This document shows, piece by piece, positions 1 through 64,000 of a DNA stretch of 64,000 nucleotides. The notes below the pieces were generated by a model, which was not told the DNA's origin, did no database searches, and saw only the letters and a program-made list of their open reading frames with translations. This DNA comes from Acidimicrobiales bacterium (GTDB taxonomy: Bacteria; Actinomycetota; Acidimicrobiia; Acidimicrobiales; SZUA-35). The stretch covers positions 33,321-97,320 of the forward strand of contig JABDIY010000025.1 in the NCBI GenBank assembly GCA_013003535.1, read 5' to 3'. Numbering within the stretch: position 1 is the stretch's first letter; the number at the start of each line of letters is the position of its first letter. The position numbers and the translations under genes are program-made.

Positions 1-3000
1 GAAACGGCGATCTCGTTCCAGCTGCGGTCCCAGAGACGAACCGTAGAATCCCGGCTGACGCTTGCCAGTAGCTCGCTATTGGTGCTCCAGGCCACATCTC
101 GCACGGCATCGGTGTGGCCACTGAGGACTGCTGCGGTCTCCCATTTCCCTGTTTCCAGCACCAGCACGTCGGGCGATGCACCGGCGATGGCGAGGAAGTT
201 CTCGGCGGGATCGAATTCGACGGCTCGCACTTCTACTCCCAGGTCGATGATCTCGGTGAGGCTTGGCTCGGTGGTTGAGTCGAGCACAAGAACCTGGCCG
301 CCGAGGGTCGCGCCGACCACCGTTCCGCTGGCGAGTCCGATGGCGATCGCCTGAACGCGGGTCTGCGCTCTACCGACTATTCGCGCCTCACCGGAGGCGA
401 GGTTGACTTCGTGAAGAGCGCCATCGGTGTCGCCGACGTAGGCGAGGCGGCCATCCGCGGTCAACGCCAGGCTGACGAGGGGCGAGCCGAGATTGACTAG
501 CTCCTCTGCTCCTTGTGGTGTGCTTCGCACGATTCGGCCGTCGGAGCCGACGCTGATCGCTTCTGCGGGGCCCGCAAGCTCTACAGCTTGCGCCCGATCT
601 CGGTGGGCGTCGACCACGCTTGTGCCAGCGCTCGCTGTCCACCAGATCAGCCTTCCCGAGCGGCCAGCGGCAACGATTACCTCGGTGTCTTCGCTCGCGT
701 CCAGATCGAGCACCCCTTGTTCGGATCCGGTCTCGGCCAGGGTGTCGACGGCACTCGTTCGTCCCGATACCCATCGGCGAACCGTGCCGTCGCTGCCTGC
801 GGAGACAACGGTGCTCCCGGCATAGGTCACATCTTGCACGTCTCCTTGATGGCCGGTCAGCTCGGTGATCGGGATTCGCAGATTCTCTGGCGACCACAAC
901 CGAATCGTCTCATCGGCGCCGGCAGTGGCGAGCTCGCCCCCGTCGCTCCGTGCGGAGACCGCATAGATCTCGGCGCGGTGGGCTTCATCGATCTCCGTCG
1001 TGGTGTCGGCAGCCTGATTCCACGCTCGAATCGAGTGATCACGACCCACCGAGATGATCGTGTCGCCGACAACGGTGACGTCATGGGCGACGTCGTTGTG
1101 TGATCCCGGTGCAATCGTCACTCGGCTGTTTCCGATCTCAAGCTCGCTGACTCGACCTTCTCGATCGCTGAAAACCAGTCGATCGTTCCCCTCGCGCCAT
1201 TCGATGGAGCGAACCTCGGAATCTGTTGCGTGGCTCAGTTGAGGAGCACCGTTTCCAAGCTCCCACAGCCAGATCCCTCCGTCGCCGGCGACCGCCGCAA
1301 GCGTACCGTCACTGCTGACCGCCACGGCCCGTAGGCGAGCTCCGTCGGTGTTGGTCTGGCTGCGTCCCGATCCACTATCTGATTGAGATCTGCCGCCCCC
1401 AGCTCCTCTAGCGGCGCCGCTCGGCGACGCAACAACGTGCTGCTCGGCAATCGAGCCGTCGCCGGCTTCCCAAACCCGCACCGAGCCGGTCGCATCTATC
1501 GAGACGACCCTGTCCTCGCCGGCAATGAATGCAATATCGCGCACCTCACCGTCATGTCCTGCGAGCTGAATGATCGAACCGTCGGGCCGCCAGATCTGCA
1601 CCGACCCGTCGACTCCTCCGGAGGCAACCATCCCATCGGCACGGGCAGCAACGGCCCGCACCTGCCCCGAGTGCTGGAGCACGATCTGGGACTGGCTGAT
1701 TTCCGCAACGAGCGCTGCGAATAGCGCCTCGCGTGTTTCTTCGGTGGAGCTCACCTGGTCGCCGGCTACCGCGAGAACCGCTGCGAGTGGTAGATCGGCA
1801 CGGAGCAGAGCGGTCTCGGACTCGCTGGCCAGCCGGCGGGCGAGCGCCAGTTGCGACGCCTCCTCGGCACGCGTTGATTCCCGAAGAGCGAGAACCGCAC
1901 CCGCAACGGCGCCGACCAGGAGCAGCACGAGGGCTGAGGCAACTACTTGTCGGACTCGCCGGTTCCGGGTTCGCCGCGCCTGGGAAGCCCGGAGGAAATC
2001 TGCCTCCGCGACCGAGAGGTCAGGGTGAGCCCGACTCACCCATCCTTCGCTCTGTTCCAACACCGAACCCTGCTCCAACAGATCAGCGGTTCGACCCTTC
2101 TCGTGCCACGCCCGGGCGGACTGCCGGAACTCGTTCGCAGTGGCTAGGTCGGCTCGGGAGGCGTCGACCCACTTCTGAAGCTGGGTCCAGCTCGTCAACA
2201 GGGCCTCATGCGCCAACTGGACGCCGTCATCAGTGATGGTGACCAGCCGATGCTGGGCAAGTCGGTCCACCATCGTTCGCTGTCTTTCCGATAGCTCCTC
2301 GCGTGTAGCGGACCCTCGGACGTCGGGTTGGCGTCCCGTAGCTGGCACGATCAGACGCAGGAGAAGTCGTCGCAGCGTCTCCCGCTCGTCTTCCTCCAGG
2401 GATCGGGTGAACTCGTCAGCCGTCCCGGCGAGAGCGCCGGCGATTCCCCCGATCTCGAGGTAGGTGGCCAGCCGAAGCCGGTCACCGCTACGCCGAGCAA
2501 AGATCGTGGCCAAGGCGTGCGATACGTGAGGTAGCGCTGCGGGGGCGTCGAAGGCGTCGTCGACCATTTGCTCTACGAGAGAGTTCTCGATTGGCACGCC
2601 TACGCGCAACGCTGGCCGCTCGATCGCTCGGCGGAGGTCTGCCCTTGCCATCGGACCCACGAAGACGTGTCGGCCGAGCAGGCTGGCTAGTCGGGCGTCG
2701 CTGCCCAGCGGGCCGTAGAAGTCCGAGCGGACACCGAGGATGACCCGCGTTCGTGTCCCGACCTCGGAGAGTTCGATGATCGCAGCGATGAATTTCTCTC
2801 GCTGAGCGGGGTCGGTGCATTGGGTGAGCACCTCCTCGAATTGGTCGATGATAAGAATCTGTCCGCTTCTGCCCTCAGCTGCTTCGCTGCTAGTTGGCGG
2901 CCAACCGACCGTGCGCCGTAGGCGGCTGATCGGTTGCGGGCCCGGCGTGAGGAGTGTCACCGACCACGTAATCTCCTCGCCGAGGCCGCCGGCGCGAATC

Positions 3001-4040
3001 CGTGGGATCAGGCCGGCTCGCAATACTGACGACTTTCCCGCCCCCGATGGTCCGCCTACGATCAGGATGCGATCAACGTGGAGCCGATCGACGATCTCGT
3101 CCACTAGTAACTCCCGACCGCTGTAGAACGCGGCTCGACTCTCGTCGAAGGCGCGCAGTCCGGGATACGGGTTGATGATCTCCGCATCGACCGGCGGCGC
3201 CAGAACCGGCGTTCCTGCGTCGACGAGCGCGCGTAGCGCCGTGGACCATTCGTCGATCGATGAGAACCGGTCCTCTGGGGCCGGGGCGAGACCGCGGGCC
3301 AGAACCCTGCTCCACGGCTCAGTGAGTTCAGCGAGCCGGCTTCGCAGCTCCGGCGGGGTTGGTGGGGGAGCGCCGGTGACGACCTCGCACAACACTGCGG
3401 TAGCAGCGTAGAGGTCGGTGCGATGGTCGACGCTCGACAGGGGCGTCAGCTGTTCGGGCGCCTGGTATCTTGGCGTCCCTCCCAACATCGTCAATGCGTC
3501 GACGCCGGCGCTGAGGTCCTTTGCCAGGCCGAGGTCGGCGATCAGCAGGCGCTCGTCTGGATCGAACAGCTGGCGCTTGGCGGCATCGGGGCGATCGGTC
3601 GTATCGATCAGCAGGTTCCGTGGAGTGATGTCGCGGTGCACTACATCGGCTCGACGGAGCGCATCGAGTCCAGTGCTCACAACATCGATGAGAAGGTGCA
3701 GATCGGCGTTAGTCCACGACGCTGATCCGCCCCGTGCGTCGAGTCGATCGGCCAGCGTACCTCGTTTTGCCAGCGTCATTGTGAACCAGGCTCGACCGTC
3801 GTCGGTCTCGCCGATGTCAAACACCCGGACGAAGGCTGAACAGTCCAAGCGGCGCAGTAACCGTGCCTCTTGAATAAATCGTTCGCGAATTTCCGGATCT
3901 CGGCTCCAACCGATATCGAGTATCTTCAGCGCAACCGTGGTGTCAAGGACCTCGTCTGCCGCCGAGTGCACAGCAGCAAATGCGCCGCGGCCGAGTTGAC
4001 GGTGGACACGATACCGGTCGATCTGCGTCGAGCCGATCAC
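1..4040 (-). CDS. Ser/Thr protein kinase, STAND-type P-loop NTPase (nSTAND-like), single TM helix and WD40-repeat protein; the 3-prime end lies beyond the window edge (>1346 codons)
   Basis: Absent from the ORF track because no stop lies in the window. Hand translation of the minus strand from GTG 4040 stays open to position 1. Kinase motifs: GRGAFAAV..VALK, HRDITPRNLLI, ADLGLAKD, GTPRYQAPE (about 4040-3250). P-loop GGPSGAGKSS (about 3059-3025) and Walker-B-like ILIIDQFEE (about 2858-2831). Helical region ends ...HEALLTSWTQLQKW. Hydrophobic segment VVASALVLLLVGAVAGAVLAL lies at about 1948-1886. Many WD40 units follow (GHDGEVRDIAF, GHQGDVQDVTY, GHTDAVRDVAW..SRDSTVRLWD). Confidence 0.85.
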   Translation of the reverse strand, partial: MIGSTQIDRYRVHRQLGRGAFAAVHSAADEVLDTTVALKILDIGWSRDPEIRERFIQEARLLRRLDCSAFVRVFDIGETDDGRAWFTMTLAKRGTLADRLDARGGSASWTNADLHLLIDVVSTGLDALRRADVVHRDITPRNLLIDTTDRPDAAKRQLFDPDERLLIADLGLAKDLSAGVDALTMLGGTPRYQAPEQLTPLSSVDHRTDLYAATAVLCEVVTGAPPPTPPELRSRLAELTEPWSRVLARGLAPAPEDRFSSIDEWSTALRALVDAGTPVLAPPVDAEIINPYPGLRAFDESRAAFYSGRELLVDEIVDRLHVDRILIVGGPSGAGKSSVLRAGLIPRIRAGGLGEEITWSVTLLTPGPQPISRLRRTVGWPPTSSEAAEGRSGQILIIDQFEEVLTQCTDPAQREKFIAAIIELSEVGTRTRVILGVRSDFYGPLGSDARLASLLGRHVFVGPMARADLRRAIERPALRVGVPIENSLVEQMVDDAFDAPAALPHVSHALATIFARRSGDRLRLATYLEIGGIAGALAGTADEFTRSLEEDERETLRRLLLRLIVPATGRQPDVRGSATREELSERQRTMVDRLAQHRLVTITDDGVQLAHEALLTSWTQLQKWVDASRADLATANEFRQSARAWHEKGRTADLLEQGSVLEQSEGWVSRAHPDLSVAEADFLRASQARRTRNRRVRQVVASALVLLLVGAVAGAVLALRESTRAEEASQLALARRLASESETALLRADLPLAAVLAVAGDQVSSTEETREALFAALVAEISQSQIVLQHSGQVRAVAARADGMVASGGVDGSVQIWRPDGSIIQLAGHDGEVRDIAFIAGEDRVVSIDATGSVRVWEAGDGSIAEQHVVASPSGAARGAGGGRSQSDSGSGRSQTNTDGARLRAVAVSSDGTLAAVAGDGGIWLWELGNGAPQLSHATDSEVRSIEWREGNDRLVFSDREGRVSELEIGNSRVTIAPGSHNDVAHDVTVVGDTIISVGRDHSIRAWNQAADTTTEIDEAHRAEIYAVSARSDGGELATAGADETIRLWSPENLRIPITELTGHQGDVQDVTYAGSTVVSAGSDGTVRRWVSGRTSAVDTLAETGSEQGVLDLDASEDTEVIVAAGRSGRLIWWTASAGTSVVDAHRDRAQAVELAGPAEAISVGSDGRIVRSTPQGAEELVNLGSPLVSLALTADGRLAYVGDTDGALHEVNLASGEARIVGRAQTRVQAIAIGLASGTVVGATLGGQVLVLDSTTEPSLTEIIDLGVEVRAVEFDPAENFLAIAGASPDVLVLETGKWETAAVLSGHTDAVRDVAWSTNSELLASVSRDSTVRLWDRSWNEIAV

Positions 4041-4699
4041 GTGAACTCCAGCCGTTCAGTGAGCATCGTTCGCGCCTTGGCCAAACGGGATCTGACCGTT
4101 CCGATCGGGACGCCGAGATGCGCTGCGATCTCGTCGTACTCGAGTTCGTTCTCGACGCGCAAGAGCATGGTCTCTCGGTAGGGCTCTGCCAGCGCATCGA
4201 GGGCGTCACGCACTGTCGCCCTCGTGACCACGATGCTGCTCATCCTCCGACCGGCAGTTGCGGTGTCCTCAACTTCGTCGGAATTGGGTGTGGCCGAGCC
4301 GTTCTCCCGCCGAAGCCGCATCAGCGCCTCGTTCCGGGCGACAGAGTAGAGCCAGGTGCGGAACTTCGAGCGCCGCTCGAACTTGGCGAGATTTGCTTCA
4401 ACTTTGACAAGGGTCGCCTGCGCTACCTCGTCGACGGCATTGGGCTCGATGATCAGGCGGGTGATCGCTGGACGGGCGAGGCCCAGTTGATGTATCGCCG
4501 TCAACACCACCTCCAGCGCCGCGTCGGATCCGGATTGGGCGGCTTCAACCAGCAAGTTGAGTAGGTCGTCAAGCTCCGGATCGTGGTGCTCCCAGTAGTC
4601 CATGAGCTGGTCGCAGGCGCGGCGGGCGGCGCGGCGCTCGCCGGTTTGCACATCAGCGACGAGGCGATCAATCTGCGAGTTCGGTGACTTACTCCCCAC
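4037..4699 (-). CDS. ECF-type RNA polymerase sigma-70 family factor
   Basis: The 220-aa ORF has a region-2-like segment (FRTWLYSVARNEALMRLRR) and a region-4 HTH (LEYDEIAAHLGVPIGTVRSRLAKAR). GTG start follows a GGGGAGG Shine-Dalgarno. Its TGA stop overlaps the GTG start of the downstream kinase gene (GTGA at 4037-4040). Confidence 0.85.
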   Translation of the reverse strand: MGSKSPNSQIDRLVADVQTGERRAARRACDQLMDYWEHHDPELDDLLNLLVEAAQSGSDAALEVVLTAIHQLGLARPAITRLIIEPNAVDEVAQATLVKVEANLAKFERRSKFRTWLYSVARNEALMRLRRENGSATPNSDEVEDTATAGRRMSSIVVTRATVRDALDALAEPYRETMLLRVENELEYDEIAAHLGVPIGTVRSRLAKARTMLTERLEFT

Positions 4700-4865
4700 G
4701 CCAACCTCCCCTACTCGGACCCTAGCAGGGTCGGAAAAACTTGAACAGCTTGCCCTGACGCTGTCGATGAAGCGCTGGTGTGCGTCATCGTCATCGAAAG
4801 ATCAGGCGAGGCGCTACACGATGCCGGTTGCGTCCTTGATCAGCTCTTTTGACGCGCCAGCACGG

Positions 4866-5723
4866 TCAGGTCGTTCCCTCGCTTGGGTTGGGGAGGCCGA
4901 TGGGGTTCGGAAAGGGAATCGTCTCGCTGCGAACGATGTCCGCTGAGATGAGTGACAACTCGTTGAGGATGTGATCTTGCCGTACCGCCGGCAGTGCTTG
5001 CGTGAACGGTTCACTGGCATGGGAATCCGTGGTGGCCTCGACCTGGGACCTCACCGCCGTCCCTCTGGGCGTGAGTTTGGAACCGACGAGCAGACCGCGG
5101 TCGGCCAATCTCGTTCGTGCATCGTGCTGCTGTGTGACGCTCCACCCACGATTGTTGAAGAAGACCTCAGGGCTCCAGCCGCGCTCGGCAGCGACGAGGA
5201 GGTGCGCTTCGCAGCCGTCTATGCCTGACGCGGCCAGCGCTGCGACATGGCCGTCGCCACGATGTTCGCGCAGCGTTGTGCAGATCTGCCACAACCGTTG
5301 CACCGGATCGTCAAAATGGCCGATGTCGCGGTTCGCTGCGAACAACGGGCGGGCGATCGAAGTTGCACATGAGATCACGGCTTCGAGATCCTCGTTCACC
5401 TGCATTGCAACATCCTCGACGGGAGGCGACAATCTCCGTAGTGCTGCGCCTGCGGCTTGGGCACGAACGATCACGAGATCAGCTGGGTCGGCAAAGTCCC
5501 AGGCGTCCGGGATCGAACGGCGAACCATCCCGGGTTCAAAGTTGGCGAAGACCGCTTCGACCACGCCGGGCGTAACCGGGCCCAGCGGTGATGCTCGGAA
5601 CCCGAAGTAGCCCATCCAGAATCCCCGAAGCCCAGCTGATTTGGCGGCTTCGATCGACTCGCCCGAAAAATAGGTGACCGCATGGATCGACTCCAGATGC
5701 GACCACATCTTGCGCGCAAACAT
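4866..5723 (-). CDS. Conserved actinobacterial hypothetical protein (function not recognised)
   Basis: The 285-aa ORF has normal composition and no competing ORF. It lies on the same strand as its neighbours. I cannot assign a family with confidence. Confidence 0.6.
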   Translation of the reverse strand: MFARKMWSHLESIHAVTYFSGESIEAAKSAGLRGFWMGYFGFRASPLGPVTPGVVEAVFANFEPGMVRRSIPDAWDFADPADLVIVRAQAAGAALRRLSPPVEDVAMQVNEDLEAVISCATSIARPLFAANRDIGHFDDPVQRLWQICTTLREHRGDGHVAALAASGIDGCEAHLLVAAERGWSPEVFFNNRGWSVTQQHDARTRLADRGLLVGSKLTPRGTAVRSQVEATTDSHASEPFTQALPAVRQDHILNELSLISADIVRSETIPFPNPIGLPNPSEGTT

Positions 5724-5741
5724 GCATCGACCATACGTGAT

Positions 5742-6485
5742 TTACGGTGAGGCTGACGTCTGCGAAGCTGTCGCTGATTCCATTGCCTTCGATATCCACT
5801 CGGGGTACCCGTACGACCTGTCGATGCCGAGATCCAGCCGACCCGGCGGCGCAAGCCCCATGCTCAGCGATCGCCATGCTGAGCGGAGCGAATTGCAGTG
5901 TGTGTCGGGCTGACCGAACGCTGCGAACGCCAACGTCCAAGCTTCTCGGCCATTCGCCCAGAGAGCGGCGATCTCCGCATCGCACCCTTGTCCGGTCATT
6001 GCCCGAGTTGACTCCGACAGCAGCTTCTCCTGTCCATCGGTTCCGAACCGTCGCTTTACGATCGTCTTGTCAACGTCCAACCAGACCGAGTCGTGATCCA
6101 GTGTTAGCAGGCGATCCGCGGGGCTCCACCGTCGCCACGTTTCCACGCCTCCGTAAACGTCGGGGGCTATTGAGGCTGGTGCTGGGAGACCCGTTCGTAT
6201 CTTCAGTTCGAGCGTCCGACGAGCCCGTTGCTTAACGCCAATGTGGAGGAAACCGTCCAGGAGGTACGTGTCGCAACGATGCTCGAGCAGGCCTTCGCCC
6301 CCGGGCATGAACCATGACCGCACGTCAGCTTGGAGGGGGCCATCGAAGAACCATCGAAGCTCTGTTGTGCGGGCGACCGAAACGTCGGGCAGGTCTTGAG
6401 CTAGCCGGGGCGATTCGAGTGGCATCGATGTCGTCGTGAGATTGGTCGCGCTGGGGTCGTTCGGCGCGTGATCCATTAGCGGCAT
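5742..6485 (-). CDS. Hypothetical protein, possibly CYTH-like fold (weak)
   Basis: The ORF is open to 6557, but the ATG at 6485 is preceded by GAAAGGGG. The strand pattern (ELRWFFDG.., CDTYLL, RRTLELKIR, VDKTIVKRRF, CDAEIAAL) recalls triphosphate-tunnel proteins, but the canonical ExExK motif is absent. Confidence 0.45.
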   Translation of the reverse strand: MPLMDHAPNDPSATNLTTTSMPLESPRLAQDLPDVSVARTTELRWFFDGPLQADVRSWFMPGGEGLLEHRCDTYLLDGFLHIGVKQRARRTLELKIRTGLPAPASIAPDVYGGVETWRRWSPADRLLTLDHDSVWLDVDKTIVKRRFGTDGQEKLLSESTRAMTGQGCDAEIAALWANGREAWTLAFAAFGQPDTHCNSLRSAWRSLSMGLAPPGRLDLGIDRSYGYPEWISKAMESATASQTSASP

Positions 6486-7015
6486 ACCGATTCCAACCCC
6501 TTTCCCGGACACCGTCGACGGAACGACGCAAGCCACAATTCGATTCAGCCAGAGCATCTGAGCTGTTGGAAGGGTCGAAGGTCACGAGTTGAGGGGCTAT
6601 GCGCGCTGGCGGTGGCTGGTTCTGGAGGCGAGCCGGCGATTTCGCGGCAAGGAGGGTGCTTGGAACGAAAGCTCTGCACGGCTGCTCCCGCTTCGCACCG
6701 AACCAGCACCGGCGACCGACGACCTCGCCACGTTGGCAGCTGTCATCGCCGTATGGGAACGGAACCGGCCTGAATGGCACCGTGACGCCCTTTGCAGAGG
6801 TCAAGGCCATCGATGTCGAGCGGTGGTTCGCATCATGGGCGATTCGGCGCAGTTGGTGTTCCAGCCGTCGGGGTGCATATTGGTTGGAAGGGACAACGAT
6901 CTCGGTCTGAGCCTCGCATTCTGTGCGGCCTCCGCGGCTGGTCGAGGCGAAGTCCTCTAGTGCTGTGTCCCGACCGCGACTGACAATGGAAGCATTTCAA
7001 GCATGGAGGTGCCAC

Positions 7016-7618
7016 ATGTTCCGCGCAACAATCACAATAGTCATCGCAGTCCTACTCGTGACTACCACAGGGTGTTCGCAGGGCAACTCCAACGATGCGA
7101 TCGAGGAACAACTTGCCGCTGTGACGGCCGAGCGAGATGCTCTACTGGACGCAGCATCGCAGCAGCGGCAGGAACGCCATGACCGGGCGCTGGCCACCCT
7201 CGACGAGGTCAACGCGATACTCAATGATCCCGAGGCGTTCGGCTCGGAAGAAGAGATCATCGATGCGATCGCCAGGAACTCGACCGACAGCGCCGTTATG
7301 GACGACGACGTGTTCGGAGCGGTCAACTACCGATCAGCCTTCTACGCCACGCTGTTCGGCGGTTCCGTCGACGCTCGGATCGACGCTTACGACTGGTGGG
7401 TGTCAGAAGACGGCTCTCAAGGAGGCTCCCTGTGGATCTGGTACGGAACGAACGCTGCAGGGAACCCGTTCGAGTTAACCGGGCTGACCCTCACTGAATT
7501 CTCCGAGGACGGACGCATTGAATACGACCTGGTCACGTACCCCTACTCTGACGACTACGTGCGGAGAGCGTTCCGCGGCGAAGGCACCCCCACGCCCTCG
7601 ACGCAGGCCGATCAATAG
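7016..7618 (+). CDS. Putative lipoprotein (unknown function)
   Basis: The internal ATG at 7016 is preceded by GGAGGT. The N-terminus MFRATITIVIAVLLVTTTGC has a signal peptide plus lipobox-like TTGC. The track ORF starts further upstream at 6923. Confidence 0.6.
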   Translation: MFRATITIVIAVLLVTTTGCSQGNSNDAIEEQLAAVTAERDALLDAASQQRQERHDRALATLDEVNAILNDPEAFGSEEEIIDAIARNSTDSAVMDDDVFGAVNYRSAFYATLFGGSVDARIDAYDWWVSEDGSQGGSLWIWYGTNAAGNPFELTGLTLTEFSEDGRIEYDLVTYPYSDDYVRRAFRGEGTPTPSTQADQ

Positions 7619-7883
7619 TTGTCCCGCCAAGTGCCGAGTTCATCCCCGGCCGAAACGCTGCCCGACCAGGTACGACACAGTTTCCGGCCCCCACAGGCTG
7701 TTCCCTGGTCCGAACCGAGACGTGAACACCTTGCCATTGTCTGTGAGGATCTCTCGGGCACACCCCAAGTCCCCATCGCTTGCGCCAAAGCATCAGCGAC
7801 CGGCCGCGCGGTCGCCCGCCGAACCACATGACTCCATCGGACGTGACCGTTCCCACCGCCCTTTTGTTCACGGATGCGAGAGT

Positions 7884-7899
7884 GTATCACCTGTGATAC
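7884..7899. promoter_or_regulatory. Perfect palindrome GTATCAC-CT-GTGATAC just upstream of vapB (candidate antitoxin operator)
   Basis: The 7-bp arms lie at 7884-7890 and 7893-7899, 10 nt upstream of the vapB ATG. Type II antitoxins typically autoregulate through such sites. Confidence 0.4.
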
Positions 7900-7908
7900 A
7901 GTAGGTGC

Positions 7909-8145
7909 ATGGTTGATGTTTCGATTCGAGAGTTGCGTAACCATGGCGGCGACGTTGTGGACCGTGTGGCTCGCGGTGAGCGTGTGACGGTGACCCGGAG
8001 CGGTAAGCCAGTTGCAGAACTGCGCCCGCTTGGTGCTGGAGGAGTGCCAGTTGCTGAGTTGGTCCGTCGCCGTGCGCACCTTCCCGAGGTTGATCCGGTC
8101 GCGCTTCGTGAGGACCTGGATGCGGTGATCGATGGTTCGTTGTGA
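7909..8145 (+). CDS. vapB: Type II antitoxin, Phd/YefM-like (VapB partner)
   Basis: 78 aa. The N-terminus VSIRELRNHGGDVVDRVARGERVTVTRSGKPVAEL is typical of Phd/YefM antitoxins. It overlaps the PIN gene by 4 nt. Confidence 0.8.
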   Translation: MVDVSIRELRNHGGDVVDRVARGERVTVTRSGKPVAELRPLGAGGVPVAELVRRRAHLPEVDPVALREDLDAVIDGSL

Positions 8146-8555
8146 GCAGCAGCGGCATTTTGGATACGAGTACCCTGATTTTGCTGGGTCGTGTCACTGC
8201 GCTTGATGCGTTGCCCGATGAGGCGTTCATTACTGCGGTGACCTTGGCCGAGCTGTCGGTCGGTCCGTTGGTGGCCAAGACCGATCAGGAGCGGGTTGCG
8301 CGTCAAGCTCATCTTCAGGCGGCCGAGGCAGATTTTGATCCGTTGCCGTTCGACGCTGCGGCGGCGCGGGCCTTTGGTGGGGTTGCGGCGTCGTTGCGCA
8401 GTGTTGGCCGCAAGCCTGCTGCCCGGGCCTATGACGCGATGATCGCGGCGATCGCGGTGGCAGCGGACTTGCCGGTCTACACCTGTAATCCAAAGGACTT
8501 CGAGGGAATTGCCGGGCTGAACGTTCTCGCGGTGCCCCACCCTGACCACGGCTGA
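8142..8555 (+). CDS. vapC: PIN-domain ribonuclease toxin VapC
   Basis: 137 aa. ILDTSTLI carries the first acidic residue, and TLAELSVG and CNPKDF are typical PIN elements. Confidence 0.85.
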   Translation: MSSSGILDTSTLILLGRVTALDALPDEAFITAVTLAELSVGPLVAKTDQERVARQAHLQAAEADFDPLPFDAAAARAFGGVAASLRSVGRKPAARAYDAMIAAIAVAADLPVYTCNPKDFEGIAGLNVLAVPHPDHG

Positions 8556-8556
8556 G

Positions 8557-8830
8557 TTGTTTCGTTGTTTATTGGGCAGCGGTACTTGGATCGAACGCAC
8601 CTACCACCGGCGCCGCCGACTCGGCCGATTGACCCCAACGGTCGACACCAGGGTAGCCCGCAGCGATCTCACCGACCGCGACCAGTGGAGGTTCGACATC
8701 GGCCCGTCCCGCGGTGGCGAAGGAAGGCTCGACCTGCGATGAAATCATGCGCTACCTCGACTGGTACAACCACCACCGGCGACACACCGCACTGGACATG
8801 AGATCACCCATCAAACTACGAACAAAACCA
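8557..8830 (+). pseudogene. Two short C-terminal fragments of DDE (rve-type) transposases
   Basis: WIERTYHRRRRLGRLTP and, in another frame, MRYLDWYNHHRRHTALDMRSPI match the conserved ..W..YN..R.HSALG..P tail of IS3/IS481-type integrase-core transposases. No catalytic core is present. Confidence 0.55.
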
Positions 8831-9051
8831 GCAGGCGGCACCACAAGCCGCGTAACCAACCCGTGTCAACACAACCGGGTCAGCTCCACTCGTCCGAACA
8901 CGCGTCTGCTTGAGGTCGATCCGATAGATACAGGGTTCATGCAGAGTCGGCTTCAATCAGCCGCGCCTATCTCCGATAGATCCAGCCCGTCGAAAGGGCT
9001 CTGCGGGAATGTTTGCGGGAAGTGTGTGGCTGTCGTTTTGATTTGGGGGTG

Positions 9052-9327
9052 TTAAGCGGAGAGTTTGGCGGCGTATTTGCGCTGGGCGGCTTGTTTGGAG
9101 ACACCCAACATCGCACCGATTTCGGACCATGAACGGTTTGCGTCACGGGCATTACGGATCGCGTCGAGGAGGGCGTTGTCGACGTCGTCTCGTTGTTCGA
9201 CTAACTCTGCGATAGTCCGGAGCGCGGCAGTGTTGGCTTCGACCAGGTCGGCGGGGTCGACTTGGTCGGCCCAACGCTCGATTGCTTTGGCTTGTTGTGC
9301 TCGCGTTGTGTTCATGGTGTCCACCAA
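9052..9327 (-). CDS. Small HTH protein, probable antitoxin of a two-gene module
   Basis: 91 aa with a C-terminal HTH (SWSEIGAMLGVSKQAAQRKY). It overlaps the upstream small ORF by 16 nt. Confidence 0.55.
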   Translation of the reverse strand: MVDTMNTTRAQQAKAIERWADQVDPADLVEANTAALRTIAELVEQRDDVDNALLDAIRNARDANRSWSEIGAMLGVSKQAAQRKYAAKLSA

Positions 9328-9548
9328 CCTTTCAGGAATTTGGATCGTGCTGGCATGGCGTGGATGATCGCTACGCCATCGGCATCATCGACGACGCCGA
9401 CTTCTAGCGGTTCGGCGTTTGCCGATGGTCCAATGAACAGGGTGACGTCGGGATCATCGGTCTGGAAGCTTCGCCAGTGGTGTCGGAGTGCATGGAGCAT
9501 GTCATCATCGGAGACATCGTGCTTGCGGGCGCTCGCCTCGATGTCCAC
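9312..9548 (-). CDS. Small toxin-like protein (family not confidently recognised; BrnT-like gene order)
   Basis: 78 aa (ARKHDVSDDDMLHALRHHW..). The order of upstream small protein followed by a downstream HTH gene resembles toxin-first TA modules. Confidence 0.45.
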   Translation of the reverse strand: MDIEASARKHDVSDDDMLHALRHHWRSFQTDDPDVTLFIGPSANAEPLEVGVVDDADGVAIIHAMPARSKFLKGWWTP

Positions 9549-9990
9549 TGTTTCAGTCTACCCGCCACAACCGACACCGTCAACATGTGTTGACGAATGG
9601 TGTTAGGGAGGGTTCGGGGCCGATAAGTGTTCCCACGTGCACAACTTGGTGAGGTCCGGGCGCTATCAAGATGCGAAGAAGCGCACTGATCTGCGAGACA
9701 CTGAATGAACTACCTGAAACTCACTTGAATGGATGGCTGAACAGGGCCCGCAGGTCCTGAGCATGTTTGATTTGTACGCATCCCGTACAGCAATGATCTC
9801 CCAGAAGAACTGCAGCTTTGGTTCGACCTAGCTGTTCCGAATCGCGTTCGCCCGCCAGCGTCAACGGCGGACCCGTAAAAGCCACACCTTCTTCGACACA
9901 CAAAATCAACAAAATCGCTGACTTCGGTAGCGCATCCCTGGAACTAGTCCCGATGCGGTGGCGAACTTGGAGGTTGTAGAGTTTTCGACG

Positions 9991-10521
9991 ATGAGCACCA
10001 GTTGGCGGTTGATCCTGGTGGTCACGCTGTTCATGGGAGCGTGCACTTCGTCTGGCGGCGGCAGTGATGATGCAAACGACGCGCTTGGGCAGATCCTCAG
10101 CGTCACTCGGGCCCGTTCAGAAGTCGGCGATTCCGATGACTTCGGCGGGCGATCTATGGGGATCGAGCGGGAGTTTCGAGGTGCATCTGCGTGTGTATAC
10201 ATCCATCGAACGACTCCCGGGGGCGACACGTACGCGCTTCGGGTGCTGTTGGCGAACGCACCTGAGGCGGTTGGTGAGGATTGGTTTTCGGTGGATGGGC
10301 TGGTGGTCCGCTCTGGCGATCGGATTAGTGGAGACGCTGAGCTTGGTTCGGCGGAACGACCGCCGGCGGTCGCAGAACTCTACGCCGCTGCGAAGCAGCA
10401 ACTAGCTGAGGCCTGTGAGTCATTCAAGCTTGAAGAAGTGTTTGATGAGGTGTTCGATGAGGTTCCGATCATATTCATCGAAGAAAATCGAACCCAGGCG
10501 GACACCGGCGAGATCGAGTAA
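9991..10521 (+). CDS. Putative lipoprotein (unknown function)
   Basis: From the ATG at 9991, MSTSWRLILVVTLFMGAC has a signal peptide plus lipobox. The flanks have lower GC. Confidence 0.55.
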   Translation: MSTSWRLILVVTLFMGACTSSGGGSDDANDALGQILSVTRARSEVGDSDDFGGRSMGIEREFRGASACVYIHRTTPGGDTYALRVLLANAPEAVGEDWFSVDGLVVRSGDRISGDAELGSAERPPAVAELYAAAKQQLAEACESFKLEEVFDEVFDEVPIIFIEENRTQADTGEIE

Positions 10522-10590
10522 CAGTGGCTATTTAGATGCTATCCCAGAAGGGCAACTCTGGAATCATTCACGCAATAGTCCACAACCGGA

Positions 10591-10886
10591 ACTGTTGATT
10601 TCTGTGTGTAAGTAGGGGTGGCCTTAGCGGGTCGGCCTTGTGGTTCGGCAGAGTGTCAGATTGTCACGTATTGTCAACGGAGCGATAATCCGCAGGTCGA
10701 TGACTCCTCGTGCGCCACTGAACTGGTCAAATGCCTTGGACGAGGTCGCTGTCCCTCACCAGCATCCAACGGTTTTGGCTGGATGAAACGTTGGATTCGA
10801 GCTCCCACGGTCACGCCGGTCGGCGCGTTCCCCTGTTCAGCTTGGTACACCCCCTGAGACTTGAACCCAAAACCTGCGGATTAAGA
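10591..10886. repeat. Direct repeat copy 1 (about 296 bp), containing a 44-nt 3-prime fragment of tRNA-Lys (10843-10886, minus sense)
   Basis: It aligns along its full length with 16441-16726, with several indels and scattered substitutions. Similarity stops exactly inside the tRNA anticodon region (..GGATTAAGA). This is att-like. Confidence 0.8.
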
Positions 10887-10959
10887 CGGCCTTGACAAGG
10901 GTCCCAAAAGTCCGGTGTCGTTCGGTGAACAAGGGATTCGTCCGGCGGGTTGTCCGGAC

Positions 10960-11901
10960 GCTCCAGATGCCGGCGACGGGTCCGACTGGTTCGTTGGCTA
11001 TCGGGTTGGACGCACGGGCGCTCGATACGGGGCACAGATCCTGTGACCTGCAGTGACGCGTTCGCGGCACCCGCAGGGCTCGGGCATCGGCGCGCTGGTC
11101 AGCGCAGCGGAGGGCAGGTTGCGCGGGTAATCTGGGTTGTCCAATCATCGGTGGGGTTGGCTGTAGCACCGGAGCAGACCACCTCCCTGGTGTTGACCTT
11201 GATGAAGAACAGGGCGTTTTTGCGGCGCAAGGGCGGCGGTGTCGACGGTGGATAGTCACATGCGACCGTTGCCAGGGAGCCCAGGAACTCAGTCGGGTTC
11301 ACCTCAGATTGGCTGGGAGACGGGCGGATGTCGGTGTCGGTGAGGATCTGCCAGATAGTGGTTCTGGCTATAGTGTGACCGAGTCTGGACATTTCGCCCT
11401 GGTTTTCGGTATGCCAGGTCAGGTTTCTCTGGCGAGTAGCAGGATGAGTCGCATATCTCAATAGCGGTGGTGTGACCGTGGGTCGAATAGGTGGCTGGGT
11501 CCAGTAGCGGCGATTCATCTGCGGTGCCGTCGCAACAACGTCTCGAGTGTGACGATCCAGCCGTCGCTGAGTCGGCGGGGCAGCGCGGCTGCGGCAGCGC
11601 CGAGTAGGCCTGGGTTCATCGTTGAGCGCAGGTCAGGTAATTCAACGGCGGAGCACCGTGTTTTCGTGGCGGAGCACGATGATCTCGAGATCTTTGGAGC
11701 GCCCAGAACGAACGGCGAGACGCGCCGGAGAGCTGAAGAAGCTGTAGAGGGTACGGAACACGATGACTCGGATGGCTGGCATCGGGCCTCGTCAGCACCC
11801 ACGACCCACTGAAGGGTCACCACAGGGCATAAGACGGAACCGATGGTGCTTGGGGTCGGGAGTCCGTTTTCACGGTCGCGTTTTGCCAGCGTCACAGCCA
11901 C
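10960..11901 (-). pseudogene. Frameshifted DDE (integrase-core) transposase remnant
   Basis: Pieces lie in different frames: DLEIIVLRHENTVLRR, ..TLETLLRRHRR, QGEMSRLGHTIARTTIWQILTD, ALFFIKVNTREVV..ANPTDDWTTQITR. These are typical blocks of an actinobacterial rve-transposase family. There is no intact ORF. Confidence 0.65.
10978..11077. repeat. IS-end-like repeat, copy A (about 100 bp)
   Basis: GGGTCCGACTGGTTCGTTGGCTATCGGGTTGGA.. is shared with 12551-12649 and 15674-15765. It lies at the 3-prime end of the transposase pseudogene. Confidence 0.6.
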
Positions 11902-12006
11902 AACATGGTTGACGATTCAGGTCGTCTTAGGCAATCTTGAATTGACAAGAAATGCGCGTTGCCCAATACGTGCGATGGCTAGCCGAGCGGATGAGCAGGT
12001 GGTGTT

Positions 12007-12492
12007 GTGTCTGACCCCGACCACACTGGTGTGTATGTTGCGACAATCGTGGCCGCGATCATCGGAGCCGTTGGCGTGCTTGGCGCAGCGCTAATTGGGA
12101 ACTGGGACAAGATCACGAGCGAAAGTGACACTCCGGTTGCTGCAACTGAACAGTCCGCTGCTGATCAGGCGACTTCTGGATCAGTTGCTCCTAGCCAGAG
12201 AAGCACAAGTCCTAACGAACCATTAGATCGAACGGCCGAAACGCTAGCGCCTGATACATCCAGCTGCTCAATCGCCGTCGACCACATCGGTGCAGCGATC
12301 CACGCCGAGTCCAGGTTTGATTCTCGCAGAATTGTCTCAGTTCCAGAAGGCGATTACAGCGCCCTCGGTTGGGAGGAATCCGAGTGGGCTGGCACAACAT
12401 CCATTTGGTTCCTCATTAACGTCAACGGACGAGAGGGTTGGATTGCTGACGACGGCATATCGATCGTTGGCAAGACCGCAACCTGTCCGTAG
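12007..12492 (+). CDS. Hypothetical membrane-anchored protein
   Basis: 161 aa with an N-terminal TM segment (VYVATIVAAIIGAVGVLGAALIG), a low-complexity linker and a small C-terminal globular part. Confidence 0.5.
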   Translation: MSDPDHTGVYVATIVAAIIGAVGVLGAALIGNWDKITSESDTPVAATEQSAADQATSGSVAPSQRSTSPNEPLDRTAETLAPDTSSCSIAVDHIGAAIHAESRFDSRRIVSVPEGDYSALGWEESEWAGTTSIWFLINVNGREGWIADDGISIVGKTATCP

Positions 12493-12550
12493 CATACGCC
12501 ACCCTGGGTGGGCGGATGTTAAGAACATCTTCCACCGACAGCAGGCTGCG

Positions 12551-12649
12551 GGGTCCGGATGGTTCGTTGGATTTCGCGTTGGATGTTCTGTGCCGACTCT
12601 CGGTCGCCTATCCGGTGACCTCGAGCGACCGTTCTCGGCTCCTGCAGGG
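12551..12649. repeat. IS-end-like repeat, copy B
   Basis: GGGTCCGGATGGTTCGTTGGATTTCGCGTTGGATGTTC..CCGGTGACCT..GCGACCGTT aligns with copies A and C. No adjacent transposase ORF. Confidence 0.55.
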
Positions 12650-12956
12650 TTCAGTGGTGGGTGATTGGGCCCGTACCTCGGCGCGCATTGTGACACGGCG
12701 AGGTCAGCCGTCTGCGCAGGCTGATTGCAGTGGTTGGTCGCCCGGGATTTGCCCGGCGGCTGCGTCGGCCGGCGAGCCGGGGGAGAGTGCCGCTCCGGAG
12801 CCGCTTGTCGCCGCTCCGATATCGATCGCAAGGTGATTCGAGGTCGAGGCTGGCTCGCATCAAGATGCTCGTTCCTCCGACCCGATCTCATGGGCTTGTG
12901 TAGGGTCCTAAGAGTGTGGGTCATTGCACCCGTAGGAGTCGAGGGAGGACAACCGC

Positions 12957-14372
12957 ATGTCAACGATGCTCGTGAAGGACGCCGAAGTGTTGGTGACGAT
13001 GGACGACGAGCGCCGGGAGATCGCAGGTGGGGGGTTGTTTGTTCGAGACGGCTTTATCGAGCAAGTGGGCTTGACCGATGAATTGCCCGCAGCGGCCGAC
13101 AGGGTTCTCGATATGTCCGGCCAGGTGGTGCTTCCCGGATTCGTGAACACGCACCACCATCTTGGCCAAACGCTGACGAGAGCACTGCCCGCCGCGCAAG
13201 ATCTGAACCTGTTCCCGTGGTTGCAGGCCCATTATCGAGTGTGGGCAAAGATCACACCGGAGGCGACACGGACGAGCACAATTGTCGGGCTGGCCGAGTC
13301 GGCGCTCTCCGGTTGCACGACGATGTTCGACCACTCCCACATTTGGAAAAGCGGGTCCAAGGTCGATCACCAAATCGCTGCTGCCGAGGAGATAGGGGTC
13401 CGTTTTCACGCGTCGAGAGGCAGCTTGTCGCTGGGCGAGTCCGACGGAGGTCTCCCCCCAGATGATGTGACGGAGGACGAAGACTTTATTCTGGCGGATT
13501 GTCAAAGAGTCGTGGAGGAATACCACGACGCAGGGAAGGGCTCCATGGTGCGGATCGTCCTCTCACCGTGCTCGCCGTTCTCGGTTACCGCCGACCTTCT
13601 CAAGAACACCGCGGAGCTTGCCCGCCAGTACGACTCAGTTGGACTCCACACTCACCTGGCCGAGACCCTCGATGAGGAGCAGTACACACTCGAGCGGTAC
13701 GGGCTGCGCCCTGTCCAATGGATGGAAAACGTCAATTGGCTGGGCAACGATGTTTGGTTCGCGCACGCAGTGCATGTGAATGACGACGAGATTGGCCAGT
13801 TCGCGGCAACGGGGACGGGGGTGGCACATTGCCCCAATTCGAACATGCGGTTGGCGTCGGGTATCGCGCCGGTCAAGGCCTATTGCGATGCCGGGGTGAA
13901 CGTTGGAATCGGGGTCGACGGATCTGCGAGCAGCGATGCCTCCCACCTTCTTCTCGAAGTCCGTCAGGCGATGTACTTGGCACGGCTCAAGATGGCGCTG
14001 CGGCCCCCGGAAGGACCGATGACAGTACTGTCCACGTCCCATCCGCTGCGGCGTGACGAATGGGTCACGGCTCGGGACGCAATCGAGATCGGGACCCGCG
14101 GAGGTGCTGCGGTGCTAGGCCGCGACGACATCGGTCACCTGGTCCCCGGGATGTGCGCCGACTTCTTCTCCATCGATCTCAACACGATCGACCTCGCCGG
14201 CGGAATGGCCGATCCCGTGGCGGCTCTTATCTTCTGTGCCCCGCAGAAGGCCAAGTACACCGTTGTCAACGGAGAAATCATCGTGGAAGATGGCCAGATT
14301 GCTACCGTGGAAATGAGCTCCCTCCTCGAAGAACACCAGCGTCACGCCCAAGAGCTGCTGACAGGCGAGTGA
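12957..14372 (+). CDS. Metal-dependent amidohydrolase (guanine/8-oxoguanine/chlorohydrolase-like deaminase family)
   Basis: 471 aa. The PGFVNTHHHL metal-binding HxH is present, with later HTHLAE, HAVH and GVDGSAS motifs typical of the amidohydrolase superfamily. A strong GAGGGAGG Shine-Dalgarno precedes the start. Confidence 0.85.
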   Translation: MSTMLVKDAEVLVTMDDERREIAGGGLFVRDGFIEQVGLTDELPAAADRVLDMSGQVVLPGFVNTHHHLGQTLTRALPAAQDLNLFPWLQAHYRVWAKITPEATRTSTIVGLAESALSGCTTMFDHSHIWKSGSKVDHQIAAAEEIGVRFHASRGSLSLGESDGGLPPDDVTEDEDFILADCQRVVEEYHDAGKGSMVRIVLSPCSPFSVTADLLKNTAELARQYDSVGLHTHLAETLDEEQYTLERYGLRPVQWMENVNWLGNDVWFAHAVHVNDDEIGQFAATGTGVAHCPNSNMRLASGIAPVKAYCDAGVNVGIGVDGSASSDASHLLLEVRQAMYLARLKMALRPPEGPMTVLSTSHPLRRDEWVTARDAIEIGTRGGAAVLGRDDIGHLVPGMCADFFSIDLNTIDLAGGMADPVAALIFCAPQKAKYTVVNGEIIVEDGQIATVEMSSLLEEHQRHAQELLTGE

Positions 14373-14651
14373 AGCGTCAGCCGCATTCGGTGCGTTTGTT
14401 CGAGGCCGGGGTCGTTCGCCGTGATATGAAATCGCTTCATGTGATGATGCCCTGGGGGCCTGCTTAAGAGTTGGGGGGCGTTGCGGTGTTGATTACACGA
14501 CATGAAGATGAAGACCCTGTTCTCGCCGGATGGTTTCGATCTATCGCTCGAGGAAAGCGTCGCTCATTGTGAGGGGATCGAGCCCTGAGCAAGGCTTAGT
14601 GCTCGGGTCCGTTTTGGACCGCCGCCAGGAGTGCTAGATGCCGCTGGTTTT

Positions 14652-15053
14652 TTAGCCGAACTCGGCGAGGTAGCGGTCACGGGGGGACAGGCCGTTGGCG
14701 TGGGGACTGCTACCGCCGTGGTAGCCCCATTTGTTCTCGCCGTATTGGCCGTGCCAGACGGTGAGGTACAGGTGGAACAGTTGGCCTACCAGTGGTATCA
14801 CGGTGAGGATGAGCAGGAAGCCGCTGTGGCCGAGGTCGTGACAGCGTCGAACGCTGGCGGTGAGTACAGCGAGGACGCCGGTTGCCACTGCTACGACGAC
14901 GATGATCTGGGGTACGGGAGCGGTGATCGGCTCGCTGAAAGGAGTACCGCTAACCAGCATCGCGAACACGTATCCGAACAGTATGATCACCGCTGCTACG
15001 AGTCGGTGCGCGATGTATTCGAGTCGCCCGATTCGGCCCTTGATTGAGAACAT
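14652..15053 (-). CDS. DUF805-family inner-membrane protein
   Basis: 133 aa. GRIGRLEY.. at the N-terminus and RRCHDLGHSGF match the DUF805 (YhaH/YhaI-like) signature. Several TM helices are present. Confidence 0.75.
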   Translation of the reverse strand: MFSIKGRIGRLEYIAHRLVAAVIILFGYVFAMLVSGTPFSEPITAPVPQIIVVVAVATGVLAVLTASVRRCHDLGHSGFLLILTVIPLVGQLFHLYLTVWHGQYGENKWGYHGGSSPHANGLSPRDRYLAEFG

Positions 15054-15116
15054 GGCACAACGAGTACCGTGGATTAGAGCGCACGGGGAGAGGGATACTG
15101 CCTACCCGACGGCTAG

Positions 15117-15609
15117 TCATTCGGCGACCTGGGAGCCAGTTGGTCCGTGAAAGTCAAGTCGCCGCTCTCCCGGGGTTGCCAGCTTGTGTGGCACTGTTCG
15201 AACCGTGAGCAACTGCAGATGGAAGCGGATGTCACCGTCGGGAACCGCTGACGGTCGTGTCCTACTCTCGGTATGCCCAGCAGGGATGGCTCGGTGGTAC
15301 CAGAACGAATGGGACCGCAGTTCATGCGTCAGAACTGGTAGTCCGGGTGAGCCATCTCCGCCTCCTCTGCTGCGATTCGTTTCAGCTCCGAGGACAGTGA
15401 GTAGATCCCGGCGTCGTTTGTTCGAGTAGTGGTCCACCCAGATGGGTGCGAACATCCTGCATCCACGAATCAAGGACTTGATCATCAAATGCATAGTCGA
15501 AGATGCCGCCCAGCATCATGTGGTGAGCTGAGAGTGCGGCAAATCTCGGCGCTGTTTCACCGCAACTGAACCAACGGGTGGCCATCTCAACGTGGTGTGA
15601 GCCGGCCAT
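15117..15609 (-). pseudogene. Possible frameshifted gene remnant (unknown family)
   Basis: Protein-like stretches are split between frames (MAGSHHVEMATRWF..GGIFDYAFDDQVLDSWMQDVRTHL, then WVDHYSNKRRRDLLTVLGAE.. or ..SELKRIAAEEAEMAHPDYQF). No single frame is convincing. Confidence 0.25.
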
Positions 15610-15673
15610 TGGCCGACCGTTCGACGAGAAACGTTCGAGTTGTCGATTTAGTCGTCGCAGAATCGCCGCTGGC

Positions 15674-15765
15674 GGGAGTCAATTCGTTCGTTGGATTTCG
15701 TGTTGGATGTTCGGCACCGACACCCGGGCGCCGGTCCCGGTGACCTTCCTGCGACGCGTTTCCGG
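15674..15765. repeat. IS-end-like repeat, copy C
   Basis: ..TTCGTTCGTTGGATTTCGTGTTGGATGTTCGGCACCGAC..CCGGTGACCTTCCTGCGACGCGTT aligns with copies A and B. Confidence 0.55.
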
Positions 15766-15807
15766 CCAGCTCAGCTCAGAGCCGGAGTCCGCCAGGGCGA
15801 GGCTCAG

Positions 15808-16116
15808 TCAGCAGCCGAGCGCGTAGGCCACTGCAGCGCACACTCGGTTCAAGGTGCCTTCGTCCACCAAACCGACTTGGTTTGTGAGGGTCGACTGGGC
15901 GATTGTGTGCAGTCCATCGCAATTGATGACGGACTCTCGGTCGAGTCCGACGTTGTCGTAGTCGACGCCCACCTCCGCGGCGAGACCGCGTGCGGTTGTC
16001 GAGATTTCGGCAACGGTGACGAGGGCGCGGACGTCGAGCACTTCGCTTCGGGTCAGAACCAGCACTGGACGTCGCTTGCGACCGACCTCGGCCAGCCACA
16101 CCTCGCCGCGATTCAT
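15808..16116 (-). CDS. mazF: MazF/PemK-family endoribonuclease toxin
   Basis: From the ATG at 16116: MNRGEVWLAEVGRKRRPVLVLTRSEVL..ISTTARGLAAEV. There is an ATGA overlap with the upstream antitoxin gene. Confidence 0.8.
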   Translation of the reverse strand: MNRGEVWLAEVGRKRRPVLVLTRSEVLDVRALVTVAEISTTARGLAAEVGVDYDNVGLDRESVINCDGLHTIAQSTLTNQVGLVDEGTLNRVCAAVAYALGC

Positions 16117-16319
16117 TCGTCGCCCCACATTTCGGCGTCGCCCCATGAGTCGTCCACCTTCTCGGGACGCTGTTGATAGGCAGTTCGGTCGGCCTGGGCC
16201 AACGCAGCGCGGACCGCTGCGGCGACGCCTTCGCGAGCTGCAGCGGAGATGTTCACACCCAGACCGCGCGCCTGTTCCGCCAACGCGTCATCAAGCGTGA
16301 ATGTGGTCCGAGTTGTCAT
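16113..16319 (-). CDS. Ribbon-helix-helix antitoxin (MazE/VapB-like)
   Basis: From the ATG at 16319: MTTRTTFTLDDALAEQARGLGVNISAAAREGV, an RHH-type N-terminus with an acidic C-terminal tail. Confidence 0.65.
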   Translation of the reverse strand: MTTRTTFTLDDALAEQARGLGVNISAAAREGVAAAVRAALAQADRTAYQQRPEKVDDSWGDAEMWGDE

Positions 16320-16347
16320 ATCAGCTGATGATAGCACCAGATGCTAT
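16320..16347. promoter_or_regulatory. Two palindromes directly upstream of the antitoxin start (ATCAGCTGAT; ATAGCA-N5-TGCTAT), candidate operator
   Basis: A perfect 10-bp palindrome lies at 16320-16329, and 6-bp inverted arms lie at 16331-16336 and 16342-16347. Confidence 0.35.
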
Positions 16348-16440
16348 GCAACGATGCCATACACGTTGACGAGTTGTTCGTGTCGGGGCCGAATATGAAG
16401 GGCCGTTTTCAGATCGATCAAATACCCGTCCACATTGAGG

Positions 16441-16726
16441 ACTGACGATTTCTGTGTGTGTAAGTATGGGTGGCCCTTAGCGGTTCGGCAGAGTGTCGGA
16501 TTGTCCGTAGTGACAACGGAGCCATTATCCGCAGGTCGATGACTGCTAGCGAGCCGGTGAACAGGTTAAACGCCTTGGACGGGGTCGCTGTGCCTCACGA
16601 GCATCCAACGGTTTTGGTTGGACAAAGCGTTGGATTCGAGCTCCCACGGTCACCCCGGTCGATGTGTTTGCCCTGGTCGGCTTGGTACACCCCCTGGGAC
16701 TTGAACCCAGAACCTGCGGATTAAGA
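16441..16726. repeat. Direct repeat copy 2 (about 286 bp), covering the 3-prime 44 nt of the intact tRNA-Lys plus about 240 bp downstream of it
   Basis: It aligns with 10591-10886 (see copy 1). Confidence 0.8.
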
Positions 16727-16758
16727 GTCCGTTGCTCTGCCAATTGAGCTAGAGGTGC
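16683..16758 (-). tRNA. tRNA-Lys (anticodon CUU), CCA encoded
   Basis: Hand-folded cloverleaf: acceptor GCACCTC/GGGGTGT (2 G-U pairs), D arm GCTC..GAGC, anticodon arm ACGGA-CTCTTAA-TCCGC, T arm CTGGG-TTCAAGT-CCCAG, terminal ACCA. Confidence 0.9.
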
Positions 16759-16796
16759 TTGTAGTTGACGTCTCAGCGTAGCGGAGAAATCTTGAG

Positions 16797-16871
16797 GGTG
16801 ACCGAGGGGATTCGAACCCCCGACATCCAGGATCACAACCTGGCGCTCTAACCAACTGAGCTACGGCCACC
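16797..16871 (-). tRNA. tRNA-His (anticodon GUG) with encoded G-1; CCA not encoded
   Basis: G-GTGGCCG TA GCTC AGTTGGTTA GAGC G CCAGG-TTGTGAT-CCTGG ATGTC GGGGG-TTCGAAT-CCCCT CGGTCAC C. The extra 5-prime G opposite discriminator C is the His identity feature. Confidence 0.9.
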
Positions 16872-17030
16872 AAGGCGAACACGAAGCATAGCGCATGGAG
16901 GAATCCGAGCGACTGGGATTCTCGACCCAGTCAAGAATCGCTTGTGAAACGCTTCACAAAGTGCTCTACTGGATCATGGGAAGGCACAAGAGCCTGGAAT
17001 CCGGGCTTCAAACAGCAAAGGTGAACGACA

Positions 17031-17753
17031 ATGGTGTCGTGTTCCATCCATCTGACCGACAATGGCCTCAAGGGTTTCCTACGACCGAGCATCCCCGCCT
17101 CAGCGGCGACACCAGGGCTGCTCAGTAGCCAGCGCCTGATCGCGGCGGCATTCAGCGGCCGAGCGCGGCCGGGAACCCCTCAACTCAGCCGCAACGGTTT
17201 CATCGCATTCTGGGAAGACGACAACTCCATCTCGTCGTTTCTCGAGGGCGGAGAAACTTACGCCGAAGATTCGTGGCATGTTCGAACCAGCGTGACTCGG
17301 GCGATTGGTCGATGGCCGGGGCTGCCTACCAACATCGACCGGTCCGTTCACACGGATTCGACCGGGCCAGTGATCGGTATTTCGCTCGGTCCGCTCCGGA
17401 TCTCGAAGGGCTTTCGCTTCAATCAGCTCAACACCCGAGTGGAAGAGCAACTTCTCGAAGCAGATGGTGTCATCTGGAAATCGGCCTTCTTCGCGCCACC
17501 AAAGATTCTTTGCACCGTGTCGTTCTGGGAGTCGGCCCGCCACCTTCACAGCTTCGCCCGCAGCGGTGCTCACCTCGAGGCGATGAAGGCATCGCTCGAC
17601 AAGGAATACGACCCCGCACTGCCGAACGGTACGAACTTCTTTGCTCCGGACTCGGTGTTCATGAGTCTCAAGCCGTATCAGACCGAGGGATCGCTGCAAG
17701 GAAAGAACCCACTGCCCGAGGCAGTGTTTGGTCAACTCCATGCAAGCCTCTAG
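17031..17753 (+). CDS. Conserved hypothetical protein (two ferredoxin-like/ABM-type halves; spheroidene-monooxygenase-like, weak)
   Basis: The 240-aa ORF has motifs FIAFWEDDNSISSF and TVSFWESARHLHSFARSGAHLEAMK, which resemble Dabb/ABM-fold proteins. The start is uncertain. Confidence 0.5.
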   Translation: MVSCSIHLTDNGLKGFLRPSIPASAATPGLLSSQRLIAAAFSGRARPGTPQLSRNGFIAFWEDDNSISSFLEGGETYAEDSWHVRTSVTRAIGRWPGLPTNIDRSVHTDSTGPVIGISLGPLRISKGFRFNQLNTRVEEQLLEADGVIWKSAFFAPPKILCTVSFWESARHLHSFARSGAHLEAMKASLDKEYDPALPNGTNFFAPDSVFMSLKPYQTEGSLQGKNPLPEAVFGQLHASL

Positions 17754-17923
17754 AGGTCGTCTCCCGGGTCGCCGATGACGATGTCCCAACGGTCGAGGCA
17801 GTCCTTGCACCGATAAGGCAGCACCGTCCCGGGATCCAATTCGCCGTCTTCGGGGAACCATCCCAACGGAAAGCAGTCGCCTCCGCAGTCAACACAGACG
17901 ATTTGGGTATCGGGCATCACCAT
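17750..17923 (-). CDS. Small Cys-rich (CxxC..CxxC, zinc-ribbon-like) protein
   Basis: MVMPDTQIVCVDCGGDCF..YRCKDCLDRWDIV is the only protein-like part of the long Arg-rich track ORF 17750..18484. Confidence 0.4.
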   Translation of the reverse strand: MVMPDTQIVCVDCGGDCFPLGWFPEDGELDPGTVLPYRCKDCLDRWDIVIGDPGDDL

Positions 17924-17986
17924 GATGGTGACGGTACTAGCTGTTGAGCCGGTCAACGGTGGAAGGCCATGCGGTAGTCTCGTCTG

Positions 17987-19282
17987 GTGACCGCAGTTTT
18001 GGCTCAGCAGCGCCGCGACTCTTCTCGGAAGCTGGTGGCGGCAGTGATCGCCGGCGGAATCATCACATCGATTTCGCTTGGCACCCGCTACAGCTTCGGG
18101 CTCTTCCTGGATCCGGTGATCGAAACGCTGGGAACCGACAAGGGTGCTTTCTCGCTGGTCATCGCCGTCCAGAACATCGTGTGGGGGCTGTCGCAACCGC
18201 TGGCGGGGGCGATTGCGGACCGCTACGGCACCGGTCGGGTGCTGTCGGCGGGCGGCCTGGCCTACTTCGGCTCTCTTATCATGATGAGCACTGCGGATTC
18301 CAGCGGGGTCCTGTTGTTGTCGGCGGGCTTTCTCACCGGTGCTGCTGTCTCCGCAGCAAGTTTCACCGTGGTCCTCAGCGCAATCGGGCGGATGGCCCCA
18401 CCAGCCCAACGGTCCATGGCACTCGGCGTTGTGAGCGCCGCCGGCTCTATTGGACAGTTCGTGATCATCCCGCTCACCCGCCAACTGCTGGACAGCGGAA
18501 CGTGGCGATCCACCGCAGTAGTGCTGGCGTTCATGACCCTTGCAATTCTCGTCTTTGCTCCGGTCTTGCGGGGCAGCGCTTCAGATCAGCAGTCGGCGGC
18601 GGAGAAAGAGTTACAGGGCGAGGGAAACGGCCTGCGTGTAGACCTGCGGCGGGCCGCCGCGTCCCGGTCGTACCTGCTCCTGAATCTGGGCTTCTTCGTG
18701 TGCGGATTCCATGTGGTGTTCATAGGAACCCACCTGGCATCGTATGCCCGAGACGTGAACGTCTCCGACAGTGCCGCGGCTCAGGCCTTGGCTCTCATCG
18801 GGCTCTTCAACGTGTTCGGTTCGCTCACCGCCGGTTACCTGGGCGGTCGCTACAACAAGTCCAACTTGCTCGCCGGACTCTATGGGTTGCGCGGCTTGTT
18901 CATCCTGGGGTACCTCCTCATCCCGGTCTCGGACACCACCACCCTCATCTTCGGGGCAACCATCGGATTGCTCTGGCTGTCCACAGTCCCGCTCACCTCG
19001 GGAATCGTGAACCAGATGTTCGGCACCCGGAACGCCGGGACCTTGTTCGGAATTGTGTTCCTCAGCCACCAGATGGGCTCGTTCCTCGGTGCCTGGCTGG
19101 CGGGCGAGATCTCCGATCGCACTGGTAGCTACAACATGGCCTGGTGGATCGCCATTGGGTTGGCTGTGATGGCAACGGTCTGCCATCTTCTGATCGACGA
19201 CGGACCCGTGCCGAACGCTCCAGCCGAAGTAACGTTCCGACTCTCGGCGGCTTCGGGCACAGCGGGATTCGGAGCGAGATGA
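17987..19282 (+). CDS. MFS transporter (oxalate/formate-antiporter-like subfamily)
   Basis: 431 aa with about 12 hydrophobic helices. ..GAIADRYGTGRV.. is the MFS loop 2-3 motif. Confidence 0.85.
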   Translation: MTAVLAQQRRDSSRKLVAAVIAGGIITSISLGTRYSFGLFLDPVIETLGTDKGAFSLVIAVQNIVWGLSQPLAGAIADRYGTGRVLSAGGLAYFGSLIMMSTADSSGVLLLSAGFLTGAAVSAASFTVVLSAIGRMAPPAQRSMALGVVSAAGSIGQFVIIPLTRQLLDSGTWRSTAVVLAFMTLAILVFAPVLRGSASDQQSAAEKELQGEGNGLRVDLRRAAASRSYLLLNLGFFVCGFHVVFIGTHLASYARDVNVSDSAAAQALALIGLFNVFGSLTAGYLGGRYNKSNLLAGLYGLRGLFILGYLLIPVSDTTTLIFGATIGLLWLSTVPLTSGIVNQMFGTRNAGTLFGIVFLSHQMGSFLGAWLAGEISDRTGSYNMAWWIAIGLAVMATVCHLLIDDGPVPNAPAEVTFRLSAASGTAGFGAR

Positions 19283-20748
19283 GCGGGTCGATACCATCGG
19301 TGGAGCCAGGAATGCTTCTGCGCCAGGAGGGCGGGATGACTGCGATCCAACGTGACTACTCGCTAGCCGGCCAAGAGACGCCGAGAGCGATCGAGCGCGG
19401 CCTGGCAAACGCCCAGTGGTACCGGCCGCCGATCGACCCCGCTCGGCTCCGCGAGCTCTCGGTTCGAACGAACGGGCGAGCCGCCTTCGACACCCTGCTG
19501 TGGCTCGGATTGATCGTTGGTTTCGGTGCGCTGGCATGGACACTCCGGAGCTCGTGGTGGGCGGTGCCGGCATTCATGGCATACGGCGCCCTCTATGGCG
19601 GAGCGTCTGATTCTCGTTGGCATGAGATGGGGCACGGTTCGGCGTTCAAATCCGGGCGGGCGAATGACGTGATCTATTACCTGGCGTCGTTCATGCTCCT
19701 GCGGGGTCCTACCCAATGGCGCTGGTCCCACGTGCGCCACCACACCGACACCCTCATCGTTGGCCGGGATCCCGAGATTTCATTTCCCCGCCCCACAAGC
19801 CGTTTCGACATCGCTCTGTTCATGCTGGGCTGGAAGTCTGTGGTGCCGCTGGTCCGAACCATGCTGCGCCATGCGTTCGTGGGGCTGGACGAGAACACCC
19901 AGGATTACACCCCCGAGGGCGAACAGAAGGCCGTGGTAAGGGAGGCGCGGATCTATGTCGGAATCCTCGGCGTCGCCATCGCTTGGAGCGTGGCCACCAC
20001 CAGTATTTGGCCGGTGATGTTCATCGGATTGCCAACGCTGTATGGCGTGTGGTTAGTGGTCTTTTTCGGTCTCACCCAGCACGCCGGTCTCACCGAAGAT
20101 GCGCTGGACCACCGGCTCAATACCCGCACGGTCTACATGAACCCCGTGTTCCGATTCCTCTACAGCAACATGAACTACCACGTTGAACATCACATGTTCC
20201 CCACCGTTCCCTACTACAACCTCCCGGCTCTCCACGCCGAGGTCAAGCAGTACCTCGCCCCACCGCTGCCCAACACGCTCGCCGCCTATCGGGAGATTCT
20301 CACCGCACTCGATGGCCAGGCCAAGGACTTGGCCTTCGAGTTACCACTTCGCAACCTCCCGACGGGGCCGGACCACGGCGGGGTTGGCACCGTCGACGTA
20401 GGCGTGCGCCTCTGGGGGAGTCCCGGCGTAGACCTCGGAGCTGTCGAGTCTTTCGTGAATGGTGAGATTCGTAGAGTTGACGTCGAAGACGCAACCTACG
20501 CCGTCTACCGGCTCGCCGGCTCCGAGATCGTGGTAACCGACGGCCTCTGCACCCACGGTGCGGCGCATCTGGCCGACGGCACGATCGTGGACCGCATGAT
20601 CGAGTGCCCTAAACACAACGGACGCTTTGACCTGCGAACCGGAGAGCCCGCCCGCAAGCCGGTGAAGGAAGCGCTCCAGGTTCACGCAGTGGAGATCCGC
20701 GATGGTCGAATCATCATTGAACCCGAGAGGGCCCGACCGCGCGCTTAG
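19279..20748 (+). CDS. Membrane fatty-acid-desaturase-family di-iron enzyme fused to a C-terminal Rieske [2Fe-2S] domain
   Basis: The ATG at 19279 forms an ATGA overlap with the MFS stop. Three His boxes are present: HEMGH, HVRHH, HVEHH. The C-terminal 100 aa carry CTHGAAH and CPKHNGRF, which are Rieske ligands. Confidence 0.85.
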   Translation: MSGSIPSVEPGMLLRQEGGMTAIQRDYSLAGQETPRAIERGLANAQWYRPPIDPARLRELSVRTNGRAAFDTLLWLGLIVGFGALAWTLRSSWWAVPAFMAYGALYGGASDSRWHEMGHGSAFKSGRANDVIYYLASFMLLRGPTQWRWSHVRHHTDTLIVGRDPEISFPRPTSRFDIALFMLGWKSVVPLVRTMLRHAFVGLDENTQDYTPEGEQKAVVREARIYVGILGVAIAWSVATTSIWPVMFIGLPTLYGVWLVVFFGLTQHAGLTEDALDHRLNTRTVYMNPVFRFLYSNMNYHVEHHMFPTVPYYNLPALHAEVKQYLAPPLPNTLAAYREILTALDGQAKDLAFELPLRNLPTGPDHGGVGTVDVGVRLWGSPGVDLGAVESFVNGEIRRVDVEDATYAVYRLAGSEIVVTDGLCTHGAAHLADGTIVDRMIECPKHNGRFDLRTGEPARKPVKEALQVHAVEIRDGRIIIEPERARPRA

Positions 20749-21848
20749 CGGAGGCGGGAACGAAGTTCAAAGGCTGCGTCTACACCTTTGAGCACGCTGT
20801 CGGCCAACGTGAACGTCCGACTGGCCGCCGAGCGCACGTGAACGGTGTCGTAGGATTGGGTCGACCATCGTCGTTTGTAGAGATCGTCGCCCAATTGAAG
20901 GTCGATGTCCTCAACCCGGGCCGCAATGGCCTCCTGCACACCAAACTGCAGTAACAGCTGGCCGGGGGAGAAGCCTGCGAGGTCGGGATCGAAACGTCCC
21001 AGGACGGCGTGGGCGGTATCACCGGTCCACAAGAAGACGTCGAAGGCAGCAGGGTTCCCGTCGATCCAGACTGAGGTGATCGACGCTTGTCGCCGTTCGG
21101 CCATAGATCGCAACATGGGCTCGAAGAAGCGCGAGTTGGCGCCCCTGCCGAAATGTTGCCGGGGGTAGTCCGCTTCGGCCCGGTCATACAACGGCTGGAT
21201 CGAGGACCAGGTTGCCATGACATCATCCCGATCTGTTGCGTGCCGGTACGCCACGTCATGGTCGGCCAGACTCCGGCCGGCTTTGGCCAGCTTCTTGCGG
21301 AGCCCCGACCGGTCCGGGGATGCAAGGAATTCGCCGATGGTGGCGATACCGGCCAGGGAAATTACCGGACACTCGTCTTGGAGTTCCGCCCTGGTTCTGA
21401 GGTCGGGGTTTCGCCGCAGCTCGTTGATGCCCGGTGCGCCGTACCGAAAGTTCTGCAAATCCAGGACGGTGCGGCGATCGGACAACGCTTCTTCGAGCAT
21501 GAGCGTCACCACGTCAGCCTTCAGACCGGGTTGCTGCAAGAATGAACCGACCGCGCCGACACCGGTCCCGAGGAAGCCCATCACGGCAACTGGCCCCCGA
21601 GCCCGGCAATAAAGCGGCGCCAAACCAACCAGTTGCCCGTCAGCACTGCGAGCGGTGACGATGTGCAGGTGCCCCTTTCCCAGCGCCCGCCACCAGTTCA
21701 GCGCAACATCGGGGTAGCCGAAGGGGCCGGCATCAACCGAATGGCAGGCCAGATCGTGCCATTCGTCGGCAATCGACTCGGCGGCTTCGATGGATTCGAC
21801 GATGCCGATGGCGATAGTCCGGGCCGCCTGCCCCGCGCTTCTTACCAC
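20745..21848 (-). CDS. GNAT-fold acyltransferase of the CelD/BioF2/FemAB-like type
   Basis: It has the C-terminal pattern ..FDVFLWTGDTAHAVLGRFDPDLAGFSPGQLLLQFGVQEAIAARVEDIDL typical of Acetyltransf_6-type proteins. The start is uncertain (GTG 21848 or TTG 21881). The track ORF is over-extended to 22004. Confidence 0.65.
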   Translation of the reverse strand: MVRSAGQAARTIAIGIVESIEAAESIADEWHDLACHSVDAGPFGYPDVALNWWRALGKGHLHIVTARSADGQLVGLAPLYCRARGPVAVMGFLGTGVGAVGSFLQQPGLKADVVTLMLEEALSDRRTVLDLQNFRYGAPGINELRRNPDLRTRAELQDECPVISLAGIATIGEFLASPDRSGLRKKLAKAGRSLADHDVAYRHATDRDDVMATWSSIQPLYDRAEADYPRQHFGRGANSRFFEPMLRSMAERRQASITSVWIDGNPAAFDVFLWTGDTAHAVLGRFDPDLAGFSPGQLLLQFGVQEAIAARVEDIDLQLGDDLYKRRWSTQSYDTVHVRSAASRTFTLADSVLKGVDAAFELRSRLR

Positions 21849-22678
21849 TAGGAGGTGATCTTCGACTTTGCGGCTCGCCAAATGGTCACAGCCCCGGCCT
21901 TGAATTTGTCGCCACGATCCGATGAGCCGTACGGAGCAGGTTTCAGACCCAGTCGCCGAAGGTCGTGGTTGGCTGCGTGTACCTTGGCGCCTCGTTCCAG
22001 CCACGGCGTATGGAACACCAGTGAGAACGAGACCGACAGGTCGTCTCCGATCGTGTCGATCGTGTGGGCAAGGCGGGGAGAGATGTAGATTCCGTCGCCC
22101 GGTTTCAGCATGAACTCTTCGGTTTGTTTTGGCAGCTCTGGGAGGCGGCCATAACCAGTCCCAGTCATCGACTCCAGGGTCCGGGCCTCCAGCTCAGGAT
22201 CCACAAATCCAACGGTCACTCGCTTGGTTCCTTGGATCTGGAGCAGGAAGTTATGTTCAAAGTCCAGATGAGCAGGCGTGGTGGCGCCGGGCGGAGCGAT
22301 GAAGATGTACCCCTCCCGGCCGGTGATACCGCCCTGGAAGTCACCCAACATCTCATCGATCGGGTCGAGGCACTCATCGATCAGCGCCTTCATCTCCGAA
22401 TCGACTTCCAAGTTGCTCAACGCCAGCCAACGTCGCAGCTCGATCACCTGCTCAACAATTTCGCCTGGTGATCGATCCAGTTCAGGGACATCATCGGTGG
22501 GAAACAGCGTGGGCAGGTCGCTGTTGTTCATCTCCACATGGGAAATCGGGATGCGATCGCTGAGTTTGACGATGGCCTCATGGGTCAGCCGACAATCGCC
22601 TGTCAGACCATGCGTGAAACCAAAGGGTCGCTTGCCTTCGTTCGCTGCCCAGGTGTCCCGGTCTACGTGCACATACAT
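21848..22678 (-). CDS. Cupin/JmjC-like Fe(II)-dependent oxygenase family protein
   Basis: 276 aa. PAHLDFEHN carries an HxD/E motif and a later RLAHT His sits within a double-stranded beta-helix-like region. Confidence 0.65.
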   Translation of the reverse strand: MYVHVDRDTWAANEGKRPFGFTHGLTGDCRLTHEAIVKLSDRIPISHVEMNNSDLPTLFPTDDVPELDRSPGEIVEQVIELRRWLALSNLEVDSEMKALIDECLDPIDEMLGDFQGGITGREGYIFIAPPGATTPAHLDFEHNFLLQIQGTKRVTVGFVDPELEARTLESMTGTGYGRLPELPKQTEEFMLKPGDGIYISPRLAHTIDTIGDDLSVSFSLVFHTPWLERGAKVHAANHDLRRLGLKPAPYGSSDRGDKFKAGAVTIWRAAKSKITS

Positions 22679-22735
22679 ATTGGGCCTTCCGTCCTTGTTC
22701 CGGGGGCTTCGCCTCGCTCTTGGGGCTTCGCCTGC

Positions 22736-23920
22736 TTAGTGGGCCTTGGCCCGTGCTTGTCTACGAGCGTCGGCGGGGCCGCTGGCTCGCGCATGTCCCG
22801 CGTGAGCCGCTTCCACCAGACGCTGAGAAATGGTAGCGGAGAGATCCGACCGTGCAGAAGCGATCGCCGTAAGTGTGAGCATGTCAGTTCGGGGATCGCC
22901 CCGATGGCAGTGGTCCCAGTCGATGACACCACTGATCTCGTCGCCATTTCGGAGCGTGGCCCCCAACCAGAAATCCCCGTGAACCAGAACGGTCCCGGAC
23001 TCGTCGTAGCTGAGTCTCTGGAGCGTTCCTAGTACAAACCCCGCCCGATCGAGCCATCGCCGCAGTTCGTGCGGTCTCATTTTGAACCCGTCGATGTCCT
23101 GCCCCGGCGTCCATTTCAGCTGGAGACGGTTCGGCGCTGGCTGGGCGATCACTACCGGTGCTAGCCGGAAACGAATGTTCTCCAGCATCTCGAGCGTGGC
23201 TCGCGTGGCCGCGAGATGGGCCGGATCACGGTAGAACTTCTCGACGCCGTACGGACCGGTCCCTAGGACAACCGCGCCTTGATCGTTGTGCTCAACACCT
23301 ATACGTCCCGTTGGTGTGGTGGGTCGATCCAGCAACGGCTGGTCCGAGGCAACCACCATCCACGCAGGAGCCAGTCCTCGACTGCGGCCCCGCTTGGCGA
23401 AGCTACGGAGTAGTGCGATGGCCGTCCTCCGACCGCGGCCAGCCGTGGACATGGCCGAGGACAGCACGATCGATGCAATCGCAGGGAGATCGGTGCGGAA
23501 CGCCGTCGGCGAGGATTGCGAGCTTCTCAAGAGGGCGAAGGTCTGGACGTTGGGACAGCCGGCCGCCTCGAGCCGTCTCCGAACCCTGCCGTACCGCCCG
23601 TAGGAAGTCCCGAGGGGTTTGCCCATGAGCGGGTTGAGGGCCCGGAGCGGGCTGCGGGGGTTGTCCACAACGAGCACGATTCGGCCGCCCGGACGCACTG
23701 TTGACCAGCATGCCTTGAGATCGGTGGAGCGAGCCGGCCCGTCGAGAATGAGCAAATCCCACCCTTTCTCCGATGTGTGGGCGGCGTCCAGCGTCACGAG
23801 TTCAGCTACTCGGTCTTTCAATCGGTTTCTGATCGAAGCCGGATCGGGGCTGAAGACGGCTACTCGTTCGTTCCCTTGGAGGTCAAGAAGCTCGGCCCAC
23901 GCGGCGCGATTTGTTTTCAT
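22736..23920 (-). CDS. Fusion of a degenerate methyltransferase-like N-domain with an aminoglycoside/choline-kinase-like (APH) phosphotransferase domain
   Basis: The ATG at 23920 makes an ATGA overlap with the flippase stop. The C-terminal LVHGDFWLGATLRNGDEISGVIDWDHCHRGDPRTD is the APH catalytic/Brenner motif. The N-terminal DLLILDG..RPGGRIVLVV resembles the class I MTase fold but lacks a clear GxGxG. Confidence 0.6.
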   Translation of the reverse strand: MKTNRAAWAELLDLQGNERVAVFSPDPASIRNRLKDRVAELVTLDAAHTSEKGWDLLILDGPARSTDLKACWSTVRPGGRIVLVVDNPRSPLRALNPLMGKPLGTSYGRYGRVRRRLEAAGCPNVQTFALLRSSQSSPTAFRTDLPAIASIVLSSAMSTAGRGRRTAIALLRSFAKRGRSRGLAPAWMVVASDQPLLDRPTTPTGRIGVEHNDQGAVVLGTGPYGVEKFYRDPAHLAATRATLEMLENIRFRLAPVVIAQPAPNRLQLKWTPGQDIDGFKMRPHELRRWLDRAGFVLGTLQRLSYDESGTVLVHGDFWLGATLRNGDEISGVIDWDHCHRGDPRTDMLTLTAIASARSDLSATISQRLVEAAHAGHARASGPADARRQARAKAH

Positions 23921-25347
23921 GTAAGTCGATCCTCTGTCAACGATTTGAGCCCGCGAGGGCCGGTTGTACGTAGGACGTGGGCGATGCCTAAGTACGCAGT
24001 CCCTGCGAAGGTAGCGGCAATTGGCCACGGTGTCACCTGATCGGCCACTGCGCCAACTGCGTACGCACCAGCGCCTGCCACGACAACGCGGGGAAGGAAA
24101 CCCAATCCAATAGGACCAAGGCCGGGAATTCTCATGAGAATCCACCAGAGCATGGACATCACGACAACCTCGGTGACCAGGGTCGCCACCGCAGCTCCCT
24201 CGAAGGAGTACCGGGGAATGAGAACGAGGTTGATCAGCACGTTGCTGGAGAGTCCGATGAACGTCACCAGCGGATACCAGCGGTGTTTGTCGGCCGCCAC
24301 GAGTGAGTTGAACGCCAGCCCGGTGAAGAACACCACGGTGGTGGAACCCACGAGGATGCGGGCGGCGTCCCCGGCAAATGCATAATCATTGCCATACAGC
24401 AGGCGAATCACCGGCTCGGCGAATAGCAGCATTTCCATGAGGAGCAGGCCCCCCACGAAGCTCAGGTAGATGGCACCCTGGCGAATGGTTTGTCGATAGC
24501 GATCGAGGTCATCCGGCCACGCCTTGGCGAGCACGGTGAGAATGGGAACCGTCAGCGCCGTGGAGGCGAAGCGCGCCAGATCGGCGAACTTGTAAGCCAC
24601 CGAGTATGCGCCAACGGCTTCGAACGTGTCCAGTTTGGACAACATCACAGCGTCAATTCGAAACGAGATCGTGGACAGGGCGCCGCCGAGAGAGAGCGGG
24701 ATCGCTTCGCGAGCCAACCCTTTCCAGATCTGCAGGTCCACGACGTAGTGAAACGGAATCAACCGGCGGGCTCTCGGCAACTTGAAGCCGAGCATCACGA
24801 CTTCGGCGATGACCGGTGGGATCACGAACAACAGCAGTGTTCCACCCCGGACGGCGATGGCAACGGTCACGGCTAGTTGGGCGGCCTGACCGATCACGCC
24901 AGAAATCGCCACGGTCTGGAGACGCATGTGGGCCTGGAACGCCACGTTATAAGCAGCTGATGGCGTGGAGATCAGAAGCGACAGCCCGCCGATGGCCGTC
25001 GCCCGCACCACACTTCCGGGGTAATTGGCCACTACTACGAACAGGATTGACATCAGGTAACCGACCCCACCGAGCATCGTGCGGAGAATGATGTAGGTTC
25101 CGGCAAACCTCGCTTGATCCTGGTTCTTGTCCAAGACTCCGGTGATCGCTAGGCGACCGATCCCCATGTCCGTGAAGATGGTCATCATTCCCAGCAGGCT
25201 GAAGACGAAGGCGAACTGACCGAACTGGTCTTGGTCCAGGGTGCGGACGATCAGAACCGTCCCGGCCCACCCCATCAGTGCGATTCCCAGCCGCCCGAAG
25301 AACAGGGAGCTGGCGTTTGCTAGAAGGCCGCGACCGCTCTCGCTCAC
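23917..25347 (-). CDS. MOP-superfamily polysaccharide/oligosaccharide flippase (Wzx-like), paralogue 1
   Basis: 476 aa, polytopic. The N-terminal block LIVRTLDQDQFGQFAFVFSLLGMMTIFTDMGIGR is typical of polysaccharide biosynthesis transporters. Confidence 0.8.
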   Translation of the reverse strand: MSESGRGLLANASSLFFGRLGIALMGWAGTVLIVRTLDQDQFGQFAFVFSLLGMMTIFTDMGIGRLAITGVLDKNQDQARFAGTYIILRTMLGGVGYLMSILFVVVANYPGSVVRATAIGGLSLLISTPSAAYNVAFQAHMRLQTVAISGVIGQAAQLAVTVAIAVRGGTLLLFVIPPVIAEVVMLGFKLPRARRLIPFHYVVDLQIWKGLAREAIPLSLGGALSTISFRIDAVMLSKLDTFEAVGAYSVAYKFADLARFASTALTVPILTVLAKAWPDDLDRYRQTIRQGAIYLSFVGGLLLMEMLLFAEPVIRLLYGNDYAFAGDAARILVGSTTVVFFTGLAFNSLVAADKHRWYPLVTFIGLSSNVLINLVLIPRYSFEGAAVATLVTEVVVMSMLWWILMRIPGLGPIGLGFLPRVVVAGAGAYAVGAVADQVTPWPIAATFAGTAYLGIAHVLRTTGPRGLKSLTEDRLT

Positions 25348-25377
25348 GCTGGGACCGCGTTCATGTTTCGACCGCGT

Positions 25378-26583
25378 TCATTCTTGGCCGGCATTGCGAA
25401 GCGGGAACTGTGCGTCAACCTTCCAGCGCCCACTCCAGCGCCGGACCATCACGGTCAAATGAGTAATCTCGGCGTTGACCGGAAGATGGGGGAGTGCGGT
25501 GGATTCAACATCGCTGGGGATGACACCTTGTGCGAGGGCCATATGTGGCTGGATGTAAAGGTCAATGTCGCCATAGGGCGGGTAGTTGGGCCATTGCTCG
25601 AAGATCCGGTAGGTGATGGTGCGTATGGGTTCCTCGGGTTCCAGGTTCAAGTAGGTGGTGATCTCATACTGGGCGAGCGAGGTGATGGTGACCTCAAACC
25701 GATCGGTTGCTGCCGCGAGCTGCGCCAACTCGTCTCGGGTTTGCGATGTGATCTTGGGCGGGCGGATGAAAGGGTAAAGGACCGTGATGTGGGCGGGGAT
25801 TCCTCCCGGGGTGGCTCCACCGACGGCATCGAAAAGGTCCTGGGCCTCTGGCACCAAAAACAACAGCGCCGTGGAGCCTCGCAGTCGAGATCTACCCTCA
25901 CCGATCAACCGCCTCGCCGTTGCCAGCGGCGAACGATCTGGCGTGTCTCGCGGCCATGTGTAGGCCGGCGGCAGTTCGAGCCCCGCATGCTCACAGAGCA
26001 GCGTCATGTCGTGGTGGTCTCGTTCCTGGGGTTTGTAGCCGGTATGGGCCCGCACCTGGGTGGTTGCCGATGCGCAAGGTATGTTGCGCATCGTGCGGTT
26101 TGCGTGCAGAACACCAGTGCCGAGGTCCGATGGCTCGAGCGCCGGGAAGTCATCGATGCCGCTGGTGGTGACCATGATGAGATCCACGATCCGACCAGAT
26201 CGATGTCGTAGCACGGACCGCACCGGGAAGTCCCGCCCACTCTGGGCCCGTTTCACAGCTACCTCGTAGCCCAATTCCGCCAACGCTGCCGCTGCTCTCG
26301 CCTCGCCGTCGTCAGCCGCATCGATCCAGATGTCGACGTCGTTGTGGGGCCGAGTCTGACGGCCCAGCAACAGGTCGACACCCCAACCGCCGGTCACCCA
26401 CCACCGGACGCCACCGTCATCCAATGCGGTGGCGACCTCCGCCAAATCAGTCGGCGAGATCCGATAGAAACGCTTTCTGATCTGGCGTACGAACTCCGAT
26501 CGAAAAAGGTCGTTCGCAGCCGGAAGTTGAGCAAATGATCGGGCACTGCTTCGCAGAATTGTCCGTATGTGTTCGCCCAGCAC
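25378..26583 (-). CDS. Fusion of a pol-beta-type nucleotidyltransferase (aminoglycoside/lincosamide NTase-like) with a 2H phosphoesterase (LigT / 2-prime-5-prime RNA ligase-like) domain
   Basis: The N-half carries GGWGVDLLLGRQTRPHNDVDIWI (G-G..D-x-D). The C-half carries AHITVLYPF (HxTx) and PHMALAQG (a second, degenerate Hx[TS]x). Confidence 0.6.
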   Translation of the reverse strand: MLGEHIRTILRSSARSFAQLPAANDLFRSEFVRQIRKRFYRISPTDLAEVATALDDGGVRWWVTGGWGVDLLLGRQTRPHNDVDIWIDAADDGEARAAAALAELGYEVAVKRAQSGRDFPVRSVLRHRSGRIVDLIMVTTSGIDDFPALEPSDLGTGVLHANRTMRNIPCASATTQVRAHTGYKPQERDHHDMTLLCEHAGLELPPAYTWPRDTPDRSPLATARRLIGEGRSRLRGSTALLFLVPEAQDLFDAVGGATPGGIPAHITVLYPFIRPPKITSQTRDELAQLAAATDRFEVTITSLAQYEITTYLNLEPEEPIRTITYRIFEQWPNYPPYGDIDLYIQPHMALAQGVIPSDVESTALPHLPVNAEITHLTVMVRRWSGRWKVDAQFPLRNAGQE

Positions 26584-26690
26584 GTCACGAGGTTAGCGAT
26601 CATCGGCCACCATGGAGTAGGTCGCCAAGCACTGCCAGAAGGGCGAAGAGCCCTACCGCTGGCCTGGGCCTTCTTCGCTAGCATGACGGT

Positions 26691-28148
26691 GTGGCGGTGA
26701 CAGGCGAGGTCAGCTCTTCCCAAGAGCGGGATGAACTCAACAATTCGGTGCGTTTTGGCCGTAACACCGCCGCTTTGCTCACGGGGCGCCTTGTCGTCGC
26801 GCTGGCAGGCTGGGCCGGCACCGTTCTGATTGCTCGAGATCTCGGTACGGAGAAATTCGGACAATTCACACTGGTCTTTTCGCTGCTCGGGATGTTGTCC
26901 ATCATCACTGATCTCGGCGTCGGTCGAGTTGCGGTCGCGGCGTTGCTGGATTCTGACGAAGACCGGGAATTGTTTGCCGGCACCTACATTCTTCTTCGGA
27001 CGGTGTTGGGAGGGCTTGGTTATGTTCTGGCCGTTCTCATTGCCCTTTTCGGCGGGTTCCCCAGCCCGGTTCCTTTGGCCGTCGCAATCGGTGGGTTGGT
27101 GGTAGTTTTCGCCACACCGTCGCATGCCTACGAGATCGCTTTTCAGGTCAGGGATCGGCTCACCCCACTCGCCGTAGCGGAATCCCTGGCCAAGTTTGGC
27201 CAATTCGGGCTGATCGTCGCTCTGGTTCTCCGGGGTGGAACCCTGGTTTGGTTCGTCATCCCAGCCGTTCTCAACGATTTGGCCATCCTGGCCTGGAAGG
27301 CTCCCGCCGCTCATCGCCTCATCGGTTTCCGCTATCGGATCGACCTCGGTATCTGGTGGGCGCTGCTCAAGGAGGCGGTTCCTCTTTCGCTTGGCGCCGC
27401 TTTCGTCACGCTCTACTACCGTCTCGACTCGGTCATGTTGTCAAAGCTGGATGACTTCGAAGCCGTCGGCGCATACGGAGTGGCCTACAAGTTCGTGGAC
27501 CTCGTTCATTTCGTTCCCTTGGCGGTTTCGGTTGCCCTGCTGGCGCCGTTGACCGCAGCATGGCCCGTCAACGTCAACCAGTTTCATCAGCGCATCGATC
27601 ACTCACTTCGATTGCTGGGGCTGGCCGCCGGAGCCGGTTTGGTGGGATTCTGGCTCTTCGCCAGAGAAACTGCTGTTCTCCTCTACGGCGGGGATTATGA
27701 CAATGTCGGTCTGGCTACCTCCATCGTGGTCAGCGGCGAAGTCTTGGCGTTCGTTTCCACTGTGGGAATCACGGCCTTGATCGCCGTCAACCGGCACCTC
27801 TGGTATCCCGTGATCACCCTCACCGGTTTGGGCCTCAACATTGCTCTCAATCTGTGGTTGATTCCCTCGTACTCCTTCGAGGGAGCCGCTGTCGCCACAC
27901 TCATTACCGAGGCCGTGGTGCTCGGTCTCCTATGGACCCGATTGCAAAGGATTCCGGGCTGGAGGGAGAGTCGTCATGTTCGGACGTTCTGGCCGCTCCC
28001 GTTTGCGGTGGGAGCTGGTCTGGCCACCGGCTATGGCTTGGAGCAAGTTGTGCATTGGATCCCAGCCGGGATGGCGGCTGTGGGCGTCTATGCCGGCGTG
28101 GCGGTTGCTTTGAAGCTGCGACCCTGGACTGTGGCGCCGTCAGAATGA
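26691..28148 (+). CDS. MOP-superfamily flippase (Wzx-like), paralogue 2
   Basis: 485 aa. It is clearly paralogous to 23917-25347 (LIARDLGTEKFGQFTLVFSLLGMLSIITDLGVGR; FAGTYILLRTVLGG). It is divergent from the NTase-2H gene. Confidence 0.8.
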   Translation: MAVTGEVSSSQERDELNNSVRFGRNTAALLTGRLVVALAGWAGTVLIARDLGTEKFGQFTLVFSLLGMLSIITDLGVGRVAVAALLDSDEDRELFAGTYILLRTVLGGLGYVLAVLIALFGGFPSPVPLAVAIGGLVVVFATPSHAYEIAFQVRDRLTPLAVAESLAKFGQFGLIVALVLRGGTLVWFVIPAVLNDLAILAWKAPAAHRLIGFRYRIDLGIWWALLKEAVPLSLGAAFVTLYYRLDSVMLSKLDDFEAVGAYGVAYKFVDLVHFVPLAVSVALLAPLTAAWPVNVNQFHQRIDHSLRLLGLAAGAGLVGFWLFARETAVLLYGGDYDNVGLATSIVVSGEVLAFVSTVGITALIAVNRHLWYPVITLTGLGLNIALNLWLIPSYSFEGAAVATLITEAVVLGLLWTRLQRIPGWRESRHVRTFWPLPFAVGAGLATGYGLEQVVHWIPAGMAAVGVYAGVAVALKLRPWTVAPSE

Positions 28149-28150
28149 GA

Positions 28151-28630
28151 TCAGCGCTTCTGCTGCTCGAAGATCACTTTTCGGATCACTTCGCTGGCAG
28201 TGAATCGACCGATCGGGCCCGTTGAATACACCGCATTGACCACCCGGCCCTCGGGATCGACGAGGAACGCAGTGGCATGCAAGTAGGTGGTGTCGCCGTC
28301 GTGAACGAACGCACCGGTTGCCGCCGAGACTGCGTGAGGATCAACTTCGGCATACATCGGGTAGCCCACGTGCAGACCCGCTTTGAGCGCAGCAACGCTG
28401 GCCACGGGATCCACCGATGCGGCCGCCACCTTTACACCAATGCCCTTGAGAGGGAGCCCGTGAACTGCGAAGTCGACCAACTGGTGACGGCAGTACGGTC
28501 ACCAATCGCCGCGGTAGAACATCACGACGGCCCAGTTGCCGGCCACTATGGCTGTGATGTCCACATCGTTGGCATCCAGATCTTTGGCAGGCAGTGGCGG
28601 GAGCTCGTCACCGGCGTTGAGATGGGCCAT
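28151..28630 (-). CDS. Thioredoxin-fold redoxin (AhpC/TSA-type, FYRGxW-CxxC family) with an in-frame UGA at codon 44; candidate selenoprotein (W-U-P-Y-C) or nonsense pseudogene
   Basis: Hand translation from the ATG at 28630 gives MAHLNAGDELPPLPAKDLDANDVDITAIVAGNWAVVMFYRGDW-TGA-PYCRHQLVDFAVHG.. The stretch after the TGA is in frame with track ORF 28151..28480, which only begins at an internal TTG. The TGA (28499-28501) sits exactly where the family has its first redox Cys. Confidence 0.6.
28458..28498 (-). other. SECIS-like extended hairpin starting 1 nt after the UGA
   Basis: The RNA is CCGUACUGC-C-GUC-A-CC-AGUU-GG-UC-GAC-UUC-GCAGU-UC-ACGG. It forms about 14 bp in three helical segments. 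The apical loop AGUU has its G about 18 nt downstream of the UGA. Confidence 0.4.
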
Positions 28631-28693
28631 GGTCGGTCAGCCTAGGCCAAGGTTGGGTGTGGCCAAGAACTCACAGCTCGGCGTGGTGGTCGC

Positions 28694-29347
28694 TCAGCTT
28701 TGAAGGTCGGGAAGGAAGGCGTCGATCAGAGCCCTCGCGTGACGGCTGACCGCCTCCGGATCGAAGGGCGAGATGCCCTCGTGAAGTTCGAAGTCCCGGG
28801 CCAGCGCATAGGGAGCGGTTGCCGCTCCGAGGAACATGTGAAAGAGGTGTTCGCGATGGATTGGGAGTTTGACGCCGTCGGCGTCCAGTTCGTCCAGGAG
28901 TGAGTCGAACATCTCGTGCATTGGTCGGACGTGGGTGTGGAGTAGCCAGTCCAATCGTTCACATGGTTTGCTTCCGTTTGCCATGAATCGATAGAGCTCC
29001 GGCCGCTGAGCGAAGAACACCACAAGTTCCACGAGCAGTGTTTCGGCCTTGGCGCGCACCGGATGGTTGACCGTGGTCTCCATCATCGTTCCGAAGCGGG
29101 TGTGGAACTCTCCGAAGGCTCGCTCGGCGGCGGCTTTCCAGAGGTCTTCTTTGGCGGCGAAATGGAACGGCAGCGCCGCCGATGGCACTCCGGCTCGCGC
29201 GGTGATGGTGCGAGTGGACGTTCCGTCGAACCCATGGGCCGCAAACTCAACAAGGCCGGCGGCGATGAGTTTCTGCCGCGTCTCGATGCTGCGATGGTGC
29301 CTCTTGGTCGACAAGTCGATTATCGCCGAACTGGTGACGGTCGTCAT
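28694..29347 (-). CDS. TetR-family transcriptional regulator
   Basis: From the ATG at 29347: ..IETRQKLIAAGLVEFAAHGFDGTSTRTITARAGVPSAALPFHFAAKEDL, a TetR HTH. The track ORF is over-extended to 29548. Confidence 0.85.
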   Translation of the reverse strand: MTTVTSSAIIDLSTKRHHRSIETRQKLIAAGLVEFAAHGFDGTSTRTITARAGVPSAALPFHFAAKEDLWKAAAERAFGEFHTRFGTMMETTVNHPVRAKAETLLVELVVFFAQRPELYRFMANGSKPCERLDWLLHTHVRPMHEMFDSLLDELDADGVKLPIHREHLFHMFLGAATAPYALARDFELHEGISPFDPEAVSRHARALIDAFLPDLQS

Positions 29348-29582
29348 AGGATTGAGTTGTAGTGCAGTAAAGCGCTTCGATCCAATAGGGGTCATCAAAC
29401 AGAAACATGGCTCTCCCCGACCCGTTCCCGACACTGGGTAATTGTGCTCGGGGTCGCAGCGATCACTGAACGGGACAAACACTTCGTGAACCGTACGAAC
29501 GGTGCGTCCAACCGGGCCTTGTGGACTTCGACCCGCTGGCAGAATCACTCACCCGTTTTTACCTCATTTGCACGATCGTGGG

Positions 29583-30575
29583 TCAGATTTCCAGCACGAT
29601 CTTGCCGGTCGCTCTTCGCTCCATGAGCTCGGTGATCGCCATGCCAGCTTGGTCGAGTGAGTACCTACTGGAGATGAACGGCTTGATTTGGCCCTTGCCA
29701 TACATGTGGAACAGTTCGGCCACGTTCTTGGCGTGCCCCCGAGGATTCGATGCCACGAACGCGCCCCAGAAAACGCCGACGATCTGACAGGATTTCAACA
29801 GCGGAAGGTTGAGCGGGACCTTGGGTATGCCGGCGGGAAAGCCGACAACGAGGTAGCGACCCTCCCAGTTCATGGCCCGGATCGAGGGCTCGGCGTAGTC
29901 ACCGCCCACCGCGTCGTAGATCACGTCGACTCCGCCACCGCCGGCTTCCTTGATTTGGTTGGACAACGCCTTTTGCTGATCACGGTCCAGCGGTTGGCGG
30001 GGGTAGACGATGCCGAGATCAGCACCGTGGTCGAGACAGAGGTCTACCTTGTCCTGGGTGGAACAGCCAGCGATGACCTTCATTCCCATCGCTTTCCCAA
30101 GTTGCACCGCGGCAAGCCCTACACCACCCGCCGCCCCCAAGATGAACAGCGTTTCGCCCTCTTGGCCTTCGGCCCGGTTTTTCAGGGCGTACTGGCTGGT
30201 TCCGTAGGTCATCAGCAGCGCTGCGGCCTCATCGAATGGCATGGCGTCGGGAATCTTGGTAGCCGAGGTCGAAGGCACTTCTATCTCGGTGACCATCGCA
30301 CCCCAGCCGGGGAACGACAGGACACGGTCCCCAACCGCGAGATCGGTGACGCCCTCTCCGACCTCTCGCACAACTCCCGCCAATTCTCCGCCGGGCGCAA
30401 ACGGCCGGGGCGGTTTAATCTGGTAGAGGTCCTGAATGATGAGCGAATCCGGGAAGTTGACCCCGACGGCCTTCACGTCGATCACAACCTTGCCGGGTCC
30501 GGGCCGGAGTGAAGGCAATTCCTTCATCACCAGAGTTTCGGGACCACCGGGCTCGTTCGACAAGACAGCTCTCAT
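29583..30575 (-). CDS. NADPH:quinone oxidoreductase / zeta-crystallin-type MDR
   Basis: 330 aa. ..VKAVGVNFPDSLIIQDLYQIKPPRPFAPGGELAGVV.. and the GAAGGVG Rossmann motif are present. Confidence 0.85.
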   Translation of the reverse strand: MRAVLSNEPGGPETLVMKELPSLRPGPGKVVIDVKAVGVNFPDSLIIQDLYQIKPPRPFAPGGELAGVVREVGEGVTDLAVGDRVLSFPGWGAMVTEIEVPSTSATKIPDAMPFDEAAALLMTYGTSQYALKNRAEGQEGETLFILGAAGGVGLAAVQLGKAMGMKVIAGCSTQDKVDLCLDHGADLGIVYPRQPLDRDQQKALSNQIKEAGGGGVDVIYDAVGGDYAEPSIRAMNWEGRYLVVGFPAGIPKVPLNLPLLKSCQIVGVFWGAFVASNPRGHAKNVAELFHMYGKGQIKPFISSRYSLDQAGMAITELMERRATGKIVLEI

Positions 30576-30697
30576 GGGCTGAGGCTATTCGATCCCTTTT
30601 GTTTTGTGAAAACCAGAGTTAGGCCAGCGTCTCGGTCTGCAGCCGATGCGCGTTGGCGTTTACCGCGCAAGCTTCGATCGCTTTGTAGGCTGGCCGG

Positions 30698-32320
30698 ATG
30701 CGACAAATCGCCAGTCACGTTGACACCGGCTCTGCGGTGTTCAAGGAGAACGTCGAGGCGTACGAAAAGTTGGTCGCAACCTTGCGGGACAGAATGGAAT
30801 GGGCAATCCGTGGCGGCGAAAACCGCGACCGCTCGATCGAGCGGCACCTGGTGCGCGGCAAGATCATGGTTCGCGACCGCATCGATCTCGTCATCGACGA
30901 TCACACCCCTTTTCTCGAACTGTCCAGCTTGTCGGGCTACGGACAGTACGACAATGCCGCTCCCGGCGGTGGCATCGTCACCGGCGTCGGGCTTGTGGAA
31001 GGTGTCCCCTACGTCTTCATCGCCAATGACGCCACGGTCAAAGGCGGCTCGCTCCTGCCGGTGGCCATCAAGAAACACGTTCGGGCCCAGCAGATCGCGG
31101 ATGAGAACGACCTGGGGGTCATCTATCTTGTCGATTCCGGCGGAGCGTTCTTGCCATTGCAAGACGAGATCTTCCCGGACAAAGACCACTTTGGAGGATC
31201 GTTCTATCGTCAGGCTCGAATGTCCGCTCGCGGTCTCCCGCAGATCTCGGTGGTCATGGGTGGCTGTACGGCCGGTGGGGCATACGTCCCGGCTTTGTCT
31301 GATGAGGTGATCATGGTCGAGGGCATAGGCCGCATATTTCTCGGTGGCCCGCCAATCGTGAAAGCTGCATTAGGGGAGGTGATCGATCCTGATGAACTGG
31401 GCGGTGCCCAGATGCATACCCGTGTTTCCGGCGTCAGTGACTACATGGCCTCAACCGAGCGCGAAGCATATGGCCGGGTTCGAGAGATCTGCGCCACAAC
31501 CAACGCCCGCCGGATCGATGATCGTCAAGCTTGGATGGATTGGGTAGAGCCACAGCCCCCGGCGCAACCTCCCGAGGACATCTACGGCATCATCAGCGCC
31601 GATCATCGCATCCCATTCGACGCCACAGAAATCATCGCCAGAATGGTGGATGGATCGAAGTTCTCACCGTTCAAGCCCGAGTGGGGAACCTCGATCATTT
31701 GCGGCTTCGCCAGGATTTGGGGTCACCTTGTTGGAGTGATCGGGAACAACGGGATCATCTTCTCCGAAGCTGCCCTCAAGGCCACCCATTTCATCGAGTT
31801 GTGCGAGCAGCGGCGGATCCCGCTTCTGTTCCTCCAAAACACTTCCGGCTACATGGTGGGCAAGGACTCCGAGGCGGCCGGGATTGCCAAACATGGCGCC
31901 AAAATGGTCGCGGCAGTCGCCAATGCCACCGTGCCCAAGTACACCGTTCTCATCGGAGGGTCCTACGGCGCCGGCAACTATGGGATGTGCGGCCGAGGCT
32001 TCGAGCCTCGGTTCCTGTTCGCGTGGCCCAATTCCCGAATCGCCACAATGGCCGCCGACACCGCCGAGACCGTCCTGGTGGACATCCGGGAAGGCGGAAT
32101 GAAAGGCGCCGAGACCACCGAAGAACACTTGGCCGAGATCCGGGCGGAGATCCGGAGCCAGTATGAAACGCAATCGGACCCCTACTACGCAACCTCCCGG
32201 CTTTGGGACGACGGCTTGATCGATCCCGTCCACACCCGAGACGTTCTAGGACTGTGCCTCGCCCTCGCCGCTCGTCAAGACGAACCGGCCCCCGGGCCCG
32301 GCATCGTGTACCGGATGTGA
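30698..32320 (+). CDS. Acyl-CoA carboxylase carboxyltransferase (beta) subunit, methylcrotonyl-CoA carboxylase type
   Basis: 540 aa. GKIMVRDRIDLVIDD.., FIANDATVKGGS and GGCTAGGAYVPALSD are carboxyltransferase signatures. Confidence 0.85.
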   Translation: MRQIASHVDTGSAVFKENVEAYEKLVATLRDRMEWAIRGGENRDRSIERHLVRGKIMVRDRIDLVIDDHTPFLELSSLSGYGQYDNAAPGGGIVTGVGLVEGVPYVFIANDATVKGGSLLPVAIKKHVRAQQIADENDLGVIYLVDSGGAFLPLQDEIFPDKDHFGGSFYRQARMSARGLPQISVVMGGCTAGGAYVPALSDEVIMVEGIGRIFLGGPPIVKAALGEVIDPDELGGAQMHTRVSGVSDYMASTEREAYGRVREICATTNARRIDDRQAWMDWVEPQPPAQPPEDIYGIISADHRIPFDATEIIARMVDGSKFSPFKPEWGTSIICGFARIWGHLVGVIGNNGIIFSEAALKATHFIELCEQRRIPLLFLQNTSGYMVGKDSEAAGIAKHGAKMVAAVANATVPKYTVLIGGSYGAGNYGMCGRGFEPRFLFAWPNSRIATMAADTAETVLVDIREGGMKGAETTEEHLAEIRAEIRSQYETQSDPYYATSRLWDDGLIDPVHTRDVLGLCLALAARQDEPAPGPGIVYRM

Positions 32321-32321
32321 C

Positions 32322-34184
32322 ATGAAGATTCTCATAGCCAACCGAGGCGAGATCGCTCGTCGTATCATCCGCACCGCCCATCGGCTGGGTCATCAAACCG
32401 TTGCGGTCTACGCCGATCCCGACGTCAACGCGCCGTTTGTTTCCGAGGCCACGCAGGCTCGCCGAATCGGGCCGGCAGCGCTGGCCTCCAGCTATCTTTC
32501 CTCAGATCGGATCCTGGCGGCGGCGGCCGAGACCGGGGCTACCGCTGTCCACCCCGGCTACGGCTTTCTCTCGGAGAACACCGGCTTCGCCCGGGCCGTG
32601 ATCGAGGCCGGGCTGATCTGGATCGGACCATCACCTCATTCGGTAGAAGCCATGGGCTCCAAGATTCAGGCCCGCCGTCTGGCTGAAGAAGCTGGTGTCC
32701 CGATCATTCCCGGATTCGACCAGTCCCAAGATCGCGGTGAGCTGGCGGCTGCAGCGGGCCGGATCGGATTCCCTGTTCTGGTGAAGGCGGCGGCCGGGGG
32801 TGGTGGCAAAGGAATCCGAATCGTGCACGATGCCGCCGGATTCGAAGCTGCGCTCACCGAGGCGATCTCCGAGGCCGAACGATCCTTTGCCGATGGCGCC
32901 ATGATCGTGGAGCGCTACATCCAACGGCCCCGGCATGTAGAGGTACAGGTGATCGGGGACAAGCATGGCAATCTCGTGGACCTGGGTACCCGGGAATGCT
33001 CGGTGCAGCGCCGCTACCAGAAGCTGCTGGAGGAGGCGCCGGCACCGAATCTTCCCGACGCCACCCGCCAGGGTTTGCGAGCGAGTGCTCGCCAGCTGGC
33101 CGCAGCCATCGGTTACGACTCCGCCGGCACGGTTGAGTTCATAGTGGACGACGAAACTGGCGACTATTTCTTTTTGGAGATGAACACCCGCCTGCAGGTG
33201 GAACATCCAGTGACTGAGTCCGTCACCGGGCTGGACCTCGTGGAGTTGATGATTTCTTCGGCGGCCGGTGAACCGTTGCCAATCGAACAGTCGCAGGTTC
33301 AACTGGTTGGCCACTCCATCGAGGCGAGAATCAATGCCGAGGACCCGGCCAACGGATTCGCTCCCCAGATAGGAACCGTCGTTCACCTTCGGGTTCCGGA
33401 GAACGTTCGCTGGGATGCCGCCATCGAACATGGTTCGGTGATTTCTCCGCATTACGACGCAATGGTGGCAAAGCTGATCGTGAGCGGGCCTGACCGACCC
33501 ACCGCCCTGGCGGCCATGGCAGAAGCTTTGGAATCACTGGTGATCGGCGGGCTGGTCACCAATGCGGGGTTTCATCGCTGGCTAATCGATCAATCACCCA
33601 TGGTGGAGGGTCGGATCACCACGCGGTTCCTTGACGAGAATGACATTCCCAGCACGGCCGATCCCCACGAGGCCGGGATCATCGCCGCAACAGTCCTTGC
33701 GGGACGTCGCGTCCACGCCAGCGGTCCTTGGGCTTCACTACCAGAGTTTTCCCTGACGCCTTCCCGCCCCCTGCGCCACATGTTCCTCAAACACCATTCG
33801 GGCGAGACCCTGGAGGTTCCGATCCAGCGGGACCGAGCTGTCGGCTCTCATGTCGCCATCGATGACATTGGCGTCACGGTCAATCTCAACGGATACTCGC
33901 ACTTCTTCACCGTGGTCGACCGAAGCTCTCACTGGGCCCCGATCTCTGACCAGTCCCACGGTTCGGCCGGTGCGATCATCTCCCCGTTCCCCGCGGTAGT
34001 CACCGAAGTTAACGCAGCACCCGGGGATGAAGTGGAGGGCGGCGAAGTGCTGGTGGTCATCGAAGCTATGAAGATGCTCCACTCGCTCCCCGCCGGTGGT
34101 CCCGGAACGGTCGCCGAAGTCCGCGTGGCGCCCGGTGATCAAACCGCATCCAATCAGATCTTGATCACGTTCAAGGAGCACTAG
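32322..34184 (+). CDS. Biotin carboxylase plus biotin-carboxyl-carrier (alpha) subunit of acyl-CoA carboxylase
   Basis: 620 aa. It has the MKILIANRGEIA start and an ATP-grasp block (KAAAGGGGKGIR, EMNTRLQVEH). The C-terminal biotinylation motif is EAMKM. Confidence 0.9.
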   Translation: MKILIANRGEIARRIIRTAHRLGHQTVAVYADPDVNAPFVSEATQARRIGPAALASSYLSSDRILAAAAETGATAVHPGYGFLSENTGFARAVIEAGLIWIGPSPHSVEAMGSKIQARRLAEEAGVPIIPGFDQSQDRGELAAAAGRIGFPVLVKAAAGGGGKGIRIVHDAAGFEAALTEAISEAERSFADGAMIVERYIQRPRHVEVQVIGDKHGNLVDLGTRECSVQRRYQKLLEEAPAPNLPDATRQGLRASARQLAAAIGYDSAGTVEFIVDDETGDYFFLEMNTRLQVEHPVTESVTGLDLVELMISSAAGEPLPIEQSQVQLVGHSIEARINAEDPANGFAPQIGTVVHLRVPENVRWDAAIEHGSVISPHYDAMVAKLIVSGPDRPTALAAMAEALESLVIGGLVTNAGFHRWLIDQSPMVEGRITTRFLDENDIPSTADPHEAGIIAATVLAGRRVHASGPWASLPEFSLTPSRPLRHMFLKHHSGETLEVPIQRDRAVGSHVAIDDIGVTVNLNGYSHFFTVVDRSSHWAPISDQSHGSAGAIISPFPAVVTEVNAAPGDEVEGGEVLVVIEAMKMLHSLPAGGPGTVAEVRVAPGDQTASNQILITFKEH

Positions 34185-34190
34185 TCGACA

Positions 34191-35327
34191 ATGCGCAATG
34201 TCTACATGACCGTTGAGTTGGAGGCGATCTATGATCAGACGGTCGAGTTCGTAAAGCGTGAGGTCACGCCGCACGGGCAAGATTGGGAAGCAGCCGGGAT
34301 GGTTCCCCGAGACGTGTTGCGCCAGATGGGCTCGCTCGGCATGCTGGCGCTTCGCATTCCCGAAGAACACGGTGGGCTCGGCTTGGGAATGCTGGCGTCG
34401 GCCACCTTTGCCGAAGCACTTGGCACATCCACCTTCGCCGGTTTCGATGTAACCGTCTTGGTCCACACCGACATGGCCGGTCCGCATCTGTTCAACTCCG
34501 GCACCCCGGCGCAGTTGGAGCAATGGGCCCCGGGGGTCGTGAACGGCCAAACCATTCTTTCCATCGCAGTTACCGAACCTGATGCGGGCTCAGATGTTGC
34601 CGGCATTCGGACGAGTGCCAAGAAGGACGGCGATGGATGGCGACTGAACGGTTCCAAGACATACATCACCAACGCCGTCTACGGTGATCTCACCATCGTG
34701 GCCGCCAAGACCGACCCCGGCAACAAATACGGGATCACGATGTTTCTGGTTCCGGCGGGCAGCGACGGTTTCACCGTTTCCAAAAAGCTCGACAAGCATG
34801 GCTGGCGGTGCTCCGACACCGCCGAACTGGTGCTGGACAACGTGTGGGTGGATGACTCCCAGGTTTTGGGAACGGTCCACCGGGGTTTCTACGAGACCAT
34901 GAAGAACTTCCAGAACGAACGGATGGTACTGGTGGGAATGGGCGTTGGAGCAGCCCAGGTGGCACTCGATCTCACCGCTGATTATTGCCAGAACCGGCCG
35001 GCATTCGGCGGCCACCTGTTCGACAAAGGGGCGATTCGGCAACGGTTGGCGATGAACCAGGCCAAGGTCGATGCGGTCCGGGCGTCCATGTATCACGCCG
35101 CCTGGTTGGGCGACCAAGGAATCGACAACGTTCGAGCGATGTCCGGTGTGAAGGCCTGGGGTTGTGAGGTGGTGAACGAGGTGATGTATGACTGTCTGCA
35201 GTTTCACGGCGGGATCGGCTACATGCGGGAATCGGTGATCGAGCGAATGACGCGTGACGCTCGAATTCTCCCGATTGGCGGCGGCGCCACCGAGGTCATG
35301 CTCGAGGAAGTAGCCAAGCGGCTCTAA
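34191..35327 (+). CDS. Acyl-CoA dehydrogenase (isovaleryl-CoA dehydrogenase-like)
   Basis: 378 aa. ..AVTEPDAGSDVAG.., QFHGGIGYM and a C-terminal EG-type catalytic region are present. Confidence 0.9.
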   Translation: MRNVYMTVELEAIYDQTVEFVKREVTPHGQDWEAAGMVPRDVLRQMGSLGMLALRIPEEHGGLGLGMLASATFAEALGTSTFAGFDVTVLVHTDMAGPHLFNSGTPAQLEQWAPGVVNGQTILSIAVTEPDAGSDVAGIRTSAKKDGDGWRLNGSKTYITNAVYGDLTIVAAKTDPGNKYGITMFLVPAGSDGFTVSKKLDKHGWRCSDTAELVLDNVWVDDSQVLGTVHRGFYETMKNFQNERMVLVGMGVGAAQVALDLTADYCQNRPAFGGHLFDKGAIRQRLAMNQAKVDAVRASMYHAAWLGDQGIDNVRAMSGVKAWGCEVVNEVMYDCLQFHGGIGYMRESVIERMTRDARILPIGGGATEVMLEEVAKRL

Positions 35328-36184
35328 TGACGATCCGCACCATCGGTCGCATTCGTTCGGTACTTTTTGCGCCGGCGGTTCGGACCGATCATCTCGACAA
35401 GCTGGCTTCCCGAGGCGCCGACGTTGTGGTTATCGATTGCGAAGATGCCACCCCGGCAGATCGGAAGGCCGAAGCTCGCCAAAATGCCCGACGGTACTCG
35501 CAGTCGCTTGCAGCCCAGGGCGCTACGGTTGTCGTTCGGGTCAATGCGGTGACCACGCAATGGTTTGAGGACGACATCAACGAGCTTGGTCCCGATGTGG
35601 TGGCGCTCATGGTCCCCATGGTGGAATCCGGGCGGCAAATGGAGGAGATCGATGCGGTGATCACAGCTGCTGATTTCGCTGATCTGGGAGTGTTCGTTGG
35701 CTTGGAGACCGCGCGTGGGGTCGCCAACTCCGTTGAGATCCTGTCCCACGGGCGAGCCATCGCGGCCTACTTCGGGGCAGAGGATTACATCGCCGATGTC
35801 GGGGGTCGGAGAACTGCGCCAAACACCGAGGTGTTATTTGCCCGTTCCCAGGTGGCGATGGCGGCACGGATCGGCGGCGTCCCTGCCGCCGATCAGGTGG
35901 TGACCGATTTCAGAAACGCCGAACGGTTCCAGACAGAAGCAGACTTCGCCTGCAACCTGGGCTTTCGGGGAAAGCTCTGCATCCACCCCGGCCAAGTTGA
36001 CATCGCAAATGCGGCGTTCACCCCCACCGAGGAGGCGGTTCAGCGCGCTCATGAAATCGTGGCAGCTCACCAAGCCGCTACGGCGGCAGGGGTTTCCGTT
36101 GCTGACTACAAAGGTCAGATGATCGATGGCCCGTTGGTGGCTCAGGCGCAGCAGATTCTTCGATTGGCAGGAGGTAAGTCATGA
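35327..36184 (+). CDS. HpcH/HpaI-fold beta-hydroxyacyl-CoA lyase (CitE-like)
   Basis: 285 aa. RSVLFAP.., DCEDA, VRVN, FGAEDY and KLCIHPGQV are CitE/citryl-CoA-lyase-family motifs. Confidence 0.85.
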   Translation: MTIRTIGRIRSVLFAPAVRTDHLDKLASRGADVVVIDCEDATPADRKAEARQNARRYSQSLAAQGATVVVRVNAVTTQWFEDDINELGPDVVALMVPMVESGRQMEEIDAVITAADFADLGVFVGLETARGVANSVEILSHGRAIAAYFGAEDYIADVGGRRTAPNTEVLFARSQVAMAARIGGVPAADQVVTDFRNAERFQTEADFACNLGFRGKLCIHPGQVDIANAAFTPTEEAVQRAHEIVAAHQAATAAGVSVADYKGQMIDGPLVAQAQQILRLAGGKS

Positions 36185-36642
36185 GTGCAGGGAAGTGGTT
36201 CGAGGAGCTGACGCCAGGACTCGTAGTGCACCACGCGATCCGGCGGACCCTCACCGAAGCCGACAACGTGCTGTTCACATCGATGACGATGAACCCGGCC
36301 CGGGTGCACCTCGACTTCCACTACGCCGAAACCGAAACCGAATTTGGCAAACCGCTCGTCAACTCCATGCTCACCGTCGCAATGGTGGTGGGGATCAGCG
36401 TGCACGAAACCACGTTCGGGACCACCGTCGCCAACCTGGGCTTCGACAGCATCGACTTCCCGGCGCCACTCTTTCACGGTGACACCATCCGGGTGGAAAC
36501 CGAGGTGCTGGCGGCCCGGTCCAGTAAGTCTCGACCCGATCAGGGCATCATCACGTTCGAGCACCGGGCCCACAACCAGCATGACGTTCTGGTCTGCCGG
36601 GCCACCCGTAACGCACTCATGCTGAATCGGCCCAGCCCGTAG
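36181..36642 (+). CDS. MaoC-like (R-specific) enoyl-CoA hydratase/dehydratase
   Basis: 153 aa, a hot-dog fold protein with ..LTEADNVLFTSMTMNPARVHLD... ATGA overlap with the upstream gene. Confidence 0.85.
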   Translation: MSAGKWFEELTPGLVVHHAIRRTLTEADNVLFTSMTMNPARVHLDFHYAETETEFGKPLVNSMLTVAMVVGISVHETTFGTTVANLGFDSIDFPAPLFHGDTIRVETEVLAARSSKSRPDQGIITFEHRAHNQHDVLVCRATRNALMLNRPSP

Positions 36643-36705
36643 CAGTCACATCCTTCTTGAGTTCAATTCAGCTGATTGTCAGTTTCGCATGCGACATTGG
36701 TGGGT

Positions 36706-37383
36706 GTGAGAATTCTCGTAGTTGAAGATGAACGAACGGTGGCATCGGCACTGCGGCGTGGTCTGCAGGCCGAGGGCTACGACGTTGACATCGCCGAAGA
36801 TGGCGAAGACGGTCTGTGGCGGGCCCAGGAAGGCTCCTATGACGCCATCATCTTGGACGTTATGCTTCCCAAGCTCAACGGTTACAAGGTCTGCAGGACA
36901 CTTCGCGATAGTGGCGACTGGACGCCGGTGCTCATGCTCACCGCCAAGGACGGTGAATACGACGAAGCCGAGGGTCTCGACACCGGCGCCGACGACTACC
37001 TCACCAAGCCTTTCTCGTTTGTTGTCCTAACGGCGCGTTTGCGGGCCATGCTGCGGCGCGGCAGTGGGGCACAGGACGGGTCGGCATTTGAAGCCGGCGA
37101 TCTGCTGATGGATCCGGTTCGGCACCATTGCGAACGGGCCGGAACCAAGATCGATCTCACCGCCCGAGAATTTGCAATCCTGTCCTACATGATTCGGCGA
37201 AGCGGGCAGATTGTGACCAAGCCCGAAATCCTCGACAACGTCTGGGACTACGAGTTCGAAGGTGATCCCAACATCGTCGAGGTGTACGTGCGGCGGCTCC
37301 GCAAGAAGATCGACGAACCTTTCGGCACCCGCACGATCCACACGGTACGAGGGGTCGGCTACCGGCTCGAACCGGAATTGTGA
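36706..37383 (+). CDS. OmpR/PhoB-family response regulator
   Basis: (V)RILVVEDE.., DAIILDVMLP, LTAKD, then a winged-helix C-terminal domain (..VRGVGYRL). The start could be 36676-36706. Confidence 0.85.
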   Translation: MRILVVEDERTVASALRRGLQAEGYDVDIAEDGEDGLWRAQEGSYDAIILDVMLPKLNGYKVCRTLRDSGDWTPVLMLTAKDGEYDEAEGLDTGADDYLTKPFSFVVLTARLRAMLRRGSGAQDGSAFEAGDLLMDPVRHHCERAGTKIDLTAREFAILSYMIRRSGQIVTKPEILDNVWDYEFEGDPNIVEVYVRRLRKKIDEPFGTRTIHTVRGVGYRLEPEL

Positions 37384-37390
37384 TCGGGCG

Positions 37391-38755
37391 ATGAGAAGCC
37401 TTCGGACCCGGATCACCCTCCTCGCCACCGGGTTCACGTTCGCCGTCTTGCTGCTCGTTGCAGGGTCACTCATCGCCGCCCAGCAACGCCAGCTGAATGA
37501 TGCGGTCGACGCCGCCCTCAGCGACGCAGTAGCCGACGCTCAGTTGGAGCTGGGCGTGACCTTTCGTAGTAGCGGGGGAGTCCGGCGGGGTTCGATCAGT
37601 CGAGAGGCTGTGCGAATTCTTGCCACAAACTCCCAGCTCATCCGGGCCGATGGCCGCATCGAGGTAGCGACCGGCGATTTGCGAGATGTCGAGGCCATTC
37701 TGGATCCCGAGACTGCCTTCAGCGATGAGCTGGCCGGCCAGTTCCGAACGGTAGTGAGCAATCGAGGCGACCGTTTTCGGGTGGCGGCCACTCCGGTCGG
37801 CGAGAATTTCGCGCTCATCATCGGCTACTCGATGGCCGACGTGGACGAGTCGCAGGAGGCCTTGCGCCGCAGTCTGATGGTCATCCTTCCGTTCCTGGCC
37901 GGCCTACTGGCCTTCCTGTTGTGGATCGTGACCGGACGGGCGCTACGACCCGTTGAGGCAATGCGTCGGGAGGCCGACGCGATCTCCTCCAGTCAACTTC
38001 AGACCAGACTGACCGCACCAAGGACCGAGGAGCTTGGCCGCTTGGCCCAAACGCTCAATGCCATGCTGGAAAGAATCCAGAATTCTGTAGAGGCCCAGCA
38101 ACAATTCGTGGCCGACGCATCTCATGAGCTGCGTAGTCCACTCACCGGGATCAGAAGCCAACTAGAGGTGAACATCAACCACCCTGAAGCGGCCGGGCGT
38201 GAAGAGGCCGAGCAAGAAATGTTGAATGAGACGATTCGGATGCAGGCGCTGGTAGAGGACCTCCTTGCTCTCGCCCGATCCGATCAAGGGCGTCAACATG
38301 TCGCCAAGGCGTGGGTTGACTTGGATGACGTGGTGCTCAGCGAAGTGGCAGCGGTGCAACACAATGGAATCGTGATCGATACGTCGACGGTGTCTGCAGC
38401 CCAACTCATTGGCAACGCCGATCAGCTTCGGCGGGTGGTGCGGAACCTATTGTCCAACGCTGTTCGGCACGCCAACTCCCGCGTCATCGTCTCTCTGGTC
38501 GAGAACGAGGCCGGTGTGTTTCTCACGGTTGGTGATGATGGACCGGGTGTGCCAACCGCCGTGCGAGACAAGATTTTCGAGCGTTTCATTCGTTCCGAAG
38601 AAGCTCGGGATCGAGATTCGGGCGGAAGCGGGCTAGGACTGGCGATCTCGCGAACGATCGTCGAAGGCCACGGAGGTACGATAACTCTCGATCCGGGGAG
38701 CGGCAGCGGTGCCCGATTCTTTGTGCACCTGCCCTCTACCGTCGTCGGTTCCTGA
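37391..38755 (+). CDS. Sensor histidine kinase (TM, HAMP, HisKA, HATPase_c)
   Basis: The ATG lies at 37391. The H-box is FVADASHELRSPLT, the N-box NLLSNAVRH, and the G-boxes DDGPGV and GGSGLGLAI. The track ORF is over-extended. Confidence 0.85.
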   Translation: MRSLRTRITLLATGFTFAVLLLVAGSLIAAQQRQLNDAVDAALSDAVADAQLELGVTFRSSGGVRRGSISREAVRILATNSQLIRADGRIEVATGDLRDVEAILDPETAFSDELAGQFRTVVSNRGDRFRVAATPVGENFALIIGYSMADVDESQEALRRSLMVILPFLAGLLAFLLWIVTGRALRPVEAMRREADAISSSQLQTRLTAPRTEELGRLAQTLNAMLERIQNSVEAQQQFVADASHELRSPLTGIRSQLEVNINHPEAAGREEAEQEMLNETIRMQALVEDLLALARSDQGRQHVAKAWVDLDDVVLSEVAAVQHNGIVIDTSTVSAAQLIGNADQLRRVVRNLLSNAVRHANSRVIVSLVENEAGVFLTVGDDGPGVPTAVRDKIFERFIRSEEARDRDSGGSGLGLAISRTIVEGHGGTITLDPGSGSGARFFVHLPSTVVGS

Positions 38756-38810
38756 AATTTCTCGTTCAGGTATTCAGATTCGATTCAGATGTAGTTGTCA
38801 TACTCGGCGC

Positions 38811-39473
38811 ATGACTACCCCAAGTGAATCCCAGAACATATCTGCCCTTCGCACCGGCGTTGCCGGCGCAGCCATCGGAGTTGCGGCTCTTGTCGGTGGG
38901 CTGGTTGTACTCCCAGCTGTAGCTGGTGCCCAGGATTCCGTTGAACCAGAAACCACTACGGAGGATGGAGCCACGCCAACCGAGCGCCCAAACGTGCTGG
39001 AGGAACTCACCGCCGAGGGCGTGATCACCCAGGAGCAGGCCGATGCCATCCGCGAACGGTTTGCGGCTCACCGGGCCGAGTTCGGGGGACGTCACGGTCA
39101 CCGGGGCGCTGGTCTTCGGGAGGCCTCTGCAGCCGTAACCGAACTGCTGGGGCTCACCCCTGCTGAACTCCGTGAAGCGTTCGTAGCGGGGCAGACACTA
39201 GCCGAAGTCGCCGAGGCTCAGGGGGTCAGCACCGAGGTGTTGGTAGACACGATCGTCGCCGAAACCCAGGCTCTTGTAGATGAGAAACTCGCCGCTGGTG
39301 ACATCACCGCCGAGCGAGCGGCCTCGATCCTGGATGGTCTCGAGGCCAAGGTCGAGGAACGAGTAACCGCCGAGCGCCCCATTCGCGAAGGTGGATTGCG
39401 GGGCCATCATCGTCGCCACCACCACGATGGCGCCAGCTCCGACGACGTTGATGCTTCGCTCCCCACTGCCTAG
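38811..39473 (+). CDS. Secreted helical-repeat protein with a His-rich C-terminus
   Basis: It has a signal peptide (..VVLPAVAGAQD), three G-x-I/L-T-x-E-x-A repeats (EGVITQEQADAI, GQTLAEVAEAQ, AGDITAERAASI) and the tracts GGRHGHRG and GHHRRHHHDG. Confidence 0.55.
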   Translation: MTTPSESQNISALRTGVAGAAIGVAALVGGLVVLPAVAGAQDSVEPETTTEDGATPTERPNVLEELTAEGVITQEQADAIRERFAAHRAEFGGRHGHRGAGLREASAAVTELLGLTPAELREAFVAGQTLAEVAEAQGVSTEVLVDTIVAETQALVDEKLAAGDITAERAASILDGLEAKVEERVTAERPIREGGLRGHHRRHHHDGASSDDVDASLPTA

Positions 39474-39579
39474 TGGTTCACAGACTTCGCGTTCGAACAC
39501 CTGACTGAACACAACTCCGCTCCGGATCGAGAACGGACTCGTTCGCTTCTGGCGAACAAAATCGCTACCGACAACACTG

Positions 39580-40197
39580 GTGGTCACTATGACCACCATC
39601 GACCTCAGGAAGGTCCGGAGCGAGTACACGGCCAAGAAGACCCCGGAGATCGTGGAGATCCCGACCAGGCAATTCCTCATGATTGACGGGGCGGGAGACC
39701 CCAACACCGCCGACGAGTACCGGCACGCCATCGAGGCGCTTTATCCCTTGGCCTATGCCCTACGAGCTGAAGTCAAGACGGCGAGCGGCGACGCGTACGT
39801 CGTCATGCCGCTGGAGGGGTTGTGGTGGGCCGAAGACATGCGGGACTTCCATACCGACGACAAGTCGAACTGGCTGTGGACGGCCATGATCGGGCTTCCC
39901 GACGCCGTCACCTCGGCCATGGTCCAAGACACACTGCCCGCAGTCACCAAGAAAAAGCAGCTCGTGGCAGGGGACCGGGTGAGAGTGGCCCAATTTGCCG
40001 AAGGCAGGGCTGCCCAGGTCCTCCACATCGGCCCGTACGCCGCTGAGGCGCCGACCATAGAAGCACTTCACCAATTCATTGCTCGTACCGGCTACCAACT
40101 CAGTGGCAAGCACCACGAGATCTACCTGTCCGATCCCCGTAGAGCCGACCCGTGGAAACTTCGGACCATCATCCGTCAACCATTTTCGGATGCCTGA
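39580..40197 (+). CDS. GyrI-like small-molecule-binding domain protein
   Basis: 205 aa. ..FLMIDGAGDPNT.., PLEGLWW and HHEIYLSDPRR are typical of GyrI-like (SOUL/AraC effector-binding) proteins. Confidence 0.7.
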   Translation: MVTMTTIDLRKVRSEYTAKKTPEIVEIPTRQFLMIDGAGDPNTADEYRHAIEALYPLAYALRAEVKTASGDAYVVMPLEGLWWAEDMRDFHTDDKSNWLWTAMIGLPDAVTSAMVQDTLPAVTKKKQLVAGDRVRVAQFAEGRAAQVLHIGPYAAEAPTIEALHQFIARTGYQLSGKHHEIYLSDPRRADPWKLRTIIRQPFSDA

Positions 40198-40285
40198 CGC
40201 CGATGGGTAGATGAGTTGGGCGGTCAGCGGTGGGCGGTCAGCGGTGGGTGGTTGCCATCCGTGCAGACCAACTCACCCCGGGCGG

Positions 40286-40783
40286 TTAGAGGGCGGCCAG
40301 GGCGGCGTCGTAGTTGGGTTCGGTGGAGATCTCAGGAACGAGCTCGGTGTACTTCACGTTTCCATCCTCGCCTACCACCACGACGGCACGAGCACACAGT
40401 CCTTCGAGCGGGCCATCTACCATCTGGAGGCCGTAGCTCGCCGGGAAGTCCGGGCTGCGGAACGAGGATGCGGTGCTGACATTCTCGATGCCCTCCGCGC
40501 CGCAGAAACGTTTCTGGGCAAAGGGCAGGTCTGCGGAGATATTGAGCACCACCGTGTTTTCCAGGCCAGCCGCGCGAGAGTTGAACGTACGGACAGCGTT
40601 TGCACAGGTCGCCGTGTCGAGGCTCGGGAAGATACTCAGAACCACCTTCTTGCCGGCATGATCAGCCAGAGAGACAGGAGCCAGGTCGGTTCCGACGAGG
40701 GTGAAATCCGGAGCGGCCGAGCCGACGGCTGGGATATCTCCATTTGTGTTTACAGGTTTACCACCAAGGGTTACAGATGCCAT
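40286..40783 (-). CDS. tpx: Thiol peroxidase (atypical 2-Cys peroxiredoxin)
   Basis: 165 aa. APDFTL.., [12 protein letters not shown] (peroxidatic Cys) and the downstream FCGAEG Cys are present. Confidence 0.9.
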
Positions 40784-40805
40784 GGTTCCATTTGTATCCG
40801 ACCGA

Positions 40806-42428
40806 TTACGGCTTGGCGCTTTTGCCTCGGACTCGGGGCATCTTCAGAAATGGCCACGGGTCCCCGCCCTCATCCATCGTGAGGACCACCAGGCTTGGGC
40901 CGTCGTGGTCTATGGCGGTCTGCAGGGCTGAACGGAACTCGCCCGGCGTTTTAGCCTCGGCCGAGGGCACCCCGAAGCTTTCCCCGAATTTCACGAAATC
41001 CGGATTGGTCAAGGTTGATGCGATCGTTCGGTCCGGCCCAAATTTATCGGTCTGCATCCGCTTGACGTTCAAATACGCACCGTTGTCATGCACCACGAGC
41101 GTCACGGGGATCTGATGTTGAACCGCAGTAGCCAGCTCGGTGGCCGTGAAGAGGAAACCGCCGTCACCGATGAGGCCAACCACTTTGCGATTCCCGGCTC
41201 CCACCTGCGCGCCGATTGCTTGAGCCGTGCCGGCCCCCAATGTTCCAGCCGGACCGGTGGTAAGGAAGGTTCGCGGGTGACGAAACTCGAACAAGATATG
41301 GGCGGCAAATCCAAGCTGTGTAACGTCTTCCACAACGATGCCGTCGTCGGGAAGGACGTCGCGGAGAACGGCGAGAACTTCTCGTTGCGGGTTCAGGACG
41401 CTGGTCTCTTGTTCGAATGTCCGGCGGAGGGCCGACAACTCCACGCTCCGATCCCGCCGAGCGGGAATGCTGCCGAGCGCATCGGTGATCGCGTCAATCC
41501 CCATGGCCGCGTCGGCGTGAAGCCCAACCGTACCGAGGTCGTGGCGATCCAACTCGTCGGCGTCGATGTTCACCTGGATGATCGTGAGATCGTCGTCAGT
41601 TCCCCAACCCCGAGGAAAGTCCAGCCGTGTCCCGATTCCGAGCGCCACATCGGCGGTTGCCCAGAGCTTGTATCCAACCGTGATCGGCACCCAGAGCGGG
41701 TGTCTCGCATCTATCACGCCGTGGCCCTGGCGTCGGGTGAACACTGGGGCTTGGATCGTCTCGGCGAGTTTGGTGATTTGGGGACCAGCATCAACGGCGC
41801 CGCCGCCAACAATGATCAGTGGCGACGAGGAAGCGGCGAGAATCCCGGCGATGGTCTCAACCTGTTCCGGATCTATGGACGGCACGGTGCGCCGGGGCGG
41901 ATCGAGAACGCCGTCGGCTTCAGCGTTCCACAGATCAGCTGGCCATTCGATGGCGACTGGCCGAGCTTCGTTGGCCATCAGAGCGTCGATAGCTTCTTGC
42001 ACGATTAGCGCAGCCGGTTCGGGCGATGTGATCGCCGCCGCGTGTTTGGTCACCTGCCGAAGAACCGCACCAGGATCCCGCAGGTCGTGCAGTGCACCGG
42101 TGAGCTTGCCGGCCTGGAATGTGGCGATCGCGCCAATGATGCCCAGCACCCTTCCGCCGGACCAGTAGGCACTGGTGAGGGCCGCAGTGGTGTTGAGCAT
42201 CCCCGGGCCCGGCACCACACAAAACGCGGACGGTCGCCCGGTCACCTGGGAATACCCCATTGCCATATAGGCTGCGCCTTGTTCGTGGCGGGTCACTATG
42301 GGTCGGATGTCACGCGCGTCTACCAGCCGATCGAAGAAGTCATCGTTCTGGACCCCGGGAAGACAGAACAGCGTGTCGATCTCGAGTTTTCGGAGCGCAT
42401 CGATAGCCAAATCCGCGAGCGAGGTCAC
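40806..42428 (-). CDS. Thiamine-diphosphate-dependent enzyme (acetolactate-synthase-like family)
   Basis: 540 aa. It has the N-terminal Pyr domain (..[25 protein letters not shown]..) and the C-terminal PP-binding motif GDGGF..N. Confidence 0.85.
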
Positions 42429-42483
42429 CGCTGCAATCTAACCCGCGGTTCGGATCCTGACATTCTGGACTGCGGGGCGACGC

Positions 42484-44010
42484 TCAGCGGGCGAGGTTCG
42501 GAATGGGATGCGGCCCCAGCGCCACGCTGATGTTTTTGGTCTCGGTGTAGAACTCGAAGCTCCAATCGCCGCCATCGCGACCGATTCCCGAATTCTTGGC
42601 GCCGCCGAAGGGTGTTGGCAGATGCCGAACGTTCTGAGAGTTGACCCACACCATGCCGCAGTCAAGGGCGTCGCTGACCCGATGGGCTCTTCCAACGTCG
42701 TTGGTCCAGACATATCCGGCCAAGCCGTAGGGAATGTCGTTGGCTATCTTGACTGCGTCGGTTTCATCGCTGAATGGGATAGCGGTCAGCGCGGGACCGA
42801 AGATCTCTTCCTGAGCGATCGGCATGTCGTTGGTTGCCTCCGTGAAGAGCATGGGAGGCACGAAGTTCTCCGATGGGCGATCCACCATGTCGGTCCCATA
42901 GTGCACGGTTGCTCCGGCGGCCTTGGCGGCATCGATGTAGCTTCTGACCTTGTGGGTATGGCGGGGATGAACCAGCGGTCCGATCACCGCGTCGGGATCC
43001 AGTGGGTGCCCCACTGGGATGTCTTTGATTCGTGCGGCGATTCGGTTCGTGAATTCCTGATAGATCCGGTCCTGGATGAGGACTCGACTGGAGGAAGTAC
43101 AGCGTTCACCGTTGAGGCTGTAGATCATGAAGGTGACAGCGTCGAGCGCCCGGTCGAGGTCGGCGTCGTCGAAAACGATCACCGGATTCTTGCCTCCCAA
43201 TTCGAAGTGGACTCGTTTCAGGGTTGCCGCCCCTTGGGCTTGGATCGCCGAACCGGTGGAGGATTCTCCTACAAAGGCGATCGCCTTGATGGCGGGATGT
43301 TCGGTGAGAGACTTCCCGGCGGTGTGCCCGAGGCCGTGCACGACGTTGAGCACGCCGGGAGGGAGCCCGGCTTCCAGTGCGATCTCGGCCAGCAGATGTG
43401 CGGTGTAGGGACTCCACTCCGCCGGTTTGTGGACAACCGTGCATCCCGCTGCCAAGGCCGGAGCGATCTTCCACGTGCTCAACATGAAGGGTGTGTTCCA
43501 GGGTGTGATCACGCCAACGGGACCGATGGCCCGGCGGGTGGTGTAGTTGATGTGAGTTTCGGTGGGGAGGCTTCGACCATTGGCGACCGATGGCGCCATA
43601 TCTGCGAAGTAGCGGAAGTTGGCAGCTCCTCGGATTGCTGCGGCACTCATGAAACGCATCGTTTGGCCAGTGTCCACACACTCCACCAGGGCAATCTGCC
43701 GGGCGCGGTCTGTGATGAGCGTGGCAAGGTTGTTGAGAAGCTGACGTCGTTTCTCTCCGCCTAATGCCTGCCACGGACCGAACGCTTCGGCTGCAGCTTC
43801 GGCGGCATCGGCAATGTCTGGCAGATCGCCCGACGCAACGTCGCCCAAGACGGATTGGTCGATGGGAGAATGGTTGAGGAACATCTCGCCCGAAACGCTT
43901 GGCTTGGACATTCCTCCGATCAGATGGCGGAGCGGTTCATCGGCGAAGCGCTGGAGGTGGGCGAGGGCCTCCTCGAGGTTTTCTTCGAAGGAATGGGAGC
44001 TGGCTGCCAT
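42484..44010 (-). CDS. hpaE: NAD-dependent aldehyde dehydrogenase, 5-carboxymethyl-2-hydroxymuconate-semialdehyde dehydrogenase-like
   Basis: The start is the ATG at 44010 (TGATG junction with the upstream gene). VTPWNTPF, FELGGKNP and GERCTSSSR are ALDH signatures. The Arg-rich N-terminal extension of the track ORF is discarded. Confidence 0.8.
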   Translation of the reverse strand: MAASSHSFEENLEEALAHLQRFADEPLRHLIGGMSKPSVSGEMFLNHSPIDQSVLGDVASGDLPDIADAAEAAAEAFGPWQALGGEKRRQLLNNLATLITDRARQIALVECVDTGQTMRFMSAAAIRGAANFRYFADMAPSVANGRSLPTETHINYTTRRAIGPVGVITPWNTPFMLSTWKIAPALAAGCTVVHKPAEWSPYTAHLLAEIALEAGLPPGVLNVVHGLGHTAGKSLTEHPAIKAIAFVGESSTGSAIQAQGAATLKRVHFELGGKNPVIVFDDADLDRALDAVTFMIYSLNGERCTSSSRVLIQDRIYQEFTNRIAARIKDIPVGHPLDPDAVIGPLVHPRHTHKVRSYIDAAKAAGATVHYGTDMVDRPSENFVPPMLFTEATNDMPIAQEEIFGPALTAIPFSDETDAVKIANDIPYGLAGYVWTNDVGRAHRVSDALDCGMVWVNSQNVRHLPTPFGGAKNSGIGRDGGDWSFEFYTETKNISVALGPHPIPNLAR

Positions 44011-44405
44011 CAGAGGTCTTCTTTCGTTTCGAGATGTGCACGAATCTGGTTTCGGTTGACCCGATGGGGATGGTCGATCTCCTGGACCTCGCCGCTGAGG
44101 GCGACGATCAGATTTGGAGCGTTCACCGCGAGGAAGTCCTCGGTTGTGTCGAGGAGCCGAGCGAGAAAGGTGTCTTTCGTTGCCGCATCGCGGCCGGGTC
44201 CGATCCGGGCGGTGATGGCCACGAAGCCATACCGAGGGTCCCCGTCGGCGATTCGATAGTGCTCTCTGGATTGGGCCCGAGTCCGTAGGCCGGCCACGGG
44301 TGGCAACTCGTGGGCCAACGCGGCGGCATGCACAGCGTCGACCAGTGCCTGGACGTCGCACTCGGCGTTGAGGTTGGCGGAGTGTTCGATCGTGATATGG
44401 GGCAT
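44010..44405 (-). CDS. hpaF: 5-carboxymethyl-2-hydroxymuconate isomerase (tautomerase superfamily)
   Basis: 131 aa starting MPHITIEHSANL (catalytic Pro1). It is collinear with E. coli HpcD/HpaF as far as I recall that sequence. Confidence 0.8.
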   Translation of the reverse strand: MPHITIEHSANLNAECDVQALVDAVHAAALAHELPPVAGLRTRAQSREHYRIADGDPRYGFVAITARIGPGRDAATKDTFLARLLDTTEDFLAVNAPNLIVALSGEVQEIDHPHRVNRNQIRAHLETKEDL

Positions 44406-44410
44406 TACTT

Positions 44411-44439
44411 CACACGTTAGACAACTTGTTTAACGTGTG
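44411..44439. promoter_or_regulatory. Inverted repeat CACACGTTA-N11-TAACGTGTG in the divergent hpaF/hpaG intergenic region (candidate MarR/HpaR operator)
   Basis: Perfect 9-bp arms lie in a 41-bp divergent promoter region, and a MarR-family regulator is encoded in the cluster. Confidence 0.4.
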
Positions 44440-44446
44440 CAACAAT

Positions 44447-45310
44447 ATGTTGGTGAAGCTGTTGTCGTACCATTTGTCGGCCGACCCGGGCCCTCGTTTC
44501 GGCATGCTGGATCAGGACAGCACGGGCGTGATCGATCTGGGCTCACGAACCTCGTTTCGATCCCTCGGCAACCTCGTGGAGGCAGGCGGAATCCACTCCG
44601 TTCGCGATCTCCAGACCGCTTCTGCCGACTACTTGATCGAGGACGTCGTTTTCGATCGCCTGCTCACCCGGCCCGGCAAGATCTTTTGTATCGGCGTGAA
44701 CTATGGCGGCCGCAGCGCCGAATATGACGACGCCACCGACAAGTCCTATCCCAGCGTTTTTGTTCGATTTGCTGAGTCGTTCACCGGCCACGGGCAACCC
44801 CTGATTCGGCCACCAGAAAGCGACCAACTGGACTATGAGGGCGAGATTGTGGTGATTATCGGGAAACCGGGACGAAGGATTGACCCTGCCGATGCCCGCA
44901 GCCATATCGCCGGGGTGTCGTTGGGGAACGAGGGCACCATTCGAGACTGGGTTCGTCACGCAAAGTTCAACGTGACCCAGGGAAAGAACTGGCGCCACAG
45001 TGGATCCATGGGTCCATGGCTGGTACCCATCGAGGAGATTCCCCCGTTCGAGGATCTCACGATCGAGACGAGGGTCAACGGACAGGTACGTCAACACGAT
45101 TCGCCGAGCACCATGAAATACCCGATTGAGTATCTGATTCACTACCTCTCCACGTTCTGCACGCTGGAGCCGGGAGATGTGATCTTCACCGGCACCCCCA
45201 CTGGCGCCGGCGCCAGGATGAATCCACCGGTGTGGTTGTGTCCCGGCGACATTGTGGAGGTGGAAGTTCCCGAGATCGGCATCCTCCGCAACGGAGTGGC
45301 TGATGAATAG
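44447..45310 (+). CDS. Fumarylacetoacetate-hydrolase-family enzyme (single-domain HpaG-like decarboxylase/isomerase)
   Basis: ..KIFCIGVNY.., LDYEGEIVVIIGK and PGDVIFTGTPTG are FAH-family motifs. The ATG at 44447 is preferred over the TTG at 44426. Confidence 0.85.
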   Translation: MLVKLLSYHLSADPGPRFGMLDQDSTGVIDLGSRTSFRSLGNLVEAGGIHSVRDLQTASADYLIEDVVFDRLLTRPGKIFCIGVNYGGRSAEYDDATDKSYPSVFVRFAESFTGHGQPLIRPPESDQLDYEGEIVVIIGKPGRRIDPADARSHIAGVSLGNEGTIRDWVRHAKFNVTQGKNWRHSGSMGPWLVPIEEIPPFEDLTIETRVNGQVRQHDSPSTMKYPIEYLIHYLSTFCTLEPGDVIFTGTPTGAGARMNPPVWLCPGDIVEVEVPEIGILRNGVADE

Positions 45311-45740
45311 AGAACAGCAGATGCGAGGTTTCGATGAGTCTCTCCCCATGGCGCTGCTCCGGGCCCGGGAGTCCACCATGAGGCTGTTCCGGCCAATGCT
45401 TGCCGAGCACGACCTCACCGAGCAACAGTGGCGAGTGATCCGCGCCCTTGCCGCAAACGATCTTCCCATGGACGTTGGGGAAATCGCAGAAGCCACGTTC
45501 CTTCTGGGTCCCAGTCTCTCTCGGATTCTCGCCAACCTCACGGACCGGGGATTACTCATCCGCAATCCTGCGCCCCATGATCAGCGGCGGTCCGTGGTCC
45601 AGCTGAGCACCGCGGGTCATGACCTTTTCAGCGTGATCGCTCCCGATTCCGAGGAACGGTATGCCCAGCTGGAGGCCTCGTTCGGTGCTGATCGCTTGAG
45701 CGATCTGCTCGGTCTTTTGCGAGAGTTGGAAAAAAGTTGA
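45303..45740 (+). CDS. hpaR: MarR-family regulator (homoprotocatechuate operon repressor-like)
   Basis: ..LFRPMLAEHDLTEQQWRVIRALA..MDVGEIAEATFLLGPSLSRILANLTDRGLI is a winged-HTH MarR pattern. The start overlaps the upstream stop. Confidence 0.8.
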   Translation: MNREQQMRGFDESLPMALLRARESTMRLFRPMLAEHDLTEQQWRVIRALAANDLPMDVGEIAEATFLLGPSLSRILANLTDRGLLIRNPAPHDQRRSVVQLSTAGHDLFSVIAPDSEERYAQLEASFGADRLSDLLGLLRELEKS

Positions 45741-46555
45741 TCACCATGACCGAAGGCCAGATTTGCGCCGAAGCTGAAGCATTGGACAACGCCGAGCGGA
45801 GCCGCCAGCAGATGCGCCAGACCACCGAGGTCTATCCCGAGGCAACCATCGACGACGCGTATGCGATCCAAGCCCATTGGCAACAGCTTCGGCTGGATCG
45901 AGGCGAATTACTGATCGGTCACAAGATCGGGCTCACCTCGAGGGCCATGCAGACAGCAATGCAGATCACCACTCCGGACTCCGGTTTCATCACAGACGCA
46001 ATGAACTACACCAGCAGCAGTGGCCCAGCAACGATCGAGGCCTACCACCACCTTGACCTCAAGCTCGAAGTGGAGTTGGCGTTCGTCCTCAACGCCCACC
46101 TGGATTCCGAGGAGGTTGAATTGTCGGACGTGATCGCCGCAACCGAGTACGTCATACCGGCGGTCGAGCTGATCGCGGCGAGGACGTATCGGGCGGACCC
46201 CGCCACCGGACGCCGGCGCACCGTGGTGGACACCATCGCCGACAATGCTGCCAACGCAGGGATCATCACCGGGGGACTTGCGGTAGGACCAGAGGAGGTC
46301 GATCTTCGCTGGGTGGGTGCGCTGCTCGAACGAAACGGTGAGATCGAAGAAACTGGTCTGGCGGCCGCAGTCCTCAACCATCCTGCCAACGGGATTGTCT
46401 GGCTCGCTCGCCGCTATGCGCAACAGGGCATGGTTCTGAATGCGGGCGACATCGTTCTAGCCGGATCGTTCACGCGTCCGGTGGACTGCCGGGCCGGCGA
46501 TTCATTCCGAGTCGATTACGGGCCGCTTGGCCTGCTGGAGGTCGAGGTCATATGA
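45737..46555 (+). CDS. hpaH: 2-oxo-hept-4-ene-1,7-dioate hydratase
   Basis: It is strongly collinear with E. coli HpaH as I recall it (GHKIGLTS.AMQ, VELAFVL, DTIADNAANAG, LNHPANG, GSFTRPV). Confidence 0.85.
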   Translation: MITMTEGQICAEAEALDNAERSRQQMRQTTEVYPEATIDDAYAIQAHWQQLRLDRGELLIGHKIGLTSRAMQTAMQITTPDSGFITDAMNYTSSSGPATIEAYHHLDLKLEVELAFVLNAHLDSEEVELSDVIAATEYVIPAVELIAARTYRADPATGRRRTVVDTIADNAANAGIITGGLAVGPEEVDLRWVGALLERNGEIEETGLAAAVLNHPANGIVWLARRYAQQGMVLNAGDIVLAGSFTRPVDCRAGDSFRVDYGPLGLLEVEVI

Positions 46556-46905
46556 GTCTCTACTACGTACAGAAGTTCCTCTACGAATTGAATCGCAACG
46601 ACGCCACCCAGGTGGCCTACGCCGCAGACCCTCACGGCACGGTCGAACAATTCGGGCTCGCGGCGGGCGTCCAGAATCTCTCCTCGCAAGAACAACAAGC
46701 TCTCACCGAGCCAGATATCGGTCTCCTCTACCACCTGGGGGTCAACGGCCAAATCTTGATGCACTTCGCCGCGTTTCATGGAATCGCATGGGCCGACTAT
46801 TTGGAGCGCATGCGAGAAGGAATTCGCACCCATGGACCCGTTCGAGAAGGCGTGTACGCCATGACCACGCAGGTCGGACCCGCAACTCAACAAGGAGACC
46901 ACTGA
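46552..46905 (+). CDS. LigA-like small (alpha) subunit of a class III extradiol dioxygenase
   Basis: 117 aa beginning MSLYYVQKFLYELNRND.., as in LigA-type subunits. It is translationally coupled on both sides. Confidence 0.65.
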   Translation: MSLYYVQKFLYELNRNDATQVAYAADPHGTVEQFGLAAGVQNLSSQEQQALTEPDIGLLYHLGVNGQILMHFAAFHGIAWADYLERMREGIRTHGPVREGVYAMTTQVGPATQQGDH

Positions 46906-47735
46906 TGACTCTCGTATTCGCCGGAGTCTGCAGCCACGCCCCCGGCATCACCGGTCGAGCCGACTTGGCGGACCCCCAACTGAAAGAAGGGCTGTACCTG
47001 GCTTTCGATGAGCTGCGGGCTCGTTTGGAGGAATCGCGCCCCGACGCCATCGTGGTTGTCGCAGCGGAGCACTTTGCCAACTTCTTCATGAACAACATGC
47101 CCGCATTCGCAGTGGGCATGGCCGACCATTATTCCGGACCAATCGAGGACCCGGACTGGTTGAAGATTCCGAAGTTCACTGCCCCCGGCAACCGGAATCT
47201 TTCGCAACGGATGATCCAAGAAATCATGCAGACCGTCGATGTGGCCTACGCCGAAGAATGGCTTTTTGATCACGGCATCGCAGTCCCGCTCAACTTCCTG
47301 ACCCCCAAGTTCGATCTGCCGGTGATTCCGGTAAACGTGAATTGCCAGGGACCGCCGTTGGCCCCGCTGCATCGCTCGTGGGCATTCGGCGAAGCGATCC
47401 GCCGTGCCGCCGACTCGGTCCCCGAGCGGATCGCGGTTGTGGGTACCGGCGGCATATCGCACTGGCCGGCCACCCCCGATTCGGGGAAGATCAACGAAAC
47501 GTGGGATCGAGACTTTCTCGACCGTTGGTGTCGAAATGATCGAGCTCAATTGCTCGACTACGACGATCTGACCGTCTATACCGAGGCCGGTCAAGGCGGC
47601 TTCGAAATTCGAACTTTCCTCGCAGTGGCCGCGGCCGCGAAAGGCGCACCGGGAACAGTGCATTACTATCAGCCGATCCCGATATTTGCTGTTGGATGTA
47701 CCACGGCCACCTACGACCTCGACCCAAATCTCTGA
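46905..47735 (+). CDS. LigB-type extradiol ring-cleavage dioxygenase catalytic (beta) subunit
   Basis: From the ATG at 46905 (TGATG junction): MTLVFAGVCSHAPGI.., AAEHF, DHG, GTGGISHW. The Arg-rich 5-prime extension of the track ORF is discarded. Confidence 0.85.
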   Translation: MTLVFAGVCSHAPGITGRADLADPQLKEGLYLAFDELRARLEESRPDAIVVVAAEHFANFFMNNMPAFAVGMADHYSGPIEDPDWLKIPKFTAPGNRNLSQRMIQEIMQTVDVAYAEEWLFDHGIAVPLNFLTPKFDLPVIPVNVNCQGPPLAPLHRSWAFGEAIRRAADSVPERIAVVGTGGISHWPATPDSGKINETWDRDFLDRWCRNDRAQLLDYDDLTVYTEAGQGGFEIRTFLAVAAAAKGAPGTVHYYQPIPIFAVGCTTATYDLDPNL

Positions 47736-47781
47736 TCGGTGATACCTCAGGGGTCCCGGCCTCGCGGCCGATACTGCCCTG

Positions 47782-48516
47782 GTGTGGCAAAATGATCAAG
47801 TGAGCGGCGCCGCAAGAGAACCCGGGTCGGGGGAATCGGGCGGCGGTGTGTACGTGGCGTGGAACGGTCGCGAGTACCCGCTTCCGCCACCCGCGGGATG
47901 GGAGCGCCGCTCCGATGGTCGGTACTGGCCGGTGGACAGCGGCGGCTCCAACCTCCCACCCAGCGGTTTCGGCCCCCAGCACGGTGGTCCCGGACTGCTG
48001 TATGCCCCACCAGACACCTTGCCCCCTCCGTCGGCAGCCGATCGTATGGGGAGCCGGCCTTTGCGGCGTCGCGGCATAGCGGCGCTGGCCACAGGTGCCT
48101 TTGCCCTCTTCGCATCCTTACAACTGATCAGCATGGACATCCTCGGCTTCACCGTTGAACAACAGGATTTCGTTGGCAACGGTGATGATGGGAACCTGCC
48201 GGACTTCGCCCCCGTTGGTGAAGAACGCGAGCTCAGCCCAGACACGATTGCCGAACTGATCGAGATCACATCGTGCAGCAATGACGGAACCGGCGCTCAC
48301 GTAGAGGGCACGGTCACCAACCCCCTTGAAGCTCCCCGGGGTTACTCGATCACCATTCAGTTTCGAGTCGACGGGGACCGGCAACTCGACGGGTTTGCCG
48401 AAGTCGATGTGCCACCAGGAGTGGCGATACCATTCTCCGCAGTCAGCGCATCACCATCGGTCGATGGTCCGGCGGAATGTTCGATAGGCACTGTGATCCG
48501 TTTCATACCCGAATAG
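47782..48516 (+). CDS. Hypothetical membrane-anchored protein
   Basis: 244 aa with a Pro/Gly-rich N-terminal region, one TM helix (IAALATGAFALFASLQLI) and a C-terminal beta-rich domain. Confidence 0.5.
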   Translation: MWQNDQVSGAAREPGSGESGGGVYVAWNGREYPLPPPAGWERRSDGRYWPVDSGGSNLPPSGFGPQHGGPGLLYAPPDTLPPPSAADRMGSRPLRRRGIAALATGAFALFASLQLISMDILGFTVEQQDFVGNGDDGNLPDFAPVGEERELSPDTIAELIEITSCSNDGTGAHVEGTVTNPLEAPRGYSITIQFRVDGDRQLDGFAEVDVPPGVAIPFSAVSASPSVDGPAECSIGTVIRFIPE

Positions 48517-48544
48517 GTCAAATTACCCGAGGATCGACCCCGGA

Positions 48545-49330
48545 ATGGCTCGATACTCGTCCGCCATGTGCCGCCTGAAAGATCTATTTCGTGCTGTCCT
48601 TGCGGCAGCAATCCTCGCTGTCGCCCTGATCGGTTTTGTTCCTCCCGCCTCTGCCGCTGGCTCCGCCGCTCCTCGTTTCGAAGCTCAGACCATGGGCGAC
48701 GCCCACGTCGATCAGGCCGCTCGTCTGTATCGCACCATCCTGGTCCGCGAGGCCGACGCCACCGGCGCCCGGTATTGGGGCGGACTGCTGGCTGACGGGT
48801 ATGCCGTGGAGCGGATCGCCCAACTCATGCTGGAAACCCCCGAGTACATCGCCCGGGCGAGCGGAGACCACATTCTCGATGCCTATCAAGGGGCGCTCGG
48901 TCGCCAGCCGCAAGAGGCCGGCTACAACTTCTGGGCTCAGTTCGAGAACCCCACCGCGGTGATCATCGCCATCTCCGATTCGGCGGAGCACCAACAGCTC
49001 ACCGATACCGAACCTCCGCCCGAGCGGACCCCGCGGGCCCACCCCCTCGGTTACGTTGACACCGGTAACGGCGTTTTCGTGCCACCGATCCTGTTGGAGA
49101 TCCGCTGGTGTGAGTCACGCGACGATTACACCGCCGCCAACACCCGTTCCTCGGCTCGAGGCGCGTATCAGTTCCTCACCGGGTCTTGGGCGGCCTATGG
49201 CCATGCGGCTCGCTACGGCGTTGGCCAAGCCCATTTGGCCACTCCGGCGCAGCAGGATGAAGCGGCGCTTCTCACTTGGCAGGAATCCGGCACCCGCCCC
49301 TGGAATGCCAGCCGTCACTGCTGGGGCTAG
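48545..49330 (+). CDS. Secreted DUF4214-like plus transglycosylase-like (Rpf-type) domain protein
   Basis: It has a signal peptide. The C-terminus IRWCESRDDYTAANTRSSARGAYQFLTGSWAAYG matches the CES..N..G.YQF..TW transglycosylase-like signature. Confidence 0.7.
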   Translation: MARYSSAMCRLKDLFRAVLAAAILAVALIGFVPPASAAGSAAPRFEAQTMGDAHVDQAARLYRTILVREADATGARYWGGLLADGYAVERIAQLMLETPEYIARASGDHILDAYQGALGRQPQEAGYNFWAQFENPTAVIIAISDSAEHQQLTDTEPPPERTPRAHPLGYVDTGNGVFVPPILLEIRWCESRDDYTAANTRSSARGAYQFLTGSWAAYGHAARYGVGQAHLATPAQQDEAALLTWQESGTRPWNASRHCWG

Positions 49331-49342
49331 CAAGCAGTCGTG

Positions 49343-50065
49343 TCATGACGAAGCGTTAGCGTTCTCTTTCGGTTGTGGCGATGTCCCAACGCCGGGCCGT
49401 GACTCGTTCTCGGAGCTAGGTAGTGGGGCGAGCGGGTTGAGCCCGAGTTCAGCCTCGAGCCGAGAGATCCGCTCGACAAGCGATGCCACGGTGGCCTCCA
49501 ATTCGGCCAGGCGGTCGGTGCGAGAAAGGGACGCAGATGCCGTGGATCCTGACCGCGCATCGCTGAGCACATCTGCGTCGACCGGCCCGCCGAAGAGATG
49601 CATGTAACGGTCTTGGCTTTGACCGGGACCACGGCCAAGATCCACAACCAACGGTTCTTCCAATTGGGCAAGGTCTCGTAGTACCTGTTCCACTGCGTCA
49701 ACGGAAGAGAACCCAACGTACCGCTCGGTTCGAGTCCGAATCTCACCTGGCGTCTGAGGTCCCCTTAGGAGCATGATCGCTAGCGCCGCAAGCTGATGCT
49801 CATCGAAGTGGAACGTCTCGTCGAGAATGTGCTTGTGCTTATCTGTCCGTCCGGAGGAGATGGTGCGGCAGAGCTTCTGGGCCCGAAGTTCCATCATGGC
49901 CGCGACGATCTCACGTTCGGTGTAGCTGGTGACCGGGTCACGATTGGTCTTCTGGTTGCAGGCGTTGACCAGAGCGTTCGTGCTCAGCGGATAATGCTCC
50001 GGTGTCGTTGCTCGCTTTTCGATTAAGCACCCGAGCACACGGACTTCAACAGGGGAGAGTTCCAT
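49343..50065 (-). CDS. DUF480 (YceH-family) protein
   Basis: MELSPVEVRVLGCLIEKRATTPEHYPLSTNALVNACNQKTNRDPV is the characteristic YceH N-terminus. A C-terminal coiled coil follows. Confidence 0.75.
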   Translation of the reverse strand: MELSPVEVRVLGCLIEKRATTPEHYPLSTNALVNACNQKTNRDPVTSYTEREIVAAMMELRAQKLCRTISSGRTDKHKHILDETFHFDEHQLAALAIMLLRGPQTPGEIRTRTERYVGFSSVDAVEQVLRDLAQLEEPLVVDLGRGPGQSQDRYMHLFGGPVDADVLSDARSGSTASASLSRTDRLAELEATVASLVERISRLEAELGLNPLAPLPSSENESRPGVGTSPQPKENANASS

Positions 50066-50191
50066 CGCTTGAACATAGCCCCGCCGATAAATGCCGACTG
50101 GCGCTCACCGCCAAATCTGCGTCTGTTCCTGTCCACGAGGCCATCACGCCCTACTGTGTTACGCAGTCGTCTAATTTGAAGGAACTCCGAG

Positions 50192-50743
50192 ATGTCTGAC
50201 CAGAATGCAACACCCCCCGGTTGGTACTATGCCGCCGGTGATCCCCCCGGCACCCAGCGCTACTGGGATGGCGCCACCTGGCAGGGCGGTCCACAACCCG
50301 TAGCCGCCGCCGGCGCTGGCGTTGGTAGCGCGGTTGGCCCGCAGCTGGCTGATCCCGGCAAGCGAATCATCGCTCGAATCATCGACTTCTTCGTCATCCT
50401 CATCCCGGTCATCATTGCGATCGTCGTTTTCGGACAAGGCCTCGCGGGCAGCATCGTCACCTTCTTGATCGGTGCCGGTTACGAGATCTATCTGCTGGGG
50501 ACAAAGGGCTACACGGTCGGCAAAGGAATTCAGAACGTCAAGGTCGTGAACGCGGACTTCAGCGACATCAACATGGAGACGGCCGCAAAGCGCTACGCCA
50601 TTCAGCTGGTCCAAGTCATTCCTGGCGTCGGGCAGCTCCTCGCGGTGGTGCTCTTCATCGCCAACCTTGTCCTGCTCTTCACCGATTCTGAGCGCCAGGT
50701 GGTCTGGGACAAGATCGCTCAGACCAAGGTGATCAACAACTAG
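50192..50743 (+). CDS. RDD-family membrane protein with an N-terminal GWY..RYWDG..W module
   Basis: 183 aa. PPGWYYAAGDPPGTQRYWDGATWQGGPQPV is followed by an RDD-type membrane domain (GKRIIARIIDFFV..). Confidence 0.75.
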   Translation: MSDQNATPPGWYYAAGDPPGTQRYWDGATWQGGPQPVAAAGAGVGSAVGPQLADPGKRIIARIIDFFVILIPVIIAIVVFGQGLAGSIVTFLIGAGYEIYLLGTKGYTVGKGIQNVKVVNADFSDINMETAAKRYAIQLVQVIPGVGQLLAVVLFIANLVLLFTDSERQVVWDKIAQTKVINN

Positions 50744-50752
50744 CCACCATCA

Positions 50753-51340
50753 ATGACCGCTTCCACCCCCACACCGCCCGGCTGGTATCACGCGGCCGGT
50801 GATCCTCCAGGTACCCAGCGTTATTGGGATGGGGCTACCTGGCAAGGCGGTCCACAGCCGGTAGGTCCTACTAGCGCCCCCGGATCGCTCATGTCTGGCG
50901 CTCTCGCCGACCCCGGGAAGCGGATCGCGGCGCGGTTCATCGATCTCATTCTTTGGGCCGTGATGACCTCCGCCGTGAGTTCTATCAGCGGAATTGGACT
51001 CCTGGGAATACGCTCCGGCGCAGCCATTGGTTTGTCTCTGCTGAGCGGACTGCTGGGCGTGGCCGCGGTCATGATCTATGAGACGCTCATGGTCAGCTCA
51101 CGGGGCCAAACCATTGGCAAGGCGGCGCTGGGCGTCAAGGTGGTGCGGGTGGATGGCCAGCCGATCGAGCGGGCGGATGCGTTCAAACGCATCGCCCTCT
51201 TCGGGGTGTACGCCGTTCCCTTCCTGGGGTTTCTCGTGGCGGGCGTCATGGGTGTGACATCGCTGGTCATGATCTTCAGCGATCAACGCCGCCAAGCCCT
51301 TTGGGACAAGCTTGCCGAAACGATTGTGGTAGAGGCCTAG
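50753..51340 (+). CDS. RDD-family membrane protein, tandem paralogue
   Basis: 195 aa with the same N-terminal module (PPGWYHAAGDPPGTQRYWDGATWQGGPQPV) and an RDD domain. Confidence 0.75.
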   Translation: MTASTPTPPGWYHAAGDPPGTQRYWDGATWQGGPQPVGPTSAPGSLMSGALADPGKRIAARFIDLILWAVMTSAVSSISGIGLLGIRSGAAIGLSLLSGLLGVAAVMIYETLMVSSRGQTIGKAALGVKVVRVDGQPIERADAFKRIALFGVYAVPFLGFLVAGVMGVTSLVMIFSDQRRQALWDKLAETIVVEA

Positions 51341-51394
51341 GCGGCGTTGTCCCTGCGGGTCTTCGGCGCTATGTCAGCTGGGAACATGATTGCT

Positions 51395-51612
51395 GTCCCT
51401 CCGGGGGGCGTTCGCCGGCACGCAGCCTCGCCTACTCGGCGCAGCAACAGGTGCGTTGGTGGTTGAGGGCTTGACTGCGTAGGTTGCGTCGCTTCGCCTG
51501 TGCCGCCCGGAGGGATGTGGCCCGTTGAGTAGTGAAGTGACCAGTTAGCGAGGATCTGTTGTAGGCCGGGCAGGCGAAGCCTGCGTGGCGTCTGAACGGC
51601 CCCCGGAGGGAC
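51395..51612. other. 218-nt rod-like structured element (candidate sRNA of 6S-like architecture, or a MITE-like inverted-repeat element)
   Basis: The ends are perfectly complementary over 13 nt (GTCCCTCCGGGGG / CCCCCGGAGGGAC). Pairing continues inward in blocks (CGTTC, GCC, ACGCAG, TCGCCT, CGGC, CAACAG), totalling about 43 bp, around a roughly 105-nt interior. It fills the gap between two convergent genes. Confidence 0.4.
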
Positions 51613-51622
51613 CATAGAGCCG

Positions 51623-52780
51623 CTAGCCCACGATTTGGCGGCCGATGATTTCTTTCATGATTTCGTTCGTTCCACCGTAGATTTTTTGGACGCGAGCATC
51701 GCGCCATGCTCGGGCGATGGGATACTCCTCCATATAGCCATAGCCACCGTGGAGCTGTAGGCAGCGGTCCATCACCGAACACTCCAAATCAGTGGTCCAC
51801 CACTTGGCTTGGGCGGCGTCTTCGGCAGTGAGTTCGCCCTTCATGTAGGCCTTGGTCTGGGCATCCAGAAACACCTGGGCGATGTCCAACTCGGTCTTCA
51901 TCTCGGCCAGCTCGAACTTGGTGTTTTGGAACGCTCCGATTGGCTGGCCGAAAGCAGTCCGTTCTTTGACGTAATCGACGGTCCACTCAAAGGCGGTTCG
52001 GGCATGGTGCACCGCACTGATCGACAAGCTCAACCGTTCGCGAGGGAGGTTGCGCACCAGACCGAAGAAACCTTCCCCCTCGTTGCCCAGAAGGTTCTGG
52101 GCCGGCACTCGCACGTCGCTGAAGAACATCTCTGCGGTGTCTTGGGCGTGCATTCCGATCTTGTCCAGGTTCCGACCGCGGCTGAAGCCCGGCATGCCTT
52201 CCTCCACCACCAGAAGGCTGATTCCCCGATGTTTCAAGGAGGGATCGGTCTTCGCCGCCACAACTACGAGCGAAGCGTTGATACCGTTGGTGATGAACGT
52301 CTTCGAACCGTTCAGAACGTAGGTGTCGCCGTCTCGGATCGCACTGGTGGCGATCCCGGCGAGATCGGAGCCGGTTCCTGGTTCGGTCATGGCGATCGCC
52401 GCCATGTTGTCGCCCGAACAGATTCCTGGCAGCCACCGAGCCTTCTGGTCGTCAGTGGTCATGTCCATGAAATAGGGGAGGCAAATGTCGTTGTGCAACG
52501 TGATGCACATGCCGCTGGCCATTACGCCCGCTCGCTGCACCTCTTCGTTGAGCACCACGTTGAACCGCCAGTCGTTTACACCGCCCCCGCCGTACTCCTC
52601 GTCCACTTCGATTCCGAGGAATCCCAGCGAGCCCGCTTTGCGGAACATGGCGGTGTCGACGATTCCAGCGGTCTCCCATGAATCGGCGTGAGGAACGATT
52701 TCGGATTCGATGAACGCCCGTGCGCTCATACGGAACTGCTCGTGCTCATCGTCGAAGAGATCGCGCTTCAGCATGGTCAA
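51623..52780 (-). CDS. Acyl-CoA dehydrogenase
   Basis: 385 aa. ..AMTEPGTGSDLAG.., QLHGGYGYM and the C-terminal IYGGTNEI are present. Confidence 0.9.
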   Translation of the reverse strand: MTMLKRDLFDDEHEQFRMSARAFIESEIVPHADSWETAGIVDTAMFRKAGSLGFLGIEVDEEYGGGGVNDWRFNVVLNEEVQRAGVMASGMCITLHNDICLPYFMDMTTDDQKARWLPGICSGDNMAAIAMTEPGTGSDLAGIATSAIRDGDTYVLNGSKTFITNGINASLVVVAAKTDPSLKHRGISLLVVEEGMPGFSRGRNLDKIGMHAQDTAEMFFSDVRVPAQNLLGNEGEGFFGLVRNLPRERLSLSISAVHHARTAFEWTVDYVKERTAFGQPIGAFQNTKFELAEMKTELDIAQVFLDAQTKAYMKGELTAEDAAQAKWWTTDLECSVMDRCLQLHGGYGYMEEYPIARAWRDARVQKIYGGTNEIMKEIIGRQIVG

Positions 52781-52837
52781 ACACTACCCACCACGGTCCG
52801 CCGGTAGGTAGTTCGAGCCCGTACCATCAACAGGGTT

Positions 52838-53566
52838 ATGACCACACCCAAGCCCCCGGTCAGCGAATTAGACGCTTCGGTGCAGCGATTGCCTGGCGGC
52901 ACCGTGGCTGTGGTGATCGCGGGAGGCGTGAGTCCAACCCGTAATCAAGTGGACTGGGCGATTGGTCGTGCCGATTCGGCATGTGTCATCGCGGCCGACA
53001 GCGGTGCCGATCACGCCCGGGAACTCGGCTTGACCGTTGACGTTGCCGTAGGTGATTTCGACTCGGTATCGGATGCAACTCAAGCCTGGCTGCACACCAG
53101 TGGAACACGGTTGGACGCCCATCCCGAAACGAAAGACTTCAGCGATCTGGAACTTGCCTTGGAATTGGCGGCCGAGACAGCGCCGGATCGCATCGTTGCC
53201 CTCGGACTCAGTGGTGGGCGCGCGGACCACGAGTTCATCAATCTGACCGTCCTCGCCAGCGACCGGTGGGCCAACAAGAATGTCCTTGGCATTTCCGACG
53301 ACACCCTCGTAACAGTGGTCCGCTCGAAATACGTCGCCATCGGCGAACCCGGTGCGGTTCTTTCGGTAGTGGCGGTGGCTGGACCCGCTCGACTCACCAC
53401 CGACGGCCTTGTATTTGGCCTCGAGGATGAAGAAATCTCCCCTACGAGTTCAAGAGGGCTGAGCAATGCATTCAAAGGTTCGCACGCAACGATCACGGTG
53501 AGCGAGGGGACGGCCTTGGTGTTCCAACCTGCCGCCGGAGCCTACCTCTGGGATGCGCAGCCGTGA
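52838..53566 (+). CDS. Thiamine diphosphokinase
   Basis: ..VIAADSGADHA..DVAVGDFDS.., K.FSDLELAL and GGRADHEF are TPK motifs. Confidence 0.8.
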   Translation: MTTPKPPVSELDASVQRLPGGTVAVVIAGGVSPTRNQVDWAIGRADSACVIAADSGADHARELGLTVDVAVGDFDSVSDATQAWLHTSGTRLDAHPETKDFSDLELALELAAETAPDRIVALGLSGGRADHEFINLTVLASDRWANKNVLGISDDTLVTVVRSKYVAIGEPGAVLSVVAVAGPARLTTDGLVFGLEDEEISPTSSRGLSNAFKGSHATITVSEGTALVFQPAAGAYLWDAQP

Positions 53567-55032
53567 AGTCTCGCTCCACAAGCGATGGCCAACCCCGCCG
53601 GGGATGGTTTCAGCGATTCCTCATCCTCGTCAACGTTTCGGCGATCCTTACTGCCCTGGCGGGCGCCTACATCATCAACAACAGCTATGGCCGAATCGAG
53701 TCCATTGAACGAGTTGCGTTGGGGGGATCGCTAACCCCTGCCGCGGGAAGCTCGCGCCCGGGGGAGCGCGTAATCAACGTTCTCCTGGTTGGCTCAGATT
53801 CTGCGGCAACGCTTGATGATGATGACCCCATCGGTCTCGAACGCCAAGGCGAGCGGAATGGTGATGTCATTATCGTCGCTCACATCGACGAGCGAGACAG
53901 CTCGGCGGCGCTGGTCTCGATTCCTCGTGACCTGTGGGTTCCGATTGCCGGGAGGGACCGGGAAGCCAAGATCAATAGTGCGTTTGCGGTAGGCGGCCCG
54001 GCCATGCTCATCGAGACCATCGAGCAGAACTTCGGAATCCCGATCAACCACTACGTGAACGTGGACTTCGCGGGATTCCAGGGTTTGGTGGATGCATTGG
54101 GCGAAGTAAGCGTCTGGTTCGACCAGCCCGCCCGTGATTGGAACACACGAACCAACACCAGCCAAACCGGCTTCCAAATGCTCGAGGCGGGCTGCCAACC
54201 GCTCGATGGCCCTACAGCGCTGGCCTATGTTCGGTCCCGCTACTACCAAACCCTCGATGACGACGGCGTCTGGGTGTCCGAGCAGGCCAGCGACCTCAAT
54301 CGTATTCGTCGGCAGCAGGACTTTCTCAAACAGGTGGCCGCGAAGGCCATCAACTCTGGCTCCCGCAACCCGTTCGTCTTCGACGGTCTCATCGATGCGG
54401 CAATCGAACACGTAACCCTGGACCAGGATCTGTCGCCGTCTCTGCTGCTTGATCTCGGCGGGGCGTTTCGACAGTTCGACTCCAACAATCTCCAGGCCTA
54501 CAGCCTGCCAGCCGAATTTGGCTGGGTGGGTTCTTCCAGTGTCCTGTTCTTGAATCCGGACCAGGCCGAACCAATTCTGGAGCTTTTTCGGGGTGCTCGA
54601 CCGACCGACCCTCGAACCGTACGTGTAGAGATGGTCCACACCTCAGGGACCGGGGAAGCAGCAGATGCGCTCGCCAGATCCTTCCTGATCAGGGGATTCG
54701 GTGATATTCGGGTAAGTCCAGCTCCACTTCTCCATTCCGGAATCGAGGTCCGCTACGGTCCAAACGAGGCCAGCGTGGCCCAGGTGGTAGCGGACCAGAT
54801 CGCCGAGCCTGTTCGGCTTGTCGAGGTGGGTGGGCTTCCGCCACGGTCGGTCGTGGTGGCTTTCGGACAACCGGTCGCCCCAGACGAGGCGACCGTGAGC
54901 GAAACAGCAACGGATGACCTCACCGATGCGGTGCCTGCTGACGGTAGTAAGACCGACGCAAACGCTCCAGGTGAGGAACCTGCCGCCGTAAGTCAGGATT
55001 CAGGGTTTAGTGCCGCAAGTTGCGGCCGATAA
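53563..55032 (+). CDS. LytR-CpsA-Psr (LCP) family cell-wall glycopolymer transferase
   Basis: It has an N-terminal TM anchor, then VLLVGSDS..NGDVIIVAHID..LVSIPRDLWV..KINSAF..GG and VDFAGFQGLVDALG. GTGA overlap with the upstream gene. Confidence 0.85.
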   Translation: MKSRSTSDGQPRRGWFQRFLILVNVSAILTALAGAYIINNSYGRIESIERVALGGSLTPAAGSSRPGERVINVLLVGSDSAATLDDDDPIGLERQGERNGDVIIVAHIDERDSSAALVSIPRDLWVPIAGRDREAKINSAFAVGGPAMLIETIEQNFGIPINHYVNVDFAGFQGLVDALGEVSVWFDQPARDWNTRTNTSQTGFQMLEAGCQPLDGPTALAYVRSRYYQTLDDDGVWVSEQASDLNRIRRQQDFLKQVAAKAINSGSRNPFVFDGLIDAAIEHVTLDQDLSPSLLLDLGGAFRQFDSNNLQAYSLPAEFGWVGSSSVLFLNPDQAEPILELFRGARPTDPRTVRVEMVHTSGTGEAADALARSFLIRGFGDIRVSPAPLLHSGIEVRYGPNEASVAQVVADQIAEPVRLVEVGGLPPRSVVVAFGQPVAPDEATVSETATDDLTDAVPADGSKTDANAPGEEPAAVSQDSGFSAASCGR

Positions 55033-55156
55033 AAACCCTACGGGCGCGCAGTGGCCACGGACCGCTGTGAAAACAGGTAAGTCCACCCACATCAGCCCCC
55101 GTGCCTGACATAGCTAGTCTAAACGCTGGTGGGAACCTGACTTGAGGTGAGTGAAC

Positions 55157-56434
55157 GTGGCAAGAATTGCCGTAATTGGAACTGGGTACGTAGGTCTTAC
55201 GACCGGTGCGTGTTTTGCCCACCTGGGCCACGACGTCATTTGTGCAGACATTGATGCGGACAAGATCGAACGGTTGAAGCGGGGGGAAATTCCCATCGTC
55301 GAAGAAGGACTCGGCCGAATTGTCAGCGAAGCGCTTGCAGCAGGCAAGATCAAGTTTGTCGTGGGTGCGGTGAACGCCAGCTCGTACGCCGAGTTCCACT
55401 ATCTGTGTGTGCCAACCCCCCAAGGTGAGGACGGCTCAGCTGACCTTCACTATCTCGAGGCGGCGGCCGAGGAGATCGGACCGTGCCTTCCCACCGATTC
55501 GGTGGTGGTTAACAAGTCCACTGTTCCGGTGGGGTCCACCGAAGTCGTTGCCATGCATCTCAAGCGTTCGGATGTTCAGGTGGTCTCCAACCCTGAGTTC
55601 CTCCGCGAAGGGACTGCAGTAAAGGACTTCCTCAACCCCGACCGTGTGGTCATCGGGGCCAGCGACCAAAAGGCCGCCATTCGAGTTGCGGCGCTGTACT
55701 CGCGGGTGCGGGCGCCCATCATGGTGACTGACCCGGTCTCAGCGGAGACCATCAAGTACGCCAGCAACGCATTCCTCGCCACCAAGCTGAGCTTCGTCAA
55801 CGCAATCGCCAACCTGTGCGAGCATGTGGGTGCCGACGTAAACGACGTGACATTGGGGATGGGCTACGACACCAGGATTGGCAAGGATTTCCTGCGCCCG
55901 GGACCTGGATGGGGTGGAAGTTGTTTTCCCAAGGACGTTGCTGCGCTGGCAAAAATCGCCGAAGACTACGGCTACGACTTCACTCTCTTGCGTGAAGTTC
56001 TGGCCGTAAACAACGCCCAGTTCGATCGGACCGCCCAGAAGGTTCTCCAGGCTCTTGGTGAGGATCTCAGCGAGAAGAAGGTGGCCGCCTGGGGTCTCTC
56101 GTTCAAAGCCGGCACCGATGACCTTCGTGAGTCTCCTGCTGTTGAAGTGCTGCAACGAGTGAGTGGCGCGGGAGCCCAGATCACCGCATATGACCCTGCA
56201 GTACCCAATGGCGTCAAGGAATTGCCACTGGTCGAAGTGGTTTCCGATCCCCTGATCGCCGCCAAGGACGCCGATGTTCTCGTGGTGCTCACCGAATGGC
56301 CGGAGTTCAAGTTTGTCGATTTCGATCAGTTGGCCGAACAGATGAGAGGCCGAGTCATCATCGATGCCCGAAATCTGCTGGATCGTTCGGTACTGCTTCG
56401 CCGTGGTTTCACCGTTATCGGTATCGGTCGCTGA
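55157..56434 (+). CDS. ugd: UDP-glucose 6-dehydrogenase
   Basis: (M)[13 protein letters not shown].., [10 protein letters not shown] with the catalytic Cys. The GTG at 55157 is better spaced from GAGGTG than the GTG at 55151. Confidence 0.9.
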
Positions 56435-56438
56435 ACCC

Positions 56439-57377
56439 GTGGCCCGCATTGTCGTAACCGGAGGCGCCGGCTTCCTCGGCTCCAACCTTGTTCGAGCGCT
56501 TCTCGATCGGGGCGACGAGGTCGTCGTCTTGGACAACCTTTTAACCGGTTCCGAATCCAATATCGAAGAGCTTTTCAGCCACCAGCACTTTACGTTCAAA
56601 AAGCATGACGTCTCCAACCACATCTGGGTGCCCGGCCCGGTCGATGCCGTCATGCACCTGGCCTCTCCTGCATCTCCGGTTGACTTCGAGCGCATCCCGA
56701 TTCAGATTCTCGAAGTTGGTTCACTCGGTACACTCAACTGTCTCGGTCTGGCCCGCGAAAAGGGTGCCAAGTTCTTCCTCAACTCCACCAGCGAGGTGTA
56801 TGGAGATCCACTGGTTCACCCCCAGCCCGAGACCTACTGGGGAAACGTGAACCCCAATGGGCCCCGCAGCGTGTATGACGAAGCGAAGCGATTTGCCGAG
56901 GCTCTCACACTGGCCTACCACCGTCATCATGGCGTCGATGTTCGCATCGTGCGGACGTTCAATACCTACGGGCCGTTGATGCGTCCCGACGACGGGCGCG
57001 TAGTGAGCAACTTCATCACCCAGGCGCTGCGCGGTGAACCGTTGACCGTGTATGGCGACGGCACCCAGACCCGTAGCTTTTGCTACGTAACCGATCAGAT
57101 CGATGGCCAGTTGGCGCTGCTCGACTCCGATTATGTTCTGCCGGTCAACATCGGGAACGACAAGGAGTTCACCATGCTGGAATTGGCCGAACACGTAGTG
57201 GCCATAACCAACTCCTCCGGCGGGGTGGTGCACGAGCCGTTGCCCAAGGATGACCCGATGCAGCGTCGTCCCGATCTCGACGTTGCCAATCGCGAACTCG
57301 GCTGGTCCCCGAAGGTCCCTCTTCGGGAAGGCTTGGAAAAAACGACCGCCTACTTCGCCACCGTCCTCGGCCTGTAA
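56439..57377 (+). CDS. UDP-glucuronate decarboxylase (UDP-xylose synthase)
   Basis: The GTG at 56439 lies just after the ugd stop. [25 protein letters not shown] and [21 protein letters not shown] are UXS hallmarks. Confidence 0.8.
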
Positions 57378-57425
57378 CGGCGGGCTTTCCCGCGGCGGGA
57401 CGGCAGTGTAATAGGGTGGGAGCCA

Positions 57426-58541
57426 ATGAGGGTCGCCGTCATTGTTGAGCAGTTCTGGCACCCGGTCCCCGGTGGAACGGGCCGGGCCACTCACAAGACC
57501 ATCAGGGCACTTCAGCGAGCGGGTGGTGTGGAGTTGGTTGGTATAGCGGCCCGGCATGGAGACCAGGGAAGCGGCCCCGATGCTGACAGCCACGATCTTA
57601 CGATCCCAGTTGTGCAGAGCCGGCTGCCTCGCCCATTGCTCTATGAGGGCTGGTTGCGCCTGGGACGGCCCCGGACAACCCGGCTGGCGGAACCTCTCGA
57701 TGTCGTGTGGGCGTCGGCCATGGTCCCCCCACCAGCTTCGTCAGTGCCGATGGTCTCCACCGTGCATGATCTCGAATTCTTGGACCATCCCGAATGGAAC
57801 TCGGCCCGAGGTCGAACGTTCTTTCCGCGGGCTTTCGCCGCCACCATGAAGAGATCGCAGATCATCGTGACCCCATCGCAACACGTTGCTGATCGTTGCG
57901 TTCGGGCCGGTATTCCGGCGGACCGACTCCGCGTTGTTCCGTGGGGGGTATCGAAGTCTCGGGTGCACCGGAGGGAGGTGGACGAGGTCCGTGCCAACTA
58001 TGACCTGCCGGATCGGTTCGTCTTGTGGGTGGGGACGCTAGAACCCCGCAAGAACCTCGCCGGATTAGTTCAGGCGATGGCCACCGTTGATGCGCCGCTC
58101 GTTGTAGTTGGCCCAGACGGCTGGGCCTCCGACGGTACAGACATTCTCCGTCCACTCGGCGACCGCTGCCACAGGCTTGGGCGAGTCTCGGATAGAGATC
58201 TGCACCTCCTGTATGCGGCTGCGAGCGTTTTCGCCTTTCCCTCCCACGCAGAAGGCTTCGGACTGCCGGTGCTCGAGGCGATGGCGCAGGGCACACCGGT
58301 GGTCACGTCGTCGGGAACCGCTACGGCTGAGGCGGCCGGCGGTGCTGCGCTCTTGGTGAATCCGGCCGACCCTGAAGCGATCGCAGCCGCCCTCAACGAG
58401 GTTCTGCAAAAGACATCGTTGGCCGAGGAACTACGGGTGAAGGGATTGGCGAGGGCAAGCGAGATGTCTTGGGACCGAACGGCGGTCGGATACCTCGAAG
58501 CTTTTCGTTCCGCTCACAATCGAAGGGGCTCCAGGGATTGA
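57426..58541 (+). CDS. GT4-family (GT-B fold) glycosyltransferase
   Basis: ..LEPRKN.., FPSHAEGFGLPVLEAMAQGTPVV carries the EX7E-type motif. Confidence 0.85.
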   Translation: MRVAVIVEQFWHPVPGGTGRATHKTIRALQRAGGVELVGIAARHGDQGSGPDADSHDLTIPVVQSRLPRPLLYEGWLRLGRPRTTRLAEPLDVVWASAMVPPPASSVPMVSTVHDLEFLDHPEWNSARGRTFFPRAFAATMKRSQIIVTPSQHVADRCVRAGIPADRLRVVPWGVSKSRVHRREVDEVRANYDLPDRFVLWVGTLEPRKNLAGLVQAMATVDAPLVVVGPDGWASDGTDILRPLGDRCHRLGRVSDRDLHLLYAAASVFAFPSHAEGFGLPVLEAMAQGTPVVTSSGTATAEAAGGAALLVNPADPEAIAAALNEVLQKTSLAEELRVKGLARASEMSWDRTAVGYLEAFRSAHNRRGSRD

Positions 58542-59635
58542 TGGAGTCCATTGGAATCAACCTGTTATGGCTTGAACCCGGGGTTGTTGGCGGAAGCGAG
58601 AATTACACACTAAGTCTGCTTCGGGCAGTTCATGACCTGGATCCACTGGACCTGGAACTGGTGGTGTATGGCCCGCGGTCCATTTTGGATCACCACCCCG
58701 ATATCGGGCATCGGTTCGAGTTTGTGGTGGCGCCCAACCTGCCTGCCAAACGATTGGGTCGCGTTGCGGCCGAACATACCTGGCTGTCCCGGCATACCGG
58801 TCGTCACAACCTGATGCACTATGCCGGTGGGGTACTTCCAAAAGGTGCTCCGGCGCAATCGATCCTTACGATCCTCGATCTCCAACCCCTCGACATGCCG
58901 CAGAACTTTGGCCGGATGAAACGCAGTTGGCTCGGCCAGATGATTCCGCGTTCGGTCGATGACGCCAAGCTCATCACCGTCCCCAGCATGTTCACGGCTC
59001 AACGTTTGGAAGAGCTCCTCGGTGTGCCCCAGGAGGTGATCCGTGTGGTGCCGTTCGGGGTTCGGGCAGCGTCCACAGTCCAAACTCCCATCGGGGAGAA
59101 GCCGGTTGTCCTGTATCCGGCCATCGCCTACGCCCACAAGCGGCATTGCGACCTGATCGATGCCTTTGTAAAGGTGCGGGCGGCCGTACCGGATGCTCGA
59201 CTGGTCTTGACCGGAGGACCCGGCCCGCTGACCGACACCGTTCAAGAGCAGATCGTTTCGTGCGGTCTTGGGGAGTTTGTGGAGATCACCGGCTGGGTTT
59301 CAGAACCGGAAATGCAGGAGTGGTACAGCAACGCCGCGGTGCTGGCGTTTCCCTCCGAATACGAGGGGTTCGGTTTGCCTGTTTTGGAGGCCATGAACCA
59401 CAGCACTCCGGTTGTTGTTGCGGACGCTGGTTCGTTGCCCGAGATCGCTGGTCCCGCGGCCACGGTAGTTCCGGTGCGGGACCCGGACGCTCTGGCTCGC
59501 GCGATCGTTGGCATCCTCATCAACGGTGAGAAAGCCGCGTCGATGGCAGTCGACGGTGCTGCCTGGGCATCCCGCTTTACTTGGAGGAGGGCAGGGGAGG
59601 CGCTGATTTCCGCCTATCGTGACGCCCTTGTCTGA
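58541..59635 (+). CDS. GT4-family glycosyltransferase
   Basis: The ATG lies at 58541 (TGATG junction). FPSEYEGFGLPVLEAMNHSTPVV is present. Confidence 0.8.
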   Translation: MESIGINLLWLEPGVVGGSENYTLSLLRAVHDLDPLDLELVVYGPRSILDHHPDIGHRFEFVVAPNLPAKRLGRVAAEHTWLSRHTGRHNLMHYAGGVLPKGAPAQSILTILDLQPLDMPQNFGRMKRSWLGQMIPRSVDDAKLITVPSMFTAQRLEELLGVPQEVIRVVPFGVRAASTVQTPIGEKPVVLYPAIAYAHKRHCDLIDAFVKVRAAVPDARLVLTGGPGPLTDTVQEQIVSCGLGEFVEITGWVSEPEMQEWYSNAAVLAFPSEYEGFGLPVLEAMNHSTPVVVADAGSLPEIAGPAATVVPVRDPDALARAIVGILINGEKAASMAVDGAAWASRFTWRRAGEALISAYRDALV

Positions 59636-60884
59636 AGACCTTCCGCCGTTTCGAATCCTCGTTCTGTGCCCCCACTTCGATCCGGACCTTCATGCGGCCA
59701 CGGGTGAAGTGATGACCCGCCTTGTGGATTCCTTGGCAGCTCAGGGTCACACGATCGATGTGGTCACATCACTCCCGTGGTATCGAGATCACAGTGTGGA
59801 ACAGGGCTGGCGAGGTCGGCCGGTCAGGGCCGAGTCCACCAGCTTCGGTTCGATCACCCGAGTCTGGCCATTTCCCACGGACAAGGGAAGCATCATCTCG
59901 CGCGGTCTCGCTTTCGTTGCCCAGACCGCGCTTTCCTTGGCAGTATCGGTCTTCAAGAAGTCGCCGGACGTTGTGATTGCAATGTCGCCACCGATCTTTT
60001 TCGGTAGTGCGGCCCGCATTTTGGCTCGCCGGTTCAGGGTGCCCTTCATATTCAATGTGCAGGACATCTTCCCTGACGTTGCTGTGGATTTGGGGATGTT
60101 GAGCAATTCTCAGGTCATCGCTGCGGCGAGACGACTGGAGCGGTCCCTCTATTCCAGTGCCGATGTTGTAACGGTTCTTTCCCAAGACCAGGCGGAGAAC
60201 GTGCGGAGGAAACTGCCAACCGAGGTCGACCCCGACCAACGGGTTCGCATCATTCCCAACTTTGTAGATACGGTCCGGGTTCAGGTAGTGGATCGGCAGA
60301 CCCAGTACCGAAGGGATCATGCGCTCGAGGACAAGACAGTTGTCATGTACTCAGGGAACGTGGGGTTCAGCCAGAGCTTCTCGCTGGTTCAAGCGGCCGC
60401 CCAGCACTTTCTGGATCGACCCGAGCTGGTGTTTGTGATCAATGGGGAGGGCGCCGCCAGAGCCGCAGTTGAAGAGTGGGCCGCCCCGCTTTCCAATGTT
60501 CTCGTTACCGACTTTGCGCCCCGGGAAGCGGTTTCCGACGTCCTCGGATCGGCCGACCTGCATCTCATTCTTCTCCGGAAGGGCCTCGCCAAGAGCAGCA
60601 CCCCCAGCAAGCTCTACGGAATCATGGCGGCCGGCCGACCCGTACTGGCCTCGATCGATGTCGACAGCGATGCCGACCGGATCATCCGCTCCGCCGGAGC
60701 CGGCTTGGCTGTTCCTCCCGATGACCCCCATCGCTTCGTGGAGGCATTGGAAGCAATGGTGGCCAGCCCAGGGGAGTTGCGGGCCATGGGAGAACGAGCC
60801 CACGCCTATCTACGGCACCTGTACACACCTGACCAGCAGGCTGAGGCGTACGGACTACTGATAGCAGAACTGTGCTCGCGGTAG
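59619..60884 (+). CDS. GT4-family glycosyltransferase (WcaI-like)
   Basis: ..FRILVLCPHFDPD.., NVQDIFPD and SKLYGIMAAGRPVLA are typical of WcaI-type enzymes. The exact start is uncertain. Confidence 0.8.
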   Translation: MTPLSEDLPPFRILVLCPHFDPDLHAATGEVMTRLVDSLAAQGHTIDVVTSLPWYRDHSVEQGWRGRPVRAESTSFGSITRVWPFPTDKGSIISRGLAFVAQTALSLAVSVFKKSPDVVIAMSPPIFFGSAARILARRFRVPFIFNVQDIFPDVAVDLGMLSNSQVIAAARRLERSLYSSADVVTVLSQDQAENVRRKLPTEVDPDQRVRIIPNFVDTVRVQVVDRQTQYRRDHALEDKTVVMYSGNVGFSQSFSLVQAAAQHFLDRPELVFVINGEGAARAAVEEWAAPLSNVLVTDFAPREAVSDVLGSADLHLILLRKGLAKSSTPSKLYGIMAAGRPVLASIDVDSDADRIIRSAGAGLAVPPDDPHRFVEALEAMVASPGELRAMGERAHAYLRHLYTPDQQAEAYGLLIAELCSR

Positions 60885-60919
60885 CCTGAAGGTTTCACTA
60901 TCGTCCTAAGGGTCTCATA

Positions 60920-61921
60920 ATGCGCGCAGTAGTACTGGTTGGCGGTTTTGGAACACGCCTTCGTCCCCTCACACTTTCCACCCCAAAGCAGATGTTGCCG
61001 GTCAACGGAGTCACCATGCTGGAGCGAGTGATCGCCAATCTGGGCCGACACGGCGTGACGGAGGTGGTGCTGGCCCTCGGCTATCTCCCCCAGGTGTTCC
61101 AGGAGGCGTATCCCACTGGAGAAATCGCCGGCGTGAAACTGCACTATGCCGTGGAGTCCGAGCCGCTCGACACTGGTGGGGCTATCGGGTTCGCGGCGCG
61201 TGAAGCGGGGTTCACCGATCAAACGTTCATCGCTCTCAATGGCGACGTGATCAACGATCTCAACGTTTCGCAGCTAGTGGACCAGCACAAGACCTTTGGA
61301 GGCGAGGGCACGATTCATCTCACTCCTGTGGAGGATCCGTCACGCTTTGGCGTGGTTCCGATCGATGCCGACGGTCGAGTGGAGGCCTTCATCGAAAAGC
61401 CCCCTGCGGGCGAGGCCCCGACGAACTGGATCAATGCCGGAACCTACGTGCTGGAACCGTCGGTCCTGGATCGCCTACCCGAGGGACAGAAGATCAGTCT
61501 CGAACGAGCCGTCTTCCCCGACATGGTGGCTGCCGGTCAACTATTCGCAGTTCAACAGGCGGGCTACTGGGTGGATGCCGGAACACCGGAAAGCTATCTC
61601 AAGGTGGCACTGGATCTCGTGAACGGCGTTCGGTCCTCTGAACCCGCCATAGCAGCCGATGCTCTCATCGCCGACGACGCCTCGGTCACCAACTCCATCG
61701 TTGGCTTTGGGGCCCAGGTGGAGTCGGGAGCGATCATCGACGGATCGATGATCCAAAGTGGGGCGCGGATCGGAAGCGGTGCCCGAGTAGTCAATTCGAT
61801 CGTTGGCCCAAATGCGCTCATCGGGTCCGGTGCTGAACTGCTCGATCTCACCGTGGTCGGCGATTCGTTCACGGTCGAACCTGGTACCACCCACTTTGCG
61901 GAGAAACTCCCGGCCGAATAA
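60920..61921 (+). CDS. NDP-sugar pyrophosphorylase (mannose-1-phosphate guanylyltransferase-like) with a C-terminal left-handed beta-helix
   Basis: MRAVVLVGGFGTRLRPLTLSTPKQMLP is the nucleotidyltransferase signature. Hexapeptide-like repeats lie in the C-terminal third. Confidence 0.85.
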   Translation: MRAVVLVGGFGTRLRPLTLSTPKQMLPVNGVTMLERVIANLGRHGVTEVVLALGYLPQVFQEAYPTGEIAGVKLHYAVESEPLDTGGAIGFAAREAGFTDQTFIALNGDVINDLNVSQLVDQHKTFGGEGTIHLTPVEDPSRFGVVPIDADGRVEAFIEKPPAGEAPTNWINAGTYVLEPSVLDRLPEGQKISLERAVFPDMVAAGQLFAVQQAGYWVDAGTPESYLKVALDLVNGVRSSEPAIAADALIADDASVTNSIVGFGAQVESGAIIDGSMIQSGARIGSGARVVNSIVGPNALIGSGAELLDLTVVGDSFTVEPGTTHFAEKLPAE

Positions 61922-62009
61922 CAGGTCTGCCGTTTTGCAGTCTCGGGACCCATTTTGCATAGTTGGGGGCCCTTTTGCAGTTCCGGGGACCGTCAAGAAC
62001 AATCGAAGG

Positions 62010-62798
62010 ATGAACTTCGAGACGATCACCTACGGTGTTGCTGACAATGTTGCTTCTCTTCGGCTGAACAATCCCTCCGGGGCAAACGCCGTGACACCAT
62101 TGTTCTCCTCCGAACTGCGAGCCGCGATGCTGGAGGCTCATGTAGACGACATGGTCCGGGCCGTATGCGTTACAGCCGAAGGGAAGGTGTTTTGCGCGGG
62201 CGGGGATTTGAAGTTGTTCGCCGGCGAGGGGGCGAACGTTGGCCGGGTGGCGTCGGACATGTTGACCGATTACCACGGTGCTCTGTATCGAATGAATGCG
62301 ATGCCAAAACCGGTGGTTGCCGGCATCGGCGGCACGGCCGGCGGAGCGGGAATGTCACTCATGGCGGCCTTTGACCTCGTGGTCGCTTCGGAAAACGCAA
62401 AGTTCATCATGGCCTACACCAACGCCGGCGTGACGCCCGACGGCACCAGCACGTATTTTCTGGCCCGTCACGTTGGGGTTCGGCGGGCCCTTGATCTGGT
62501 TCTGAACAACAGGATGTTGACGGCCAGCGAAGCCGAGGAGTGGGGTTTGGTGAACCGGGTCGTTCCGCCCGGCGAAGCCGACGCAGCTGCGCTGGAGATG
62601 GCCAAGAAGCTGGCGGCCGGCCCCGGTTTCGCTCTCGGGCAGGCCAAGAAACTCGTGTACCAAGGTTTCGACTCGACGCTGCCCGAAGCCGGCGAGCGCG
62701 AAGCTGAGGTGTTCCTGGCGGCCAGCACTCATCCGGACGGGCTGGAGGGCATAGCCGCATTCGCTTCGAAGCGAGCGCCGGTATTCAACCAGGGTTAA
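62010..62798 (+). CDS. Enoyl-CoA hydratase/isomerase (crotonase) family protein
   Basis: The ATG at 62010 follows GAAGGA. ..FCAGGDLK.., GGTAGGAGMSL and the C-terminal ..EGIAAFASKRAP are present. Confidence 0.85.
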   Translation: MNFETITYGVADNVASLRLNNPSGANAVTPLFSSELRAAMLEAHVDDMVRAVCVTAEGKVFCAGGDLKLFAGEGANVGRVASDMLTDYHGALYRMNAMPKPVVAGIGGTAGGAGMSLMAAFDLVVASENAKFIMAYTNAGVTPDGTSTYFLARHVGVRRALDLVLNNRMLTASEAEEWGLVNRVVPPGEADAAALEMAKKLAAGPGFALGQAKKLVYQGFDSTLPEAGEREAEVFLAASTHPDGLEGIAAFASKRAPVFNQG

Positions 62799-62808
62799 TA
62801 TCGCCGGT

Positions 62809-64000
62809 ATGGCTTCCGCCCCGCCCGACGTAGTCGGCGTTGCTGTGCCGGCCGATCACCACGGTCGGCGGTCCACATCTGCATTCGCCAAGACCGTGCT
62901 ATCTGAAGCGATCGGTAATGCTGATCCCGCCGCGGCCGCCGCCGTCCGAGAGCAAGCTGATTGGCGAGCCAACTATCACCGGCACTTCGTGGCCGCGGCG
63001 GAAGCGGGGATCAGCAGTCCTGCGAACGCCAGGCAGATTGCCGAACGAGGTCTGGACACAGTCCATGACCTGGTCCGCTTCGTCCGTGATGATCGAGACG
63101 AGCCCCTGTCCCAGGTGCTCCGCGGCCGAGCAACCGGTCGACCATTCGACACCAAGGTCGTTGCCGCAACTGCGGGATCAGCGCCGCAGTACACCGTTCC
63201 GTACAAGGGGCTGAACTTGCGTGGAGCCGACCTCCGTCGGCAGTTGGAAACCTGGGTGGGGAGCGGCGTGATCGAGGTGAGCGCCGCCAGTGCGGTGGAG
63301 GAGGTTCTGGATTCCCCTGACTGGCTCGACCTCTCCGACATCACCGTCGTAGTCATGGGTGCCGGTGCCGAATTGGGACCATACCCCGCCCTCATGGGAC
63401 TAGGGGCCACGGTGGCCGCTGTGGATCTCCCGCTTCCCGAAGTCTGGAAGCGGCTTAGCGCGCGATCGGGCCAACGAAGCAGACTCCTTTATCCCTCACG
63501 CCAGGGCGTGCCGGGGGCCGACCTTTGTGTGGATCTCCCCGAGGTTCGAGACTGGATCAATACGATCGAGGGACCGCTCGTACTCGGGGGCTATGCGTAT
63601 GCCGACGGCGAAGCCCACCTCCGGGTCTCTGTTGCCCAGGACGCCATAATCGCAGATGCGATAGCTCGGCGGCCCGCGGGACATGTCAGCGTGGCCCATC
63701 TTCTCACCCCCACCGATGCTTACGCAGTGTCCGAGGCCACCGCCGAAGCATCCCGGCGGGCATGGGAGGAGCGTCCACTGCCGCTGCGGGCGGTGCAAGG
63801 AACACTCCGCAAGTTATCCGGGGATCGATTGTTCGAAGCGGCCATCACAGACTGGATCGATGGCAAGGACGGCTACCGGGCCGCCGTGTTCGACACGCTG
63901 GTCTCTCAGCAGGGACCAAACTACGCTCTGGCCAAACGCATTCAGGAGTGGCGAGCAGTGTCGGCGAGGGCCAACGGCATGCGGGTATCCGCCAACGTCA
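62809..64000 (+). CDS. Conserved hypothetical protein, 3-prime end beyond the window
   Basis: It is not in the track because no stop lies in the window. Hand translation from the ATG at 62809 stays open to 64000 (MASAPPDVVGVAV.. with a Rossmann-like VVVMGAGAELGP). The family is not recognised. Confidence 0.55.
   Translation, partial: MASAPPDVVGVAVPADHHGRRSTSAFAKTVLSEAIGNADPAAAAAVREQADWRANYHRHFVAAAEAGISSPANARQIAERGLDTVHDLVRFVRDDRDEPLSQVLRGRATGRPFDTKVVAATAGSAPQYTVPYKGLNLRGADLRRQLETWVGSGVIEVSAASAVEEVLDSPDWLDLSDITVVVMGAGAELGPYPALMGLGATVAAVDLPLPEVWKRLSARSGQRSRLLYPSRQGVPGADLCVDLPEVRDWINTIEGPLVLGGYAYADGEAHLRVSVAQDAIIADAIARRPAGHVSVAHLLTPTDAYAVSEATAEASRRAWEERPLPLRAVQGTLRKLSGDRLFEAAITDWIDGKDGYRAAVFDTLVSQQGPNYALAKRIQEWRAVSARANGMRVSANV

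Follow-up and report, generated by a model that had tools for sequence, protein, structure and literature searches.

How might an ECF sigma factor be controlled when no anti-sigma gene lies beside it, and when the gene that overlaps its own encodes a giant receptor kinase? The question is raised by a locus at one end of the window, the 64,000-nucleotide stretch of an Acidimicrobiales contig (JABDIY010000025.1) that was analysed here. The locus is an Acidimicrobiales two-gene signalling module in which the sigma and receptor genes are co-transcribed and probably translationally coupled; all features of the module lie on the minus strand. Precedents for kinase-paired ECF sigma factors include EcfP/PknT and groups 43, 59-62, 217, 267, and 283, and groups that are accompanied by Ser/Thr kinases and lack anti-sigma factors, including the actinobacterial ECF283, have already been catalogued (PMC8999054, PMC7826278). 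The present pair is probably an uncharacterised variant of this known pathway, in which a kinase activates a sigma factor.

The sigma factor and its surroundings

The sigma gene (4037..4699; GTG start) encodes a protein of 220 aa that is 100% identical to an NCBI protein from an Acidimicrobiales MAG. Pfam places Sigma70_r2 at aa 82-133 and Sigma70_r4_2 at aa 163-213, with region 3 absent; the protein thus consists of sigma2 and sigma4 only, with a short linker between them, as in ECF (group 4) sigma factors. With 76.5 bits it clears the TIGR02937 sigma70-ECF cutoff of 42.9, and it matches RpoE, AlgU, SigW, and SigH from the PDB in both sequence and fold (AlphaFold2 model, mean pLDDT 89.8). Residue 10 of RpoE aligns to residue 45, which leaves an N-terminal extension (aa 1-44; 4568..4699) that is conserved throughout the family and in which AlphaFold2 confidently places two helices, 6-18 and 22-37 (pLDDT 97-98). 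When the sigma model was compared with known folds by Foldseek, only ordinary ECF sigma factors were retrieved, and these did not illuminate the extension. The family is small, with 12 clusters at 50% identity (E <= 1e-30), and the matches listed in a contig search with the pattern [VI]P[VI]GTVRSRL were unrelated ECFs of at most 40% identity.

Inspection of the sequence showed that the sigma TGA (4039-4037) shares bases with the receptor GTG (4040-4038), forming a GTGA overlap (4037..4040). In the receptor frame, no start codon occurs between an in-frame stop at 4058-4056 and position 4040, and the second possible in-frame start is codon 24, within the glycine loop; the GTG is therefore the first possible start, just as the first-pass annotation had read it. 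The frame stays open for 1346 codons, down to base 3, and then runs off the window, which explains why the receptor is missing from the program-made list of open reading frames.

Upstream of the sigma gene lies a conserved leader (4705..4750) comprising TGTTCA (4747-4742), a spacer of 17 nt, TAGGGT (4724-4719), and a GGGAGG ribosome-binding site (4710-4705). The ~50 nt 5' of the sigma start are nearly identical in a relative, L001, and farther upstream the sequences differ; the upstream boundary of the module is thus set where this identity ends. The elements TGTTCA-17 nt-TAGGGT form a putative promoter, and a sigma-70 consensus scan upstream of the sigma gene, leader included, gave no match. 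An ECF-type candidate (GGAAC-N18-CGTC) ~178 nt upstream of the sigma start was dismissed as a chance match, missing in 14 of 14 relatives checked, and no autoregulatory ECF-type promoter was found to be conserved upstream of sigma in these relatives.

Examination of the neighbours by Pfam and hydrophobicity uncovered no ZAS- or RskA-like anti-sigma gene adjoining the pair, as had been claimed at the outset, and the locus lacks the layout of a canonical ECF/anti-sigma pair. The gene upstream of sigma (5723-4866) encodes an HTH_67 protein and the next one (6557-5742) has no Pfam match; neither product contains a hydrophobic segment. Where a gene separates sigma from kinase in relatives, it encodes a lipoprotein and not an anti-sigma factor. 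No counterpart of this lipoprotein gene was detected in the window by tblastn, and the window's own lipoprotein ORF (6923-7618) proved unrelated. Pfam searches at E up to 1 recognised neither the relatives' lipoprotein family nor a 197-aa ORF upstream of a distant receptor in L164. In the region that was inspected, neither effector-associated domains nor a DGR came to light.

Architecture of the receptor

The receptor opens with a Hanks-type Ser/Thr kinase domain (aa 10-270; 3231..4013), identified through Pfam (Pkinase, aa 10-227, E 1e-27), alignment to PknE (2h34; E 1.9e-25), a motif survey, and AlphaFold2 modelling (residues 1-760, mean pLDDT 91). GRGAFA, K39, E58, H135-R-D137, N142, D169-L-G (169-171), and APE line up with PknE and PknB, accounting for the Gly-rich loop, VAIK Lys, alpha-C Glu, HRD Asp, Asn, DFG Asp, and APE of the Hanks set. 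In the catalytic loop, HRDITPRN (135-142), Thr replaces the usual Lys of HRDxKxxN and an Arg follows two positions on, and the DFG motif reads DLG. Most relatives carry HRDxKPxN, and the change from Lys to Thr falls in the branch of the window kinase; Tyr kinases carry an HRDLAARN loop with Arg placed as in HRDITPRN. The earlier description of a complete Hanks kinase therefore holds for most catalytic residues and fails at the catalytic-loop Lys. Judged from these motifs, the kinase is likely, although not certain, to be catalytically active.

An nSTAND1 NTPase module follows (aa 291-652; 2085..3170), and here the P-loop/Walker B NTPase of STAND type perceived in the first reading was borne out by a Pfam HMM search: PF20703 matches with an E-value of 2.5e-104 and 350.4 bits against a cutoff of 27.1, covering profile positions 1-378 of 379. 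Both Walker A (GPSGAGKS, G330-S337; nt 3053-3030) and Walker B (DQFEE, D399-Q-x-E402; within nt 2858-2832) are present and invariant among 64 homologues, as are G330, G333, G335, K336, S338, D399, Q400, and E402 individually. With the WD40 array described below, the order of kinase, nSTAND1, and WD40 reproduces the tripartite layout of STAND proteins.

Between the NTPase and the WD40 region, where the first-pass annotation had placed a membrane helix (1886-1948), AlphaFold2 models one helix of 70 residues (aa 677-746; 1803..2012) that encloses the transmembrane core (aa 699-717; nt 1946-1890). The core is the sole hydrophobic 19-mer of the receptor (Kyte-Doolittle mean 2.72). It is preceded by RRTRNRRVR and shows a strong positive-inside bias, with seven Lys and Arg residues on its N side and two on its C side. 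A hydrophobic segment occurs a median of 398 aa past Walker A in 69 of 93 homologues, 67 of which have basic residues on its N side. Most of the 24 homologues without the segment terminate before its position; eight run far past it, and seven of these have a weaker segment there (Kyte-Doolittle 1.56-1.89). The presence of the helix in nearly all homologues that are long enough, together with the N-side basic residues, supports a cytoplasmic kinase and NTPase and an external WD40 region.

The predicted extracytoplasmic beta-propeller array (aa ~790-1346; 1..1673) is matched by WD40 and many other beta-propeller Pfam families and, as the first reading held, continues past the window edge; relatives L001 and L082 indicate a full receptor of ~1418 aa, of which ~72 aa lie beyond that edge. 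WD40 is also the fastest-diverging part: identity to L082 is 39% there, compared with 66% in the kinase and 55% in nSTAND1. Sequence and modelling thus support a predicted single-pass topology, with kinase and nSTAND1 in the cytoplasm and ~700 aa of WD40 propellers outside. The lipoprotein gene found beside the receptor gene in relatives, whose product is secreted, fits such an extracytoplasmic sensor.

Conservation of the pair and a candidate phospho-acceptor

In Acidimicrobiia relatives, a Pkinase-nSTAND1-WD40 gene comes after the sigma gene, either immediately or past a lipoprotein gene, at 11 distinct loci (L001, L082, L086, L087, L089, L093, L096, L098, L099, L101, and L113), a count that includes L101, where the contig stops inside the lipoprotein gene and the kinase gene is not seen. 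Sigma identity across the linked loci falls to ~45-50%, and the way the genes are arranged agrees with the sigma tree. In one sister clade sigma and kinase are separated by a lipoprotein gene, itself conserved, L084 has the two genes in reversed order, and in another sigma clade the flank that is available contains no kinase gene. Over the whole sigma family, a kinase gene is missing from the available flank at about eight loci, among them L111, where the flank extends for 7 kb on either side. The 4-nt overlap is kept in three lineages, reading ATGA in L001 and L082/L083, and the modules of the window and L001 sit in different genomic contexts. The sigma-kinase adjacency, for which a search in relatives had been recommended, is hence conserved in an order that follows sigma phylogeny, and a functional link between sigma and receptor is supported. 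Paralogous receptors (37-39% identity) adjoin a gene for an FHA-guanylate cyclase instead of sigma; FHA domains are phospho-Thr readers. This swap of partners suggests that the gene neighbouring the receptor encodes the downstream partner of the kinase.

Should the kinase phosphorylate sigma, as we infer, the acceptor would probably differ from that of the best-known group. In ECF43, phosphorylation provides the negative charge that lets sigma bind RNA polymerase, and the sigma2-sigma4 linker of EcfK is a further phosphorylation target (PMC8999054, PMC13147305), with PknS as the responsible kinase (PMC13147305). Residue T106 of EcfK is needed for function, and other sigma factors have acidic residues at that position (PMC13147305). 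A search for a conserved Thr or Ser in region 2 had been suggested for the window sigma, and an acceptor of the ECF43 type, the sole type established by experiment, is absent from region 2.2. The positions equivalent to the DAED motif, or DVPD in RpoE, read A87-V-D-E90 (4430..4441; alignment to 1or7), with a family consensus of x-V-D-D. Asp-Glu is thus kept, unlike in ECF43, whose STTA/QTTA motifs have lost the acidic residues and carry Thr instead (PMC8999054, PMC13147305). Average acidic content in region 84-92 is 3.06 in the sigma family versus 3.8 in generic ECFs. Region 2.2 is therefore not a likely acceptor, and a sigma factor that keeps its acidic residues there may not be intrinsically inactive.

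If sigma is phosphorylated, the likeliest target is the conserved R-x-S-S/Thr-rich segment that ends the sigma2-sigma4 linker, where ordinary ECFs carry acidic residues. The candidate motif R152-M-S154-S155 (4235..4246) lies at the C-terminal end of the disordered linker (139-155; AlphaFold2 pLDDT below 50), and R152, S154, and S155 are each at least 90% conserved among 113 sigma-family members. Across segment 150-160, acidic residues average 0.03 in the family versus 2.35 in 80 generic ECFs, and Ser/Thr residues 2.9 versus 0.93; the linker segment is also Arg-rich. The motif is not limited to kinase-linked sigma factors, being shared by an unlinked subclade and, at identities as low as ~33%, by most of the 150 top-ranked representatives. 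In the gene neighbourhood of this wider R-x-S-S clade, the best plasmid match (Gordonia) has no nearby kinase gene.

Proposed mechanism, rival explanations, and known systems

We infer ligand sensing, oligomerisation, the role of sigma as substrate, and its acceptor site in a model that we consider to have an even chance of being right as a whole. The outer propellers would bind a ligand, most probably some protein or a component of the envelope, and the long juxtamembrane/transmembrane helix would relay the signal inward, permitting nucleotide-dependent oligomerisation of the STAND module. The oligomer would gather the N-terminal kinase domains for trans-autophosphorylation; the active kinase would then phosphorylate the ECF sigma encoded just upstream, and the phosphorylated sigma would be able to bind RNA polymerase productively. 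[quoted passage not shown] Many nSTAND1 proteins bear N-terminal HTH or SARP DNA-binding domains.

The nSTAND1 family was defined among predicted conflict systems, and S/T/Y kinases are listed among its N-terminal effectors (PMC8195603). The locus might accordingly be a counter-invader system, in which WD40 detects an invader molecule, STAND oligomerises, and the kinase, as effector, targets host or phage proteins broadly, sigma serving as a transcriptional arm or simply driving expression of the locus. In some related systems, ECF-like HTH modules are described as providing a transcriptional response (PMC8195603). The WD40 sensor is the part that diverges fastest, and AIPR and integrase genes occur near one relative, L091. 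The kinase domain also matches the defence-kinase models PD-T4-6, mad6, and Stk2; however, the PADLOC matches cover only a generic kinase domain (aa 1-344), with none for the NTPase, sigma, or neighbouring genes, and no known anti-phage system was recognised by a system-specific model beyond that domain. Moreover, a sensor predicted to lie outside the membrane would be unable to meet intracellular phage proteins, the genes around the locus, here and in most relatives, have housekeeping or regulatory roles, and the alternative partners (sigma, FHA-cyclase) are regulatory rather than toxic. We therefore regard a role in conflict as unlikely.

Two further explanations, each improbable in our estimation, leave sigma out of the kinase's substrates. 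The cytoplasmic part of the receptor, or sigma's own N-terminal extension, might hold sigma inactive until a signal releases it, while the kinase targets itself or other proteins. A normal acidic region 2.2 could mean that sigma is intrinsically competent and needs a negative regulator, no separate anti-sigma gene is present, and the conserved extension of ~44 aa forms two confident modelled helices. Translational coupling gives sigma/anti-sigma pairs their matched stoichiometry and would do the same here, yet the genes are separated in the lipoprotein clade and reversed in L084, so strict coupling is not required. The receptor also lacks any anti-sigma-domain, ZAS, or RskA signature, and its kept kinase motifs argue for a catalytic role. 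Alternatively, the two genes might be merely co-expressed: sigma, controlled elsewhere or purely transcriptionally, would drive the receptor gene, and the kinase would signal to unlinked substrates such as FHA-domain proteins. ECF sigma factors often transcribe their own operon, related receptors pair with an FHA-cyclase and no sigma, and for several sigma-family members the available flank holds no kinase gene. Against this stand the overlap kept in three lineages and the congruence of arrangement with the sigma tree, which indicate co-evolution beyond co-expression, as well as the occupation of the partner position by signalling outputs in both receptor clades and the failure to detect a conserved ECF-type autoregulatory promoter.

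Activation of sigma by the receptor kinase, the reading preferred here, has its closest parallels in EcfP-PknT of Vibrio parahaemolyticus and EcfK-PknS of Xanthomonas citri, in which an ECF gene adjoins that of a single-pass transmembrane Hanks kinase with extracytoplasmic repeats (PMC8999054, PMC13147305). Like these ECF43 pairs, the window locus has a co-encoded Hanks kinase and no anti-sigma factor. It differs in that its sigma keeps the acidic residues of AVDE in region 2.2, its kinase has an nSTAND1 NTPase of ~400 aa between catalytic domain and membrane, its receptor carries WD40 where PknS has TPR, and its host is an actinobacterium. Groups ECF59-62, ECF217, ECF267, and ECF283 share the lack of an anti-sigma factor and control, predicted from synteny, by a neighbouring Ser/Thr kinase, none having been characterised experimentally; outside ECF43, the kinase-associated groups retain a DAED-like motif that has Ser/Thr nearby (PMC7826278, PMC8999054). 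The comparison with these groups is by description only, and the descriptions of their partner kinases mention no NTPase. The nSTAND1 proteins of Kaur et al. (2021, eLife; PMC8195603) belong to the same NTPase family and combine an effector, STAND, and a C-terminal repeat or lectin sensor, but theirs are described as counter-invader proteins that bind invader molecules, whereas the window sensor is predicted to be extracytoplasmic and its linked gene encodes a sigma factor.

As regards topology, the planctomycete STK-TM-WD40 proteins resemble the receptor in that a single transmembrane helix joins a Hanks kinase in the cytoplasm to propellers outside. Mycobacterium tuberculosis PknD is likewise a receptor Ser/Thr kinase with an extracytoplasmic beta-propeller. 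Many planctomycete kinases are predicted to carry WD40 arrays in the periplasm (PMC11032199). Unlike the window receptor, these proteins and PknD have no STAND NTPase before the membrane and are not described as ECF-coupled. An NTP-dependent STAND switch also governs transcription in MalT, AfsR/SARP-LAL, and HTH/SARP-nSTAND1-WD40 proteins, MalT and AfsR being classic STAND-type transcription regulators; in these, the DNA-binding domain is fused, whereas the output of the window receptor would be indirect, from kinase to a separate sigma. The first-pass annotation had considered the wiring of a STAND switch to transcription uncharacterised. HTH/SARP-nSTAND1 proteins narrow that claim, and what stands is the specific arrangement: the literature searched yielded no receptor that places a STAND module between its sensor and its kinase and has an ECF sigma as output.

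If the model is correct, control by sigma phosphorylation, so far shown only in proteobacterial ECF43, would reach Actinomycetota and another acceptor region, and STAND NTPases, usually treated as cytosolic sensors, would take on the role of amplifier within a transmembrane receptor. The different outputs attached to one receptor chassis (ECF sigma, FHA-guanylate cyclase, and fused HTH/SARP) offer a comparative handle on how such kinases choose their targets, and the two-gene sigma/receptor unit is small enough for reconstitution.

Sigma-receptor gene pairing

The ECF sigma factor is encoded on the minus strand by a 220-aa ORF that runs from a GTG at 4699 to a TGA at 4037, with a GGGAGG ribosome-binding site 5 nt ahead of its start codon. 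Profile searches returned Sigma70_r2 and Sigma70_r4_2 (Pfam) and TIGR02937 (NCBIfam) over cutoff, as expected from its first-pass annotation as an ECF sigma, and the protein is 100% identical to one from an Acidimicrobiales MAG. The sigma stop codon was confirmed to overlap the GTG of the next gene (GTGA, 4040-4037, minus strand), which encodes a Pkinase-nSTAND1-WD40 protein, hereafter the receptor. The GTG at 4040 is indeed the first possible receptor start: an in-frame stop lies at 4058-4056, no start codon falls between that stop and 4040, and the next in-frame start would truncate the kinase glycine loop. The giant downstream ORF reported earlier remains open for 1346 codons, as far as the window edge; its invisibility in the ORF track is explained by the fact that ORFs running off the window are not listed. 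Overall, ORF reading, Pfam/NCBIfam searches and hydrophobicity bore out all factual elements of the first-pass annotation. A sigma-70-like site (TTGACA-16 nt-GATACT, 10/12 matches, with 0.1 such matches expected in shuffles) located at 3919-3946 on the minus strand, ~95 nt inside the receptor gene, might serve as an internal promoter or be coincidental.

Alignment of the sigma with E. coli RpoE starts at residue 45, leaving an N-terminal extension of ~44 residues (aa 1-44; 4568-4699, minus strand) that is kept across the sigma family and is modeled by AlphaFold2 as two confident helices. The extension, IDRLVADVQTGERRAARRACDQL, looks like a duplicate of the next segment, LLVEAAQSGSDAALEVVL, which corresponds to the usual ECF sigma start; it may act in autoinhibition or in docking of the kinase. 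The family is small, comprising 12 clusters at 50% identity (E <= 1e-30), and, among the sequences sampled, is found only in Acidimicrobiia.

Conservation of the sigma-kinase adjacency, on which the earlier proposal depended, was surveyed using the contigs of sigma homologues, a scan of metagenomes with a sub-alignment specific to the family, and local tblastn. At L001 (sigma 91% identical) and L082/L083 (55%), the sigma gene overlaps by 4 nt, as in the window, with a gene for a Pkinase-nSTAND1-WD40 protein (~1418-1431 aa), and at L113 the receptor gene follows the sigma gene directly after a gap of 20 nt. At L087/L088 (51%) and L086 (49%), a gene for a 160-175 aa lipoprotein is inserted between the sigma and receptor genes; the metagenome scan and tblastn detected this lipoprotein arrangement at L093-L096, L098 and L099 as well, and both sigma and lipoprotein genes precede the gene for receptor homologue P0122 (L089). 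A large WD40 ORF ends at the sigma start in L084 (52%). Altogether, 11 distinct loci are linked, counting L101, where a lipoprotein gene follows the sigma gene and the contig stops within it, before any kinase gene would appear. At ~8 other loci (L103, L104, L106, L107, L111, L115/L118, L116), no kinase gene was found near the sigma in the available flank, which for L111 extends 7 kb on each side.

In a neighbor-joining tree, the sigmas fell into three clades: "direct" (window, L001, L082, L113), "lipoprotein + kinase", and unlinked. Because the clades match the gene arrangements, the arrangement has evolved together with the sigma. Upstream of the sigma start, conservation between the window and L001 covers only ~50 nt and the neighboring genes beyond differ; the sigma and receptor genes act as a portable unit. 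In L001 (a 2.47-Mb contig), the receptor gene (10633-14889) is broken up by ORF calling into three overlapping pieces of 599, 717 and 127 aa, and comparable splits occur in L086, L089, L090 and L092; these are probably assembly frameshift errors rather than real pseudogenes.

Receptor architecture and topology

Profile searches found all three domains previously assigned to the receptor: Pkinase (aa 10-227), nSTAND1 (aa 291-652; Pfam E 2.5e-104), and WD40/beta-propeller families (~aa 790 to the end). The kinase had been described as a complete Hanks-type domain. Alignment to PknE (E 1.9e-25) and PknB supports this for K39, E58, HRD, N142, DLG and APE, but not for the catalytic-loop Lys: the loop HRDITPRN (aa 135-142; 3615-3638, minus strand) carries Thr at the Lys position of HRDxKxxN, with Arg two positions on. 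Tyrosine kinases have a similar loop, HRDLAARN. HRDITPRN is confined to the window/L001 branch; most relatives have HRDxKPxN and a few HRDVNP[KR]N, and DLG replaces DFG throughout the clade. GPSGAGKS (Walker A) and DQFEE (Walker B) show no variation across 64 homologues, which, together with the nSTAND1 match, substantiates the proposed STAND-like NTPase.

A transmembrane helix had been predicted between the NTPase and WD40 regions. The sole hydrophobic 19-mer of the receptor (aa 699-717; nt 1946-1890, minus strand) does lie there, directly after the basic stretch RRTRNRRVR, and an AlphaFold2 model of aa 1-760 (mean pLDDT 91, pTM 0.79) places this hydrophobic core within a continuous 70-residue helix (677-746) exiting the NTPase module. 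Among 93 homologues with a recognizable Walker A, 69 carry a hydrophobic segment (Kyte-Doolittle mean of at least 1.9), at a median of 398 residues after Walker A. Most of the remaining 24 stop short of that position; eight extend far past it, and seven of these eight have a slightly weaker segment there (1.56-1.89). The 15-residue flanks average 6.1 basic residues on the N side versus 2.7 on the C side, with the N side the more basic in 67/69 homologues. Both helix and bias are independent of the N-terminal effector (kinase, HTH, SARP, TIR or caspase) and of the C-terminal sensor (WD40, FGE-sulfatase or pentapeptide).

Domains that depend on ATP have to be cytoplasmic, which by prediction puts the WD40 array outside the membrane; in Planctomycetota, periplasmic WD40 arrays have likewise been predicted on single-pass kinases (PMC11032199). 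The presence of the helix in nearly every sufficiently long homologue suggests that the nSTAND1 family is largely composed of transmembrane proteins with external sensors. The available part of the nSTAND1-defining paper mentions neither a membrane helix nor a linked sigma, and presents predicted counter-invader systems in which nSTAND1 is the NTPase and the effectors include S/T/Y kinases (Kaur et al., 2021; PMC8195603).

Candidate phosphorylation site in the sigma

In ECF43 sigmas, the acidic motif of region 2.2 is missing, and a phospho-Thr at that site brings about activation (PMC8999054). In contrast, the sigma of the window reads A-V-D-E where the DAED motif falls in the alignment (DVPD in RpoE), and this retained Asp-Glu makes the ECF43 activation mechanism inapplicable. 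X. citri EcfK is phosphorylated by PknS at linker residues T104, T106, S108 and S110, of which T106, a position that is acidic in other sigmas, is required for function (PMC13147305). A contact with a basic patch of beta-prime has been proposed for EcfK T106. In the sigma family, R152, S154 and S155 of an R-x-S-S motif (R152-S155; 4235-4246, minus strand) are near-invariant; the motif lies in segment aa 150-160, directly ahead of sigma4, where the linker, disordered in the AlphaFold2 model, ends. Across 113 family members, the mean counts of acidic, basic and Ser/Thr residues in this segment are 0.03, 2.0 and 2.9, compared with 2.35, 1.41 and 0.93 in 80 unrelated ECFs. By analogy with EcfK, this Ser/Thr-rich, acid-poor composition makes R-x-S-S the best candidate acceptor of the predicted phosphorylation. 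The argument is weakened by occurrence of the motif in the unlinked sigma subclade and in most of the best 150 wider ECF representatives (P0241-P0385), down to ~33% identity. With a following hydrophobic residue, the motif marks a wider ECF clade; this form was found in none of the 80 generic ECFs and none of 41 distant metagenome loci examined.

Partner genes and candidate mechanisms

All of the nearest receptor homologues (37-44% identity) are Pkinase-nSTAND1-WD40 proteins from Acidimicrobiia. No sigma gene lies beside P0126, P0128 or P0129 (L090-L092); instead, the receptor gene adjoins an FHA-guanylate cyclase gene (L090:9366-10280, L091:3409-4386, L092:3475-4978). Similarly, an FHA-sigma54 activator gene (L165:10159-11658) is located two genes away from that of a distant Pkinase-nSTAND1-FGE protein. 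The neighboring gene thus repeatedly encodes a signaling output: a sigma at some loci, a phospho-Thr reader fused to an output domain at others. This recurrence is the strongest indirect argument for the sigma as the putative downstream partner of the kinase. The lipoprotein gene occurs in both sigma-linked and cyclase-linked systems, lying immediately upstream of the receptor gene in L090-L092 (in L092 by tblastn). Its products, 42-65% identical among L086, L087, L089, L090 and L091 (L086:8788-9315, L087:8739-9221, L089:4321-4880, frameshifted, L090:4511-4993, L091:4473-4994), share a lipobox and conserved NACPxEGC, NHFHVYWD, CVTAGDRDHNV and DCRDVS motifs. The family has no Pfam match, and the window, L001 and L082 lack it. 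A secreted lipoprotein partner fits an external sensor.

Outside-in signaling, in which an outside signal would pass through the transmembrane STAND-kinase to the co-encoded sigma, is considered the most likely mechanism, with about an even chance of being correct. The earlier interpretation is supported in part, for the transmembrane STAND-kinase architecture and the conserved sigma pairing; phosphorylation of the sigma by the kinase is its predicted step, with a candidate site. A conflict system, as the counter-invader role predicted for nSTAND1 would have it, is unlikely: PADLOC models matched only the generic kinase domain of the receptor. Sequestration of the sigma by the receptor in the manner of an anti-sigma factor appears just as improbable, as does mere co-expression of the two genes.

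STAND control of transcription is familiar from MalT and AfsR, and many HTH- or SARP-nSTAND1-WD40 proteins occur among the receptor homologues; the novelty claimed for a STAND-to-transcription connection therefore narrows to the pairing of an nSTAND1-containing kinase with an ECF sigma, of which no description was found in the literature searched. ECF groups beside Ser/Thr kinases and without an anti-sigma are catalogued (ECF43, 59-62, 217, 267 and 283, the last with a representative from Nocardioides); only ECF43 pairs have been tested (PMC7826278, PMC8999054). The new element is the insertion of a STAND module into the receptor of an otherwise known type of ECF/kinase pairing.

Elsewhere in the window, the interval 5700-12900 contains no ORFs of at least 280 aa, several ORFs without a Pfam match, a rise in GC skew, GC content down to 0.56-0.59 at 9-11.5 kb, and an integrase-core (rve_3) fragment at 8714-9055; it may be decayed mobile DNA. 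A 231-aa ORF (6923-7618, plus strand) has a signal peptide, a lipobox (LVTTTGC) and no Pfam match; it is not related to the relatives' lipoproteins. Genes for tRNA-Lys and tRNA-His are located at 16683-16870.

Follow-up and report, generated by a model that had tools for sequence, protein, structure and literature searches.

Does the in-frame TGA at codon 44 of a minus-strand redoxin frame end a short gene, or does it encode selenocysteine (Sec) in a longer one? In the 64-kb stretch of DNA analysed here (hereafter the window), minus-strand positions 28630..28151 translate as a single 159-codon frame of the AhpC/TSA fold, whose sole interruption is the TGA at 28501..28499. The frame reads MAHLN...NWAVVMFYRGDW-TGA-PYCRHQLVDF...EQQKR-stop and, more fully, MAHLNAGDELPPLPAKDLDANDVDITAIVAGNWAVVMFYRGDW-TGA-PYCRHQLVDFAVHGL...VIFEQQKR-stop, with the TGA in the context FYRGDW-U-PYC. 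The initial annotation had described a frame that opens at the ATG at 28630, gives 43 residues, reaches the TGA at 28499-28501 and continues into PYCRHQL, and our translation agrees with it throughout. It had further held that the stop stands in place of the first Cys of a FYRGxW-C-P-x-C motif, and the Pfam domain is indeed continuous across the stop. When Cys is substituted for the stop, one AhpC-TSA domain (PF00578) covers residues 7-131 of the conceptual protein (E = 4.7e-19; 69 bits against a cutoff of 26), and the Pfam Redoxin model matches as well (E = 1.2e-10). Because stop-codon-based calling ends an ORF at the UGA, the gene is missed by gene calling: the ORF list has two pieces instead, one of 43 aa (28499-28630) and one of 109 aa that starts at an internal TTG (28480), and the list and the domain search both agree with the earlier description of the latter as devoid of a redox motif. 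An NCBI record apparently of the same gene, the 109-aa 'hypothetical protein HKN03_02350 [Acidimicrobiales bacterium]', is 99% identical. Across the whole 64-kb window, scanned for TGA codons with coding-like flanks on both sides, the codon-44 TGA is the only credible case. The features of the gene are as follows.

28151..28630, minus strand: complete coding sequence of the predicted selenoprotein (159 codons, then the stop at 28153..28151), which combines an AhpC/TSA (peroxiredoxin) fold and a thioredoxin-like U-P-Y-C site.
28630..28628, minus strand: start codon ATG, the sole start among the 45 open codons that precede the TGA.
28499..28501, minus strand: in-frame UGA, codon 44, probably read as Sec given the TGA/TGC/TGT pattern among relatives; aligns with the Thr of the peroxiredoxin TxxC.
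28490..28492, minus strand: Cys47 codon TGC, the UxxC partner of Sec44; aligns with the peroxidatic Cys of AhpC.

Orthologue starts fall at the place equivalent to the ATG at 28630, and Cys47 is invariant in 78 of 78 distinct sequences. We consider it highly probable (roughly 0.9) that the locus is an intact gene for a 159-residue 'Prx-like' (UxxC) selenoprotein, in which Sec would be inserted at UGA44 by means of a downstream SECIS element. The hidden 159-aa W-U-P-Y-C selenoprotein that the initial annotation had suspected is thus supported by a Sec/Cys pair, by TGA in 71 loci, by purifying selection and by a covarying hairpin, each of which is set out below.

A protein homology search returns 93 matches, nearly all of them called as products of 89-124 aa that span only the C-terminal ~68% of the query, at identities down to about 50%. 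Homologue DNA was drawn from 5 metagenome/genome contigs and 80 species-representative genomes, of 498 relatives found in all. In this DNA, the codon aligned with codon 44 is TGA in 71 related loci (63 distinct sequences; 35-90% protein identity; several phyla) and TGC or TGT in 15 others. TGA is found in every Acidimicrobiia/Acidimicrobiales MAG sampled, including the complete chromosomes of Ca. Poriferisodalis, and also in a few bins labelled Verrucomicrobiales, Chthoniobacterales (Verrucomicrobiota) and Acidobacteriota, in a Gaiellaceae MAG, and in Syntrophaceae/Syntrophales/Desulfobacteraceae (Desulfobacterota). The carriers of TGC or TGT belong to Ktedonobacteria, Deinococcus/Truepera (Deinococcota), Alphaproteobacteria, Chloroflexia and Gemmatimonadota, and their Cys homologues are single proteins of 155-170 aa. 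This distribution has the hallmarks of a classical Sec/Cys pair. Two apparently full-length database matches show Trp at the Sec site; a genuine Trp was rejected for one of them (P0072), whose DNA carries TGA and whose gene had been called under genetic code 4, and the other Trp-bearing full-length homologues probably reflect the same code 4 miscalling of TGA.

The RNA directly downstream of the UGA folds into a hairpin of the kind expected for Sec insertion, with a conserved core that is numbered, like the whole hairpin, from the U of the UGA.

28458..28498, minus strand: SECIS-type hairpin of 41 nt, RNA nt 4-44; -17.5 kcal/mol.
28472..28488, minus strand: conserved core of the SECIS at RNA nt 14-30; loop AGUU(G) on a 6-bp helix, codons Arg48..Asp53.

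The window hairpin begins directly after the UGA. Its 15 bp fall into four blocks, two in the lower stem (4 + 5 bp) and two in the upper (3 + 3 bp), where a single C bulges from the 3' arm; the apical loop is AGUU, and its G lies 18 nt after the UGA. The initial annotation had reported a 41-nt hairpin of about 14 bp with the same loop and the same spacing, and our fold matches it in all but the one additional base pair. Its folding energy gives z = -2.0, and 8 of 200 shuffles fold equally well; the energy alone is therefore modestly better than chance, and it is the comparative data that give the hairpin its significance. When upstream context is added, the lowest-energy structure becomes another hairpin, in which the UGA itself is paired, and in the clade of the window the 5' arm of the SECIS has an alternative pairing with the UGA region. 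In the published bSECIS model, the upper stem has 4-16 bp and the loop 3-9 nt, one of the first two loop nucleotides is a G with G or U after it, UGA and loop are 16-37 nt apart, and the minimum free energy is at most -7.5 kcal/mol. The hairpin agrees with this model on every count, having a loop of 4-5 nt (AGUU in the window, AGUUG in the family) with G at loop position 2 followed by U, a 6-bp stem, an energy of -17.5 kcal/mol, and a spacing of 16 nt, which is the bottom of the published range. Rfam covariance models yield no SECIS match on the hairpin, either at the gathering threshold or at E up to 10, and the sole match of the permissive scan in this region is a chance miRNA (E = 7). The absence of an Rfam SECIS match is expected, because Rfam covers bacterial SECIS elements poorly, as a preprint on Actinomarina also points out.

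Family-wide, the core of the hairpin in the TGA forms is GUCAAC-AGUUG-GUUGAC at nt 14-30 after the UGA, over the codons Arg-Gln-Gln-Leu-Val-Asp, and its loop nucleotides A20, G21, U22 and U23 are invariant. The 6-bp core helix forms standard pairs in 96.2% of cells among 57 distinct sequences, as against 2-49% in controls in which the partner was slid by 1-3 columns, and none of 500 shuffles equals either its pairing or its covariation score. Pair 17:27 changes from A:U to G:C in 2 sequences through a synonymous GUU to GUC, and at pair 18:26, 39 sequences have A:U, 6 have G:C and 5 have G:U, the compensation being Gln CAA to CAG matched by Val GUU to Ala GCU. In the clade of the window, a His codon (CAC) at the Gln position shifts the register of the helix, which becomes ACC:GGU and has a bulged C and the loop AGUU. 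The lower stem was also considered as a family feature and was rejected as clade-specific, since it is only 64% paired family-wide.

Codon choice across the core is frozen in the Sec forms only, rare synonymous codons included. Arg at +4 is CGT in 60 of 60 cases, compared with 1 of 63 for the Arg four codons before the UGA; Gln at +6 is CAG in 63 of 63, Leu at +7 is TTG or TTA in 63 of 63, and Val at +8 is GTT in 52 of 56. Accompanying this, mean synonymous divergence is 0.31 over codons +1 to +10, versus 0.59-0.60 in the flanks. In the Cys forms the hairpin is absent, and nearly the same peptide, PYCRQQL-x-DF, is encoded by mixed codons. The earlier suggestion of a SECIS element at the bacterial position after the UGA therefore stands: the element is conserved, covarying, absent from the Cys forms and in agreement with the bSECIS model.

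Four other explanations of the TGA have to be weighed against a Sec codon. The initial annotation itself had named a recent nonsense pseudogene, in which a mutation of TGC or TGT to TGA killed a CxxC redoxin gene, and such a reading would agree with the fact that the only annotation of the gene is a 109-aa hypothetical protein and that no Sec machinery is seen within the window. However, the same TGA is shared by the 71 loci described above, the frame upstream of it is open for at least 41 codons in every one of these without degradation, and the SECIS hairpin in the window is intact. Additionally, the 43 residues upstream of the TGA are under purifying selection equal to that on the remainder, with dN/dS about 0.1. 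Specifically, comparison of the window with four relatives (L007, L008, L001 and L011, in this order) gives upstream dN/dS values of 0.09, 0.14, 0.08 and 0.12 over 33 codons with 0.5-0.7 synonymous differences, and downstream values of 0.05, 0.12, 0.11 and 0.07. When the differences between the window and L007 are polarised by eight outgroups, the own terminal branch of the window carries 10 synonymous and 6 conservative non-synonymous changes (dN/dS about 0.2) and no indels. This selection, together with the lack of indels, implies that the N-terminal 43 residues are translated in frame, up to the present in this lineage, and we reject the pseudogene as very improbable. Still less probable is a one-base sequencing or assembly error, in whose favour nothing specific speaks beyond the origin of the DNA in a metagenome-assembled genome; 71 loci assembled independently of one another, long-read complete chromosomes among them, have the identical codon.

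That the UGA is a true stop, the product being a 109-aa C-terminal protein initiated at the TTG with or without a separate 43-aa peptide, is what gene callers predict in nearly all public records, and yet we regard it as highly unlikely. The 109-aa piece would have neither the redox motif nor the strands with which the fold begins. The TTG itself specifies Leu51, falls within the conserved loop of the hairpin, and is replaced by TTA in 4 of 63 distinct Sec forms; many orthologues lack a start there, and their called lengths range from 89 to 124 aa. The undivided Cys homologues and the strong purifying selection upstream of the TGA in the same frame speak against a stop as well. Alternatively, the UGA could be read as Trp, Gly or Cys, without selenocysteine, by a reassigned code or by near-cognate suppression, as the Trp given by some metagenome pipelines under code 4 would suggest. 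Most of the full-length genes that Pfam confirms in the window, however, end in TGA (among them 12957-14372, 29583-30575 and 30698-32320), so the code is standard and a reassigned code is excluded. Moreover, the homologues without TGA have Cys and never Trp or Gly, the hairpin with its SelB-type G-U loop is conserved in the TGA forms only, and relatives carry a Sec-type FdhA; decoding as a standard amino acid accordingly has very little to recommend it.

As regards the capacity for Sec decoding, ARAGORN and Rfam detect no tRNA-Sec in the 64-kb window or in any of the 86 loci, the only tRNAs in the window being tRNA-Lys and tRNA-His. SelA, SelB and SelD are absent from the 30 Pfam-annotated ORFs of the window, and tblastn with approximate E. 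coli queries for SelD and SelA finds no matches in the window or in the loci with flanks of +/-10 kb, a search that covered about 1.5 Mb of the relatives' flanks. In four family-bearing Acidimicrobiia (L002, L033, L034 and L035), a formate dehydrogenase alpha subunit is encoded within about 8 kb of the redoxin, and its gene has TGA at the canonical Sec position, CNRT-U-HAPSV. The fdhA of L002, the only one folded, forms a GGUCU-loop hairpin 18 nt after the UGA. From these genes, Sec decoding appears to operate in family-bearing Acidimicrobiia. The preprint on Actinomarina (class Acidimicrobiia) reports selC, selA, selD and a divergent selB in 84 of 84 complete genomes, and in a published survey of sponge-symbiont bins, Acidimicrobiia bins among them, the SelA and SelB COGs are enriched. 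The source genome presumably carries selA, selB, selC and selD as well.

We propose that, when a ribosome reaches UGA44, the hairpin directly downstream, with its 6-bp upper stem and an AGUU loop presenting G-U 18-19 nt after the UGA, would recruit SelB with Sec-tRNA(Sec), and selenocysteine would be inserted in place of termination. The resulting active site, Sec44-Pro-Tyr-Cys47, would immediately precede the N-terminus of the first long helix. Sec44 would act as the attacking nucleophile on a disulfide or hydroperoxide, Cys47 would resolve the intermediate as a selenenylsulfide, and a thiol reductant would then reduce the selenenylsulfide. Within this scheme, SelB binding, selenium incorporation, the substrate and the reductant are predictions.

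The initial annotation had also pointed to a TetR gene as a possible regulator, and the immediate upstream region is as follows.

28631..28693, minus strand: spacer of 63 nt between the stop of the TetR gene and the start of the selenoprotein gene.
28694..29347, minus strand: TetR-family regulator, directly upstream on the same strand; Pfam TetR_N.

The placement of the TetR gene 63 bp upstream on the same strand is correct. NCBIfam models give sub-threshold TetR matches only for this gene. No terminator-like site is present in the 63-nt spacer at 28631..28693, and co-transcription of the two genes is possible. As a property of the family, the link does not hold: the adjacency is common only to L007, a near-identical relative that is syntenic throughout, and TetR regulation as a family feature was rejected on this ground. 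No neighbours are conserved across the whole family, and the selenoprotein gene behaves as a stand-alone unit. The other genes of the window encode a Zn-ADH-type oxidoreductase, acyl-CoA carboxylase/dehydrogenase, polysaccharide-synthesis proteins and a STAND-WD40 kinase. Separately, a 318-codon N-terminal extension in Ca. Poriferisodalis was considered and rejected as the shadow of an opposite-strand gene of the ERG4/ERG24 family.

In sequence comparison with solved structures, the conceptual protein matches AhpC/Prx (E about 6e-7) and ResA (E = 6e-6). Alignment with AhpC pairs Sec44 with the Thr of PxxxTxxC and Cys47 with its peroxidatic Cys; the Pro of the motif corresponds to Arg40, and the catalytic Arg aligns with Ala119, beside the invariant His118; of the canonical peroxiredoxin active site (PxxxTxxC ... 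R), the Cys alone is retained. This alignment of Sec44 and Cys47, together with the homology to AhpC, points to a peroxiredoxin fold with a thioredoxin-like UxxC site. An AF2 model of a Cys homologue (P0114; pLDDT 88, pTM 0.85) overlays peroxiredoxin structures of the Prx6/Prx1 type (Aeropyrum Prx, AhpC2 and Prx6) with a TM score of 0.82; in the model, the first long helix, 51-62, directly follows the Sec-equivalent Cys. All NCBIfam models score below cutoff on the window protein (AhpC, 42 against 272; SelL-related, 19 against 120; the PrxU model NF040737, 30.2 bits against 270), which is probably why annotations are truncated, that of a Syntrophus MAG included.

The initial annotation had linked the gene to known Prx-like selenoproteins, and the link is upheld by a match to GOS JCVI_READ_286511, listed under '#Prx-like 1' (38% identity over 126 residues, E = 1e-23). 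The gene thus belongs to a selenoprotein family catalogued since 2004-2008. 'Prx-like 1' is described as a pfam00578, UxxC family to which GOS contributes 225 Sec and 2,740 Cys sequences (PMC2398784), and a 'Prx-like thiol:disulfide oxidoreductase' is reported in Syntrophus, Desulfotalea and Geobacter (PMC1794560, PMC13188914). The Prx-like family, described with UXXC in place of TXXU, is attributed by PMC13188914 to Kryukov & Gladyshev 2004, and was also treated by Zhang & Gladyshev 2005, 2008 (PMC1088965, PMC2398784). Searching with the Syntrophaceae member brought up no named RefSeq selenoprotein, all the entries returned being truncated or unnamed.

The significance of the locus lies in annotation rather than in concepts. 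GenBank and the metagenome catalogues hold the gene in two wrong forms, either a motif-less 95-113-aa fragment or a code 4 'WW' protein, and the misannotation touches dozens of Acidimicrobiia species; hundreds of records would be put right by a curated model that flags the Sec position. In addition, the gene would mark Sec use in Acidimicrobiia, where selenium use is barely documented in the searched literature, and the conserved hairpin, as a clean and compact example of a bSECIS, could seed a covariance model. A wider reading, which we put forward tentatively and hold to be possible but somewhat doubtful, is that these genes form a distinct, uncurated Prx-like UxxC subfamily, near-universal in Acidimicrobiia of soil, marine and sponge-symbiont origin, spread laterally with a near-invariant SECIS cassette and systematically truncated in annotation. 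If so, the presence of the cassette in Verrucomicrobiota and Desulfobacterota would imply that gene and recoding signal have spread laterally as one. The signature of the proposed subfamily is YRGxW-U-P[YF]CRxQL[VA]DF ... H-A ... YSTGPIGRF.

Comparison with known systems delineates what is shared and what is particular to this gene. With Prx-like 1, whose reference protein is WP_010940744.1 (Geobacter), it shares the PF00578 domain, UxxC where peroxiredoxins have TxxC or TxxU, many Cys homologues and an occurrence in Deltaproteobacteria; Prx-like 1 occurs also in marine metagenomes. In the available part of the GOS supplementary sequences, the entries under '#Prx-like 1' show YRGHW-U-PYC, and the catalogued members share the signature YRGHW-U-PYCRRQL...AASVD...YSSGPLGR, whereas the Acidimicrobiia-type UPYCR[QH]QLVDF ... 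YSTGPIGRF was not found among the Prx-like 1 entries listed in that part. Relative to canonical peroxiredoxins (AhpC/Prx1, Prx6 and BCP/PrxQ), the fold is alike, as judged from the P0114 model, and Cys47 corresponds to the peroxidatic Cys, but three of the four active-site residues differ (Arg40, Sec44 and Ala119) and the NCBIfam equivalogs remain far below cutoff. PrxU (TxxU) is likewise an AhpC/TSA-fold selenoprotein with an in-frame UGA and a downstream SECIS; its Sec replaces the peroxidatic Cys, whereas the predicted Sec of the window protein lies three residues earlier, at the Thr position.

The recoding signal can be set beside the E. coli fdhF-type SECIS and the bSECISearch consensus, with which it has in common a hairpin just 3' of the UGA inside the coding region and a small apical loop with G-U, 16-18 nt from the UGA. 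The G-U of the fdhF loop is essential and lies at a similar distance from the UGA. Distinct from the fdhF-type loop GGUCU, the loop here is AGUU in the window and AGUU(G) in the family, and the upper stem shows no evident bulged U, the nucleotide bulged in the window being a C on the 3' arm. Finally, ResA/TlpA-type oxidoreductases share a Trp-preceded CxxC-type motif and a thioredoxin-like fold with the window protein, though the matches are weak and those proteins are extracytoplasmic and membrane-anchored, whereas neither a signal nor an anchor sequence was noticed in the 159-aa protein; the best matches in both sequence and fold are peroxiredoxins, not ResA/TlpA.

Three loci from bins labelled Acidobacteriota, Chthoniobacterales and Verrucomicrobiales (L018, L024 and L025) carry Sec forms of the redoxin gene, in which TGA occupies the Sec codon. 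Their SECIS sequences resemble those of particular Acidimicrobiia loci (L023 and L026-L029), and their products share 55-71% identity with the redoxin of the window, a pattern that points to lateral transfer or mis-binning.

When upstream context is folded in, the minimum-energy fold of the region around the UGA is an alternative hairpin:

Window 28478-28508, minus strand: hairpin of 11 bp whose two arms are CGAUUGGUGAC and GUCACCAGUUG.

This hairpin sequesters the UGA and takes up the 5' arm and the loop of the SECIS core. It can form only in the clade whose codon 49 is CAC (His), namely the window, its near-identical syntenic relative L007, and the relatives L001, L003, L008, L015 and L022. 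The UGG-UGA-C and GUC-ACC codons may give rise to this alternative hairpin by coincidence; otherwise it may represent a competing structure.

Public metagenome protein sets also contain "full-length" redoxin-family entries with Trp at the Sec site, giving the motif W-W-P-x-C (P0072, P0077 and P0094-P0096). For P0072, the DNA was checked, and the codon behind its Trp is TGA (L006:839-841); this contig was therefore called under genetic code 4. The same origin is assumed for the Trp of P0077 and P0094-P0096. The W-W-P-x-C redoxin entries are a database artefact, which could misdirect motif analyses of the family. Separately, in Ktedonobacter, the main Cys-form gene has a second, divergent Cys paralogue (TFYRGEW-C-PYCNLQLHAY; L073:9496 and L078:9496) approximately 600 bp upstream of it.

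In Ca. Poriferisodalis (L048), the redoxin gene adjoins a tandem pair:

L048:7556-8692, minus strand: ERG4/ERG24-family (sterol-reductase-like) gene.
L048:8732-9874, minus strand: second ERG4/ERG24-family gene.

A 318-codon open frame running into the L048 redoxin gene was rejected as spurious, being an antisense shadow of this pair. Two further proteins are encoded in the window itself:

Window 3-4040, minus strand: protein of >1346 aa running off the window start, with Ser/Thr protein kinase, nSTAND1 NTPase (E = 2.5e-104) and WD40 repeats.
Window 25378-26583, minus strand: 401-aa ORF with aminoglycoside-2''-adenylyltransferase-like and 2'-5' RNA ligase superfamily domains.

The former has a STAND-type signalling or conflict-system architecture, and the latter is flanked by two Polysacc_synt flippase-like genes (23917-25347 and 26691-28148).

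On four Acidimicrobiia contigs (L002, L033, L034 and L035), the redoxin gene lies within approximately 8 kb or less of a second TGA-containing gene:

L002:2287-4215, likewise in L033, L034 and L035: TGA-split formate dehydrogenase alpha subunit.

In L002, ORF calling breaks this subunit into two pieces, 87 and 544 aa long, and the TGA is followed by a hairpin whose apical loop is GGUCU. In all four, the in-frame TGA occupies the canonical Sec position of formate dehydrogenase, CNRT-U-HAPSV.
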